From Chiloscyllium plagiosum (taxonomy: Eukaryota), in contig NC_057757.1 of the NCBI RefSeq assembly GCF_004010195.1, positions 4,778,823 to 4,842,822 of the forward strand: a stretch of DNA of 64,000 nt. The letters run 5' to 3'. A program made the translations under genes and the position numbers. Below, in pieces: positions 1 to 64,000 of this stretch. A model generated the notes under the pieces. That model was not told where the DNA came from. It did not search any database and saw nothing but the letters and a program-made list of their open reading frames with translations. The number at the start of each line of letters is the position of its first letter. Position 1 is the stretch's first letter.

Positions 1-965
1 TTCCCATTGCCGAGGACTTTGTAAAATCGGAGATTCCTGTATTATCCCGTGATAATCTATCACTATTTAGCCAATTCCCGGACCTTCAGTCCTGTGGTCG
101 CCCAGGTCCCTTTGCAGGCACCCCCGGTCTTTGGATTCCTGTGTCCCACGTCTCTGTAGAAAAATCTACAGGCACTCCGCAGGTCCCCAGTCCTCCGGAA
201 AGACGGTCCCCGCAAGTCTGTTGTTACCTGGGTTCGGTGCACCGAAATTACTCGATCGTTAACCGTCCCCACTGCCTCGGCCACACCCCTCCTTTGTTCT
301 CCTGAGCCTTCCGGATATCACTCGCTCAAGCCGCGCGGGGCGACAAGCAAGGAATCAGGGACTGCCGAACTCGGCAGGGTGCACCTTCTCCGATGTCCTT
401 CCTCAGCCCCCCCTCGCAGTCGGAGTGTTGATCGGACGAGCCCCCAAGTTTGTGAGAAACTAAAATCGCTTCTCAATAATCGCTCTAGACAAATTCAGGA
501 AAACAAAGTTTTATTAACAAGTCTGCAGAGTTGGGCACCCTTGAAAAAAAAGGCCCGCCAGGCTAACAATGTTTCTGATTAAATACAGTACAAGTCCCTC
601 CCCTCTATAGCTCCAAAGAGTCACGAGGTTCACATTCTCACAAAGTCTGCAACAGTTTCCCGAGTTGTTTTTCTACCCTGTAGTCTTATCAGTCAAGGAC
701 TTATTCTTCTCTGTCAGAGTTAGTGGTCTTATCAATCAAGGACTTGTTTTTCTACTCTGTAGCAGCAGGTGTCTCGTCCTTTATTATAGAGAAGCATGTT
801 TTACCCTACCCCCATGGCTCTATTCCCCTTAGACTCTGAGGTCATGCACATCTTAACTATTTGTACCGAAATCGTCTCTCACAGAATCATACCCTGTATA
901 CGAGGGCTAACCCAGAGACTGATTGTGACGACCTTAATGAAACAAATGCCCCTAAAGAGCATTCG
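1..965 (-). mobile_element. 5' end of an endogenous retrovirus (class I-like): 5' LTR about 451-965, PBS and leader running off the left edge
   Basis: On the minus strand the LTR ends ...TTTCTCACA (451) with an upstream AATAAA. It is followed after 4 nt by TGGGGGCTCGTCCG, a CpG-rich leader, a CAG/GTAAC splice-donor-like site (~223-231) and ATGGGA at the window edge. The LTR start is approximate. Confidence 0.75.
429..446 (-). other. tRNA-Pro primer binding site
   Basis: Minus strand TGGGGGCTCGTCCGATCA; the first 14 nt match the canonical tRNA-Pro PBS TGGGGGCTCGTCCGGGAT. Confidence 0.85.
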
Positions 966-975
966 GAGATTACAT

Positions 976-1290
976 TTTTAGATTACATTACTGTGTGGAA
1001 ACAGGCCCTTCGGCCCAACAGGTCCACACCGACCTGCCGAAGCGCAACCCACCCATACCCCTACCCCAACGTTTACATTTACCCCTTATCTGACACTACA
1101 GGCAATTTAGTATGGCCAATTCACCTAACCTGTACATCTTTGGACTGTGGGAGGAAATCGGAGCACCCGGAGGAAACCCACGCAGACACGGGGAGAACGT
1201 GCAAACTCCACACAGTCAGTCGCCTGAGGCGGGAATTGAACCCGGGTCTCTGGCGCTGTGAGGCAGCAGAGCTTGCCACCGTGCCGCCCA
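976..1290 (-). mobile_element. HE1-like V-SINE
   Basis: tRNA-derived head (gctgcctcacagcgccagagacccgggttcaattcc), V-domain gtggagtttgcacgttctccccgtgtctgcgtgggtttcctccggg, CR1-like tail. Confidence 0.88.
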
Positions 1291-2115
1291 CAAGGAGAAG
1301 TGCTCTACCTGTTAAACATTGAAGGAATAAGTGACCTTAGGGAGATTTCCAAAATAAATGAATTTTTGGGTAAAATGCTCGTCAATTTGGAAGTGACATC
1401 AGAAAAATGGAGAAGGTAACAAATGATAATTAAAGAAAAAAGGGAAAATTGTGGGATATAGGTAAATTAGTGTTATTTCTGCAATTATGATTACTTACGC
1501 AAGGTAAATGAACTCGCACCAGTGTATAATTGTTTCAGCCAAGGGCTGAGTCAACAAGAATGAAAACTATGTGAAAGAAATACATAATTGTTTTTGTATT
1601 AGCTGAAATGTGCCTGCAAAGAATGATAGGTGTTACAGACAAATAGATAAGGTGCTTTGAGGGGAGGGGTTTAAGCTAGATATGCCTGTACAAACAGTAG
1701 TTATAAGCATCTTTCCCGCTTCTGCAAAAACAAGAACAAACCACAATCAAGAAGTCATGAGGTCATAAGGTCATAACAAATAAGGGAGAATGGCCCACAG
1801 CAGGATGTGGTCAAATGGCCTTGTGAGGCCAGAAATAAGCATTTAGTCACAGACAAGACTGGATAAGGCAAGAGATGAACAAGAGTAATGGGTGTCGGTC
1901 TTAGGTGGGAGATGTAAACAGGGGAGGAGCAATGGGATGAAAGAATAGGAACCAAATTACATAAATGTTGTGTACTAGTTGAATTCAGTGTGTGTGTCCC
2001 TGCCTTGTGGACAGTGGACACCTCACCGTCTTGCAAGAGTAAAATAAATGACACCACTGATTCAGATCTTGTCTCGGACTGAAATTATTGAAGTGAGTGA
2101 TCTTTGTTTCTCACA
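1291..2115 (+). mobile_element. ERV 3' remnant: polypurine tract plus 3' LTR (1450-2115)
   Basis: AAAGAAAAAAGGGAAAA at ~1432-1448 directly precedes TGTGGG; AATAAA at ~2043; ends TTTCTCACA, resembling the LTR end at 451. Confidence 0.65.
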
Positions 2116-2433
2116 AGTTATAAGGAGAGGCTGAATAGGCTGGGGCTTTTTTCACTGAAGTGTAGGAGAGTGAGGGGTGATCTCAAATAGGTTTTGGGGG
2201 CATAGATAAGGTGAATAGCAAAGGTCTTCCCCAGGATAGGGGAACCCAAAATTGGAGGGCTTCAGTTTAAGATGAGATTGGAAAGATTTAAGAGGGACCT
2301 GAGGGGCAATGTTTTGTCACAGAGGGTGATTTATGTATGGAACGAGCTGCCAGGGGAAGTGGTTGATACAGCTACATTTACAACATTTAAAAGATAGCTA
2401 CATGCCTGGGAAAGGTTTGGAGGGATACAGCTC

Positions 2434-2469
2434 ATTCCTGAAGAAGGGCCTGTGCCCGAAACGTCGAAT
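2434..2469 (+). ncRNA. Minimal type I hammerhead ribozyme motif in a PLE-derived repeat
   Basis: ATTC-CTGAAGA-A-GGGC-CTGT-GCCC-GAAA-CGTC-GAAT: helix I ATTC/GAAT, helix II GGGC/GCCC, GUC cleavage triplet. Confidence 0.72.
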
Positions 2470-5092
2470 CTCCTGTTCCTGGGATGCTGCCTGACCTGCT
2501 GTGCTGTTCCAGCAATAAAGTTTCAACTTTGATCTCCAGCATCTGCAGACCTCACTTTCTCCTTAGAGGGATATAGGCCAATTGTAGACAAATGGGACTG
2601 GTTTAGTTGAGGGAAATTGGTCAGCATGGATGAATTGGACAGTCAGCATGGATGAATTGTTTCTGTGCTGTATGACTCTATGACTCAGCCTCCACCATTC
2701 CATGGAAAAAAAAAGATCAAAAAAATCCTGAGTGAGAAATGGTTTTTTCCTTGTCACTATCCTGAAAGTTTGACCACTCCTACTGAATTTTAAGGGAGTG
2801 CGCCCAGGTCTGGAATGACCCACAATGGGAAATATCCTTTCACTCTTCTAACCTCTAGTGGAAACAAGCCAGCCTGTTTGACCTAACCTCATAAGACAAC
2901 CCAGGCATTCCAGGTTCAATCCAGGAAACCTGCCCAATCTCTACCTCTGATCCTGTTATGTTCTTCCTTAAATAAGGAGAACAAAACTGCATACAATATT
3001 CATTCATAAAAAGTTGGAGTGAAACTGCCAAGCTCTCGATTGACAATCAAGAGGACTGTTGGGCTCGGTCATTAAGCATACTCTAGGCTGAGACAGACAG
3101 ATTTTCAGTCAGAAGGAATCAAGGGTTTTGGGAAAAAGCAGGAAATTTGAGTTGATTATCAGATTGGCCATGATATCATTGAATAGGGAGCTGACTCAAT
3201 GGGATAAATGGCCCACTTATGTTTCTGTGCCTTGCGTTGTTTAGCCATGCAGGGATCTTGCATCCAACCGGACCAGATTATTTGCAGCTTTGGGGTCGTG
3301 CTCAAGCCCGTGATGACCGCTTGAGCTGGTCATCATTGTAATTGTCCATATCTAACTCTGTATTATCACCAGCTAAGCCCCTGTCTCAGCTCATTGACTG
3401 CTGTAACCTTCATCCTTACTTTTCTTTCTTTTAGACTTGAGTATTCCAAACCCACCTAAACTTGAGGTCATCCAAGACCCTCCTTCCAACTTGCACCAAG
3501 TCCCTTTCACCCACCACCCCTGATGTTCGCTGACCCACACTGTCCCCATTGCATTGGCCCCACCACAACCTCACTTCCTTTCGAACCTCTCCCATGTCTG
3601 ACAATTCTCTGAAGTCTCTGTGCAACTCCAAATCCTGCCTCTTGTGCATTCCTGATTCATTGGTTGCACCAAAGGTGTGTCTTTGACTATGACCCCAACC
3701 TCCTAACTCTCTGAGGAACAGCCTCAGCATGTGCTCCACAAAGAATGTGCATGTTTCATCCTTCTGAAGAACAGAGAGGATAGATCTGTTTGATGCAATC
3801 ACTCCTCTGCAGTCAACGCTCTCATCTCTGTAGTCAATGCAGTAAGTGTTAAGATTTCATTTTGGATTCCTGATTGAACTCAACTGCCTTTTACTTCAGA
3901 AATAGATAGTACCTTGAGATTACTCATCAATTCCTTACCATCTTCCACAGCAGGTGATTTAAGGATCTAGAGAAGTGCCATCTGTAGGCAGGACTGATGG
4001 AGAGATGGCAGTGAGACCATGATGTGCTCCATGGTCACAATCCCTTTGGTACTGGGAGGAAGCTTCCTCGTGGAGCAGGGTGAATTAGGAACTTGGGCAC
4101 CCCAATCATACTGTTTGTGAAAAGGAAACCTAATTCAGTCAGGCAGAAATATGGAAAGGACTTTTGTTTACTGCTGCATCTCTTCCTGCCTCAAAATGCT
4201 TCACAGCTTCTCAATCCATCTGGAATTCTCTCAGAACAGGAGACAGTCTTACAGGACAACCAATCTGATGGGGCATTGCTGCTCACAGCAACAGGGGTAC
4301 AGTCCCTTGCCCATAAGCTTGGGTATCTCACCACTGTAGCAGATTTGAATTTACACCCTGTGTTTATTTAGGAAAACTAAAATGAGTGGTTTAAGAAGGC
4401 AGCTCATCTGCAGCTTCCCAAGGTAACTAGGGATGGGATGATGTCCATAAGTCACAACAGAATAAAAGAAACTTGCCTCATTAGGCTCCTACCTTACTCA
4501 ATACACGAAACAAGCTAGACATCTGGAAAACTCAATATGGAAATCAGAGCAGGTACCTGGCAGATTCAGTTCTCAGCTTGCTGTGGGGGGAAAAAGAACT
4601 GTGATGTCTACAGCCAAATTGTAACTCTGGTCACAATCTATGAGCATAGCCATGTGGATCTGCCTTCCATTGACATTGGCATACAGTAGACAGCAACACC
4701 TCATAACCATGCTGGCACTACTCTGGAAGCACAGGTCTGTACTGTAGGGCTCACTGGAATTAGCATTGAAAATCTGCAGTGGGAACACTTTGTGTTCAGG
4801 CACCCTGCTCACAGTTCAGACTGGGCTGCATGTCAGCACTGTTCACTTGCCCTGTTAGTGCATATACATTTAGCACTGATGTTTGGTGTTCAGAGCATCG
4901 GCATTTGCACTGGGCATAGAGTCGTATAGATTTCCTTGCCACTTTGACTTAGTCACTATTAATTATTTTCTTAGTATTATCTCTTTTTAATAAGGGTATG
5001 GAATTTGAACCAAAGTTTCCTCCAATCTCTAAATGTGAAATATTGAATCTAAGGTAAAAAAAACTCAGGCCTGTCAAGACCTGTATCATAAA

Positions 5093-5161
5093 TGGAATTT
5101 TCTATCAGATTATAAGTCAGCTGGTTTCCCAGAAAAATCACTTTTTTTCTTCATGTATAAA
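5093..5161 (+). promoter_or_regulatory. Putative proximal promoter of the lipoxygenase gene
   Basis: TATAAA at 5156-5161, about 70 nt upstream of the ATG; TTCCCAGAA (STAT/GAS consensus TTCN3GAA) at 5126-5134; GGAATTTTC (NF-kB-like) at 5094-5102. Confidence 0.4.
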
Positions 5162-5229
5162 CATTGCATCCGCTTCCTTGTCAGTCAGTTTTGCCACAAT
5201 CAAAGATCTGAATTTCTCCCACTGCTAAA

Positions 5230-5379
5230 ATGAATGCCTACAAAGTGACCATTGAGACTGGGACAATTGGGGGTGCAGGAACCCAGAGTTATGTTTACTG
5301 CACCTTGATCGGAGAGAAGGGAGTGAGCCACAAGGCCAGCGTCAACAGGTGGCTGCATTGTGATCTGAAGCAAGGATCT
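5230..5379 (+). pseudogene. Lipoxygenase exon 1 (PLAT domain N-terminus), 150 nt, intact
   Basis: ATG at 5230; MNAYKVTIETGTIGGAGTQSYVYCTLIGEKGVSHKASVNRWLHCDLKQGS, then donor gtgagt at 5380. Same 50-codon length as ALOX5 coding exon 1. Confidence 0.92.
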
Positions 5380-8300
5380 GTGAGTATACATTCGACAAGG
5401 GGTTTGAGAATCTTAGAGACAGCAGCATTGTACTGTAGGCAGGATGTTATTAAATTGGAAAGGGTGCAAAAAAGATTTACAAGGATGTAACTGGAGGGGG
5501 GACAGGGAGCAGTTTCAGTTATCACGAGAAGCTGAAGAGGCTGGGACTTTTCTCCATGGAGTGAAGAAGGCTGTGGAGTGACATTGTAGAGCTTTATAAA
5601 ATCATGAGGGCATAGATAAGGTGAATAACAAGATCTTTTTCCCAGGGTTAGAGTCCAAAACCAGAGGGCATAGGTTTAAGGTGAGGGGGGTATAATTCAC
5701 AAGGGATCTAAGGAGCAACTTTTTCTTACAAATAGGGGAACAAGCTGCCAAAGGAAGTGGTTGAGGTGGGTACAATGACAACATTTAAAAAACATTTGGA
5801 TTGGAACATAAATTTGAGTTATATGGGCTAAATGCAGGCTGTTGAGGCTAGTTCCAGTTAGGAAACCTGGTTGGCGTGGACAAGTTGGGTTGAAGGCTCT
5901 GTTTCCATACTGTATGACTCTGACTTTAGCAGCCTATTGTAATTGACATTACATTAGGTTGTGCCAGTACACTGGAGAAATTATTTCAAAGATAAATACA
6001 TGCATTTACACTACATGTTAAGCGGCAATTGGATAGGTACATGGATAGGTGCTTAAGCTAGGACAAATGTTTGGCACAACATCGTGGGCCGAATGGCCTG
6101 TTCTGTGCTGTATTGTTCTATGTTCTATGTTCTACGTTCTAAATGCTTAACACCTAATGAAGTTTACACTGCCGAAATGTTGATTCTCCTGTTCCTTGGA
6201 TGCTGCCTGACCTGCTGCGCTTTTCCAGCAACACATTTTCAACTGTGCAATAGCACTGGAATTACAGACAAAATTGCATGCTCAATAAAAGCCTGGGTGT
6301 GAGTTTCCTTCCATCAGCATGAAATACTAACATTGTGGCAAATCCAAAAATGCTCAGGCAATCTGGGGCAGTAAAGGTCGAGGTTGGTGTTGTGATGTTG
6401 ATTGAAGGATGAACACACTGACCAGGGCATTAAGGAGATCCTGCTTGCTGATCTCCAAAATAATGCCAGAGGAGGTTTCACATCCATCCATGCAGGAATG
6501 GGGGCCTCTGTTTATCATTTCATCTGGGAGGCAGCAGCACTAACAACACAGCTCTCCCTCAATGCTGTACTGTAGTTCCAGCCTTGGTTTTTCTGCTTCA
6601 GTTTTGTAGTACAAAGTGAATGCAGAATCTTGTAACTTTAAGATAACCATGCTACCAATAAATTAGCCAGAACTTATACTTTGGTATGATGAAAGGCCAA
6701 TTTAAAAAAATATAGTTATTTTCTCTTACAGTGACGAATGTTGGTCATGCCAGTGAACATAACAATTCAATCTCAACAACTGCATCCCAATCTTTATATT
6801 TGTCCCACGCTCTTGTCTTTGATTCGGTTGCCTTTTCTTCTTTCAAATTCTGTTGTGTCGGAAACTCCTACCACTTAAGAATTTTGTGAAGTATTTTCTG
6901 TATTGTTGCCGGTCTTTATCCATTATGTAGAGGTACCACGGAATTTTCTGCCCTACTTTGATCGGTGTTAGACACTTATTCAAAAGATTGCAAAAGAAAA
7001 TCTTGTTTGTGGTTTTAAACATATGAGCATCTGGGAAATGGGGGCAAATACTTGCCAAGCCAGTAACATCCATATTCAGCAGAGTACGGGAATAGGATAG
7101 TTAAGAAGGCATATGGGACACTTAGTTTCATCAGTTGCGGCATAGGATACAACAGCAAGGAGGTAATGTCAGAGTTGTACAGAGTGTTGGTCAGACTGCA
7201 ACTGAAGTACCGTGTGCAGTCCCGATCACCTCCCTATAGGAAGAATGTGAGAGCGCGAGAGGGGGTACAGAAGAGGTTCACCAGGATGTTGCCTGGAATT
7301 GAGAAATTGAGCTATAAGGAGAGACTAGATAGGCTTGGATTGTCTTCTTCAGAGCAGTGAAGACTGAGGGAGGGACAGGATTGAGGTGTATACGATTGAA
7401 TGGTATGGACAGGGTGAACAGAAAGCAGCTGTTCCCTTTAAGTTGATGGGTCAATCACGAGGGGCATAGCTTTAGGATAAGGGGCAGGGGATTCAGAGGG
7501 GATTTTGGGAAAAATCCTTTTCACTCAGCAGATGATGGGAATCTGGAATGCAATGCCCACAAAAGTAGTGGAGACTGGAAACCTTAAAACCTTATAAAAA
7601 AATTTGGATCAGTACTTCAAATATCATAACATTTAAGGATATGGAACGAATGCAGGAAATTGGTTGCCAGCTTTCCAGTGAAAACCATTCCAGTCTTTTT
7701 AACCTTTCCTCACAGCCAATGCCCTCGAGACCAGGCAACATGGTGGTGAACCCTCTGTGCTCTCTCTCCAAAGAGGCGAAGGAGTATTGCTCCGAAAGCT
7801 TGTGATTTCAGATAAATCTGTTGGGCTATACCTGATGTCGTGTGATTTGTGACTTTGTCCTCCCCAGTCCAACACCAGCATCTCCACACCATGGCAATCA
7901 TATGCAGTGAAAGTGAAAGACCAGATATAAATCATGGCCACAGGAACATACACATAACTGGAGAGGTTGTACCTCAAGGCCAGGTGACTGAGCAAGATGT
8001 GAATTCACCACCTGCACAGACACAAGTCAGCCACCAGATACAGGGGTCTACTGTATATTTCCATTAATGGAAATGGAAAAACAACAGGTAACACAGCAGT
8101 AACAAATGATGTAGGAATGACACACCCCAGGGAAGAAACATTACTCTAATGAACATCCAATAACAAAGTGCACGCTTACACTATCTGGCCAACCTGATTT
8201 AGAGATCATAATGCTTACAGTGCAGAAAGAGGCCATTCAGCCCTTTGAATGTACACTGACCCTCCAAAGAACATGCCACTCAGAACCACCTCACCACCCC

Positions 8301-9774
8301 ATCCCTGCATGGGGTTTCTCCCATGGCTAGCTCACCTAACATGCAGATCCCTGGACACTATGGAACAATATTTAGCATGGCTGATCCACCTAATAAAAGG
8401 CTATGTGGCACTAGAACAAACTGGCTATGGGCATGCAGCGTTCTGGAGCATTTAACTTCAATAAATTGCTGGTATATTGGAAGGGACAATAGCCTTTACA
8501 ATATCAGTGCTTTCAGCCATTCCTTGATATCATGTGGAGTGAAACAATTTGGTTGGAAACTGGCATCTGTGACACTGGCTACCTTCAGAGGAGGTTGAGA
8601 TGGTCATCTGTTTGGCAATTAAGATTGAAGAATGTTGCAGCATTATCTTTCGTATGACATGCTGGACTTCCTCGTCATTGTGACTTGCTTAGTTGTCCAC
8701 CATTCACGCAGGACTGCAGAACTTCTATCTGTACCTTCAGCAGGTTGACACTTTTTTCAGGTATACCTGGTGCTACTTCTGATGTGCCTCCTTGAACTTT
8801 TCATTGAACCTGGGTTAATCCCTGGTTAAATGGTAATGATAGAATGGGGATTTTGTCAGGCCATGAGGTTACTGGTTGCAGATTGTGTTGGAGTACAATT
8901 CTGCTGCTGCTCATGGCCTACAGCATCTGATGAATACCCAATCTTGAGCCACTAGATCTGTTTGAAATCTGTCCCACAACACAATGGAAGCTACTCTCAA
9001 TACAAAGAGATTTTGCCCAAAATAACTGGTAACCCCAGCCTAAAAGGAGGTTGGTGGCAGCAAATCTATCCTTCAGCAAATTGATCATCATACAACATGG
9101 TGAACAGCAATGCAGATTCCTCTAAGCTCTGAAGAACTCTGCATGTACAGCTTTCAAAAGGTTGCTTGTACAAACTGGGAAAATCGAATATTTGAGAACC
9201 CTACAGTAGAACCATGATGGCCAAATGCAGTGTGGCAATAGAAAAAAAATTCAGAACTGGTAAGATTGACACTGAATCAAATGTGAACTAGAAGTTAGAA
9301 ATGAGTTACACTGGCAGTTCTAGATTGTATTCGATGCTGTTAAACCGTAGGACCAGTACCCAGTTGAGCCTCAGTTGCAGAGTGAATAGACATTGGAAGC
9401 TCTACGAGCATATTGGAAATCCCTGTTGGGCAAGGGATAGTTACAGACCAAAAAAGCTAGTGGAACACCCACAGCTCACAGTGGACATTACCACCAATGT
9501 TGGTGGGCACATGAGATACTGCAACAGTGAGGAAAATCAAAGGCAATGGAACAAAGTTTAAAAAAATAGGTTGAAACACAAAAAATGTTAGGAAGTCTAA
9601 GTTAAAGGGCAACTGGGGACTGGCAGTAAATGCTCGCCAGCCAACTCTGCCTACGTCCCATAAATGAAGAAAGAAAAACTGTCTACATTAAACAACATCA
9701 GGGCAATTCACAAGCCAAATGTCCATCAGAAAAAGAGATTTAAGAAACCATCTTACTAACAATATCTGGCATAG

Positions 9775-10722
9775 GGTGTAGGTTTGCTCGCTGAGCTGTA
9801 GATTTGATATCCAGACGTTTCATTACTTGGCTAGGTAGCATCATCAGTGACAACCTCCAAGTGAAGTGAAGCTGTTGTCTCCTGCTTTCTATTTATATGT
9901 TTGTCCTGGATAGGGTTCCTGGGGTTTGTGGTGATGTCATTTCCTGTTCGTTTTCTGAGGGGTTGATAGATGGTTGGCAGTCCTTGCATGGAATTTTGTA
10001 GATGACGTTGGTTTTGTCCATGGGATATACTGGGTCTTTCATTTTTGTTTGAGAGTGTTGGTGGGTTTGTGTGCTACTAGAATTCCGAGGGGTCTTAGTA
10101 GACTGGCTGTCATTTCTGAGACTTCTTTGATGTATAGTAAGGTGGTTAGGGTTTCTGGCTGTGTTAGGTCCGCTTGTCGTGGTTTGTTCCTGAGGAATCT
10201 GCGGACTGTATTTTTTGAGTATCCGTTCTTCTTGAATACGTTGTATAGGTTGTTCTCCTCTGTTTTTGTCCGTGCTGCAGTGTGTGGTGGCTCATTGGAA
10301 TAGTGTTCTGATACAGCTTCGTTTGTGTGTGTTGGGATGGTTGCTGGTGTAGTTAAGTATTTGATCAGTGTTTGTCGGTTTTCTGTGTACGCAGGTTTGT
10401 AGTTGTCCTTTGTCTTTTCTTACGACTGTGACGTCCAGGAATGCAAATTTGTTGTCGGTTTCTTCCTCCTTGGTGAACGTTATGCCTGTGAGGGTGTTGT
10501 TGATGATGTTAAATGTCTCTTCTATCTTGTTTCATTTTGTGATGACAAAGGTGTCATCTACGTAGCGGACCCAGATTTTTGGTTTGATGGTTGGTAGGGC
10601 TGTTTGTTCTAGTCTTTGCATTACCGCTTCTGCTATGAATCCTGATAGCAGAGATCCCAAGGGTGTGTCGTTGGTTTGTTTGTAGATTATGTTGTTGAAG
10701 GTGAAGTGGGTGGTGAGGCATC
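9775..10722 (-). mobile_element. Penelope-like element (RT fragment plus 3' pLTR)
   Basis: ORF 10532-10762 contains THFTFNNIIYKQTNDTPLGS...WVRYVDDTFVI, typical of a PLE RT. The pLTR has a hammerhead-like core at ~9812-9848. Confidence 0.85.
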
Positions 10723-11665
10723 TACGCCAAGTCTCCACCAAGGTGACTGATGAGGATTTCACAGTTCCTTTCCCTGGCTATTGTTAGGCAAGGGTTTCAC
10801 TCTCTCATGCATCAGCAGTTTCTCTCATTATTTAACAAAAACAGCAATTGGTATAAATGCTCAGCAGGTCTGGCAGCATCTGTGGAGACAAATCAGAGTT
10901 GACATTTCAGGTCCAATGACTCTTCCTCAGAAATGGTGGTAGCTATGAAAACAATAGTTTTTTTATACAGAAAGTGGGATGGCGATAGGGTGAGAGTAAA
11001 CAATAGGTGGAGATAAAGCCCAAAGAAAGAAAAACAGCTGAACAGACAAAGGAGTGGTTAAAAGTCTCATCAGTGTAGTGGAGATCACATTGTGAACAAT
11101 AAATACAGTAGACTAGATTGAGTGAAGTGCAGGTAAAGTGTTGCTTCACTTGGAAGGTGTGTTTTGGGGCCTTGGATAGTGGGAAAGAAGTAAACAGGCA
11201 GGTATTACACCTTCTGGAATTGCAGGGGAAGGTGTCGTCATTCTTTATCTCCGTTTAAAGTCCACTTGAAGCTAGTTGGGTTTCTTGGGCCTCAAAGCCA
11301 GGCAAGTAAATGGAAGTGAGACCACTGCTTGAAAGAGGTCTTTCGCACTGCTTGTGGGTCACGAGAAAAAGAAGTTTTGACCCCATCCTCCTTACTTCTC
11401 TCTGATGAAGGGCTTATGCCCAAAGCTTCGATTATCCTGCTCCTCGGATGCTGCCTGACCTGCTGTGCTTTTCCAGCACCACACTCTCGACTCCTTACTT
11501 CTCTTGCCTATGCTTGCAACCAACCTGACAATAGGATGCCAGTTCCACAATCAGGACCTTCCAGCCTAATTGAAACTTGTAAACATCTCCCTCACTTTGA
11601 ATAATTGAACTTATGTTTCCCATATTGCGGTCTAATTAATCCTTCTGGCGTAATTTACTTTCCAG

Positions 11666-11861
11666 GTGGGTCACGACGAAATTGCAAGTAATCGGGACCT
11701 TGGGACCATTTATTTTGTGGAGCTGCAAGTAATTCCGTTCATCGGTCAAGATTGCTGGTTCTGCTGCTGTGCGATGGTGGAGATTCCTGAGGGAAACCTC
11801 TTCCATTTCCCCTGCTACAAGTGGCTAGCAGACAATAACATAGACCTCAGGGAAGGAACCG
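11666..11861 (+). pseudogene. Lipoxygenase exon 2 (PLAT domain), 196 nt, open frame
   Basis: Acceptor tttccag; VGHDEIASNRDLGTIYFVEL...DCWFC...FHFPCYKWL...LREGT; phase-1 donor G/gtaagg. Confidence 0.92.
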
Positions 11862-12646
11862 GTAAGGCGGAAAAGCCAGAGGTTGCTGGGGAGCAGCAAA
11901 GCTGACCCACAGAAGTAACATGCATCCACACAGAACCCTTCCCAAAGCATTTGACCAGCAGTGAATTGATGAAGTGTAATATAATGGTTGTAGAAAATTC
12001 AGCAGCCAGTTTACACACAAGAAGGTCCTCAAATGTCAAGGAGCAATAGATAGTGGCAGGATGCCAAAGAGAACTCCTTTGCTCTTCCACGAAAAGGGGC
12101 ATATGATCTTTCACACTCCTCTGACATGGTTTTGGTTTAATGCCACATCAGACAGACAACACCTTTCAAGACAAATCTTCCATTCCCAGCACATAACAGC
12201 ACTTTGCTCCACATAGGGCAAGTGGACATATGAAGCTCCTGTACCTGAAGCTTATAGCAAAATTTTTCAAGTTTTACTACAAGTCCATCTCTTCAGATAG
12301 ATTAGATTAGGTTAGATTATTTACAGTGTGGAAACAGGCCCTTTGGCCCAACAAGACCACACAACCCTCCGAAGAGCAACCCACTCAGATCCATTCCCTT
12401 ACATTTACCCCTTCACCTAACACTACAGGCAATTTAGCATGGCCAATTCACCTAACCTGCACACTTTTGGACTGTGGGAGGAAACTGGAGCTACATAGAT
12501 GTGCCAGAGCATTGCATTAGCATAGTTTCTAGAACAAAATTGAAGTTTATATGACCCCACTCTAATCCCATGATTAGATTCAGCTTGTGTGGATTGAGTG
12601 TTGCTCAGCTGAATCATTCAAATTAATATTCAAACCTTTTACCCAG

Positions 12647-12680
12647 GTATTCTTCCCTTGTGTGACAGACAAAAGACAGG
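12647..12680 (+). pseudogene. Possible truncated remnant of lipoxygenase exon 3
   Basis: Acceptor ccttttacccag followed in phase 1 by (G)ILPLCDRQKT, resembling the start and end of the usual ~82-nt exon 3. No donor is visible. Confidence 0.3.
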
Positions 12681-12701
12681 GAATTTAATTAATCAAGCCC
12701 G

Positions 12702-12793
12702 TCTTTATTTAATCCTTTAAGTGTCAATACTTAATATAAAACACGCATCTTTATTTAATCCTTTAAGTGTCAATACTTAATATAAAACATGCA
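12702..12793. repeat. 46-bp tandem duplication
   Basis: tctttatttaatcctttaagtgtcaatacttaatataaaaca(c/t)gca occurs twice. Confidence 0.9.
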
Positions 12794-14228
12794 TTCAATG
12801 AAACATTTGCTTTTCACTTATCTGAACTTCAACTTTAACTCACTCTATTTAACTTCATTTTACCTTACTTTACTTAATCCACATTTGACTCAGTGATTAG
12901 TACCGCTACCCCACAGCTCCAAGGACCTGTGTTCACTTCCAGCCTTGGGCAGCTATTTGCATGGAGTTTGCACCTTCTCCCTGAGTCTACATGGGTTTCT
13001 GCTGGGTGCTACAGTTTGCTCCAAAGTCCAAAGATGTGCAGGCTAGCTGGCTTAGCCATGGGGAATGTAGGGTTCCAGTAGGGGGTGCGTCTGGGTGGGA
13101 CACTCTTTGGAGGGTTAGTGTGGACTTAATGGGCTGAATAGCCTGCTTTCCCACTGTATAGGGATTCTAACTAAAAGTTTGGCTTGGATCAAATACAACT
13201 TGATTCAACTTCCCTAACTTTATTCTCCATGTAGATCTTTGTCACGTGGTTTTTTTTTTGGTCTTCTCTCTGAAGATTTATCTGGGGACAGACTTGATTA
13301 GATTCCCTACAGTGTGGAAACAGGCCCTTCGGCCCAACAAGTCCACACCGACCCTCCAAAGAGCAACCTACCCAGATCCATTCCCCTACACCTAATACTA
13401 CGGGTAGTTTAACATTATTAATTCACCGAACCTGCACATCTTTGGATTGTGGGAGGAAACCGGAGCTCCCATGGGGAGCTCACGCAGACATGGGGAGAAT
13501 GTGCAAACTCCAGTTTGAACTCCAGAATTGAACCCGGGTCCCTGGCGCTGTGAGGCAGCAGTGCTAACCACTGAGCCACCATGTTGCCCTTAAATCCCAA
13601 GAAAATCTCTTTGCTCTGTTAACTTATCTGAAAATGTGTTTCTGTTCAGAAACATCTCTGCCCCTCAGCCAGTGAATTGATCAAGGAGCAAATTACTGGT
13701 GTTAGTACTGAAAACAAAAAATGCTGGTGATCACAGTGCGTCAGGCAGTATCGATGGAGAAATAGCAAGCTAATGTTTGGAGTCTGGATGACTGTTTATC
13801 AGTGCTGATGTGAAGTGTGGAGGGGGCAGCATTTATGCAGTAGTGGTGGGTGGGGGCAAAGCCTGATCATATCCTTCAATTCCAGCCAATGGAATTTAGT
13901 GGTTAAAAAACACTCCTAAATATTTACAGCAAGTCATAAACAGCACATTCCATACTCCAAATAAGGTAATAATGGTGTCAGCACGTCTACAGACCACCAT
14001 AACACTTCCCTAATTTGTTCAACACAGGGAAGCAAAGGTTGCAACATATCCTGGCTACAGTTTAGCTGATGTCAGAGTTTCAACTAGCTTGACCAAATTT
14101 CCAGCATGCTTGATTGTAGCTCTTAAACAGTCTAGTAGTCAGTTCTGCTGCGCCCACCTGACCACAAAATGCCTTCATCATGTTCAGCATACAGCTGATA
14201 CATGAACTTCCATCATTCTTACCATAAA

Positions 14229-14292
14229 CAATCTAAACCCCTAAATTTGACTTCCAGGTGCAATCTAAACCCCTGAATTTGACTTCCATGTA
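14229..14292. repeat. 32-bp tandem duplication
   Basis: caatctaaacccct(a/g)aatttgacttcca occurs twice. Confidence 0.85.
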
Positions 14293-15247
14293 TCTATGAT
14301 CTTGTAAATATAAAAACCTCCAAGCTCCTCAATCATCTCATAATTCACCATTGGGTATCATATTCTGTATATAACGTGCATCTAACTTTACAGCGAAGAG
14401 ATTCCACGATGATTCTATGGTGTCCCAGCTCCAGTTGCATCGCCAAGCTGAACTGTGGGAGAAACAGCTGCACTGCCGGTAATAGCCAAATATCTCAAAT
14501 AAATGCAAAATACTGCAGATGCTGGAAATCTTAAGTTTAAAACAAAACCCAGAAAGTGCTGGTGAAAGTCAGCAGGTCTAGCACGAACTGTGGAGAAAGA
14601 AACAGTCATAATAGATCATTTCTGAAAGAGTCATACTGGATTCGAAACACTAATTCTGTTTCGCAGGTGCAGCCAGACCTGCTGAGTATTTTCAGAAATT
14701 CCTGTTGTTGTCAACGCCCATTGAATATCATGGGGCAAATGTTAGATTATTTTCTTGCAGTTGTGTGGTGCAAATGTTACTTGCATTATAGTCCATCTAT
14801 ATATTAAAGAATGTACATGCAAATCATGTCTGCAAATCTAAAACAGAGTCATGCAGTCACTTGCTTCCAGATTGAGACTTTCATTTGATTTGATTCAATC
14901 TTATCAGATCATTAGGCCTCCAGTGTTGGACCCTTATCAAAAGAGAATGTTTAGGAAAGAATGTGAAATTATATTGAAAGGATGCAAGAACTGGCCCGGA
15001 CACCATCTTGAGCAGATATCACGATTGGACTGCATGAAGGCCTCAATTTTATATTAAAGAGACAATATTGAGTCTGTTTTAAAATCTGATAACTAATTTC
15101 AATTTCTTGGGAACAACAAAAATGTTTTTCCCATCGAATTTTTAATCTTCATTGATGTAAACAATTCCTGTTCTAATTCAATGATTTAATTTTTACACAG
15201 AGATGTCTCTGACTCATGATTGAATGGTTTCTCCCTTTGTGTCCTAG

Positions 15248-15368
15248 GTGGAGGAAATTACCCTCAAAAATGCTAAAGTGTATTGATACTCGATCGTTGG
15301 TGAGCTCCCTGTGGATTTGAGGTTCAGTTGTGAGAAAGATCTCTGTTTGAACTCTCTGTGGCAGAGAG
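15248..15368 (+). pseudogene. Lipoxygenase exon 4, 121 nt (123 expected), frameshifted
   Basis: ctag/G TGG; WRKLPSKMLKCIDTRSL /fs/ ELPVDLRFSCEKDL /fs/ FELSVAE; donor gttagt. The uncorrected frame stops at TGA 15318-15320. Confidence 0.8.
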
Positions 15369-16152
15369 GTTAGTATCACATTCTTGGAAGAAAGGCTCCA
15401 TAGAAACCATGTGATGATGGAGGGGATATGGAGTACAAGTGCAAAAGAGATATTTGCACTTAAATGAAATGTTGTCCATTTCTGGGTAATGCACTTTAGA
15501 GGTACTGGAGAGGTTGCAGAAAAGATTCACGAGAATTGTTTTGGGGAAGAGGAACTTCAGTGACATGGGTAGATTGGAGACGTTTGCATTGTTTTCCTTG
15601 ATTAAGAGAAGGTTGAGAGGAGATTTCATCAAAGTGCTCAAAATCATGATGGGATCTGGACAGAGTTGACAGAGAGAAACAGTTCCCATCCATAAAAGGA
15701 TCAAGAGTGAGAGGGCACAAATTTACAGTCATTTTGCAAAAGAAGCAAAAGCACTTTAACGTAAAAATTTCCTCACGTAATTTTTGCTGAAGATCAGGAA
15801 TACACAGCCTGGGTGTGTAGTGGAGGCAAGCTCAGTTTATGCTTTCAAAGAGACTTGAATTGTTATCTAAACAAAGAAGAATGTTCAGGGTTGTGAGGAG
15901 AAGGTAGGGGAAAGACAGAAAGTGAATTACTCATTCAGAAAGCTGGTGCAGAAATGACAGGCTGAATGGCCACCTCCTGCACTGCAGTAATTCTGTGATT
16001 TTTGATGACAGGTATACTTGCAAATTTAGTACCAAAACCAATGCTCAGTAAGTTGTGACCTAGTTCTGACTAATGTTCTGTATAGTTGCTGGGAATGGAC
16101 TTGTTACAGGGCCAGGTATTCCTGAGTTCTCAGTCAGTCAGCATCTGATACT

Positions 16153-18085
16153 GTGTGAAATAACCCCACGAAGGCCGGTATTCTGTCACCGTGTCACCCT
16201 TCATTTACACATCAATAGTACAAGACACTGACCCAGCTAGCTTAGAGCTGGCTCCTAGAGTGGCCAGGACCCTCTGACACTCCTGCTTATATCAGCCAGG
16301 GCTCCCTGATTGGACCAGGTTTACAGCCCCAGTCAGGGAACTTATATTCTGAGGTCCGCCTGGCTGATCTCCATTCCGATCAAGAAATCCTCGCCCACTC
16401 TTAAGTCCTGACAGTAGGCCCATTCTTTTTCCTGTAGCTTCTCCTGGGGCATTCTTGCAATGGATCTGGTTCTTTCAACTCTGCCTCAGTTACTGGTGAT
16501 GTGTACCAGACCATAGCTGGCATTTTGCACCTGGAGCGCCTTGGAAGAAAATCATCATCTTCAGATGGTAACAGCATCGACGCTGTGATACCTGCCATGT
16601 CCATCTCACCCTCCGCGATTTCATTGATGCTAGGCAGAGGGGGAGAAGTCAGGGATTTTGACAGCCTTGCCGGAGATTCTGAGAGGCCAAGTATGTTTCA
16701 CTACTGCCCCATTTCCGAGGTTGCAGCTTTCACGTGGTCTGCATACTTGTTCAGGGCCACCTCTCCTAAGTGAACTTTGTACATCATGAAACCCTACGTC
16801 GCATTAACATGCCTCTTACCCATTCTCATGATTGCAACACCAAACTTTGCCCCCTGAAGTAAACTGCCTCTTTCAGTTAGTGGAGTCTTGTGACTGGCAT
16901 TCGGGGTTCCTGATGCTGTTGAATCCTTTGCCCGCCAGGTCTGGGAAGATCAGTTTTAACCTGGTGTGGAGTCTTCTCCCCATTAGCAACTCTGCTGGAG
17001 CTGTCCCTGTAGTTCATTGAGGGTGGCCTGATAATCAAACAGGAACCAAGACGTTTTGGCATCGAGTGAAACTGTAGGCTGTTTCTTTAAGTCTGCCTTC
17101 TAAGTTTGGACTGCTCTTTCCGCCAGACCATTGGATGATGGATGGTAACGATGCTCGCGTCTTTTCAATTGTTGTCACCATGTTTGACAAATGAACTCTA
17201 TGCGCATCCAATCAATTTGAATGGGTGTCCACAATGACTGAGAACATACAGCCGATGAAAGGACCAGTGTAGTAACAGAGTCCAGGTTTTACCCAGCCAT
17301 TCTTGTGAATGTGGGAGGGCTGCTGACAGTAAACTTTGTCCTTTTCGGCACTTCAGACACTGCCTGGCCAAAGTGGTCATGTCAGCATCTAATCCTGGCT
17401 ACCAGACATCACTTGTCAATATCTTCATTTTGGAAACACTCAAGTGACCCTGGTGGAGTTCAGGCAGTGTCTGGCGGCGACCTTTATTCAGGACATTCAC
17501 TCTTACTCCTCATAAAAATATGCAATCCTCTGTGATGATCTGGTCTTCTTGGGTTCTGAGCAGTTTCAGTTCTGGTTGCGTTGGCCCCCACCACCGGCTG
17601 CTTTAGTTTTGCTAGGACAGATCTTTTCTTGTCCACGGTCTGATATTGTCAGCAGTGACTGGAAGTGTGTCCAGAAAGGATTCTTCGAAATGGCAGCTCC
17701 ACCAGTGGTGTATCTGCCAGTAGGAGGTGGTTCAAAGTATCTGCATTTGTTACTTGGACTCCCAGACAATTTTCCAGTTTGTAATTGTACTCAAATTAAG
17801 AGTCTATGGCTGTGTATGGCCTGAAGCTATGGGCAGCATGGTCCTATCCTCTTTAAGTAGTCCTAGCAGGGGTTTGTGGTTCATTACTATTACAAACTTA
17901 TTGGTGGAACTTTCTCACACCAAAGATGACTGCCAAACCTTCCTTCTCTATCTGGCTATATTTTCATTATGCATCAGCCAATATCTGGGAGGCATATACT
18001 ATTGGGCATTCCTCTCTGCCGAGCCACCGGTGAGCCAACACAACCCTGACACCACATGGGGAGGCATTGCATGTCACCTTACATG
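16153..18085 (-). mobile_element. Degenerate Ty3/Gypsy LTR retrotransposon: RNase H and integrase remnants, PPT and 3' LTR (~16153-16386)
   Basis: Minus-strand translation gives ...PIVYASQILADA**KYSQIEKEGLAVIFGVRKFHQ...NHKPLLGL (RNase H) and HPSSNGLAERAVQT (integrase). The LTR matches the solo copies at 53623 and 58167. Confidence 0.85.
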
Positions 18086-18398
18086 ATGATAGCTTTTTCT
18101 TCACTTTCCTAATGGTTATATCTTGGTTAATGAGACCATTTCCAGGCTGACGATTTTCCTATACACGTGTAAGGTTGCCACATGTGACAATTAACTTAGC
18201 AGGTAGTTGCTTCAGTACTTAGCTGAAGTCACATGCTCTCTTAGAAAGGCTAGTTCACTATTTCAAATGATTTTCTGACCCTTGCTTAAAATTAAACAAG
18301 TCATCTTCACAGAACTAAAAGCTAACATCCACATTTCCTTCATTTTCAAATTCCTGAATAATAACATGTTTCATAAACCTTAATCACAATTTGTTTAG

Positions 18399-18505
18399 TT
18401 TTGCAGAAGTGGGACTGAAGGAGATTGTGAAAAATTTAGAACACCCTTGGACCTCTGTTGAGCACTTTGATCACATCTTTTGGAAAGTCAACAATCCCAT
18501 TGCAG
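18399..18505 (+). pseudogene. Lipoxygenase exon 5, 107 nt, intact
   Basis: tttag/T TTT GCA; FAEVGLKEIVKNLEHPWTSVEHFDHIFWKVNNPIA; G/gtaat. Size and phases match ALOX5 exon 5. Confidence 0.88.
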
Positions 18506-18761
18506 GTAATGGAGATTTGCAAACAAAGTGTTTTTAAAAAATTCTAACATAGGATTTGGGTGTCACTGGTTTGTTATCCATCCTTAATTCCCCCTTGAGA
18601 ATATGGTGGTGAGCTGCCTTTTTGAACTACTACAGTCATGGGATATAGGCCACAATGCTGTTAGGGAGGGAGTTCCAGTATTTTGACCTATTACCACTGC
18701 TGAACAGCAATACATTTCCAAGTTGGCATTATGAGTGGATTGAAGGGGGTGGTGTTCCTAT

Positions 18762-19383
18762 TGTTAGAAACAAAATTCAATAAATTTTAGACGAGACCAC
18801 CAAAGCTGGAAACAAGACAATTTATTCTATGATCTTGCAAGAAAGGACTCCAATTGCAGAAAGCAATTGAAGTGATGATTATTCAAACTACTACGCAGTT
18901 ATACTTTTGAGCTGCGTGAGGTCACCTCTCCCGACTCCTGCATTACCCAATCTCTCTTAGTATTTTGCCTCTGCCCATCTATGCTCCATGCCCATTGCCC
19001 CCTTCCCCAGGTTGGCAACCTTCCTCTCTGTAAGTGCTGACACACACATTATTTTGTCGACAGTACATCAAGATCTGGTTTAACATTTTGTATCAATTCT
19101 GCTGGTACATTCCATCCTCGGACATTTCATTAACTTGTATCATTTTGTATAGCCCAAGCATTTCGGTTATCTCAGCTTTTTGCTGAAAACCTAATTTTTA
19201 AAAAGAACTTATTTGCTATAATAATTACACACCAAAGTTAGTATTTAATTAACCACAATTATACACTGAAAGGTAGAGATACTCTTCCCTAAATATCTGC
19301 AGAGTTAATAGTTCTCTTGCTATACCCCTTTTCTGTACGCTTTTTCTATATCTGCAAAACAACACTTTTCCCCATTTCTAACA
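18762..19383 (-). mobile_element. Solo LTR (class I ERV-like), 622 bp
   Basis: Terminal inverted repeats TGTTAGAAA...TTTCTAACA; 4-bp TSD CTAT on both sides (18758-18761, 19384-19387); minus-strand AATAAA near 18822. Confidence 0.85.
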
Positions 19384-20061
19384 CTATGTATGTGCTGCCC
19401 TTGACCTTTTAGGTGATAGCAGTCTTCGAGGAGAAAGTGAGGTCTGCAGATGCTGGAGATCAAAGTTGAAACTTTATTGCTGGAACAGCACAGCAGGTCA
19501 GGCAGCATCCAGGGAACAGGAGATTCGACGTTTCGGGCCAAGACTCCCATCCAATGTCTGCCATCCCCAAAGCTTCCTCCAGGTGTTATTCATCATACAG
19601 GAGGACAGATTCATCAGTTGAGAAGTTGTGACTAATCAATGGGAGATTTCTTGACATGTTGAATCTGATGCCATGAGATTTCTTTGGATCTGGAGTAAGT
19701 GGACTCCAAGGGCAATTTGCTCTCAATTGAATACCATTGTAGCACCACCTTTGCTGTATACCAGTGGGAAAGCTGTGTAGCCAGGTCTGTAGCTGAGCAG
19801 TTCAGTCCAGAACTAGCTGGGGAGTTCAGCTAAGGGCTTTGTGGAAACAGTCTGCTAAAATCTCTTCTTCTGCCCTTCTAACTTCAACCTGTAAGCCTTT
19901 GTTTCATTTTTTTGCTCTGTGTGTAAGGGGTTTGCTTATTGCGACTTTTGTGTATATTTGGAACAGCATAATTAAGTCTAGTTTGGATAGGCTGAGTTCT
20001 GTAGTGGTTCTTTATTCTGTTCTTTGTGTTTCATTGTGTAATCTTGTGAATAAACTTTTGG

Positions 20062-21162
20062 CGTAGCATGTTTTGAGAAGATTTGTAGCTCAGGCTCTGG
20101 ATGTAGATTCGCTTGCTGAGCTGCGAGGTTCATTTCCAGACATTTCATAACCCTTCTGGGTAACGTCTTCAGTGGGCCTCAGGTGAAGCAGTGTACATGA
20201 TTCCTGCTTTCTATTTTTAGGTTTGGGTTTCTTTGGGTTGGTGATGTCATTTCCTGTGGGGATGTCTCTGTTTGGAGTGTCCTAAGATGGATGTGTTGTC
20301 CCAATCGATGTGGTGTCCTTCCTTATCTGTATGTAAGGATACTAGTGAGAGAGAGTCATGTCGTTTTGTGGTTAGTTGGTGTTCATGTATCCTGGTGGCT
20401 AGTTTTCTGCCTGTTTGTCCAACGTAGTGTTAGTTGCAGTTCTTGCACGGTATTTTGTAAATGATATTAGTTTTACTTGTTGTCTGTATAGGGTCTTTCA
20501 AGTTCATTAGCTGCTGTTTTAGTGTGTTTGTGGGTTTGTGGATTACCATGATGCCAAGGGGTCTGAGTAGTCTTTGATGTAGAGGAGAGTGGCTAGGGTT
20601 TCTGGACGTGTTTTGTCTGCTTGTTTGGGTTTGTTGCTGAGAAATCACACTGTTTTCATTGGGTACCCATTTTTTTTTTATTAGATTAGATTACTTACAG
20701 TGTGGAAACAGGCTCTTCGGCCCAACAAGTCCACACCGACCCGACGAAGCGCAACCCACTCAGACCCTTTGAATACACTGTATAGGTGATTTTCCTCTGC
20801 TCTGCATAGTTCCTCTGTGCTGCAGTGTGTGTTGGCTCATTGAAATAATGTTCTGATGCATCCATCTTAGGACAATCCAAACAGAGACACTCCCGAGAAT
20901 TCCTAGAAGCATGGCATTCCAACCGGAACTCTATCAACAAACACATCTAGTTAGACCCCATCTACCACCCCCTGAGAAAAAGAACCGGAAATGACATTAC
21001 CACAAGAAATGACATTACCAACCCAAATAAACCCAAACATATAAATAGAAAACAGGAATCATGTACACTGCTTCGCCAGAGGCCTACTGAAGATGTTACC
21101 TAGTAAGGTGACGAAACGTCTGGAAATGAACCTCCCAGCTCAGTGAGCGAACCTACATCCAA
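20062..21162. mobile_element. Penelope-like element with inverted pLTR arrangement, nested in an LTR-like sequence and containing an HE1 SINE tail
   Basis: Minus-strand GIY-YIG motif NIIYKIPCKNCN*HYVGQTGRKLATRIHEH; ~20098-20270 is an inverted repeat of ~21000-21161. Confidence 0.82.
21084..21123 (+). ncRNA. Minimal hammerhead ribozyme motif in a Penelope pLTR
   Basis: CTA-CTGAAGA-T-GTTACC-TAGTAA-GGTGAC-GAAA-CGTC-TGG. Confidence 0.7.
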
Positions 21163-22153
21163 TTTTTTGTCTGTTTTAAAACCTGCTAGTCAACCTTGCT
21201 AACTTATTCCGGATAATTTTCACTGTACACTTACCGCAACAAATGGTCTGGGCTGCCTGCTTAAGAATGTTTTGAGTGGTCTGGCCTCGTCTATAACACA
21301 CTAGCAGTGGAGTTGTTGGTGTCTAGGATTTTGTCTATAACTATATCAGGCTGTTACTTTCCATACCTGTAAGACAACTGTCCCAATTTTAACCCTAGCT
21401 CCCAGTTGTTAGAAAGGGTGACTTTGCAGCAGGGCTGAGTTTGCCATTGTTGTTTCTAGTGCCTTCATCAATGCCAGGTGGTCTGTCTGGTTTTTATTTC
21501 TTTTTTTGAGAGGCAGCTAAGAGTTAACCATGTAGGTCAGACCAGATAAGGAGGACGGTTTCCTTCCCTAAAGAACATTAGTGAACCAGATGTGTTTTTG
21601 CAATAGCCTACAATAGTTTCATGCTCATCATTAGCCTTTTTTAATTCCAGCTATTTATTGAATTTTAATTATAATATCTACCATAGCAGGATTTGAATCC
21701 TGGCACCAGAAAATTGCATGAGTCTCTGGAATTAATAACCCAGTGACTCTACCACTAAGTCATTCCTTCCCAAATTAGGAGAGCTCATACTCTGAGATAG
21801 TATTACAAAAATTTCAACAATACAATATTTATTACACCAGTGAAACCAATTAGAAAGAAAGAATCTGCATTGCTATAGGACTGTTAATGACCTCATGATT
21901 TCTCAAGGTACTTTATAGATAATGAAATATTTTTGAATGAAATTGGAATGTAGAAAACGAGATGTGTAGGAAGTTACCATAACTGATGATGTGCTAATGA
22001 GCATATTTATCAGCTTTCTTGCCAAGAATATTTGATTCTTTTGCTCCAAAAATGCACTTTATTGATAACAGTTTTGAAAGTGCATAACAAAACATTGTGA
22101 TTTGTGAACTGCAGAGATTACAATCAAATTGAACTTGTCTCCATAGAGCATGT

Positions 22154-22305
22154 AGGAGAAAGTGAGGACTGCAGATGCTGGAGATCAAAGTCGAGTTTGG
22201 TGCTGGAAAAGCAGAGCAGGTCAGGCAGCATCCGAGGAGCAGGAGAATCTGTTCCTCTGATGCTGCCTATCCTGCTCTGCTTTTCCAGTACCACAATCTC
22301 GACTT
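22154..22305. mobile_element. Fold-back PLE-derived insertion with 12-bp TSD
   Basis: Internal inverted repeat gctggaaaagcagagcaggtcaggcagcatc / gatgctgcctatcctgctctgcttttccag; CATAGAGCATGT at 22142-22153 and 22306-22317. Confidence 0.82.
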
Positions 22306-25170
22306 CATAGAGCATGTGCCACTCTGAGGTGACTCAGTACAACTTCAACTCTCCTGATATTAACAATGAATATTCCATGTCAGGTATGCAGTTTGAGTGG
22401 TTCCGCACAGTTTCCCCACCTGTCCAGCAACCTCAGAGGTATCAATTCAAGTCTTGAGTGTGGTTGTCTTCCAGAGGAATCTCTTTGCGCTGATCCTTCC
22501 TGGTTGACATCCAGTAAGGCACTGGCCACTGAGAAATTTATGTTAATAGTAATCTGTTTTAGTATTCTTTTTGTCAAAGTAAAACACCTAACATTTTCCC
22601 ACATTATACTCCATTTACCATCATTTTTGACACTAACTTTATCTATGGCCCTTTGTATACTCTTTTTAAACCCCGCACAACTTGCCTCCCTGAAAATCTT
22701 TGTATCATCAGCAAATGTGGTTACAATACAATTGTTTGACCCCCTAATCCAACTTATTAATATTAATAAGTTTCTAAACATTTAAGTAAATGTCATTCTC
22801 AGACAGAAAGAGCATATATTGCACTGAGGGGAAAGAGGAGATTCACCCGGAATTTGCCTGGACAGGAGTATTTTAACAATGAAGAGAGGCTGAATAAGCT
22901 CGGGTTGTTTCTTTTTGATGCAGAGAAGTTTGAGCTTTGCAGGGTCCTGATTGTAATGGAAAGATAGTGATTAGTATGGACAGTGTGGATGGCATCCCTT
23001 CGTTGAAGGGTCATTAACAAGGTGGCATAACTTTTAAGGTGAAAGGCAGGAAGTTTAGAGGGGATTTGAAGAAATGGTTTTCATCCACAGGATGGTGGGA
23101 ATCTGAAAAAGTGGCTTTGGAGGGTAATTGAGATGGGAAACTTCACAACCTTTAAAAAGTGTTTGAATGTCATAACATTCAAGAATAAAGGCAACTGCTG
23201 AAAGGTGGGATTAGTTTGGATATGATGGGTCCAAGGGCTTGTTCTGTACTATATGATTCTATGCTTCTGTGTACGGGATAAGGACCTGTTTCAGGTCAAC
23301 AAAATAGTTGACAACTTCTTACTGGTTCCTTTCTCAGGAGAATGCCTTGACCAAGGAAAGTCAACTTGCTTGATTTAAAACTTAAAATTTGGCAGATCAC
23401 TGCCAATCATCATTACTTTTGCATTCTCTATCACAACAACTCTACTAATCAGAGTCCACTTGCCAACCAATAAGTCCTCCATCTCATACATTTAATGATA
23501 TTCTTATGAATTGTCCTGATGAGTGCAAGATGAAAAGCCTTGCTGAAATGTCTTTTTTCAGCAATAATCAAGTTCTGTTCTACCAAATCGCTGCATAGTT
23601 GAGGTCCTAAACTGATCCATGTGGGACTCCATCTATTATGATTTACTAACCTAAAAATAACCATTTATCCCGACCCTTTATTTCCCATTAGTGAATTAAT
23701 CTTTTAACATATCACCCCAACACCATGAACTCAGATCTTGTAAGGCAACCTTTTATGTGTCACATTATCAGAAGTCTTCTGGAAAGCAAATGATGCAGTA
23801 TCCTTTGATTTCCCCATTCAGCGATTTCTTTTTTTTTGTATTCTTGCATTAGATGTGGGTACAGGCAAAGCTGGCATTCATTACCCATCTCTAATTATTT
23901 TTGAACTGATTAGCTCTCTATACCATTTCAGAGTCAACCACATCACTATGAGTCTGGAGTCACATGTAGGTTAGACCAGGTAATGATGGCAGATTCCTTT
24001 CCTGAAAAGACATTAGCTAACCAGATAGGCTTTTGTAACAATCAACAATGTGTTCACTTTTAATTTGAGATTTTATTGAATTCAAATTTTGCTAGCTGCC
24101 ATGGTGAGATTTAAACTCATGTCCCTACAACACTAACCTGGGATTCTAGATTGCCAGTCCAGTGGTGTTCCCTCTATGTCACCACCTCCCGTGCTTGTTA
24201 CACCTTCAAAGAACACCTATAAATTTATCAAACATAATTGCCCTTTCAAAAACCATGTTCACCCTGCCTGTATTATGATTTTCTCATAATCATGCTACTA
24301 CTTCCTTAGTAATGCATTATAATATTTTTCAATGGCAGATATTAAGCTAAGTGGCCTGTACTTTGCTGCTTTCTGACTATCTCCTTCCTTGAATTGAGGT
24401 GTTCAGCCCAATATTTGTCCTTCAAACAACTTTTAAAAACATAGATAATCTTGTTATTATCACACTGCTGTTTGTGGGAATGACCTTTGTGCAAAGTGGC
24501 AGTCTCATTTCCTTTGTTATATCCCTTTAAAACAACACAATGTATAAATACAGGTATTGGCTTTTTTTCATAGGAATAAGGAATTAAATAATCATCAGAT
24601 ACTATCAATGAAATGTAGCTTTAATGCAACCAAGAGATTTTCATGTAACTCGAATGTAATGTAACGAGCTATGAAGTGTAAACCTAATGTGTTAAACAAT
24701 ACAGAGTCTTTCTTCTGCTGAAGATGTGTGCTTCTTTCCCTCTTGTTATCAGTAAGTCTGACTGATACCGATAAGTAGGATTGCTGACAGTGAATCTATC
24801 CAACGCATCTCAGATGGTTCCAACGGAGAGGACCACAGCATTTGCAGTAAATTTCAAAATTCTTCAGACAGCACAAGATAGAACATGAAACTGAAAAGTT
24901 GCTCTCTGCACTAGGTTGTGCTGAATCCTTATTCTCGATATCAATCAAGCCTCTTCTATTAATGACAAAAAGCGGCCATTGTTTACTCAAAACATATTGC
25001 TGTGTACCAGAGGAGAAACAAGTTTGACTATTAATATTGAGTCACAGAGTTCTTGTCTGGTGTGGAGGGATTGCCTGTGTTCACCAAGCCTTCTACTGAG
25101 TTAGCTTTAAATTGTTGTTAACAGGACCTTGGTATTTCTGGAATATTAACTTTTTTTTTCTCTTTCTCAG

Positions 25171-25340
25171 TATTTGCAAAAGATCATTGGAAGGAGGATT
25201 GGTTCTTTGAAAACCAGTTCTTGAACGGCTTCAACCCAGTCCTGATAGAGAAATGCAACAAAATCCCATCGAGCTTCTGTGTGACAGATGAAATGGTCAG
25301 GATGTCTCTCAGGAACTCCACGCTGAAGCAAGTAATGGAG
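25171..25340 (+). pseudogene. Lipoxygenase exon 6, 170 nt, canonical donor mutated (AT instead of GT)
   Basis: Polypyrimidine tract plus cag; FAKDHWKEDWFFENQFLNGFNPVLIEKCNKIPSSFCVTDEMVRMSLRNSTLKQVME, followed by atacat. Confidence 0.9.
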
Positions 25341-28300
25341 ATACATTTATTTTCAATCTATCACAGAATTGACAAAGTGTTATGGTACTGATGGAGGTCA
25401 TTCTGCCCATCATGTCTGCACCGGCTCTTCAAATAACCATCATTACCAAGTGTCAATCTGCTTTTTTCCGCATCTTTGTACATTATTTCTATACAGATAA
25501 TCATCCAATGCCCTCTTGTAACTTATTGGAACCTTTCTTCGCCACACCCATACCCAAACCACTCACTGAGAAAAAACGTTTTTCTCATGTTATATTCGCA
25601 CCTTTTGCAACTCATTTTAAATCTATACCCTCTTCTTCTCATTCCTTTCACAAATGGGAACGGTTTGTCCCTATCTACTCAATCCAGCTGCTCATGGTTT
25701 TGAAAGTCTCTGTCCGATTTACTGTTTTTTTCTCCAGGGAGGATAGTCCTAATTTCTTCAATCTATTTTCATATTGAAGTTCCTCATCCCTGAAAGATAC
25801 AGTTGCTTTAGAAGAAATTAGGAGAAGATCCATATGACTCATTCCTGAGTTGGAAGTCTTATCTTACGATCAGAGTTTTGAAACGGTTTGGCCTAAACCC
25901 ACTGGAGATTAGCACAGGCAATTTTATTGAAACACACAAGAGCTTGAGTGGAGTGGAGGATGTTTCCTCTTGTAGTCTCCTGCTACAACTAGGGAAAATA
26001 GTTTAAAAATGGGGAGGTGGAGTGGTGGTACTGTCTCTGGATGAGGATCAGGTTAAAGCGCTGGGGACACAGGTTCAAATTCCACCTCCACAGGTGGTGA
26101 AATTTAAATTCAATTAATACATCTGGAATTGAAAGTAGTTTCAGTAACAATCATCATGTTTTTATACACAGTTATAAAAATTCATTAGTTCATTAATATT
26201 CTTTAGGGGAAGGAAATCTGGTGCCTTTATCTAGTCTGGCCTAAGCTTGACTCTAGACTCACAGCCAATGTGGTTGACTCTTTACTGCTGTCTGAAATGG
26301 CCCAGAAAGATGCTACTTTCAAAGACTTTAAATATCAATCTGCCTAGAGACCTGTAACTAGATGAAATGTGGGTTCCAGCAGTCTTGCTAAGAGAATAAG
26401 GCCTTAAATTTGAACAAACAACAATAGACTTTGATGTGCATCAGAACAGTGATACAGTCCAAATGCACAACATATATTTTAACAAGTAGAATTGACGTGG
26501 TAAATATGGGTAAACTGTGATTGAACACCCAACAGTGCACATTAAACAGTATGTGCCTTTAAGAGGGTGTCAGAAGACAGGAACCTGGGAATCGTGTGCA
26601 TAAATCACTAAAGGCGACAGCAAAATTGGGGTCCAAGGCTTTATAAATAGAAACAGAAAATGAAATCAAGGAAGATATGGTGAACCTTCAGCGAACACTG
26701 GCTTTGCCTGAAATGGAGTATTCTCAGTCCTAGACTTTAGCAGGGATGTGAAAACACAAGTGAAGTTGGCAAAAAGATTTCCAAGAATTTACAAGACATC
26801 TATCCTTTCCCAGGATGAGGAACTTCAGTGACGTAGATAGAGTAGAGAACTATGCACTACTTCCTTTTGACAAGAGAAGGCTGAGAGGAGATTGATTCAG
26901 GATGTTCCAAATCAGATGGGGCCTGGACAGTGTAGACAGGGACAAACCGCTCCCATTGATGGGAGGATCGAGAACCAAGCGGCCACAGATTTAATATGAA
27001 AGGCAAAAGAAGTAATTGCAACAAGAGCAAGATCTGTATGAAACAGAAGTGCTTAGGATCTGGAATGCATTGCCTGAGAGTGTGAGGTAGATAGATTCAT
27101 TTGTGGCTCTCAGCAGGGAATTGGATCATTACATAAAGACAAAAGATTATGGGACGAGAGCAGGAAGTTGTGGGGAGTGTGACAAGGTGACTTGCTTTTG
27201 TAGAGTCAGCACAGGAAACAGACTGAATGGCTTTTATCTGTGCTGTAACTGTCCTATGAAGTTTTGGGATGTAGGATGATCAGTCTGACAACATAACTAA
27301 CAATGGCATTTAGGTACCATTTTCACATTCCAAAGAGCCGTGCACCCAAGAAGTTACTTTTGGAGGTGCAATCTCAGTTGCCTTGTAGGCAAATAATGCA
27401 TTTTAATTTCGCATGGCAGTGCCATATAGATTAGCAATGAAAGAAAGATCAGTTAATCTGTTGCTATTGCTCTTCATTAGAGGTTAAGTATCAGCAAGAA
27501 AAGCAGGGAGAATTCCACTGTCTGTCTTCACACAGAGCCATGGAAATCTTGTACATTCACCCACATGGTCACAGCCATACAGTATGATAGCGCAAAAATA
27601 ATCCTTCATTCCATTGTGTCCACCCCAATCATCAAGCACCTATCTACTTTAATCCCATTTCCCAGCACTTAGCCGTTAGCCTTGTATGCCATGACTTTAC
27701 AAGCTTTAAAATAAATACTTCCTAAATGTTATGATGGTTCCTGCACCTACAACCTTTTCAGGCAATGAGTTTGAGATCCCCATCATCCTCTGTGTGAAAT
27801 AATTTCTTCATGAATCCCTTATAAACCTACCATTCCTTACCTTAAAACTATGCTGCCTGGTTATTGACCCCTCTACTGAAGGGAGATGCTTCTCCTTATC
27901 TACTCTGTCAATGCCCCTCAGAAGTTTGCACACCTCAAGGAACACTTTAGGCTTTTCTACTATTATACACTATTTTGCCTCATTAATCTCTTTGTTCAGC
28001 TTCTGATTTTGTGGGGAATTTGGAGGCAATTTTGTATATTAAGAATTATTTTTCTTCAAGATATTCAACTCTGTTTTATTTGGCTCATGCCTGAAGTTAA
28101 ATCTTCCTGGCAATATTATATCTGACACTGTATCTTCGTAATATGATTATATTCTTGGTTCAAAAGATTTTTAATGTTTTGGAGGTGCTGGTGTTGGACT
28201 GGGCTGGACAAAGTTAAAATTCCAGGTTATAGTCCAGCAGGTTTATTTGGAAGCACTAGCTTTCGGAGCACTGCTCCTTCATTAGGTAGTTACTTGCACT

Positions 28301-28599
28301 AGCCACCTGATGAAGGAGCAGCACTGCAAAAGCTTGTACTTCCAAATAAACCTGTTGGACTATAACCTGGAGTTATGTGATTTTTAACTTTGTCCAACAC
28401 CGACACCTCCACATCATGAATAAATGTGAAGTTATCCATTTTCGTAGGACTAACAGTAAAATGGGCTACTATTTGAATGGTAAAAAGTTGCAGCATGCAG
28501 CTATGCAGATGGACCTGGGTGTCCTTGTGTATGAATCACAGAAGGTTGGTCTGCAGGTGCCACAGGTAATTAAGAGGGCAAATGGAATCATGTCCTTTA

Positions 28600-30305
28600 T
28601 TGTTAAAAGGATTGATATCAAGAAACAGTTGGAGGTACTGGATATTGCAAAGGCTACAGGCCTTGACAACATTCTGGCAGTAGTGCTAGAGATTTGTGCT
28701 CCGGAACTTGTTGCTCCCCTAGCCAAGCTGTTCCAGTACAGTTACACCACTGGCATCTACCCAACAATGTGGAAAATACCCAGGATTGTCCTGTATGTAA
28801 AAAGTAAAACAAGTTCAACCCTACCAATTACTGCCCCATGTGTCTGCTCTTGATCATCAGTCAAGTGGTGGAAGGTATCATCAATAGTGCTATCAAGCAG
28901 CACTTGCGAAGTGACACCCAGATTGGGTTCCAGCAGGGCCATGCAGCTCCTGACCTCAATACAGCCTTGGTTGAAATATGGACAAAAGAGCTGAATTCCA
29001 CAGGTTAGGTGACAGTGACACCACTTGACACTAAGGCTGCATTTGATTGAGTGTGGCATCAAGAAGCCCAAGCAAAACTGAAATCAGTGGGTATCAGGGG
29101 CAAACTCTCCAGTGGCTGGTGTCATATCTGGCACATAGAAAGATGATTGTGGTTGTTGGAGGTCAGTCATCCCAGCTTTAGGACATCTCTCCAGGAGTTC
29201 CTCAGGTTAGTGTCTTAGGCCCACACACACACACACCATCATAAAGTCAGAAGTGGAGATGGTTGCCGATGATTGTGCAATGTTCAGCACCATTCACAAC
29301 TCATCAGAATGTGAAGCAGTCCATGTTCAAATGCAGTAAGATCTGGACAATTTCCAGGTTTGGGCTGACAAGTGGCAAGTAATATTCATGCCACACAAAG
29401 ACCAGGCTATGACCATCACCAATAAGAGACAATCTAACCGCTGACCCTTGACATTCAATGGTGTTACCATCACTGAATCCCCCACTATCAACATCCTGGG
29501 GGTTATCATTGACTAGAAACTCAACTGAAATCACCACATGAACACAGTGGCTACAAGAGCAAGTCAGAGGCTGGGAATATTGTGGCGAATCACCTCCTGT
29601 CTCCCAAAATCTTGCCCACCATCTACAAGGCACAAGTCAGGAGTGGGATGGAATACTCCTCACTTGCCTGGATGTGTGCAACTCCAACAACACTGCAGAA
29701 GCTTGACACCATCCAGGTCAAAGCAGCTTGCGTAATTGGCACTAGGTGCACAAAGTATCCACTCCCTCCATAACTGACACTCAGTAGCAGCAGTGTGTAC
29801 CATCTACAAGATGCACTGTAGAAATTCAACAAGGATCTTCAGACAGCACCTTCTAAACTCATGACCACTTCCATCTAGGAGAACAAGGGTAGCAGATATA
29901 CGTACCCCTTCAGTACACCTTCAAGCCACTCACCATCCTGACTGGGAAATATATCGCCATTCTTTCATTGTTGCTGGGTCAAAATCCTAGAATTCCCTCC
30001 TAAACAGCATTGTGGGTCAAACCACAGCAGATGGTTTGCCCATGCTAAATTGCCCATAGTGTTCTGGGATGTATCGGTTAGCTGCATTAGTCAGGGGTAA
30101 AGGTGGGATGGGGTAGTGGATCTGGCTAGGATGCTGTTCAGACGATTGTTGAGGACTTGTTGGACCGAAGGGCCTGTTTCCACTCTGTAGGATTCTATTT
30201 CTAATTCGAGATGGACTGCAATGGATCAAGAAGCTCAACACCACTTTCTCAAGGGCAACTCGGGACAGGCAATACATTCCCATCAGCCAAAGATGCCCAC
30301 TTGAA
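28600..30305 (+). mobile_element. Degenerate CR1/L2-group LINE RT region (a different subfamily), with a nested HE1 fragment
   Basis: KATGLDNILAVVLEICAPELVAPLAKLFQYSY; GVPQ; YKAQVRSGMEYS. The tail gggcaact..gggacaggcaata resembles the tail of the SINE at 52490. Confidence 0.78.
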
Positions 30306-30547
30306 TTTTTTTTTTAAATTACAGTTGTTTATATTAAAATCCATTAGCCACACCTTTGCCCATACACCTCATTGATCGATATATGTGTAGTTTTATGTGT
30401 TGTCAATGCTGCCCAGTTTTGTGGTCAGTAAATTTGGGTCCTTGACTTTAATGCCATTATCCAAGTCATTGATGAATATTATGAAAAACTAAGGCCTGCC
30501 AATTCAAGTGTTTAGCCATTATTCCAATTCCCTATTTCTTGCCACTC

Positions 30548-33500
30548 AACAGGTATACCATTTTGGATACGGCTTACTGGGGGAGGGCAGCAGTTGCCAA
30601 GATCATGGCACCATGGCGGTCACTGCTGTTCAGAAGGGCAGGAAAAAGACTCATAGGGCCATAGTCATAGAGATTCCACTGTAAGGGGAGTAGATAGGTG
30701 GTCCTGTGACCGAAAACAGGACTCTCGGATGGTATGTTATCTCCCAGGTGGTCAGGTCAGGGATGTCACCAATCAGCTGCAGAGCATTCTAAAAGGGGAG
30801 GGTGAACAGCTAGTTGTCTTGGTGCATATAGGCACCAACGATATAAGTAAAAAACGAAATGAGATGCTGAAACCAGAATTCAGGGAGCTAGGAGGGAAGT
30901 TAAAAAGAAGGACCTCAAAAGTAGTGATCTCCGGATCAGTGCCACATGCTAGCCAGCGTAGAAATGAAAGAATAGGCAGGATGAACACGTGGCTTGAGGG
31001 ATGGTGTAGAAGGAAGGGGGTTCAGAATTGTTGGACATTGGGACCGGCTCTGGGGAAGGTGGGACTATTACAAATTGGATGGTCGACACCTGAACCAGAC
31101 TGGAACTAATGTCCTTGGGGGAGTTTTTGCTACTGCTGTTGTGGAGGTTTTAAACTAATGTGGCAGGGGGCTGGGAACCAGAAGAGAAGACAAGTAGACA
31201 GCGAAGTGGAAACTGGAGAAAGTAAGAATCATGAAATTAGCGTTAATAATGGGAAGAATAGGCAGAGAGCAGATGAATGCAAAAGAACTGGCTGGCCTGA
31301 AGTGCATACTTTAATGCAAGGAATATAGTGGACAAGGCAGATGAACCCGGGGCTTGAATTGATGCCTGGGAGTATGACTTTATTGCAACCACAGAGACTT
31401 GGCTGAAGGAAGGGCATGATTGGCAACTAAATGTTCCAGACTATAGATGCTTCAGACAAGACAGGGAGGGAAGTAAAAGTGGGGGGGGGGAGGGGGGGGA
31501 GGTGTTGCATTGCTGATCAGGGATGATATCACTGCTGTGCTAAAGGAGGGCACTATGGAGGGCTTCAGTAGTGAGGCATTATGGGTAGAGCTGAGAACTA
31601 AGAAGGGTGCAGTTACATTGTTGGGGCTGTAACACAAGTCTCCCAACAGTGAGCATGAGCTGGAAGAACAAATAGGTAAACAGATTATGGGAAGATGTAG
31701 AGGCAACAGGGTGGTGGTGATGGGAGATTTTAATTTTCCCAACATTGACTGGGATACACAACCCTATGCCTCATTAGTTTAAAACCTCCCCAACAGCAGT
31801 AGCAAAAACTCCAGAGGTCTGGATGGGGAAGGATTTGTAAGAAGCATCCAGGAGAGTTTTCTAGAGCAGTGTGTCAATAGTCTGACGAGGGAAAGGGCGA
31901 TATTGGACCTGGTGTTGGGGAATGAGCCAGGCCAGGTGGTAGGAGCTGCAGCGGGGGATTTCTTTGGGAATACTGACCACAATTCTATAAGTTTTAGAAT
32001 ACTCTTAGTCAAAGATGAGAGTGGCCCTAAGGGAAAAGTACTAAATTGTGCCAGGGCAAATAATATCAAAATTAGACAGGAGCTGGGTAATGTGGATTGG
32101 GAGCAGCTATTTGAAGGGAAGTCCACATTTGATATGTGGGAGGCTTTCAAAGATAGGTTGAAGAAAGTGCAGGATAGGCATGTCCCGTTGAAAGCAAAGG
32201 ATAGGAAAGTCAAAATTCATGAACCGTGGATGACAGGAGAAATCATACGTCAAGCCAAGAGGAAAAGGGAAGCGTACATAAGGTCCAGGCAGCTAAGAAC
32301 AGAATGGACCCTGGAGGAATATCGGGAGAGTAGGACAAGTCTTAAACGTGGAATCAAGCAGGCTAAAAGGGGTCATGAAATAGCTTTAGTGAGCAGAATT
32401 AAGGAGTATTCCAAAGCCTTTTATTCTTATGTAAGAAGCAAGCTGGTAACTAGAGAAAGGATTGGTCCACTAAAGGATAAGGAAGGAAGGCTGTGTGTCG
32501 AACCTGAGAAAATGGGTGAGATTCTGAATGGTTACTTTGCATCAGTGTTCACTGAGGAAAGGGAAATGATGAATGCTGAGATTAGAGATCGAAGTTTGAT
32601 TACTCTGGATCACGTTGACATAAGTAGGGAAGATGTGTTGGGTAGGCTAAAGGTTATTAAAGGACAAATCCCCAGGACTGGATGCTAAGAGAGGCGAGAG
32701 AGGAAATAGCTGGGGCCCTGACAGGTATCTTTGTAGCATCCTTAAATACAGGTGAGGTGCGGGAGAGCTGGAGGGTTGCTCATGTTGACCCCCGTACAAG
32801 AAGGGTAGTAGGGATCTTCCAGGTAACTACAGACCCAGTGAGCCTGACGTCAGTGGTGGGAAAGTTGCTGGAGAAGGTACTGAGGGATAAAATCTATTTA
32901 TATTCGGAAAAGAATGGGCTTATCAGTGATAGGCAACATTGTTTTGTGCGGGGGAGATCGTGCCTTACCAAGTTAATGGAGTTCTTTGAGGAAGTGACCA
33001 AGTTGATAGATGAAGGAAGGGCAGTAGATGGCATATATATGGACTTTAGTAAGACGTTTGATAAGGTTTCCCATGGTAAACTAATGGAGAAAGTGAAGTC
33101 ATATGGTGTGCAGTGTGTTCTAGCTAGGTGGATAAAGACTGGTTGAGCAACAGGAGACAGAGAGTAGTAGTTGAAGGGAGTTTCTCGAAATGGAGAAAGG
33201 TGACTAGTGGTGTTCCACAGGGGTCAGTGCTGGGGCCACTGTTGTCTGTGATATACATAAATGATCTGGAAGAGGGCACTGTTGGTATAACCAGCAAGTT
33301 TGCAGATGACACGAAGGTTGGTGGCGTAGCAGAAAGGATAGGGGACTGTCAAAGAATACAGGAGAATGTAGATAGACTGGAGAGTTGGGCGGAGAAGTGA
33401 CAGATGGAGTTCAATCCAGGCAAATGTGAGGTAATGCATTTTGGGACGTGTAATTCTAGAGTGAATTATACAGTAAATGGAAGAGCATTGGGAAAAGCTG

Positions 33501-34210
33501 ATGGGCAGAGAGATCTGGGAGTTCAGGTCCATTGTACCCTAAAGGTCGCTGCACAGGTGGGTAGAGTGGTCAAGAAGGCATATGGTAAGCTTGCCTTCAT
33601 CGGACGGGGTATTGAGTATAAGAGCTGGCAGGTCATGTTAAAATTGTACAAGACATTGATTTGGCCGCATTTGGAATACTGTGTACAGTTCTGGTCGCCA
33701 TATTACCAAAAGGATGTGGACGCTTTGGAGAGGGTGCAGAGAAGGTTTACGAGGATGTTGCCTGGTGTGGAAGGTGCTAGCTATGAAGAGAGGTTGAGTA
33801 GGTTAGGATTGTTGTCATTAGAAAAAAGGAGATTGGGGGAAGCTGGCTGAGGACTACAAACTCTTGAAGGATATAGACAGGGTGAATAGAGATAAGCTTT
33901 TTCCCAGGGTGATGGATTCAATAACGAGAGGTCACTCTTTCAAGGTGAGAAGTGAAAAGTTTAAGGGGGATACACATAGCAAGTACTTTACACAGAGGGT
34001 GGTAGGTGCCTGGAATGCGTTGCCAGCAGAGGTAGTAGAGGCAGGTACAGTAGATTAATTTAAGATGCGTCTGGACAGATGCGTGAGTAGGTGAGGAGCA
34101 GAGAGATACAGATGCTTAGGAATTGGGCGACAGGTTTAGACGGTAGATTTGGATTGGCTCACGGCCAAAGGGTCTGTTCCTGGGCTGGAAATTTTCTTTG
34201 TTCTTTGTTC
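30548..34210 (+). mobile_element. Near-full-length degenerate CR1 LINE (ORF1 SGNH esterase, ORF2 endonuclease plus RT)
   Basis: VCYLPG..VRDV...VHIGTNDI (ORF1 esterase); MGDFNFPNIDW; DLVLGNEPGQV; YMDFSKTFDKV; GVPQGSVLGP; KFADDTK; HLEYCVQFWSP. Several frameshifts and stops. Confidence 0.93.
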
Positions 34211-35241
34211 TTTTTAACCAATTTCCTATCCACATCAGTAATTTACCCTAACTTCTGTGGGCTTCCACCTCGGCTAACTGTGTCTGTTAAGTGGCACTTT
34301 ATCAGAAGCCTTCTGGAAGTCCACATAACCAACATTCTTTGACTCACCTCTGTCCACCACTTTTGTCACCTCTTCAAAACATCTGTCAGGTTTGTCAGGC
34401 CTGACCTACCCTTCCTGAATCCATGCTGACTCTCCCTGACTAAATTGAACTTTTTTAAGATGATCAGGTACCCTATCCTTGATTACAGACTCCAACAATT
34501 TCCCCACCACAGATGTTAGGCTAACTGGTCTGTAACTCCTTGGTTTCTCTCTGTCACCTTTCTTAAAAAGTGCATGACATGTGCAATTTTCAAATCTGTG
34601 GTCAATGTATGAGTCATCAGAAGTAGCGTTAGAGAGTTAGAAGTATGTTCTACTTAAAAACAGACATCAGGATAAAGCATTGGTTCAATTCCTCAGAGAG
34701 CAAATGTACATTTGTTGCTGTACAAACTGAATAGAACAATCAAGTACAAGGACTGATACATTGTTGGTGCCCTGTGTGTGAAAAGTACCCTGACTTTTCA
34801 CAACTGTGATAATAACCAACTCCTTTTGGAAAAGCATCCTTCCAAAGTTGTTCTCAATCAACTTAATTTAGTTAACGTGTTTTGTCTGTTTAGTTACACA
34901 TCAATGTCCCAACTCACACCGAGTCCTGTTCACCCATTATAACACCATCATGGTCAATCTGATGAAACCTCAACGTTAAAGTTCTTATCCTTGTTTCCAA
35001 TAGCCTTGTGTCTCCCTATCATTGTAACCTCATCCAGCCTGAGAAGCATTCAAGATCTCCATTGTTCTCCAACTCTGGCCTCAGCTGCATCTCTGATTTA
35101 GCTTACCTACAGAAGGCCATTCTGTCTGGATCCCAAGCTCTGGAATTCCCATCTTAAAACCAACCAACATTCCCTTCTCTGCTAATGCATGTATACAGGA
35201 GCTTCCTGATGCTCCATATTAATCATTCTTGTTGCTTACAG

Positions 35242-35445
35242 CTGAAGCAGACCCCGGGAGAAGACAATCCCATTTTCCTTCCCTCGGACGCTGAGCTCGA
35301 CTGGATGCTGGCCAAGATGTGGGTGCGGAGCTGTGACTTTCAACACTTTAAGTTGGTCTCCCACCTTCTGAAGACTTACCTGATGGCTGAGACATTCAGC
35401 TTGGCCACTCTGAGGCAACTGCCGTCTTTGCACCCCATTTACAAG
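35242..35445 (+). pseudogene. Lipoxygenase exon 8, copy A (iron-binding helix), 204 nt
   Basis: ttacag/CTG; LKQTPGEDNPIFLPSDAELDWMLAKMWVRSCDFQHFKLVSHLLKTYLMAETFSLATLRQLPSLHPIYK; donor gtacga. The second iron His is replaced by Tyr. Confidence 0.95.
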
Positions 35446-36235
35446 GTACGAAGCGTGAGGAAAAATGTAGCTCCATTTTAATTCAGGGAAATTGCAGCTG
35501 GTGACAGTGGCTGAACTGATGGTGGGAATCTGTGCATCGTAGAATCAAAAGAATTTACAGTAAGGAAAGGAGCCATTCGGCCCATTGTGTCCTTTCTATC
35601 CGATAAGGAGCCATCCAGTCTAATCCCACCTTTCAGCTCGTGGTTTGTAATCATGTGGGTTAGGGCACTTCACTTGATTATCCTAATACTTGTTAAATGT
35701 TATGAACATTTCTGCCTCTACTATCCTTTTAAGCAGTAAATTCCAGACACCATAACGTGACGTTTCCCCTTGAAATCACTGTAACTCACTGACATCTCAC
35801 CTTAAAACCACGTCCCTTCCTTACTGCCCCTTCAGCCATGACGAACAAGCCTTTCCTATCCATTTTATCTAGGTTCCTCATCCTTTTTATACATCAAACT
35901 GGATTCCCCCCTCCTATCCTCCTCTGGTCCAAGGAAAACAACCCCTGCCCATCCAATTTTTCCCCAACATTAAAATTCTCCAGTCCAGGCAACATCGTGG
36001 TAAATTTCATCTGCACTACTTCAAGATTTTAAAATTCATTTATAGGAAATGAGCATATCTGGCTAAGCCAGCCTTTACTGTCCATCCCTATTTACCCTTA
36101 GTGATCTGCTTTCTTGAACTGATGCAGTCTTTGGGGTGAGTTCAGCGTCCGAGGGAAGGAAAATGGGTATTAGGATGGTCTTAGGATGGGAGTTCCAAGA
36201 TTTTGACCCAATGACAGTGAAGGAATGGCGATATA

Positions 36236-37050
36236 TTTGCAGAGTTAAAAATCACACAATGCCAGGTTATAGTCCAACAGGTTTATTTGGAAACACTAGC
36301 TTTTGGAGCGTAGCTCCTTCAATCAGGTAGCTAGTGGGGCAGGTTCATAAGAGACAAAATTTATGGCACAAAATCATAGTGTCACGCAACTGATACGATA
36401 TATTGAACAAACCTAGATTGTTGTTAAGTCTTTCATCTTTTAAAGTGGATTGCAGGTTTCGGTTCATTAATATGTAAATCCCAGAACTTCTGAACTTCTT
36501 TCAAGTTACATTCCTGAGATAACTTAAGGTTTTATAAAAAAAAGTGACATCTCTGCTCAGGCAATGCATTAAATGTGTGAGGTTAGAGTCTGTCTGTATT
36601 TCAATCTTGAGTCAGACTGGTTCTATTTTCAAAGCAGGAATTTATAAAATGTCACATAAAGTGACTGCCTGCAGATTGTGTGCTTTTTGAGCAAAATAGA
36701 ATGTATCTGTAAATACAATTCTGCAAATGCAAATTCACCCCATAGACTTATATGCGTGTAAGGGAGGGGAGATTGGGGGGGAAAGAGAGAGAGAGAGAGA
36801 GGGAATGTGTGTGGAGTGGGAGAGAGTGAGTGTGTGTGTGCATGTGTTTGGTAGAGTTTGTGTGTGTGTGAGACAGAGTATAAGCCTGCAAAAGGGTGTG
36901 CTCGTGGGTGTGAGTGTGTGTGTGTGTGTACCTCGCATGTGTGTGAATGAAAGAGAGAGTGTATAGGGTAGTGGGGCCACCTGTAGTGTGACATGAACCC
37001 CAGGTCTTGGTTGAGGCCATCCTTATGAGTACCGAACTTGGCTCTCAGCC
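36236..37050 (-). mobile_element. Penelope-like element 3' end with (TG)n/(GA)n low-complexity UTR
   Basis: Minus strand reads GLNQDLGFMSHY (GIY-YIG C-terminus); the terminal sequence is shared with the fold-back elements at ~28180 and 57082. Confidence 0.7.
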
Positions 37051-37364
37051 TCTCCGAGCAGAGTCAAATTTCTTGAGTTTTGTTAGAGCTGCACTCGTCC
37101 AGACAAGTCAGGTGCCTTGTATTTAGTGGTCAGGCTTTGGGAAGTGAGTTAGTTGCTGCTGAGTTCCCAGCCTTCTGACCTGTTCTTGTAGCTACGTTAT
37201 TTATATACCTCATCCGGTTCAGTTTCTGGTCAGAGCTAACTACTAACATGCTGATAATGGAGGGATTCATTCAAATATAATGCTATTGATTGTCAGGGGT
37301 GAGAGTGATTTGAAGGTGCTGGTTTTGGACTAGGTTGGACAAAGTCAAAAATCAGACAACACCA

Positions 37365-40215
37365 AAATAGTGCAGAGGAGAAGTGTTCACATTTCTGGAT
37401 CATTGGAATCTCTTCTGGGATCGAAGTGACCTGCACAAGCAGGACAGATTGCACCTGAATTGGAGGGGGACAGGTGTGCTGGCAGAGAGATTTGCTGGAG
37501 CTGCTTGGGAGGATTTGAACCAGTAAGGTGGGGGGTGGGCATGGGGCCCAAGGAGATAGTGGGGAGGGAGATGGTCTGAGGCTGGTGCAGTTGGGAAAGG
37601 AAACCCCAGTTGAATGTTGGCGTGGGCAAGAACATGGCAGAGAACAGGGTAGGACTGATGAATTGGACTGCATTGTTTCAATGCGACAAACCTGTCAGGG
37701 AGGGAAGATGAACTCAGGAAATGGTTGGGAGCACAGGACTGGGATATCATGGCAGTTGCAGAGATGTGGTTTAGGGATGGACAGGATTGGTGGCTTGGTG
37801 TTCCAGAATACGGATGCTTTGGGGTGATTGGGGAGGTGGTAGTGCAGGAGAGGAGGGGGAGTATCACTTTTGATGAGGTGCTGTGCTTGGGAGGATACTC
37901 CTGGGAAAACATCCAGGGAAGTTGTTTGGGTGGAGCTGAGAAATGGGAAGGGGAAGATCACCTTGTTGGGATTGTATTATGGACCCCCTAGTGATCAGTA
38001 GGAAGTTGAGAGATAAATCTGTGGGGAGATTTCAGGTGTCTGTTCCAGTGGTGGGGTGGTTGTGGTAGGGGAATTTTGCTTTCCAGATATGGACTGAGAC
38101 TGCCAAAGTTTTGGGAGTTTGGATGGAGAGGAATTTGTTGAATGTGTACAAGAAAAGTTTCTGATTCGGTATGTGGATGTATCTACTAGATAAGGTGCAA
38201 AACTTGACCTACTCTTGGGAAATGGGGCAGGGCAAGTGACTGGGATGTCGTGGGGGAGAACTTTAGGGTCAGCGACCATAATTCCATTAGTTCTGGAACA
38301 GTGATAGAGAAGGATGGACCAGATCTGAAGCTTGCATTTCTGAATTGGAGGAAGGCCAATTTTGACGGTATTGGGGAGGAACTTTCAGGAGCTGATTGGG
38401 GGCAGATGTTCGCAGGTAAGGGGATGGAGGATGTGAAGCCTTCAAAAGTGACATGGTAGAGACAGTATATTCCTGTTAGGGTGAAAGGAAAGGCTGATAG
38501 GTGTAGGGAATGCTGGATGACTAGAAAAATTGAGGTTTTCGTTAAGAAAAATAAATGTCAGGTATGGACAGTAGAGATCAAGTGAATCCTTAGAAGAGTA
38601 TAAAGGCAGTAGGAGTTTACATAAGTGTACCCTAAAATTCTGTGAGAAACTAGGGAAGTGATTGCTAGGCCTCTTGCTGAGATATTTGTATCATCGAATG
38701 GTCACAGGTGAGGTGCTGAAAGACTGGAGATTGGCTAACATGATACCACTATTTAAGAAAGGTGATAAGGAAAAGCCAGGGAACTATAGACCAGTAAGCC
38801 TGACCTCAGTGGTGGGCAAGTTGTTGGAGGGAATCCTGAGGGACAGGATTTACATGTATTTGGAAAGGTAAGGACTGATTAGGGATGACAACATGGCTTT
38901 GTGCATAGGAAATAATGTCTCATGAACTTGATTGAGTTTTTTGAAGAAGTACCAAAGAGGATTGATGAGGAAAGAGCAGTGGATGTGATCTACATGGATT
39001 TCAGTAAGGCATTCGACAAGGTTCCTTACAGTAGACTGGTTAGCAAGGTTAGATCTCATGGAACGCAGGGATAGCTAGCCATTTGGATACAGAACTGTCT
39101 CAAAGGTGGATGACACAGGGTGGTGGTGGTGGTGGGTTGCTTTTCAGGCCTGTGACACGTGGAGTGCCACAAGGATTGGTGATGGGTCCACTGCTTTATA
39201 TAAATGACTTGGATGTGAACATAGGAGGTATAGTTAGTAAGTTTGCAGATGACACCAAAATTGGAGGTGTAGTGGAACTCAAAGTACAACGGGATCTTGA
39301 TAAGATGGGCCAGTTGGCTGAGGAGTAGCAGGTGGAGTTTAATTTAGATAAATGCAAGGTGCTGCATTTTGGAAAAGCAAATCAGTGCAGGACTTGTATA
39401 CTTAATGGTAAGGTCCTATGGAGTGTTACTGAATAAAGAGACCTTGGAATGCAGGTTCATAGTTCCTTGAAAGTAGAGTTGCATCTTGATAGCACAGTGA
39501 AGAAGGTTTTGGTATGTTTTCCTTTATTGGTCAGAGTATTGAGTATAGGAGTTAGAAAGTCATGTTGTGGCTGTACAGGACATTGGTGAGGCCACTTTTG
39601 GAATATTGCATGCAATTCTGGTCTCCCTCCTGTCAGGAGGATGTTGTGAAACTTGAAAGGTTTCAGAAAAGATTTACAAGGATTTTGCCAGGGTTGGACG
39701 ATTTGAGTCAAGATTAGAGTGGTGCTGGAAAAGCACAGCAGGTCAGGCAGCATCCAAGGAGCAGGAAAAGCAGGAGAGGCTGAATAGGCTGGGGCTGTTT
39801 TCCCTGGAGCATTGGAGGCTGAGGGGTGACCTTACAGAGGTTTATAAAATCATGAGGGGCATGGATAGGATAAATAGACAGGGTCTTTTCCCTGGGGTGG
39901 GGGAGTCCAGAAGTAGGGGGCATAGGTTTAGCGTGAGAGGGGAAAATATAAAAAAGACCTAAGGAGCAACTTTTTCACGCAAAGGGTAGTGCGTGTATGG
40001 AATGAGCTGCCAGAGGAACTGGTGGAGGCTGGTACAATTACAGCATTTAAAAGGCATCTAGATGGGTATATGAATAGGAAGGGTTTAGAGGGATATGGGC
40101 CAAGTGCTGGCAAATGGGACAAGATTAGTTTAGGATATCAGGTCAGCATGGATGAGTTGGAGCAAAGGATCTGTTTCCGTACTGTACATCTCTATGACTG
40201 TATGACTCTACGACT
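37365..40215 (+). mobile_element. Second degenerate CR1 LINE, with a short PLE fragment inserted at ~39706-39770
   Basis: PGNYRPVSLTSVVGKLLE, GVPQG, KFADDTK; 3' tail ctctatgact repeats. Confidence 0.9.
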
Positions 40216-40984
40216 TTGAAGACTTTATTACATTTTTACATATTGTTCCTTTATTATTCCCAATTTCTTTTGAATTGGATCTATAAATATCACGTTTATT
40301 TCTAGGTGAATTGAAAATTTCATCAATCAACATCTTAATTGTTGCAGCCATCACTATAATTTAATTTAGGATTGATCCTTATCATAAAATATTATTAAGT
40401 GGTCATTGTAAGAGTTGTGGATTCACGCTTAATGCCTAAAAACGCACAAACAAAATATTCTCCAAAATTCTTTAATGAGAAATTGTCTGGAATGAGCTAC
40501 CAGAGGTAGTGGTGGAGGCTAGTACAATTGCAACACTTAAGAGGCATTGGGATGGGTATATGAATAGGAAGGGTTTGGAGGGATATGGGCCGGGTGCTGG
40601 CAGGTAGGACTAGATTGGGTTGGGATTTCTGATCGGCATGGACGGGTTGGACCGAAGGGTCTGTTTCCATGCTGTACATCTCTATGACTCTATGACTGTA
40701 TGTCCTGAGATTGTTTAACTCAAGGGAATCGTTTTTGCTATAGTCTACTGAGTAAGTACATTTTAATCTGAGATATTTCTGGTGGCCTGAAAACTTCCAG
40801 GAGTGAGGACCCTTTAATTTAGAACCAAGTCTATGAAGTTAAAGTAAAAGTCTCCAAAGTCCCACTTTTACATTAGAGAGAGACAACTGGTGGGGGTTTA
40901 ACCTGAGGGTCACCACACCTCAGGCAAGGGGCGAGGTTGAGAAGATGGGACCTTCGTGGTGACCTTAGCTGATACAGGACTTGA

Positions 40985-41805
40985 TATGATTTGATTTGAT
41001 TTATCATCACATGTACCTAGATAAAGTGAAAAGTTTCATTTTGCATGCAGTACAGGCAGATCGTACATATAAAGTCATTAGGGTAATAGAACAAAGAATA
41101 CAATGTTACAGCTGCAGAGAAGGTCCACAAAGAGTTGAGATCAATATTAAATTTAAAATTTGAGAGGTCCACTCATAAGTCTAATAACAGCGGGGAAGAA
41201 ACAGTTTTTGACTTTGTTGGTGTGTATTTTGTATCTTCCGCATGACGGAAGAGATTGGAAAAGATTGTAACTGGGGTGGGAGGGCTCTATGATTATGTTG
41301 GCTGCCTTCCTGAGTGTAGATGGAGTCAATGGAAGGGAGGTTGGAGATGGACTGGGCTATGTTCACAACTGTCTGTAGTTTCTTACAGACCTGGGCAGAG
41401 CTGTTGTCATGCTAAGTCGTGACACATCCAGATTGAATGCTTTCTATGGTGCATCTATGAAAATTGCTAAGGGTCTTTATGGACATGCCAGATTTCCTTA
41501 GTCTCCTGAGGAAGTAGAGGTTTTGTTGTGCTTTTGTGATAGCTGCATCAACATGGGTGGACCAGGGCAGATCATTGGTGAAGGTTATCCCTGGGAACTT
41601 GACACTCACGACCATCACCACCTCAGCATCATTGATGTTACAGGGATGTGCCCTCCACCTTGCTTCTTGAAGTCAATGACCAGATCTTTGGTTTTGCTGA
41701 CTTTGAAGAAGAGATTGTTATCTTTTCATCACACCACCAAGCATGCTATCATTTTTCTGTATTCTATCCTGTCACTGTTTGAGGTCTGACCTACAACGAT
41801 GGAGT
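40985..41805 (-). mobile_element. Rex1/Babar-clade LINE 3' fragment
   Basis: WSTHVDAAITKAQQNLYFLRRLRKSGMS..LSNFHRCTIESI.SGC, characteristic of the Rex1 RT C-terminus. Confidence 0.75.
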
Positions 41806-41809
41806 TAAA

Positions 41810-43551
41810 ACCCACACTGTTGCCATCACAAACCAATAGCTCAGTCGACTGGACCAAGTCTGTGTGCACTAAGGATATATACGATTTCAAATCACTCTGA
41901 GCTGAGGGCTCGAGTGAACGATAAGTTCAACTGGTTAAATTAACCTGGTCAGGTAACACACAATTGATGGTCTGCTATTTGGGAAGTACGTGTGACATCA
42001 AATTCACACCCTTTGGAAAACATTAGGTTGACAAACTTCTCAACAATATTTCACATGTTATTATTCAGTGATGTGGCACGGTGACTCAGTGGTTTGCACT
42101 GCTGCCTCACAGTGCCAAGGACTCAGGTTCAATTCCTACCTTAGGGGACTGCCTGTGTGGAGTTTGCACATTCACCAAGTGTCTGCGTGGGATTGCTCTG
42201 GTTTCCATCTGCAATCCACAATGTGCAGGGCAGGTGAATTGGCCATGCTAAATTGCCCCATGGTGTTAGGTACATTGGTCAGAGGTAAATGTAGAGAAAT
42301 AGTTCTGGATGGGTTACTCTTTGGAGGGTTATGTGGACTTGTTGGGCCAAATGGTCTGTTTCCACGCTGTAGGGAATCTAATCTGATTTGTAGAGAATCT
42401 AATCCGTTTATTTACAGATCGCAGATTACCTCTAACCTAACTCGCAGAGTTCTATTCACCCATCACCCTTCATGGTCACTGTTTTCACATTTGCAATTTT
42501 AAAATTTGCATCCTGTTTTCCAGCCCTGCATGATCTGATACCTCCATCTCCCTGTAACCTCCTCCAGTGCGGAAAACATTAAAAATTTCTGAGCTCCTGC
42601 AACTCCCGTCTCAGGTAGATCCCAATTTCAAATATTTATTCATTGGAGGCAGTACCTCCGTCTGCTTAGACTCAAAACTTGGCAATTCTCTTACTAACAC
42701 CCTTTCCATTCCTCTCCTCTGTTAAAATGCTTCCTAAAATCTATTTCTTTGACCACGCTTCAGGACCTGCCCTAACATCTCCATATGTGAATCATGCTCA
42801 AATGTTTGATTGGTAAGCAGTCCAGTGAGGGTAGCTGGGGACATTTTACCTCATTTGCCGGTGTTACATAAATGCAGTTTGTTTTTTGCATGACACCGAG
42901 TGTCTTTTATTCTCCATATTAATCTTTCTTGTTGCTTACAGCTGAAGCAGACCCCGGGAGAAGAAAATCCCATTTTCCTTCCCTTGGACGCTGAGCTCGA
43001 CTGAGACCATTTGGCCCAACAAGTCCACATAACCCTCCAAAGAGTAACCCATCCAGACCTATTTCTCTACATTTACCTCTGACCAATGTACCTAACACCA
43101 TGGGGCAATTTAGCATGGCCAATTCACCTGCCCTGCACATTGTGGATTGCAGATGGAAACCAGAGCAATCCCACGCAGACACTTGGTGAATGTGCAAACT
43201 CCACACAGGCAGTCCCCTAAGGTAGGAATTGAACCTGAGTCCTTGGCACTGTGAGGCAGCAGTGCAAACCACTGAGTCACCGTGCCACATCACTGAATAA
43301 TAACATGTGAAATATTGTTGAGAAGTTTGTCAACCTAATGTTTTCCAAAGGGTGTGAATTTGATGTCACACGTACTTCCCAAATAGCAGACCATCAATTG
43401 TGTGTTACCTGACCAGGTTAATTTAACCAGTTGAACTTATCGTTCACTCGAGCCCTCAGCTCAGAGTGATTTGAAATCGTATATATCCTTAGTGCACACA
43501 GACTTGGTCCAGTCGACTGAGCTATTGGTTTGTGATGGCAACAGTGTGGGT
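41810..43551. repeat. 548-bp near-perfect inverted repeat (41810-42357 vs 43004-43551), 646-bp spacer
   Basis: Direct reverse-complement comparison. The mirrored ORFs 42068+ and 43293- differ at one residue (REIVLDG vs REIGLDG) over their shared part. Confidence 0.95.
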
Positions 43552-43672
43552 GCGGAGCTGTGATTTTCAACATTTTGAGCTGGTCTCCCACCTTCTGAAA
43601 ACTCAGCTGATCGCTGAGACATTCAGCTTGGCCACTCTGAGGCAACTGCCGTCCTTGCACCCCATTTCCAAG
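42942..43672 (+). pseudogene. Lipoxygenase exon 8, copy B, interrupted by an inverted templated insertion (43004-43544)
   Basis: 42942-43003 encodes LKQTPGEENPIFLPLDAELD; 43545-43672 encodes WVRSCDFQHFELVSHLLKTQLIAETFSLATLRQLPSLHPISK; donor gtatgc. 12 mismatches to copy A over 190 aligned nt (manual count). Confidence 0.93.
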
Positions 43673-45169
43673 GTATGCAGCATGAGGAAGAATGTAGCTT
43701 CATTTTAATTCAGGGAAATTGCAGCTGGTGATAGCGGCTGAACTGATGGTGGGAATGTCATCGAATCCTGATCTGTGCATCATAGAATCAAAAGAATTTA
43801 CAGTAGGGAAAGGGGCCATTCAGCCCATTGTGTCCTTTCCATCAGATAAGGAGCCATCCAGTCTAATCCCACTTTTCAGCTCTTGGTTTGCAATCATGTG
43901 GGTTAGGGCAGTTCACTTGGTTATCCCATTACTTGTTAAATGTTAGGAACATTTCTGCTCCCACCAGCCTTTAAGCAGTGAATTCCAGAACGTGCAACAA
44001 AATGTTTCCCCTTGAATCCCCCCAAAGCCAGCAAGCTCTTGCTCTAAATTAATGCTCTCTCTTTATTGACCCTTCAGCCATGGGGGAATAGGTCATGTGA
44101 ACATCACATTGAGATGGGAATAGGCCATTCAGCCCCTTGAACCCACTTGGCCATTCACTAAGATTGTGGCCTTAACCCCATGTTCCCACCTACCCTTTCC
44201 TAGCCAAGTAATAGCAAAATGCTATGACTACTGGTATCTGAGACAAACACAGGGAATGCTGTGGAAACTCAGCAGGTCTGGCAGCAGCTTTGGAGAGAGA
44301 AAACAGTTAACGGCTATCCATTCTCTCTCGATCCCTCAATTTTTCGCACTTCCATTTGTTCTGCTCTTTGTCACCTCTATTCCAAGGATAACGCAAATCC
44401 ATCAAACTTTTCCTCATTACTAAAATTCCCCAGTCCAGACAACATCTTGGTAAATCTCCTCTTCAACCATATCAAGTGCGCTCCACATGTTTCCTATAGT
44501 GCAGCAGTCCAGATGTGGCTTGACCATGTTTTATAAATTTCCCATACAACGTCCCAGCTCTTATACTCTCGGACATGGCTAATTAAGGAAAATATTCTGC
44601 ACATCTTGTTGACCACCTTATCCAGCTACCAGGCTACTTTGAGTAATCTGAGGACATTCTCTCCTATGTTTTTCTGTTGCTGTATACTTCCCAGTCTCTC
44701 ACTATTTGTCATGTATTTCCTGCCTATTCAGCATTCTCCAAACAATTTAACTCACACATCTGTGGACTGAACACTGCTTGTACTGTTTAGCTGACTTATC
44801 TCTTTCAGTCTACATCTTAGAAACGTAGAAAATAGGAACAGGATTAAATCTTTTGGCCCTTCAAGTCTGCACTGCTATTCGTTATGATCAGGGCTGGTTA
44901 TCCAATTCAGTACCCAGTTCCGCTATCTCCCAGTACCCTTTGACCCCCTTTAGCCCTAAGGATTGTATCTAATTTTTTTCTTGAAAACATTCAATGTTTT
45001 GGCCTCAACTATTTTCTATGGCAGAGAATTCCACAGGCTCCCTACTCTCTGGGTGAAGACATTTCTCTTCATCTCACTCCCTGAATCTTTAGATGTAACC
45101 ACATTTCTGGACTCCCTGGTCATTGAGAACGTCTTTCCTGTTTATATCCTGTTTAGTCCGGTTAGAATT

Positions 45170-45985
45170 TTACACTCCGCAGGGACTGTTCCTTCCAGGA
45201 CACCCTGGTCAGCTCTTCCTTCACTCCCAACAGCCCCCCACAGCCGCAAGGTATCTCCCCCTGTAACCACCAAAGAATAGCACCTGCCCAATTACCTTCT
45301 CCCAAACACACCTTTCAGGTGAAGCAGCACTTTACCTACATTTCAGACAATCTAGTCTCCTGTATTCACTGCTCATAATGTGGTCTCCTGTACACTGAAA
45401 TGAATCAGAGGCTGGGTGACCACTTTGCAGAACACCCACTTTTTGCCCGCAAAAAAGACCCTGAACTTCCAGTTACCTGCCACTTTAAGACAACACCCTG
45501 TTCCCTGGTCAACATCTCTATCTCAGGCTTGCTGCAGTGCTCCAGCAAAGCTCAGCGCAAGTTGCAAGAACAACACCTTATTTTCCACATGGGAACACTG
45601 CAGCCCTCTGGACTCAATGTTGAGTTCAATAATTTTAGGGCCTGAAATGTCCTAGCCTCCAACCTCACACACCAGACCTTGTTATCGTGTAGTCTGCCAT
45701 TACACACTATCTATTGGTAACCACAAACGGTCTCCATTAACAGCTTTTCACCTTTCCAGCCAGATCATTATCAACCCCTTTGTGTGTCCAACTGTTCTCT
45801 CTCTTTGGGCTCTATCTCCACTTATCGTTTACTTATTACCCCTACCTCCACCCCATCTTCTGCATATAAACTGACATTTTCCATCAGTTCTAAGGAAGAG
45901 TCAACAGACCTGAAATGTTAACTCTAACTTTTTTTCACAGATGCTGCCAGACCTGCTGAGCTTTTCCAGCAACTTCTGTTTTTAT
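45170..45985 (+). mobile_element. Penelope-like element 3' end (GIY-YIG remnant plus pLTR)
   Basis: QHFTYISDNLVSCIHCS*CGLLY...RLGDHFAEH...PVTCHF. A related copy lies on the minus strand at ~10850-11240. Confidence 0.75.
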
Positions 45986-47573
45986 TTAGAATTTTATAGG
46001 CTTCTATGAGATCCCTCCCCACATTCTTCTAAACTCCAGTAAACCTAATCCTAACCGATCCAATCCCTTTTCATACATCAGTTGGCCTAGTGGTATTATT
46101 GATAGACCATTAATCCAGAAATCCAGGTAATGTTCTGAGACCCTGGCTTGGAATCCCACCATGGTAGATAGTCAAGTTTAAATTCAACCACTGCTGAAAA
46201 TGTGTTGCTGGAAAAGCGCAGCAGGTCAGGCAGCATCCAAGCAGCCCGAAACGTCGATTTTCCTGCTCCTTGGATGCTGCCTGACCTGCTGCGCTTTTCC
46301 AGCAAAACATTTTCAGCTTTGATCTCCAGCATCTGCAGTCCTCACTTTCTCCTCTTTTGAATTCAACCAAACAAGTATATGGAATTAAAAGTCTAATCAT
46401 GACCAAGAAACCATTGTTAATTGTCAAGAAAAAACCCATCTGGTTCATTAATGTCCTTTCATTCCTTTCCAAAGGAAACTACCATCTTCACCCAATCTGG
46501 CCTACATGGACTCCAGACCCACAGCAATGTGGTTGATTCTAACTGTCCCCTAGGCAATTAGGGATGGGCAATAAAAGCTGGCCTCGCCAATGGCACCCAC
46601 ATCCCATGAATGAATAAAATTAATAGCCCTGCATTTGAAGAATGAAGAAACTGACCAACAATTTTTGTTTGATCAGCAAATACATGAAAAAGATCAGCTG
46701 TTTCAAGTATTTTTTTTAGTCTCAAAATTATACATAGAGATTTTTTTTTCTTAGATTCCCTACAGTGTGTAAACAGGCCCTTCAGCCCAACAAGTCCACA
46801 CCGGCCATCTGAAGAGCAACCCACCCAGACCCCTTCCCTTACATTTACATTTACCTCTGCACCTGACACTATGGGCAATTTAGCATGGTTAATTCACCTA
46901 ACCTGCACATCTTTGGATCGTGGGAGGAAACCCACACAGACACGGGGAGAATGTGCAAACTCCACACAGAGGTGGGAATTGAACCCGGGTCCCTGGTGCT
47001 GTGAGGCAGCAGTGCTAAACACTGAGCCGCCGTGCGGCCCCTATATACACACAGTCACTGAAGCAGATTAGTTCTGTACAATAGCATCTGGGGAAACAAA
47101 CAGACCTTGGAGTTTGACTCTATCCAGCAAACAAACCCAAGATATTTCTTTGCAAGATTACATTTACACATGCTGGAGGCACTGGGAGGATCCAACTACT
47201 GAATGGACCCCCATTTAATTTCGATAGAAAGACCTTCGATGACAGACTTTCCCCACTACGTCTTGGCAGCAGCTGCCCCAAAGTTTAGTTACAACAGCAG
47301 ATTTGCTGTTTCTGGGAAGAGTGTGGGATGTTAGCAATTTTAACTGCCCATCTGATTTCCAATGCCTGGTGTGGTTACAACTGCAATGTGTTTCTCTGGC
47401 AGTCAGTTAGTCCAGTTGATTGGTTGGGCTTCTGCTTGTTTCTTTCGCTAAGGTGATAAATGGTTTCAGCTTTGAGCCCCCAGCTCTATCCTACCAGGGA
47501 TCATTTGCAATCTGGCTGCAGAGCATATTTTTATTCACTTACGGGATTTGGGTGACTCAAACTAGGCCCCAGC

Positions 47574-47607
47574 ATCCTGATGAAGGGCTTTTGCCCGAAA
47601 CGTCGAT
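47574..47607 (+). ncRNA. Minimal hammerhead ribozyme motif
   Basis: ATC-CTGATGA-A-GGGC-TTTT-GCCC-GAAA-CGTC-GAT. Confidence 0.72.
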
Positions 47608-47869
47608 TTTGCTGAAGCTCCTCGGATGCTGCCTGAACTGCTGTGCTCTTCCAGCACCATTGATCCAGCATTTATTGCCCATCCCTAATTGCCCAGAGGG
47701 CAGTTACGAATCAACCACGTTGCTGTGGGCCTGGAGTCATATGTAGGTCAGATCGGGTCAGGGCAGCAGAGTTCCTTCCCTAAAGGACATTAATGAACCA
47801 GATTGGTTTTTCAGACAATCAGTAGTGGCTCTGTGGTCACCATTAGACCCTTAATTCAGATTATTTTTA

Positions 47870-48183
47870 TTAGATTAGATTACTTACAGTGTGGAAACAG
47901 CCCTTCGGCCCAACAAGTCCACACCAACCTGCCGAAGCGCAACCCGCCCAGACCCATTCCCCCACATTTACCCCTTCACCTAACATTACGGGCAATTTAG
48001 CATGGCCAATTCACCTAATCTGCACGTTTTTGGACTGTGGGAGGAAACCGGAGCACCCGGAGGAAACCCACGCAGACACGGGGGGGATGTGCAAACTCCA
48101 CACAGTCAGTTGCCTGAGGCGGGAATTGAACCCGGGTCTCTGGCGCTGTGAGGCAGCAGTGCTAACCACTGTGCCACCATGCC
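47870..48183 (-). mobile_element. HE1-like V-SINE (other copies at ~12300-12490 -, 12885-13170 +, 13298-13585 -, 42073-42385 +, 46750-47035 -, 51666-51960 -, 54550-54890 -, 59231-59428 +, 62780-63018 +)
   Basis: Same head, V-domain and (taatc)n tail as 976-1290. Confidence 0.88.
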
Positions 48184-48344
48184 TGCCCCTTATTGAATTC
48201 ACTTTCTGCCATGGCAGGCTTGAATCCCAGGTCTCCAGAACATTAGCCGAGTTTCTGAATTAATAGTCCAGAGATAATGCCACTAGACTATTGCCTCCTA
48301 AAGTAAGATTCTATGTTGGCTTGAAAAGACAATTCAATAATCAC

Positions 48345-48910
48345 CAGCAGCTGTATAGGACATTGGTTAGGCCATTTTTGGAATACTGTGTGCAATTCTG
48401 GCCTCCTGCTGATAGAAAGGATGTTGTGAAACTTGAAAGAGATTTACAAGGATGTAGCCAAGGTTGGAGGATTTGAACTACAGCGAGAAGCTGAACAGGC
48501 TGGGATTGTTTTCTCTGCAGTCTCAGAAGCTGAGGGGTGATCTTATTGAGGTTTATAAAATCATGAGGGGTATGGATAGGATAAATAGACAGGGTCTTTT
48601 CTCTGGGGTGGGGGAGTCCAAAACTAGAGGGCATAGGTTTAAGGGGAGAGTGGAAATATTTTAAAGGGACCTAAGGGGCAACTTTTTCGCACAGTGGGTG
48701 ATGCGTGTATGAATTGAGCTGCCAGAGGAAGTGGTGGAGGCTAGTACCAGTAAAATATTTAAAAGGCATCTGTATATGAATAGGAAGAGTTTAGAGGGAT
48801 ATGGGCCAAGTGCTGGGAAATGGGACTAGATTTATCCAGGATATCTGGTCGGCATGGACGAGTTGAACTGAAAAGTTTGTTTCTGTGCTGTGCTGTGCTG
48901 TGTCTCTATG
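48345..48910 (+). mobile_element. CR1 LINE 3' fragment (representative; similar fragments at ~2116-2685, 5425-5925, 7090-7660, 15485-16000, 22800-23270, 26520-27260, 40480-40700, 59770-60510, 61370-61795, and 62600-63275 on minus)
   Basis: LYRTLVRPFLEYCVQFW, RLGLFSL, LRGDLIEVYKIMRG, TRGHRFK motifs. Confidence 0.85.
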
Positions 48911-50565
48911 ACTCACTATGTAATTCTTGTGACACAGTGCTGACATCCCTACCTCTGAGCCAGAACATGCAGGTTTCTGTCCCAGCTGTCTGAATAGATT
49001 GATTCAAAATAATTATAATGAAATTACCCTGAACACAGCAGTCTTGATTGGAGAACATCAGGATCCAAACCCAATCCAAGCACAGTGACTCTAAATCTAA
49101 ACTGAACACAGCAGTCCCACTGAACTCACACAACGCCCCGCTATAACTCCAGCTGCTGGTTATTGAATTCTGATATATTCCTCCTGTCCTGGGCCGTGGC
49201 AGTGGGAACAGGAGTGAATGTTGAGGGTTGGTGGATGTACAGCCAATCAAGCGGGCTGCTTCATCCTAGACAGTGTTGAGTTTCTTGTGTGTTGTTGGGG
49301 TTGCAATCATCCAGGCACACTCCTGACTTGTGTCTTGTAGATGATAGACAGTCTTTAGGGAGTCAGGAGGTAAGTTACTCTGTGCAACACTCATATTCTC
49401 TGACCTGCTTTCGAAGCCAGTGTTTATGTGGGGGGTCCAGTTGAGTTTCTGGTCAATGGTGATGTCCCAGGATGTTGACAGTGGGAGATTCAGTGACAGC
49501 AATGCCACTGAATGGCAAGGGGTCATATTCTGCCATTTGGAGACTTTCTTTGCCTGACACTTGGGCGGCGGTAATAATACTCGCCACTTATCAACTCAAG
49601 ATGTTTCATCGTTCATTCATAGAATTTGGGTGTTTCTGGCTAGTTCAGCATTTCTTGCCCATCCCAAAGACCAGTTCAGTGTCAACCACATTGCTGTAGA
49701 TCTGGAGTCAGATTAGACCAGACTGTGCAGATCTCCTTCCCTAAATGAGTATGCTGAACCAGATGGTTTTATCCAACAATAGACTGTGGTTATGTGGTCA
49801 CCATTAGGCTAATTTAAAATAAAAAATTGATATCATGATGGAATCCGAACCCATATCCCAGACTGTTAGCCTGTTGTTCAGGATTAATACTCCAGTGAGA
49901 TTAATACTGTGCCACCATCTCTCCCTCTTTCTCTAAAACTGCAGAGGGGCAGAGCCAAGTATGCACAAGGGTGTGCTGTACAATGCAGTCCAGAGGGCTC
50001 GTAAACAAAGAAAAGTCAGAGGGGATGGTGCCTCTGACTACAGCCAAGACCGCATTTGCATTTTGACCATAGAATCATGACACACTTCCAGTTAATGGAG
50101 ATACATGGAATGTAGTAGTTCCACAAGGCATCTCACAACATTTTAGAGGGGCAATTAGGGATGGCCAGTACATGGTTTCTAGTTGGTGATGTCCATCTCC
50201 TGTAAATGAATAAAAAAATTAGTTGTCAGCTGATCCATGCCTTCAATCAGCTGAATGCACCAAATACAATTATGAATTGCCATCATCCCAGTAAACCAAT
50301 TTTACGAGGTAATGTGTATGTAAGTTCATAAGAAACATGAGTAGGAGTAGTCCATTCAGCCCCTTTAGCCTCCCCTGCCATTCAGTAAGATCATGGTCGA
50401 TCTTCTATTCCACCTTCCCACTCTATCACCATATCCCTTGATTGTCCTAGAGCCCAAAGGTCTATGGATCTCAGCCTTGGGTTTACTCAGTGACCAAACA
50501 CCTGGCAGATTGGGAATTCCAAAGATTAATCACAATATTTCAATATTATAAATATTATGTTTCAG

Positions 50566-50653
50566 CTTCTGGCTCCTCATGTGAAGTACATGATGCACAT
50601 CAACAACCCATGTGAGATTGAAACTGAAAGGCGATGGTGGATTTATCTGCCAA
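50566..50653 (+). pseudogene. Lipoxygenase exon 9, 88 nt (87 expected), +1 frameshift
   Basis: tttcag/CTT; LLAPHVKYMMHIN /fs/ THVRLKLKGDGGFICQ; donor gtaagt. Confidence 0.87.
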
Positions 50654-52112
50654 GTAAGTTCTGCTTTACATAATCTCCCTTATGACTCCTTAATTGTATT
50701 TCAAATGTATTCAAATTCATTTAGTGCTCACTAAGATGATTTTCTAATCAATGATGTTTGACTTTAAGTGTAACCTGTGGTATAATAAGATTTATGTAAA
50801 TCGTGATGATATAACTGATGATATCACTCTGATATCAGTAAGTGAGAGACTCAAGTCTAGAATGAACTTGTGAGGGGGGAAGTCTTAGACACTAGACAGC
50901 TGTATTTGAGAAACCCACTAAATGCAGATGTAAATAAAGGAGTGTTACATCAAGTGATAAAGTGCTTCATTGACGAAAAAAGAGAAAGCAGACTCAGGGA
51001 TGATGAATGTACAGACACATCCCATCACACTGGGATCTCAAAATGGAGGTAGCAGTATTGGCCTAAAGCACAAGCTAAATGATTAACTCAACGTAAAAGT
51101 GCTGTGCAGAATCGTCATATAATTCTGGCTTTGTCCAGAGTTTTAATAGGACTTAGAATAGCCCTAGGAATTCAGGCCTGTTTGAGCATGGGTGCATGTC
51201 AATGACTGAGTTATTAGCATTATCCCGAACACCAAGGTTAAATCACCTGCTCTTCTCAAAAATCATGGTCATGGGATCTTCAACAGCCCCTGACAGGGCA
51301 GGTGCAACCTGAGTTTAATATTTCATCTAAAAGATTGTACTGGTATGTCGGACATTCCAGCACTCCCTCAGTTCTGGGAACTGGGAGAGTCTGCCTAGAA
51401 TTTTATATCCAAACCTCTGGAGTGAGATTTAACCCATCACTGTCTGATTCAGGTGCTCGTGCTACCCACTGAGCCATGGCTGACTCACCATCACAGGTTT
51501 CTGCCCCTTTATTTCTCAGCTTTGTAATCAGGTTAAGTTACCCTGTGACGAAGCAGATGATAAGCGATTGGGTTACGCGTGAGTGCCTTGTACCATTTCT
51601 GTTTGCCTTCGTGGCTACAGTGTGTGATATAGGTACAAGGTTGTTTCATGCTAAATCGTTTTTTTTAGATTACTTACAGTGTGGAAACAGGCCCTTCGGC
51701 CCACAAGTCCACACCGACGCGCAACCCACCCAGACCCATTCCCCCACACCTAACGCTATGGGCAATTTAGCATGGCCAATTCACCTAACCTGCACATTTT
51801 TGGATTGTGAGAGGAAACCGGAGCACCCACAGGAAACCCACACAGACACTGGGAGAATGTGCAAACTCTACACAGAGAGTCGCCTGAGGTGGGAATTGAA
51901 CCCAGGTCTCTGGCGCTGTGAAGCAGCAATGCTAACCACTGTGCCACTGTGCCACCGTGCCTGCCCCATCTCTTTCACTATATCTTCTGCATTTATCTTC
52001 TCATGCTATTGTCTTCATTCTTGCAATTTCCCAGGAAAATGATCCAAACAATCCTTCATCACTCCTGGTGCTGCCAATAAATGGGATTTAATCTGTCTCT
52101 TGTTTTCTAAAG

Positions 52113-52282
52113 ATGTTTGGTGTCAAAGAAGACTATTTCATTTGCTGTGTTCAAAATCCTTCCAAAGGCTGACCTACCGGTCGCTGTGTCTGCCAGAAAA
52201 CCTGAAGGACTGTGGAGTCACAGAACTGAAGGGGTACTATTTACAAGAATGATGGCCTGCTCTGAGAGAGAGTGATTCACAA
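52113..52282 (+). pseudogene. Lipoxygenase exon 10, 170 nt, frameshifts and stop
   Basis: ctaaag/ATG; MFGVKEDYF /fs/ LLCSKSFQRLTYRSLCLPENLKDCGVTELKGYY /fs/ YKNDGLL*ERVIH; donor gtaagt. In-frame TGA at 52170-52172. Confidence 0.87.
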
Positions 52283-52489
52283 GTAAGTAATAACTTAGGT
52301 TCTTCCAGTGTGGGAAATACTCTCGTCAATACTCTGGCACACTCAAATCCCCTCAATGATCACTAATTCTGCTGAACGCAACAAAGTCAGTTCTCTTATG
52401 CTCAACTCCCATGTGGAATGTCAGGCGACCTGACCGTGTGGTACATTTTCTTTTCAATTCTAACTCCTGACCTGAAGCTATTGCAGCCA

Positions 52490-52835
52490 GGGGAGGCGAT
52501 GGCCTAAGTGGGATTATCACCGGACTGGTAATCCGGAGACCCAGATAATGTCCAGGTGGACCTGGGTTCGAATCCTGCCATGGCAGGCAGTGGAATTTGA
52601 ATTCAGTAAAAAATCTGGAATTAAGAGTCTAATGATGACCATGAATCCATTAACAATTGTAGGAAAAACCCATCTGGATCACTAATGCCCTTCAGGGAAG
52701 AAAGCTGCCATCCTTACCTGGTCTGGCCTACGTGTGACTCCAGACCCAAAGCTGTGTAGTTAACTCTTAACTGCCCCCTGGGCAATAAATGCTGGCCTAG
52801 TCAGTGACGTCCTCACCCCGTGAATGAATTTTTAA
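52490..52835 (+). mobile_element. tRNA-derived SINE of a second family (related copies at ~46083-46615 +, 23850-24190 -, 21510-21770 -, 26010-26305 +)
   Basis: A/B-box-like head (gatggcctaagtgg...gggttcgaatcc), conserved body, tail gggcaataaatgctggcc...gaatgaat. Family name uncertain (possibly DeuSINE/SacSINE1-like). Confidence 0.72.
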
Positions 52836-53200
52836 AAAATCTTGACTAATTTCCCTCAACTTTAGAGGGAGCTAGATTCCTGGACATGGAATGTGGACCT
52901 ACAGAGTCCAAAAAGACCATCACCTAAAGGAAGAAGGCCAGACATGGATATTCTTCTAGATAGTGTAAAATACAACTGGCTTTTTAAACTAGGTTATAAT
53001 TTTCCTGGATATTGTTAAGAGTCCAGCTGAAACTCCTAAGACATATTGCCCCCAAAGGGAATAATTTGCTGTTTGATATAGAAGATAAGATGAGACAGCC
53101 TAAATTTTGAGTAAATATATAAATTGAATAATATAAGAAAACATAGAATTTTGGTGGTTATACAAAGAAAAACACTAGCAGAGCTAAGTAAATTAGTACA

Positions 53201-53374
53201 CAGAGGAACTTCGATTATCCTGCATTCAATTATCCAAATATCAGATTATTTGGCAAGATCGCAAGGTCCCGTTGCTCGGCTAAACTATGTTATCTGGCAT
53301 TCGATTATCCGGAATTCAATCAACCAAATGAAATATTGCCCGCCCGTGTCCTTCGGATAATCGAGGTTCCTCTG
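53201..53374. mobile_element. Tigger/pogo-like (Tc1-mariner) MITE, 174 bp
   Basis: 20-bp TIRs CAGAGGAACTTCGATTATCC / GGATAATCGAGGTTCCTCTG (1 mismatch), TA on the right flank, internal GATTATCC repeats. Confidence 0.8.
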
Positions 53375-53622
53375 TAGTTGTAAAAATTGAAAGGAATATG
53401 AAAATAAGGAGGTCTTGCGAAAGCGATACAAGGCAGACAAAATTTTGAATACTGAGAATAGTTTTGGTCCCCTTATCTAAGGAAATATGGGAGGCAGTCC
53501 AAAGAAAGTTCACCAAATTAATCATGAATGTGGAGGGGTTTTCCTAATTGAAGAGATTGAGCAGGTTGGGCTTGTACTCATTGCACAGTGAATGTAATCT
53601 TCCTCAGCAATTTCACATGAGT

Positions 53623-53862
53623 TGTTGAAACAACACCGTGGAGGTCGTTATCCTGTCACAAAGTCACCCTTCACTTTCACATGTACAGTACATGGACTTT
53701 GACCAGTTATCTTAGAGCCCATCCCCAGGGTGAGGAGAATCCCTGACACTCCTGTTTTTGATCTGTCAGCAAGGGCTCCCTTTTTGGTCAGGGATAACAG
53801 CCCCAATCAGGGAACTCACGCTCAATGCGATCCACCTGGCCAACCTTGTTCCGATCACTACA
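53623..53862 (-). mobile_element. Solo LTR of the same Gypsy family
   Basis: TG...CA ends; shares gtcacccttca, ctgacactcctg, agggctccct and ccccaatcagggaactc with 16153-16386. Confidence 0.7.
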
Positions 53863-55894
53863 GTTGTGAAGGCAATTGACCGTGACTTGGCTGCTTATCT
53901 CTGTCACTCAAAGAATACAGTTGACTTGCAGGCTTTACTAAGAACAACCAGTATTCACTATGGACAGACCTCAGAAGCTATGGGGAGATGAAAAACGGAA
54001 AACATCTAGAAACCTAGTACAGCATTATTTATCCATTCTTGACAGTGAAAATATTCATAAAACCTGCTCAGAGCCTCTAAATCTTAAATGGTTAATCTCT
54101 TATATAAACCAATTCCTGTTAATGTGTCATATTAAATCCTTTAAGATTCTCTTTAAACCATTAGTCAACTGTGAACCTAGAATCCCTGCTGAAAAACATT
54201 GCGATTTGATGTCTATAATGCTGCAATAATATTTGTAGGGAAGTATCAATAAGGATCTTTTACTGCAACGTCATGGAATAGATGCAGAGTTTTTAAAATA
54301 TAACCTACACCTTCCAAACAAAGCTGGCTAGCAGAGGGTTTTTGTTAAAAAAAAATCCAGCAGGTATCTTTTCAGCTTTTAATGGGACAAAATTATAAAC
54401 GCTTCAGATTTTGACGCTTAAATGGATCTTTTGTACCCTTCAATAGCATTTATGTCTATCCAGTCAATTTGTGACTCTCAAATTATGGATTAAATGTCTT
54501 GATACCACCTAAAGGGAGTCTGTTTGAACTCATACAATGATGATCATAGAATCTCTACATTGTAGAAGCAGGCCATTCAACCCTCCAAGTCCACACTGAT
54601 CTTTCTGAACTGCATCCCATCCAGAGATACCCCCTGACCTTATGCCTGTAACTCTGCATTTTCCCATGGCTAACCAACCCAGCTTGCGTGTCCCTGGACG
54701 CCACAGGCCAGTCTAGCATGGCCAATCGAATTAACTCACACATCTTTGGACTGTGGGAGGAAACCAGAGCACCCAGAAGAAACCCACACAGACATAGGGA
54801 GAATGTGCAAACTCCATACAGACAGTGGCTCAAGGATGGAATTGAACCGGGATCCCTGGCGCTGTGAGGCACTGAGCCACCATGCCACCCTAACTCATTG
54901 CTAAGTTTAAATAGCTGGTTTGAGTGAGAGGGTGGGCTCCCTGCCTTGTGAATCACAGCTATCAGAATCAGAATCAACTCTCTGTAGCCTGTGCCCGATT
55001 GGCAAAATTGGGTCAGTTGGGAAATAGATTTGGATTTCTGCATCCTGCCTGCCCAGGGTGTGGAGAGTTGAGACAGCTTTGTGAAAAGTCAGTCCTTTCT
55101 ATCCAGGTGGATCACTTTCTGTTATGAAATAGAGAACACTACAATAGCAAACAATTGCCACAACTATAACATCGAAAATTGAACCACATCTTAACTTGTG
55201 TTGATGTAACAGAGCAGGGAAACACCACCAACATCCAACTCCCAGCCATTCTTAAATAACAAACACTCTTTAAAGAGTTCTCTGTCAGTGACTATCATCG
55301 GAAACTAAGCTTCCCCTATGTCTCTAAGGGTATTATTCTCTTTGCTTGATTAAAAATATAAACCAGTGATCACAAACTTTCTATAGCCTTCAAAGCCCTG
55401 ATCTTTTTTATTCGTAAATACATTTGAAGCTATTGGTTCATCATAAACTCCTCTTACTTGTATGGCATTTTCTGAAGACACACTATGCACCCTCACAAAG
55501 GACACATTGTTACTTTCTGAACAATCCACCTTCACATGTCACCTGTTAAGAAAAAGATATCGTTTGACTTAACCTCCACTCTCTCATTTTCAATATTCTG
55601 ACGAGTACACAACCTCATTGTGATCCTTACCCTGTTCACTATCAGATTTATCTTTTTAATTTCTGTATGGATTTGCAAACAAGGGTCTACTGTAACTCAT
55701 GTGTTTGTGAGACAAGTTGTATTCATCGTCCACTACAGCACCTGCTCTTTGAAACTTTATGTGCTTCTCGGTAGGACCTAGGTAGAGGGCCATTTTTGTA
55801 CACATCCTCAGTATGAATTTTAAAAACCTGACAGGTCAAGTCTTTGAACACTTTTTCATTCCTGATCCTTAACACATTCAAATATAAATTTCAG

Positions 55895-56016
55895 GCTAGT
55901 CACCGAAATTGCCATGTACCACTATAAGACAGAAAGTGAAATTCAAGATGTCCCTGAACTTCAGGCCTGGATTAAAGACCTCACTGAAGTTGGACTTGGA
56001 GATAATAAAAATACCG
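55895..56016 (+). pseudogene. Lipoxygenase exon 11, 122 nt, intact
   Basis: tttcag/G CTA; LVTEIAMYHYKTESEIQDVPELQAWIKDLTEVGLGDNKNT; G/gtaagt. Size and phase match ALOX5 exon 11. Confidence 0.9.
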
Positions 56017-56581
56017 GTAAGTGAATTTAGACTCACACCTGAACAAATTTTAAGTTTGAACTTTCCTTAAGTGTCACAAAATACATTTTGACTACAGTGA
56101 GGACAAGGACCACAGGTGAGTCTCAACATTATCACATCCGAGTTCCCCTTCAGCTCACACACCAACCCAACTTGGGACACATTTCCTCCCAGTAAAATTA
56201 TAGAATCTAACAGCATAGAAAGGAGGCCATTCAGCCCATCATATACGAGCCAGGTCTTTGAAAGAGCTGTCCAATTAGTTCTGCATCTCAGCCTTTTACA
56301 TACTGTACACAATATTCAAAAGGTAGTCTCACCAATAGTATAAAATGTAGCTAAAAACCCCCACTGTTCCCATATTTTGATATCTACCATCTATCATCTC
56401 AATCACCAGCTGAACCTCACCTTATGGGATTCATGGACCAGGCCTCTCTCTGCAAACCTGAGTACTGCAATATCTCTCCTCTCTAAATAATCTGCTGCTT
56501 TGATATTCTTCCTATTAAAGTGGACACATTATTTTCCTATATTGTAAACCATCAGGATTCCTAATGAAAAGTTTATGTTCA

Positions 56582-56770
56582 AAATGGAGTCCCGGGGGAA
56601 GGTCAGAGGGGGGAATGGAGTCCTGGGGGGAATGGGCGGGCGGGGAATAAGTCCCAGGAGGAAGACCGGGGGCAGGGAATGCAATCCTCGGAGGAAGGCC
56701 GGGGCAGGGAATGGAGTCTGGAGTCCCTGGGGGGGGGAGGCTGGGGCGGGGAATGGAGTCACGGAGGCCA
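56582..56770 (+). repeat. G-rich degenerate minisatellite (~30-bp unit, ggggcagggaatggagtc)
   Basis: Repeated gggaatggagtc and ggaggaag(a/g)ccgggg blocks with many G3-G8 runs. Confidence 0.7.
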
Positions 56771-57081
56771 GTGTGAGAAAGCGTACCCCAGAGCGGAGGC
56801 TGGTGCAGGGACTGCTGGAGCATTGAACTAGGGGCAAAGATTCAGGGTAAAGATCAGGCCAGGTATGGCTGGAATGAGAATTCCTTCACTTCAGAATGTG
56901 GTGTGACTTTGGAATTCACTTCCCTAGACAACCATCAGTCAGTGAGTGTGCTCTTGACGTAAATGGATAATTGGTTGTTTCTGGAGACTAGTATCATCAC
57001 AAAGTACGAAAGTAACATGAGAAAGTGGAATTGAGATAGATGATAGGCTGTGATATCATGAAGGCTGTCTCCACTTGTATT

Positions 57082-57231
57082 AAGTTAAAAATCACACAAC
57101 ACCAGGTTATAGTCCAACAGGTTTAATTGGAAGCACACTAGCTTCCAATTAAACCTGTTGGACTATAACCTGGTGTTGTGTGATTTTTAACTTTGTACAC
57201 CCCAGTCCAACACCGGCATCTCCGAATCATG
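57082..57231. mobile_element. Fold-back PLE-derived insertion with a perfect 53-bp palindrome and 12-bp TSD
   Basis: Arms 57082-57134 and 57141-57193, loop ACACTA; TCCACTTGTATT duplicated at 57070-57081 and 57232-57243. Confidence 0.88.
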
Positions 57232-57405
57232 TCCACTTGTATTGAGAAGAATAGGTGCAGATTTAACAAAACCTGCAAAAGAGGATATGTGGAGGGATAA
57301 AAGTACTTTGTCATGCGTTGAGCAGTTGTGTTCTGGAAGACTGCCTGGAGGTGTGGTGGGGGAGAATTCAATTGTTGCTGTGGTGGAAATTGCACGTTTT
57401 CTGAT

Positions 57406-57424
57406 GAGCAGCAGAGGGCGCCTG
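57406..57424 (+). promoter_or_regulatory. CTCF-like motif
   Basis: GCAGCAGAGGGCGC, one mismatch to the core CCAGCAGAGGGCGC. Confidence 0.35.
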
Positions 57425-58166
57425 TGGCCCAGTCTGGGGCTGTTAGCTTCTCATTGATCTCCAGCCTCCAGTTCTGGCTTGTGGCTGCAATAGGGTTTGC
57501 AGCCTCCCACCCTCCTCCTTGTATTTCTTACTGGGATTTCAGGTGGAAATTTCAGATAGGTGGTCACAGAGTGCAGAGAGAGAGTATAAGTCAGGCAGAC
57601 AGAGGGATGGATAATAGCTAAGGAAGGAGAAAACAGGGATCATAAGTGGATGAAAATGGGCTGGCTGCGCTGAAAGCAGACCGCATCATGGGGAGAAAAT
57701 GAACTGCAGATGCTGGAGATCAGAGTCAAGAGTGTGGTGCTGGAAAAGCACAGCCGGTCAGGCAGCATCCGAGGAGCAGGAGGATCGATGTTTCGGTCAT
57801 AAGCCCATCATCATGAATGAGCCTTGTGGGCCAAGAGTGCTGAGAGATAAATGGGAGGGAGTGGGGCTGGTTGGAAGGTAACTGAGAATGCGATAGGTAG
57901 ACGGAGGTGGGGGTAAAGGTAATAGGTCATAGAGGAGGATGGAGCGGATAGGTGGGAAGGAAGGTGGACATGTAGGACAGGTCAAGATGGCGGTGCCGAG
58001 TTGGATGGTTGGATCTGTGATGTGGTGGGGAGGAGGGGAAATGAGAAAAATGACCACATCGTGACAGGGCCAGGGGTGTCAGGGTCGGTAAAAGACGTGG
58101 AAGGAGATGTTTTGGTTCTAAAATTATTGAACTCGATATTGAGCCCCCAGGCGAAAAATGAGATCC

Positions 58167-58503
58167 TGTTTGAAATAACTCCATTAAGGCCGGTATCCCA
58201 TCACCAAGTCACTCTTTATTATGACACTGACGCAGCTAGTTCAGAGCTGGCTCCTAGAGTGAGCAGAACCCCTGACACAAAAAAGAACAAAGAACAATAC
58301 AGCACGGAAGCAGGCCCTTCAGTCTTCTAAGCCTGCGCCGCCATATTTTGCCCTTCTATATTAAAACTGTCTTCACTTACAGGATGCATATCCCTCTATT
58401 CCCTTCCTGTACCTGTCAGCCAGGGCTCCCTGATTGGACCAGATTAACAGTCCCAATCAGGGAACTCATATTCTACAAGATCAACCTCACTGCAATCACT
58501 ACA
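58167..58503 (-). mobile_element. Solo Gypsy LTR with a nested LINE/SINE-tail insertion (~58280-58405)
   Basis: Same LTR motifs (aaggccggtat, gagctggctcctagagtg, agccagggctccctgattggaccag, caatcactaca). Confidence 0.65.
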
Positions 58504-61195
58504 CTGTTCTTCCAGCTTGTAACTGCTTCAGCATAACCAGGAAACTGCGCAGAGAGAGAGAGAGAGAGGATGTCTGAGGGTGAATACAAGGTAATTGAGG
58601 GATAGCATTGTGTTCTTTTGTTGTTTACCTGAATGTGGGCACCGCAGGCAAGGCCAACATTTATTAACCATCCCTCAGTGTCCTTAAAGTGTCTGTGGAG
58701 AAGCCAATTACAGCTGCCACAATGCATGTAGGTTAGGGACCCAGTGACACTGAAGGATATATTTCCAAGTCACGATGGTGAGGGGCTTGGAGGAGAACTT
58801 GCATGGGAGTGCTGTTCGTCTGCACCTGCTGACCTTGTCCTTCTCGGTGTAGAGTTCGGGACAGGCTATTTCGACAGCACAATGGAAAGCTCAAAGGGTG
58901 GGGTGCTGTAAAGGTCCATGTGTTCTTGGAGAGGGGGGGGGGGTGCGATGAGACTGAGAAAATGACCTTCATCTAAATAACTCCTCCCACAATGACAGGA
59001 TACTTTGCGTCCAATTAAGTAATTTTTGAAGTTTAGTCCCTCCTGTAAAGTCAGAAGCAGTGTAACTGATAGCAAGATCCTCTAAACCTCGATTAAATTC
59101 ATCACAAAATCATTCGTTATGGGCATCCGTTGATTGAGAAATGCTGGCTTGGGACTCAGGAGATTAGTCCATCCTCTTCTTCCGATATTTGCTGCCGCGG
59201 TATCTTTTACTTCTTCCTGGGTGGAGCCTTGCTGCTCCGGTTTCCTCCCACAGTCCAAGGATGTGCAGGTTAGGTGAATTGGTCGTGCTAAATTGCCCGT
59301 AGTGTCAGGTGCATTAGTCAGGAGTCAATGTAGGTGAATGGGTCTGGGTGGGTTGCTCTTCGGAGGGTTGGTGTGGACTTGTTGGGCCGAAGGACCTGTT
59401 TCCACACTGTAGAGAATTTAATCTAATCAAAGGATGGCACCTCTGACTACGCAGCGCTCCTGCGGCACTGTACTGAGGTTATCAGCCTTAAGCAATCGAT
59501 TCTCTAACATGGAGGCTGCTGGAGAAAGGTGCAAAACTGAGGAAAGCCCGACATCCAAAAGCAAAACACAGTGCAAAGCAACAGGAGGAGGGACAGGCTC
59601 AGTCACGCAAGAAAAGGTATGAAATCATAAACCTTGCACCAATTGTGGAGCATTCTACACCTGAGGCGGTTCATGTGAAAAAAGTCTGGGTTGAAGTCAG
59701 CCTGTGTTAATTCCTGTAAAGTGAGGGACTCACCCACTTCCCTTTCTATAAACTAACAAAGTCGTCCATATGGCCAACATAGGAAAGATGTTGTTAAATG
59801 CTACAGGGAAAGTGTGTTAAACTTAAGAGGGCGCAGAAAAGACTTACAAGGACATTGCTGCTGTTAGAGGGTTTGAGCTATATGGAGAGGTTGACTAGGT
59901 TGGGGCTGTTTTCCCTAGCTGAGGGGTGATATTGCAGTTATACAAGACATTAATTAGGCTACTTTTAGAATACTTATTGGTTGCCTTGCTATGGGTAGGA
60001 TGTTGTGAAACTTGAAAGGGTGCAGAAAAGATTTACAAGGATGTTGCCAGGGTCGGAGGATTTGAGATGCAGGGAGAGGCTGAATAGGCTAGGGCTGTTT
60101 TCCCTCGAGCAATGGAAGCTGAGGGGTGACGTTATAGAGGCTTATAAAATCATGAGGGACATGGATAGGGGAAATAGACAAGGTCTTTTCCCCCAGCATA
60201 AGGAAGTCCAGAACTAGAGGGTATAGCTTTGAGGTGAGAGGGGAAAGACTTAAAAGGGACCTAAGGGGCATCTTTTTCACACAGAGCATGATGTGTGGAT
60301 GGAATGAGCTGCCAGAGGAAGCGGTGGAGGTTGGTACAATGACTACATTTAAAAGGCATCTGGATGGGTATATAAATGGAAGGGTTTGGAGGGATATGGG
60401 CCAGGTGCTGGCAAGTGGGACTAGATTACGTTGGGATAACTGGTTGGCATGGTCGGGTCAGAGCGAAGGATCCGTTTCCATGCTGAACAACTCCATGACT
60501 GTATGACTGTAACATGGACAAGCACACCAAACCCTGTAACTGCTCTGGATGGTTGACCTGAAGGGTTTGGAAAGAGATCTTCTTCCTTCTGGCAGTGAGA
60601 CTGCTTGACCCAGGATATTCCACCATGAACATGGAAGGGCATGCTTTACTTCTGTAGGATGAGTGCTTGGAGTGAGCAGGGGGTCCTTCAGCTTGGAAGA
60701 CATCAGCTGGTCCACCGGGAGAGAGCCACAGATTGCATGATCGCTGCTCACAGCCCTGTCATCAGTGTAGAGCCACAGGGAGCTGGGGTATTGCCTGGAG
60801 TTTTGAAGAAGTGGCGCTCAACCAGAAATGTTAATTCTGCTTTCTCTCCACAGATGCTCGCAGACCTGCTGAGTTTTTCCAGCATTTTCTGTTTTGGTTT
60901 CTGATAGTCTGGAGTGACTGTGTTATGTGGGATTTGAGCATTTCGCGCTATTTATTGCCCTTCCACATTTGCCCAGAGGGTAGTTCAGACTCAGTCTCAT
61001 ATAGGCAAGACCAGGTAAGGATGGCTGATTTCCTGTTCAAGAGGACAATGGTGAACCAGATGGGTTGTTTTTTTTTAATGACAGTAACAACAGATATGCA
61101 ATCACAATTTCTCCCCTTCAGATTTTAGTGAACTCAAATTTCACCATCTGCCATGGTGAGATTCTAACTCATATCCATTTAATAGTAGCCTGAGG

Positions 61196-61229
61196 TTCCT
61201 GAGGAAGAGCTTATGCTCGAAACGTCGAT
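61196..61229 (+). ncRNA. Minimal hammerhead ribozyme motif with a compensated helix II
   Basis: TTC-CTGAGGA-A-GAGC-TTAT-GCTC-GAAA-CGTC-GAT. Confidence 0.68.
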
Positions 61230-64000
61230 TCTCCTGCTCCTCGGATGCTGCCTGACTGGCTGTGCTTTTCCAGCACCACACTCTGTGACTCTAAGCTCCT
61301 GGATTACTCACCCAATGTCAGCTGCTACCATCGCTTTAAGGTTGAAGTGTTGTTGGATTACAAGGGAGATCCTGGGTTTGGAGAGACTGTCTTATGAGGA
61401 GAGGTTTAGTAGACTTTGCCTGTATGTGTTGAGGTTTAGAAGAATGAGAGGTGACCTCGTTGGAATATGCAAGATTTTTAGGGGACTTAATCCTTATGGG
61501 AGAGTCTTGGACCAGACAATATAGTCTCAGAAAATTGGTATGTTCATTTAAAACAGAAATGATGAAGAATTTCTCCTCTTAGAAGGTTGTGAAATTATTT
61601 ACAGCTGAGGGCTGTCAAAGCTGGGTTGCTATGTATATTCAAGGCTGAGATAGACAGATTTTTAATTGATAAGCCAATTAAGGGTTATGGGGAAAAGGAA
61701 GGAAAGTGGAATTGAGGATTATCAGGCCAGCTATGATCTCACTGAATGATAATGCAGACTTGATGGGCTGAATGGCCTTCTTCTGCTCCTGTGTCCTCAT
61801 GAAAATATTCTATCCAATGTTGAATTCTGACCTCCTCATCTTTAACAACACAAACTCCATCCTGAGAGGGAAGCAGTTTTTGTCCATTTGACCATCATCT
61901 ACAGGGAGCCCCGGTGGATTACAAAAAGTATTGTTGTCATGACGATTGGTTGATCTCTCGAGTTTTCGGTTTCTGCTACATGTCCTTTATCTTCCAAAAT
62001 TGTCACTGGGCTTTTGATTTTGTGGCCTTTAACAGGACAGGCCTCTCTGAGTGATTAAGTGAGTCACATTGATATATCCACCTTAGTGAGGAGCTCCACT
62101 GGGAATTGTGAGAGCTGGATGGATCACAAGAGGTTGGATTAACGATGTTCCAAGAACTGTATTGTCTGAATCTAAGGTGGCTGTGACAGTGACCATCATT
62201 TCTCAGAGAACTCTGAATTCAGGTGCAGTTCTCAAATATTTTCTTTGATTCTGACAAAAATATCAAGCACAAGAAACTGAGGACATTTGATCCCCAAAAT
62301 CTGTCACACCGAGTTCTATGAATTTATTTATGATTTCATCCCTCCCCTTACTTGCTAACTGCATCCAATCCCACAATTTTCCAAGTTCTTTGCAATGTGG
62401 TTAACTCTGAAGTAACCCTTTCAAATTATCCAGCTATAGAGTAGTCCAAGGAGAAAGTGAGGACGGCAGATGCTGGAGATCAGAGCTCAAAATATGTTGC
62501 TGGAAAAGCGCAGCAGGTCAGGCAGCATCCAAGGAACAGGAGAATCAACGTTTTGGGCATAAGCCCTTCTTCAGGAATGAGGAAAGTGTGTCCAGCAGGC
62601 ACACATAAAAGGAGTAGTCCAACTCAATCACGCCTACCAGGTTTCCCAAACGGAACCAATCCCTTTTGCCTGCATTTGGCCCATATCCCTCTAAGCATTT
62701 CCAATTCATGTATCTGACCAATGTCTTTTAAAATGTTGTATCTGGATCTGCCACTTTCGCTGACGGTTCATTCCACAGCCTCAGGCAACTGTCTGTGTGG
62801 AGTTTGCACATTCTCCCCGTGTCTGTGTGGGTTTCCTCCGGGTACTCCAGTTTCCTCCCAAAGTCCAAAAAAATGTGCAGGTTAGGTGAATTGGCTATGC
62901 TAAATTGTCCGTAGTGTTAGGTGTAGGGGAATGGGTCTGGGTGGGTTGCTCTTCGGAGGGTGTGTATGAACTTATTGGGCTGAAGGGCCTGTTTCCACAC
63001 TGTAAGTAATCTAATCTAGACCCTCTGTGTGAAAAAAAATTGCCCCTTTTAAAACTTTCCCTTTTACCTTAAAGTTATACCCTCTAGTTTTGAAACCTTA
63101 TCTTAGCCCATGCATGATTTTATACAATTCAATGAGGTCACCCCTTAACCTCCTACACTCCACTGAAAAAAGTCCCAGCCAGTGCAACCTCTCCTTTTAA
63201 CTCAAATTCTCCAGTCTTGGTAATATCCTTGTAAATCTTTTCTGCACCTTCTCCAATTTAATAATATCCTTCCTGAAGGGAATTGGGGATGCAAAACAAA
63301 TGCTAGCCTCGACACACACACACACATATATATATATAAAAGCTACGTACTCTCACTGCAATTCTGAATTTATTACAGCAACAGGTCACCGTCACTCTTA
63401 ATGTGGTTTATTGCAACTTGCATTTCCGCCAGGGCTGTTTCCAATTTTCCAATCAAGTCCACCCCCCCCTTTAACTTAATTACAAGAAAGAAATACAATG
63501 GTCAAACCAAGTGTCACTTTCCCAAATGTGCGACTTGCATAACCATTCATTTGCAATGTTGGAGTGAGGCAATCAACAAGTATGCATTTCCGTTAAGGCA
63601 GAACCGACTCTTAACCCAGAGGAACCTCACAAACCATTCCATTCAGATACACTGCAGACTTTCCAGGGGGGTGTTGCTGACTGCCACTTTCTCAAAGCTG
63701 TTAAGGACAGGCAACAAATGAATGCCTTGCCAGTGACAGCCACATCTTAAAAATGACATGCAATAGATACGCATCCTGTAAATTTGAAGCATTGACATTA
63801 ACAGAGGGGAAAACATGAGGATGTTGGTCCACACACAGAGAAATGTCACTATATATCCAAAGGGGCCCTCTGCTGTCTGGCAGCTGGTAGCCTTTTAAAT
63901 CGCAAGGGTTAATCCCGCGCTCAGGCAATTTGGGAGAGCGTCTCATGTTACTGAACTAAGCACACGCCTATAACAACAGGTATGCAGTTTGAAACACACC

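What the first reader, a model, noticed from the sequence alone, without database searches (positions are those of the whole stretch)
41810..43672. Catalytic exon split by a 548-bp inverted, locally templated insertion with a 7-bp microhomology
Seen: in exon 8 copy B, 14 nt (gatgctggccaaga, present in copy A) are replaced by the reverse complement of 41810-42357, which lies 646 bp upstream. The right junction uses TGTGGGT, shared by the template and the exon, while the left junction is blunt. The insert is unique intron sequence plus a truncated HE1 SINE, with no TSD or tail, so it is not a SINE retrotransposition. I found only one mismatch between the arms. Inference: a recent replication template switch or polymerase-theta-type templated insertion. 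It leaves a long inverted repeat that could form dsRNA in pre-mRNA or a cruciform in DNA.
Basis: partly seen in the sequence, partly recalled or inferred. Interest (0 to 1): 0.72.

Follow-up and report, generated by a model that had tools for sequence, protein, structure and literature searches.

The report
Backwards copy breaks dead shark exon
A 548-base piece of nearby intron was copied backwards into a spare exon of an already dead shark lipoxygenase gene; it is a real but ordinary DNA-repair scar that some individuals seem to carry and others to lack, with no sign that it does anything.

Summary
Real, but ordinary. Arms 41810-42357 and 43004-43551 match at 547 of 548 bases; 14 exon bases are lost; 7-nt microhomology on the right. 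A short-read contig from a public run bridges the left junction; the right is inferred from contig ends. A second run under the same species label and one from a relative look empty, so it probably segregates. The 'catalytic exon' is a spare duplicate in a decayed 5-lipoxygenase-like pseudogene; its second iron-ligand His was already Gln in the uninterrupted sister-species copy (P0001). It fits the human 'inverted dup' class (<1 kb, within 5 kb; PMC4617611), made by template switching or repair synthesis. Added here: the left break end also has a 7-nt match in the donor, 25 nt from the right-hand one (84 of 18,778 random junctions; post hoc), so the 'blunt' join may be primed; two smaller inverted copies lie within 12 kb. 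Cruciform unlikely (646-nt spacer); dsRNA untested in effect. The scan noted similar scars in other shark windows (unchecked).

The parts
41810..42357 (+). Donor arm: 265 nt low-copy intron sequence plus most of a SINE
   Evidence: single contig per run over the non-SINE part
42075..42387 (+).
   Evidence: aligns to other window copies at 70-80%
41840..41848 (-). Donor match to the junction-spanning word TCGACTG|AG, inside a 10-nt palindrome (41842-41851), 25 nt from the TGTGGGT match
41810..41816 (-). Donor copy of the 7-nt microhomology
42358..43003 (.). 646-nt spacer (SINE tail, intron, left part of exon B)
42942..43003 (+). Left part of exon-8 copy B (AG acceptor intact)
43002..43004 (+). 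TGA stop made by the left junction (Trp codon in copy A)
43004..43551 (-). Inserted inverted copy of the donor (last 7 nt are the microhomology 43545-43551)
   Evidence: left junction bridged in run X3
43552..43672 (+). Right part of exon-8 copy B (GT donor intact); codon 43604-43606 is Gln where 117 of 120 homologues have the second iron-ligand His
35242..35445 (+). Exon-8 copy A, open frame, holds the 14 nt lost from B; Tyr (35377-35379) at the same His position
5230..56018 (+). Decayed 5-lipoxygenase-like gene hosting the event (frame change near 15297, residues 276-321 not found, frame lost after 50622)
   Evidence: tblastn of P0002, P0003 and 5 other homologues

Best explanation
A single germline repair or replication accident. 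A break (or stalled fork) inside exon copy B was mended by copying 548 nt from a donor 646 nt upstream on the opposite strand and then rejoining the exon 14 nt further on at a 7-nt microhomology (order 3-2-1-4 of the four-point model; 'inverted dup' with insertion-site deletion). SHOWN: geometry, direction of copying, deletion, right-hand microhomology, presence of the left junction in independent short-read data, uninterrupted state in the sister species. INFERRED: the steps. Most likely the resected left end folded back on its own upstream strand (or both ends engaged one donor site): its last 7 nt TCGACTG pair at 41842-41848 and gain AG, those 2 nt re-prime at 42357-42356, synthesis runs 548 nt to 41810, and the new end TGTGGGT anneals to the right end. 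The enzyme (Pol theta end joining versus MMBIR/FoSTeS-type switching) is not determinable. The event is neutral: it hit a spare, already His-less exon in a pseudogene, and appears to segregate in the species.
For: 547 of 548 identity, SINE cut in the copy but whole in the donor. Microhomology of 7+ in only 7 of 18,778 simulated junctions. Run X3: one 188-nt contig, 42935-43122, 1 other letter, 69 and 119 letters on the two sides of the left junction; the arm contig ends, wholly aligned, exactly at 43551 and a B-type contig with 0 differences starts exactly at 43545, the two places where an assembly graph must branch if both arms exist. Run X10 (a relative, 49 differences in 1,467 letters on four listed pieces): the arm contig runs 111 letters past 43551 with no branch and the exon contigs come from an uninterrupted junction. 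Run X7 (same species label; 7 differences in 1,039 against 13 in 1,786 for X3): an uninterrupted contig with the 14 nt runs 35 letters past 43545 and feeds the Gln-type exon piece; none of its 8 listed pieces crosses the left junction. P0001 from C. punctatum has an A-type exon followed by a B-type exon (TQLIAETF, read-through KVRSMRKNVASF) with DWVLAKMW intact. The 7-mer TCGACTG occurs in the 64-kb window only in the two exon copies and in the donor palindrome and its copy; a left-end match of 7+ in the last 60 nt of the donor arose in 84 of 18,778 simulations, a 9-nt junction-spanning word there in 35 of 18,778. Class described in humans: duplicated stretches <1 kb inserted within 5 kb, 54% of sequenced 'inversions' (PMC4617611, passages).
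Against: The right junction was not seen bridged by a listed contig; it is inferred (68,359 pieces not shown). Depth is weak: arm/flank is 5.43 against 2.7-3.98 in X3, but also 5.9 against 4.6-4.7 in X10, which lacks the insertion, and 4.64 against 12-18 in X7; X10 also shows surplus depth in the bin where I first read X3's surplus as junction contigs, so I dropped that argument. Absence in X7 and X10 rests on contigs, which drop rare variants, and on one run each; paralogues share the uninterrupted junction (a third, His-type copy is visible in X7 and X10). Whether X3 is heterozygous cannot be told. The two-step priming reading is post hoc: anywhere in the donor the 9-nt word arises in 428 of 18,778 simulations (2.3%), and gapped similarity upstream of the microhomology is reached by 2.3% of 5,000 random 34-mers. 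SD-MMEJ motifs were defined within 20 bp of the junction (PMC2943611, passages), not 1.15 kb. One base (41990/43371) is the same in both arms of the window yet differs in all 3 DNA runs, so conversion or polishing may have homogenised the arms and the one-mismatch clock is soft.
Confidence: 0.82

Rival explanations
1. RNA-templated patch (class 2 TSIP-like): the left break end primed on the gene's own nascent sense pre-mRNA, which gives the same inverted copy of upstream intron, then joined at the 7-nt microhomology.
For: Orientation fits: the left end must copy the + (sense) strand. Class 2 TSIPs have no TSD or poly(A), with microdeletion and microhomology, 73-414 bp in the experimental set (PMC5110952, passages).
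Against: TSIP donors are described as distant (same passages); here the donor is 646 nt away, which a DNA fold-back explains without an RT. No transcription of the locus was seen (uninformative). Sequence alone cannot separate an RNA from a DNA template.
Confidence: 0.07
2. Assembly artefact (fold-back or chimeric long read, or mis-scaffolding) in the window's assembly.
For: Near-perfect arms; both arms share one base that differs from all 3 DNA runs (41990/43371), as polishing of a collapsed repeat could cause; right junction not directly bridged.
Against: A short-read contig of run X3 crosses the left junction with 69/119 letters and the graph breaks fall exactly at 43551 and 43545; X3 differs from the window at 13 of 1,786 letters on six listed pieces, so it is not a re-read of the same haplotype; fold-back reads do not return to the exon 14 nt on at a microhomology.
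Confidence: 0.03
3. The inverted pair is functional: it folds the pre-mRNA so that exon B (its acceptor lies in the loop) is skipped, or yields dsRNA for editing or small RNAs.
For: 547 of 548 arm positions pair in the MFE fold, -1257 kcal/mol against -330 for donor plus spacer. The annotated model P0002 skips exon B.
Against: The gene cannot make an active enzyme with or without B; the sister species keeps B without the insert; the element looks absent from a second individual; no Rfam match at E 0.1 in 41500-44000.
Confidence: 0.03
4. Plain one-switch event: the left junction is a true blunt join (NHEJ-like) and the TCGACTG-AG match in the donor is coincidence. Same class, simpler path.
For: Post hoc chance 0.2-2.3% depending on the window allowed; blunt junctions occur in 17 of 155 and 13 of 148 germline MMB-TI junctions (PMC8421209, section 10 part 1).
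Against: The 7-mer occurs nowhere else in the window on either strand except exons and donor, and it lies in the right order and orientation 25 nt from the other microhomology.
Confidence: 0.35

Closest known systems
Germline 'Inverted Dup' class, 1000 Genomes phase 3 (PMC4617611; passages)
   Same: Duplicated stretch under 1 kb, inserted inverted within 5 kb of its source, not tied to retrotransposition, polymorphic; replication-error origin proposed.
   Different: Found in a shark, and inside a (dead) exon whose duplicate preserves the pre-insertion sequence.
Four-point template switch, type 3-2-1-4 (PMC5453318; passages and section 6)
   Same: Same order of switch points; makes a new inverted repeat; 31% of high-confidence human-chimp events with its mirror case.
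   Different: That study treats short-range mutation clusters of tens of bases; here the copied piece is 548 nt and the first jump 646 nt.
MMB-TI / MMBIR-type templated insertions (PMC8421209; passages and section 10 part 1)
   Same: Inverted insertion near its template, replacing sequence, microhomology or microhomeology at junctions, occurs as germline variants.
   Different: Their search was limited to templates within 100 bp and inserts up to read length; the canonical signature has microhomology at both junctions, here 7 nt and 0 (or 2 by the primed reading).
Snap-back SD-MMEJ / Pol theta end joining (PMC2943611; passages)
   Same: Primer repeat on one side of the break, microhomology repeat across it, inverted repeat spanning the junction, apparent blunt joins.
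   Different: Defined within 20 bp of the junction with short synthesis by a non-processive polymerase; here 1.15 kb away and 548 nt long.
Class 2 TSIP (PMC5110952; passages) and PCAWG local 2-jumps (PMC7025897; passages)
   Same: Copy-and-paste patch at a break, no TSD, small deletion; local n-jumps with inverted junctions.
   Different: TSIP donors are distant and RNA-derived; PCAWG events are somatic and mostly far larger.

Membership tests
Inverted duplication (<1 kb, within 5 kb) | Second copy in inverted orientation, source retained | tested here: met
Inverted duplication (<1 kb, within 5 kb) | Length under 1 kb and distance under 5 kb | tested here: met
   548 nt, 646 nt apart
Inverted duplication (<1 kb, within 5 kb) | An allele without the second copy exists | tested here: met
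   P0001; runs X7 and X10 look empty
Inverted duplication (<1 kb, within 5 kb) | Both junctions confirmed by long reads | tested here: inconclusive
   left bridged by a short-read contig, right inferred from contig ends; no long reads available
MMB-TI / MMBIR | Microhomology at the junctions | tested here: inconclusive
   7 nt right; 0 left, or 2 under the post hoc primed reading
MMB-TI / MMBIR | Template within 100 bp (operational definition of MMBSearch) | tested here: not met
   646 nt; definition
Pol theta / SD-MMEJ product | Junction-spanning repeat of 4+ bp within 20 bp of the junction | tested here: not met
   best spanning word is 9 nt but lies about 1.15 kb away in the pre-insertion layout; criterion
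Pol theta / SD-MMEJ product | Dependence on POLQ | not testable with these tools
   needs genetics
SINE retrotransposition | TSD, intact 3' tail, insert begins within the element | tested here: not met
   14-nt deletion instead of a TSD; SINE 3' end cut by 30 nt; 265 nt of non-SINE flank included
Class 2 TSIP | No TSD or poly(A); microdeletion and microhomology | tested here: met
Class 2 TSIP | Distant donor, RNA intermediate | tested here: not met
   donor is local; RNA intermediate not testable
Active animal lipoxygenase gene | Both exon-8 iron-ligand His residues and a complete open frame | tested here: not met
   first His kept in 120 of 120 homologues and both copies; second is His in 117 of 120 but Tyr in A and Gln in B; frame changes and missing residues 276-321. 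That these His bind iron (H367/H372 of human ALOX5) is recalled; the alignment to ALOX5 chains is.

The most novel reading that the evidence does not exclude
Cartilaginous fishes carry a frequent, characteristic repair scar: inverted copies whose donor lies 0.6-1.2 kb from the break, made by long-range fold-back of a resected end in which both break ends first pair with one donor site through short matches. Three such copies sit within 12.5 kb here (46, 30 and 548 nt; spacers 602, about 840 and 646 nt; no low-copy direct counterpart within 1.5 kb), and the slow shark clock would preserve them as a readable archive of resection length and primer choice in a vertebrate germline.
Probability: 0.15. 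Interest if true: 0.5.

Novelty: new member of a known kind. Interest (0 to 1): 0.17.

Why it matters
As it stands it matters little: a neutral structural variant of a class common in humans, in a dead exon. Its uses are modest: a homoplasy-free presence/absence marker for bamboo-shark populations, and a clean natural example where a paralogous exon preserves the pre-break sequence so that both junctions can be read to the base. It would matter more if the 0.6-1.2 kb inverted geometry and the second-end match prove enriched genome-wide, since that would give a measurable signature of germline resection length and primer search in a slowly mutating vertebrate.

Tried and rejected
No whole genome is held for this window, so no genome-wide census was possible. 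No RNA holder listed in the run search. RNA run X21 (about 2 in 100 read): 612 reads laid, 4 at 99%+, depth 0 over 42427-42978 and 43324-43806; the A>G/T>C letters in the SINE bins are also in the DNA runs, so they are cross-mapped SINE copies, not editing; not even His-type paralogue reads fell on the exon, so this is no evidence on expression. Depth as a copy-number test: rejected (X10 control also raised). Rfam over 41500-44000: 0 matches at E 0.1. The inverted pair 20098-20293 / 20859-21161 was first counted as a fourth local copy and then dropped: the translation looks like a Penelope-type GIY-YIG element (recognition recalled, not scanned), whose inverted ends are element-made. A LINE fragment ends about 3 nt from the donor end (Pfam PF09004 on 41415-41672; the frame running into the arm had no hit): treated as coincidence, since the LINE is far older. 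Cluster look-up for P0001-P0003 could not be made, so their record details are unseen. Literature searches: shark + lipoxygenase pseudogene gave 4 unrelated papers; bamboo shark + structural variants + inverted duplication listed 10 of 456, none mentioning bamboo shark; one five-term search gave 0; PMC4617611 was opened from a recalled id. No supplements were read; length distributions in them may bear on how unusual 548 nt is. Earlier-finding look-ups near this place and by exon sequence were empty.

Full report
Observation. The window holds an inverted repeat with arms at 41810-42357 and 43004-43551, 548 nt long, 646 nt apart, with one mismatch. It is the longest and most identical pair in the 64 kb. 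The right arm interrupts a copy of a lipoxygenase exon. A second copy of that exon at 35242-35445 (A) is whole; aligned to it, copy B lacks 14 nt at the insertion site and resumes at TGTGGGT, which is also the end of the arm. So 541 new bases replace 14. The left junction turns a Trp codon into TGA and the frame shifts by 2. The arm is 265 nt of low-copy intron plus a SINE that spans 42075-42387 in the donor and is cut 30 nt short in the copy, which shows that the upstream arm is the source.

Host gene. Exon A is 100% identical to part of P0002, annotated as a 5-lipoxygenase-like protein of Chiloscyllium plagiosum, 336 aa, so the window is very probably that bamboo shark. By ALOX5 numbering (recalled) this is exon 8; it aligns to human ALOX5 chains at E 4e-24. 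tblastn of 7 of the 120 listed homologues shows a decayed gene on the + strand from 5230 to about 56018: a frame change near 15297, no hit for residues 276-321 of the full-length relative P0003, loss of frame after 50622, and a late exon lying inverted at about 3950-4113 with a stop. Of the two His residues of exon 8 that bind iron (recalled), the first is kept in 120 of 120 homologues and in both copies; the second is His in 117 of 120 but Tyr in A and Gln in B. P0001, a 126-aa model from C. punctatum, consists of an A-type exon (TYL) followed by a B-type exon (TQL, with the same intron read-through) that is uninterrupted. Hence the exon duplication and the loss of the His both came before the insertion, and the insertion arose after the two species split. 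The title's 'catalytic exon' was already a dead spare.

Is it real, and in whom? One search listed 24 runs, 20 holding part of 42400-44200, 4 with half its words or more. I laid 4 of the 24 on 42358-44400 at 90% likeness. In X3 (organism A) a 188-nt contig covers 42935-43122 with one other letter, 69 letters on the exon side and 119 in the arm: the left junction exists outside the assembly. The arm contig ends wholly aligned at 43551 and a B-type contig with no differences starts at 43545, the exact nodes at which a graph must branch if the right junction exists; the short bridging piece itself is not among the 8 pieces shown for that run. In X10 (organism B, 3.3% distant on four listed pieces) the arm contig runs 111 letters past 43551 and both exon contigs come from an uninterrupted junction, while B's own upstream intron is present: empty. 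In X7 (organism A label, another study, 0.67% distant against 0.73% for X3) an uninterrupted contig carrying the 14 nt runs 35 letters past 43545 and feeds the Gln-type piece, and none of 8 listed pieces crosses the left junction: it looks empty. So 1 of 2 same-label runs carries it. Against this: contigs drop rare variants; a third, His-type paralogue shares the uninterrupted junction; depth is not informative (the empty control X10 also has a raised arm depth; X7's depth is uneven); and zygosity of X3 cannot be read. One base (41990/43371) is the same in both arms of the window but differs in all 3 DNA runs, which points to conversion, polishing or a heterozygous X3, and is unexplained.

Age. 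One mismatch in 548 at 7e-10 per site per generation (epaulette shark, PMC10587355, passages) gives about 1.3 million generations, Poisson range 33,000 to 7.3 million, before the uncertainty of the rate and of arm homogenisation. That is compatible with a variant still segregating in a species of large effective size; 'recent' is relative.

Mechanism. The layout is order 3-2-1-4 of the four-point template-switch model (PMC5453318, passages and section 6). A junction microhomology of 7 or more arose in 7 of 18,778 simulated events of the same geometry, so the right junction was homology-guided. The left junction is blunt against the donor start, but the last 7 nt of the left end, TCGACTG, plus the first two inserted bases AG, also occur on the copied strand of the donor at 41848-41840, 25 nt from TGTGGGT; the exon had the same two 7-mers 14 nt apart. 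The 7-mer occurs nowhere else in the window but in the exon copies and this donor palindrome and its copy. In simulation a left-end match of 7+ in the last 60 nt of the donor arose in 84 of 18,778, a 9-nt spanning word there in 35, and anywhere in the donor in 428. The test is post hoc. The reading I favour, as inference: the resected left end folded back, primed at the 7-mer, gained AG, re-primed with those two bases at 42357-42356, copied 548 nt and annealed to the right end at TGTGGGT; equally, both ends engaged the donor, the right end copied 541 nt, and the two met at AG. The enzyme cannot be named from sequence. An RNA template is not excluded by orientation but is not needed.

Consequences. 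The pair would fold if transcribed (547 of 548 positions paired), but the one RNA run laid showed nothing on the unique arm or exon and is uninformative. Cruciform extrusion is unlikely: going from a 12-bp to a 100-bp spacer lowers Alu inverted-repeat recombination 300-fold in duplex DNA, though wide spacers still interact in long single-stranded DNA (PMC10164571, passages). Nothing suggests function.

What is known. Humans carry this class commonly: 54% of sequenced 'inversions' in 1000 Genomes were inverted duplications, nearly all under 1 kb and within 5 kb of the source, not tied to retrotransposition (PMC4617611, passages). This event meets those features (long-read confirmation apart). 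It fails the tests for SINE retrotransposition and, by distance, the operational definitions of MMB-TI and SD-MMEJ, though it works like them. My searches found no report of this locus; they cover only the open library.

Neighbours. Two smaller inverted local copies lie nearby: 36138-36167 is the reverse complement of exon A 35269-35298 (29 of 30) inside another repeat, and 31767-31812 copies 31120-31165 (44 of 46) inside a LINE whose second copy in the window lacks it. Of 124 pairs of 25+ nt at 90%+, 11 were low-copy; 3 of these lie within 1.5 kb, all inverted, one of them an element-made Penelope-like pair that I set aside; none is direct (the main pair fell outside this filter because of its SINE). 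Numbers are too small for a claim. Earlier unchecked notes of this scan describe similar backwards copies in other shark windows; I did not test them. Together they motivate the novel case, at low probability.

Verdict. Observation confirmed; interpretation right on the kind of event, overstated on the exon's importance and on cruciform or dsRNA effects. New member of a known kind; interest 0.17.

Noticed in passing
window 36138-36167: 30-nt inverted copy (29 of 30) of exon A 35269-35298, inserted about 840 nt downstream inside another repeat; carries the A-specific base; its donor ends 5 nt before the position where copy B broke.
   Followed up: partly
window 31767-31812 and 31120-31165: 46-nt inverted copy (44 of 46), 602 nt from its source, inside a CR1-like LINE (family recalled); the second LINE copy at 37367-38300 lacks it.
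   Followed up: partly
window 3950-4113 (-): A late lipoxygenase exon (QYDWGA...) lies inverted upstream of exon 1, with a stop; no other minus-strand exon was found, so the locus has been rearranged.
   Followed up: no
window 41990 and 43371: Both arms of the window share a base that differs in all 3 DNA runs laid, including the carrier X3; conversion, polishing or heterozygosity.
   Followed up: partly
window 41150-41807 (-): Decayed LINE fragment (Pfam PF09004 hit at 41415-41672) whose truncated end lies about 3 nt from the donor end at 41810.
   Followed up: partly
window 20098-21161: Penelope-like element with inverted ends at 87-97% identity; a related copy at 9771-10315.
   Followed up: partly
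window 43550-43875 in runs X7 and X10: A third paralogue with His at the second iron-ligand codon shares exon 8 and downstream intron at about 91%, probably the working gene.
   Followed up: no
P0021 (Pristiophorus japonicus, 669 aa): A full-length sawshark 5-lipoxygenase-like model also has Gln at the second His position and Tyr at a later HxxxNN His, apparently an independent loss.
   Followed up: no
window 42965 and 42985: Two substitutions in B within 40 nt left of the junction that both copy A and P0001 lack; too few to call repair-associated.
   Followed up: no
window 28168-28423, 57076-57199, 46193-46317, 22188-22305: Several palindromic repeat elements (75-92% self-complementary), probably MITE- or Penelope-derived.
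   Followed up: no
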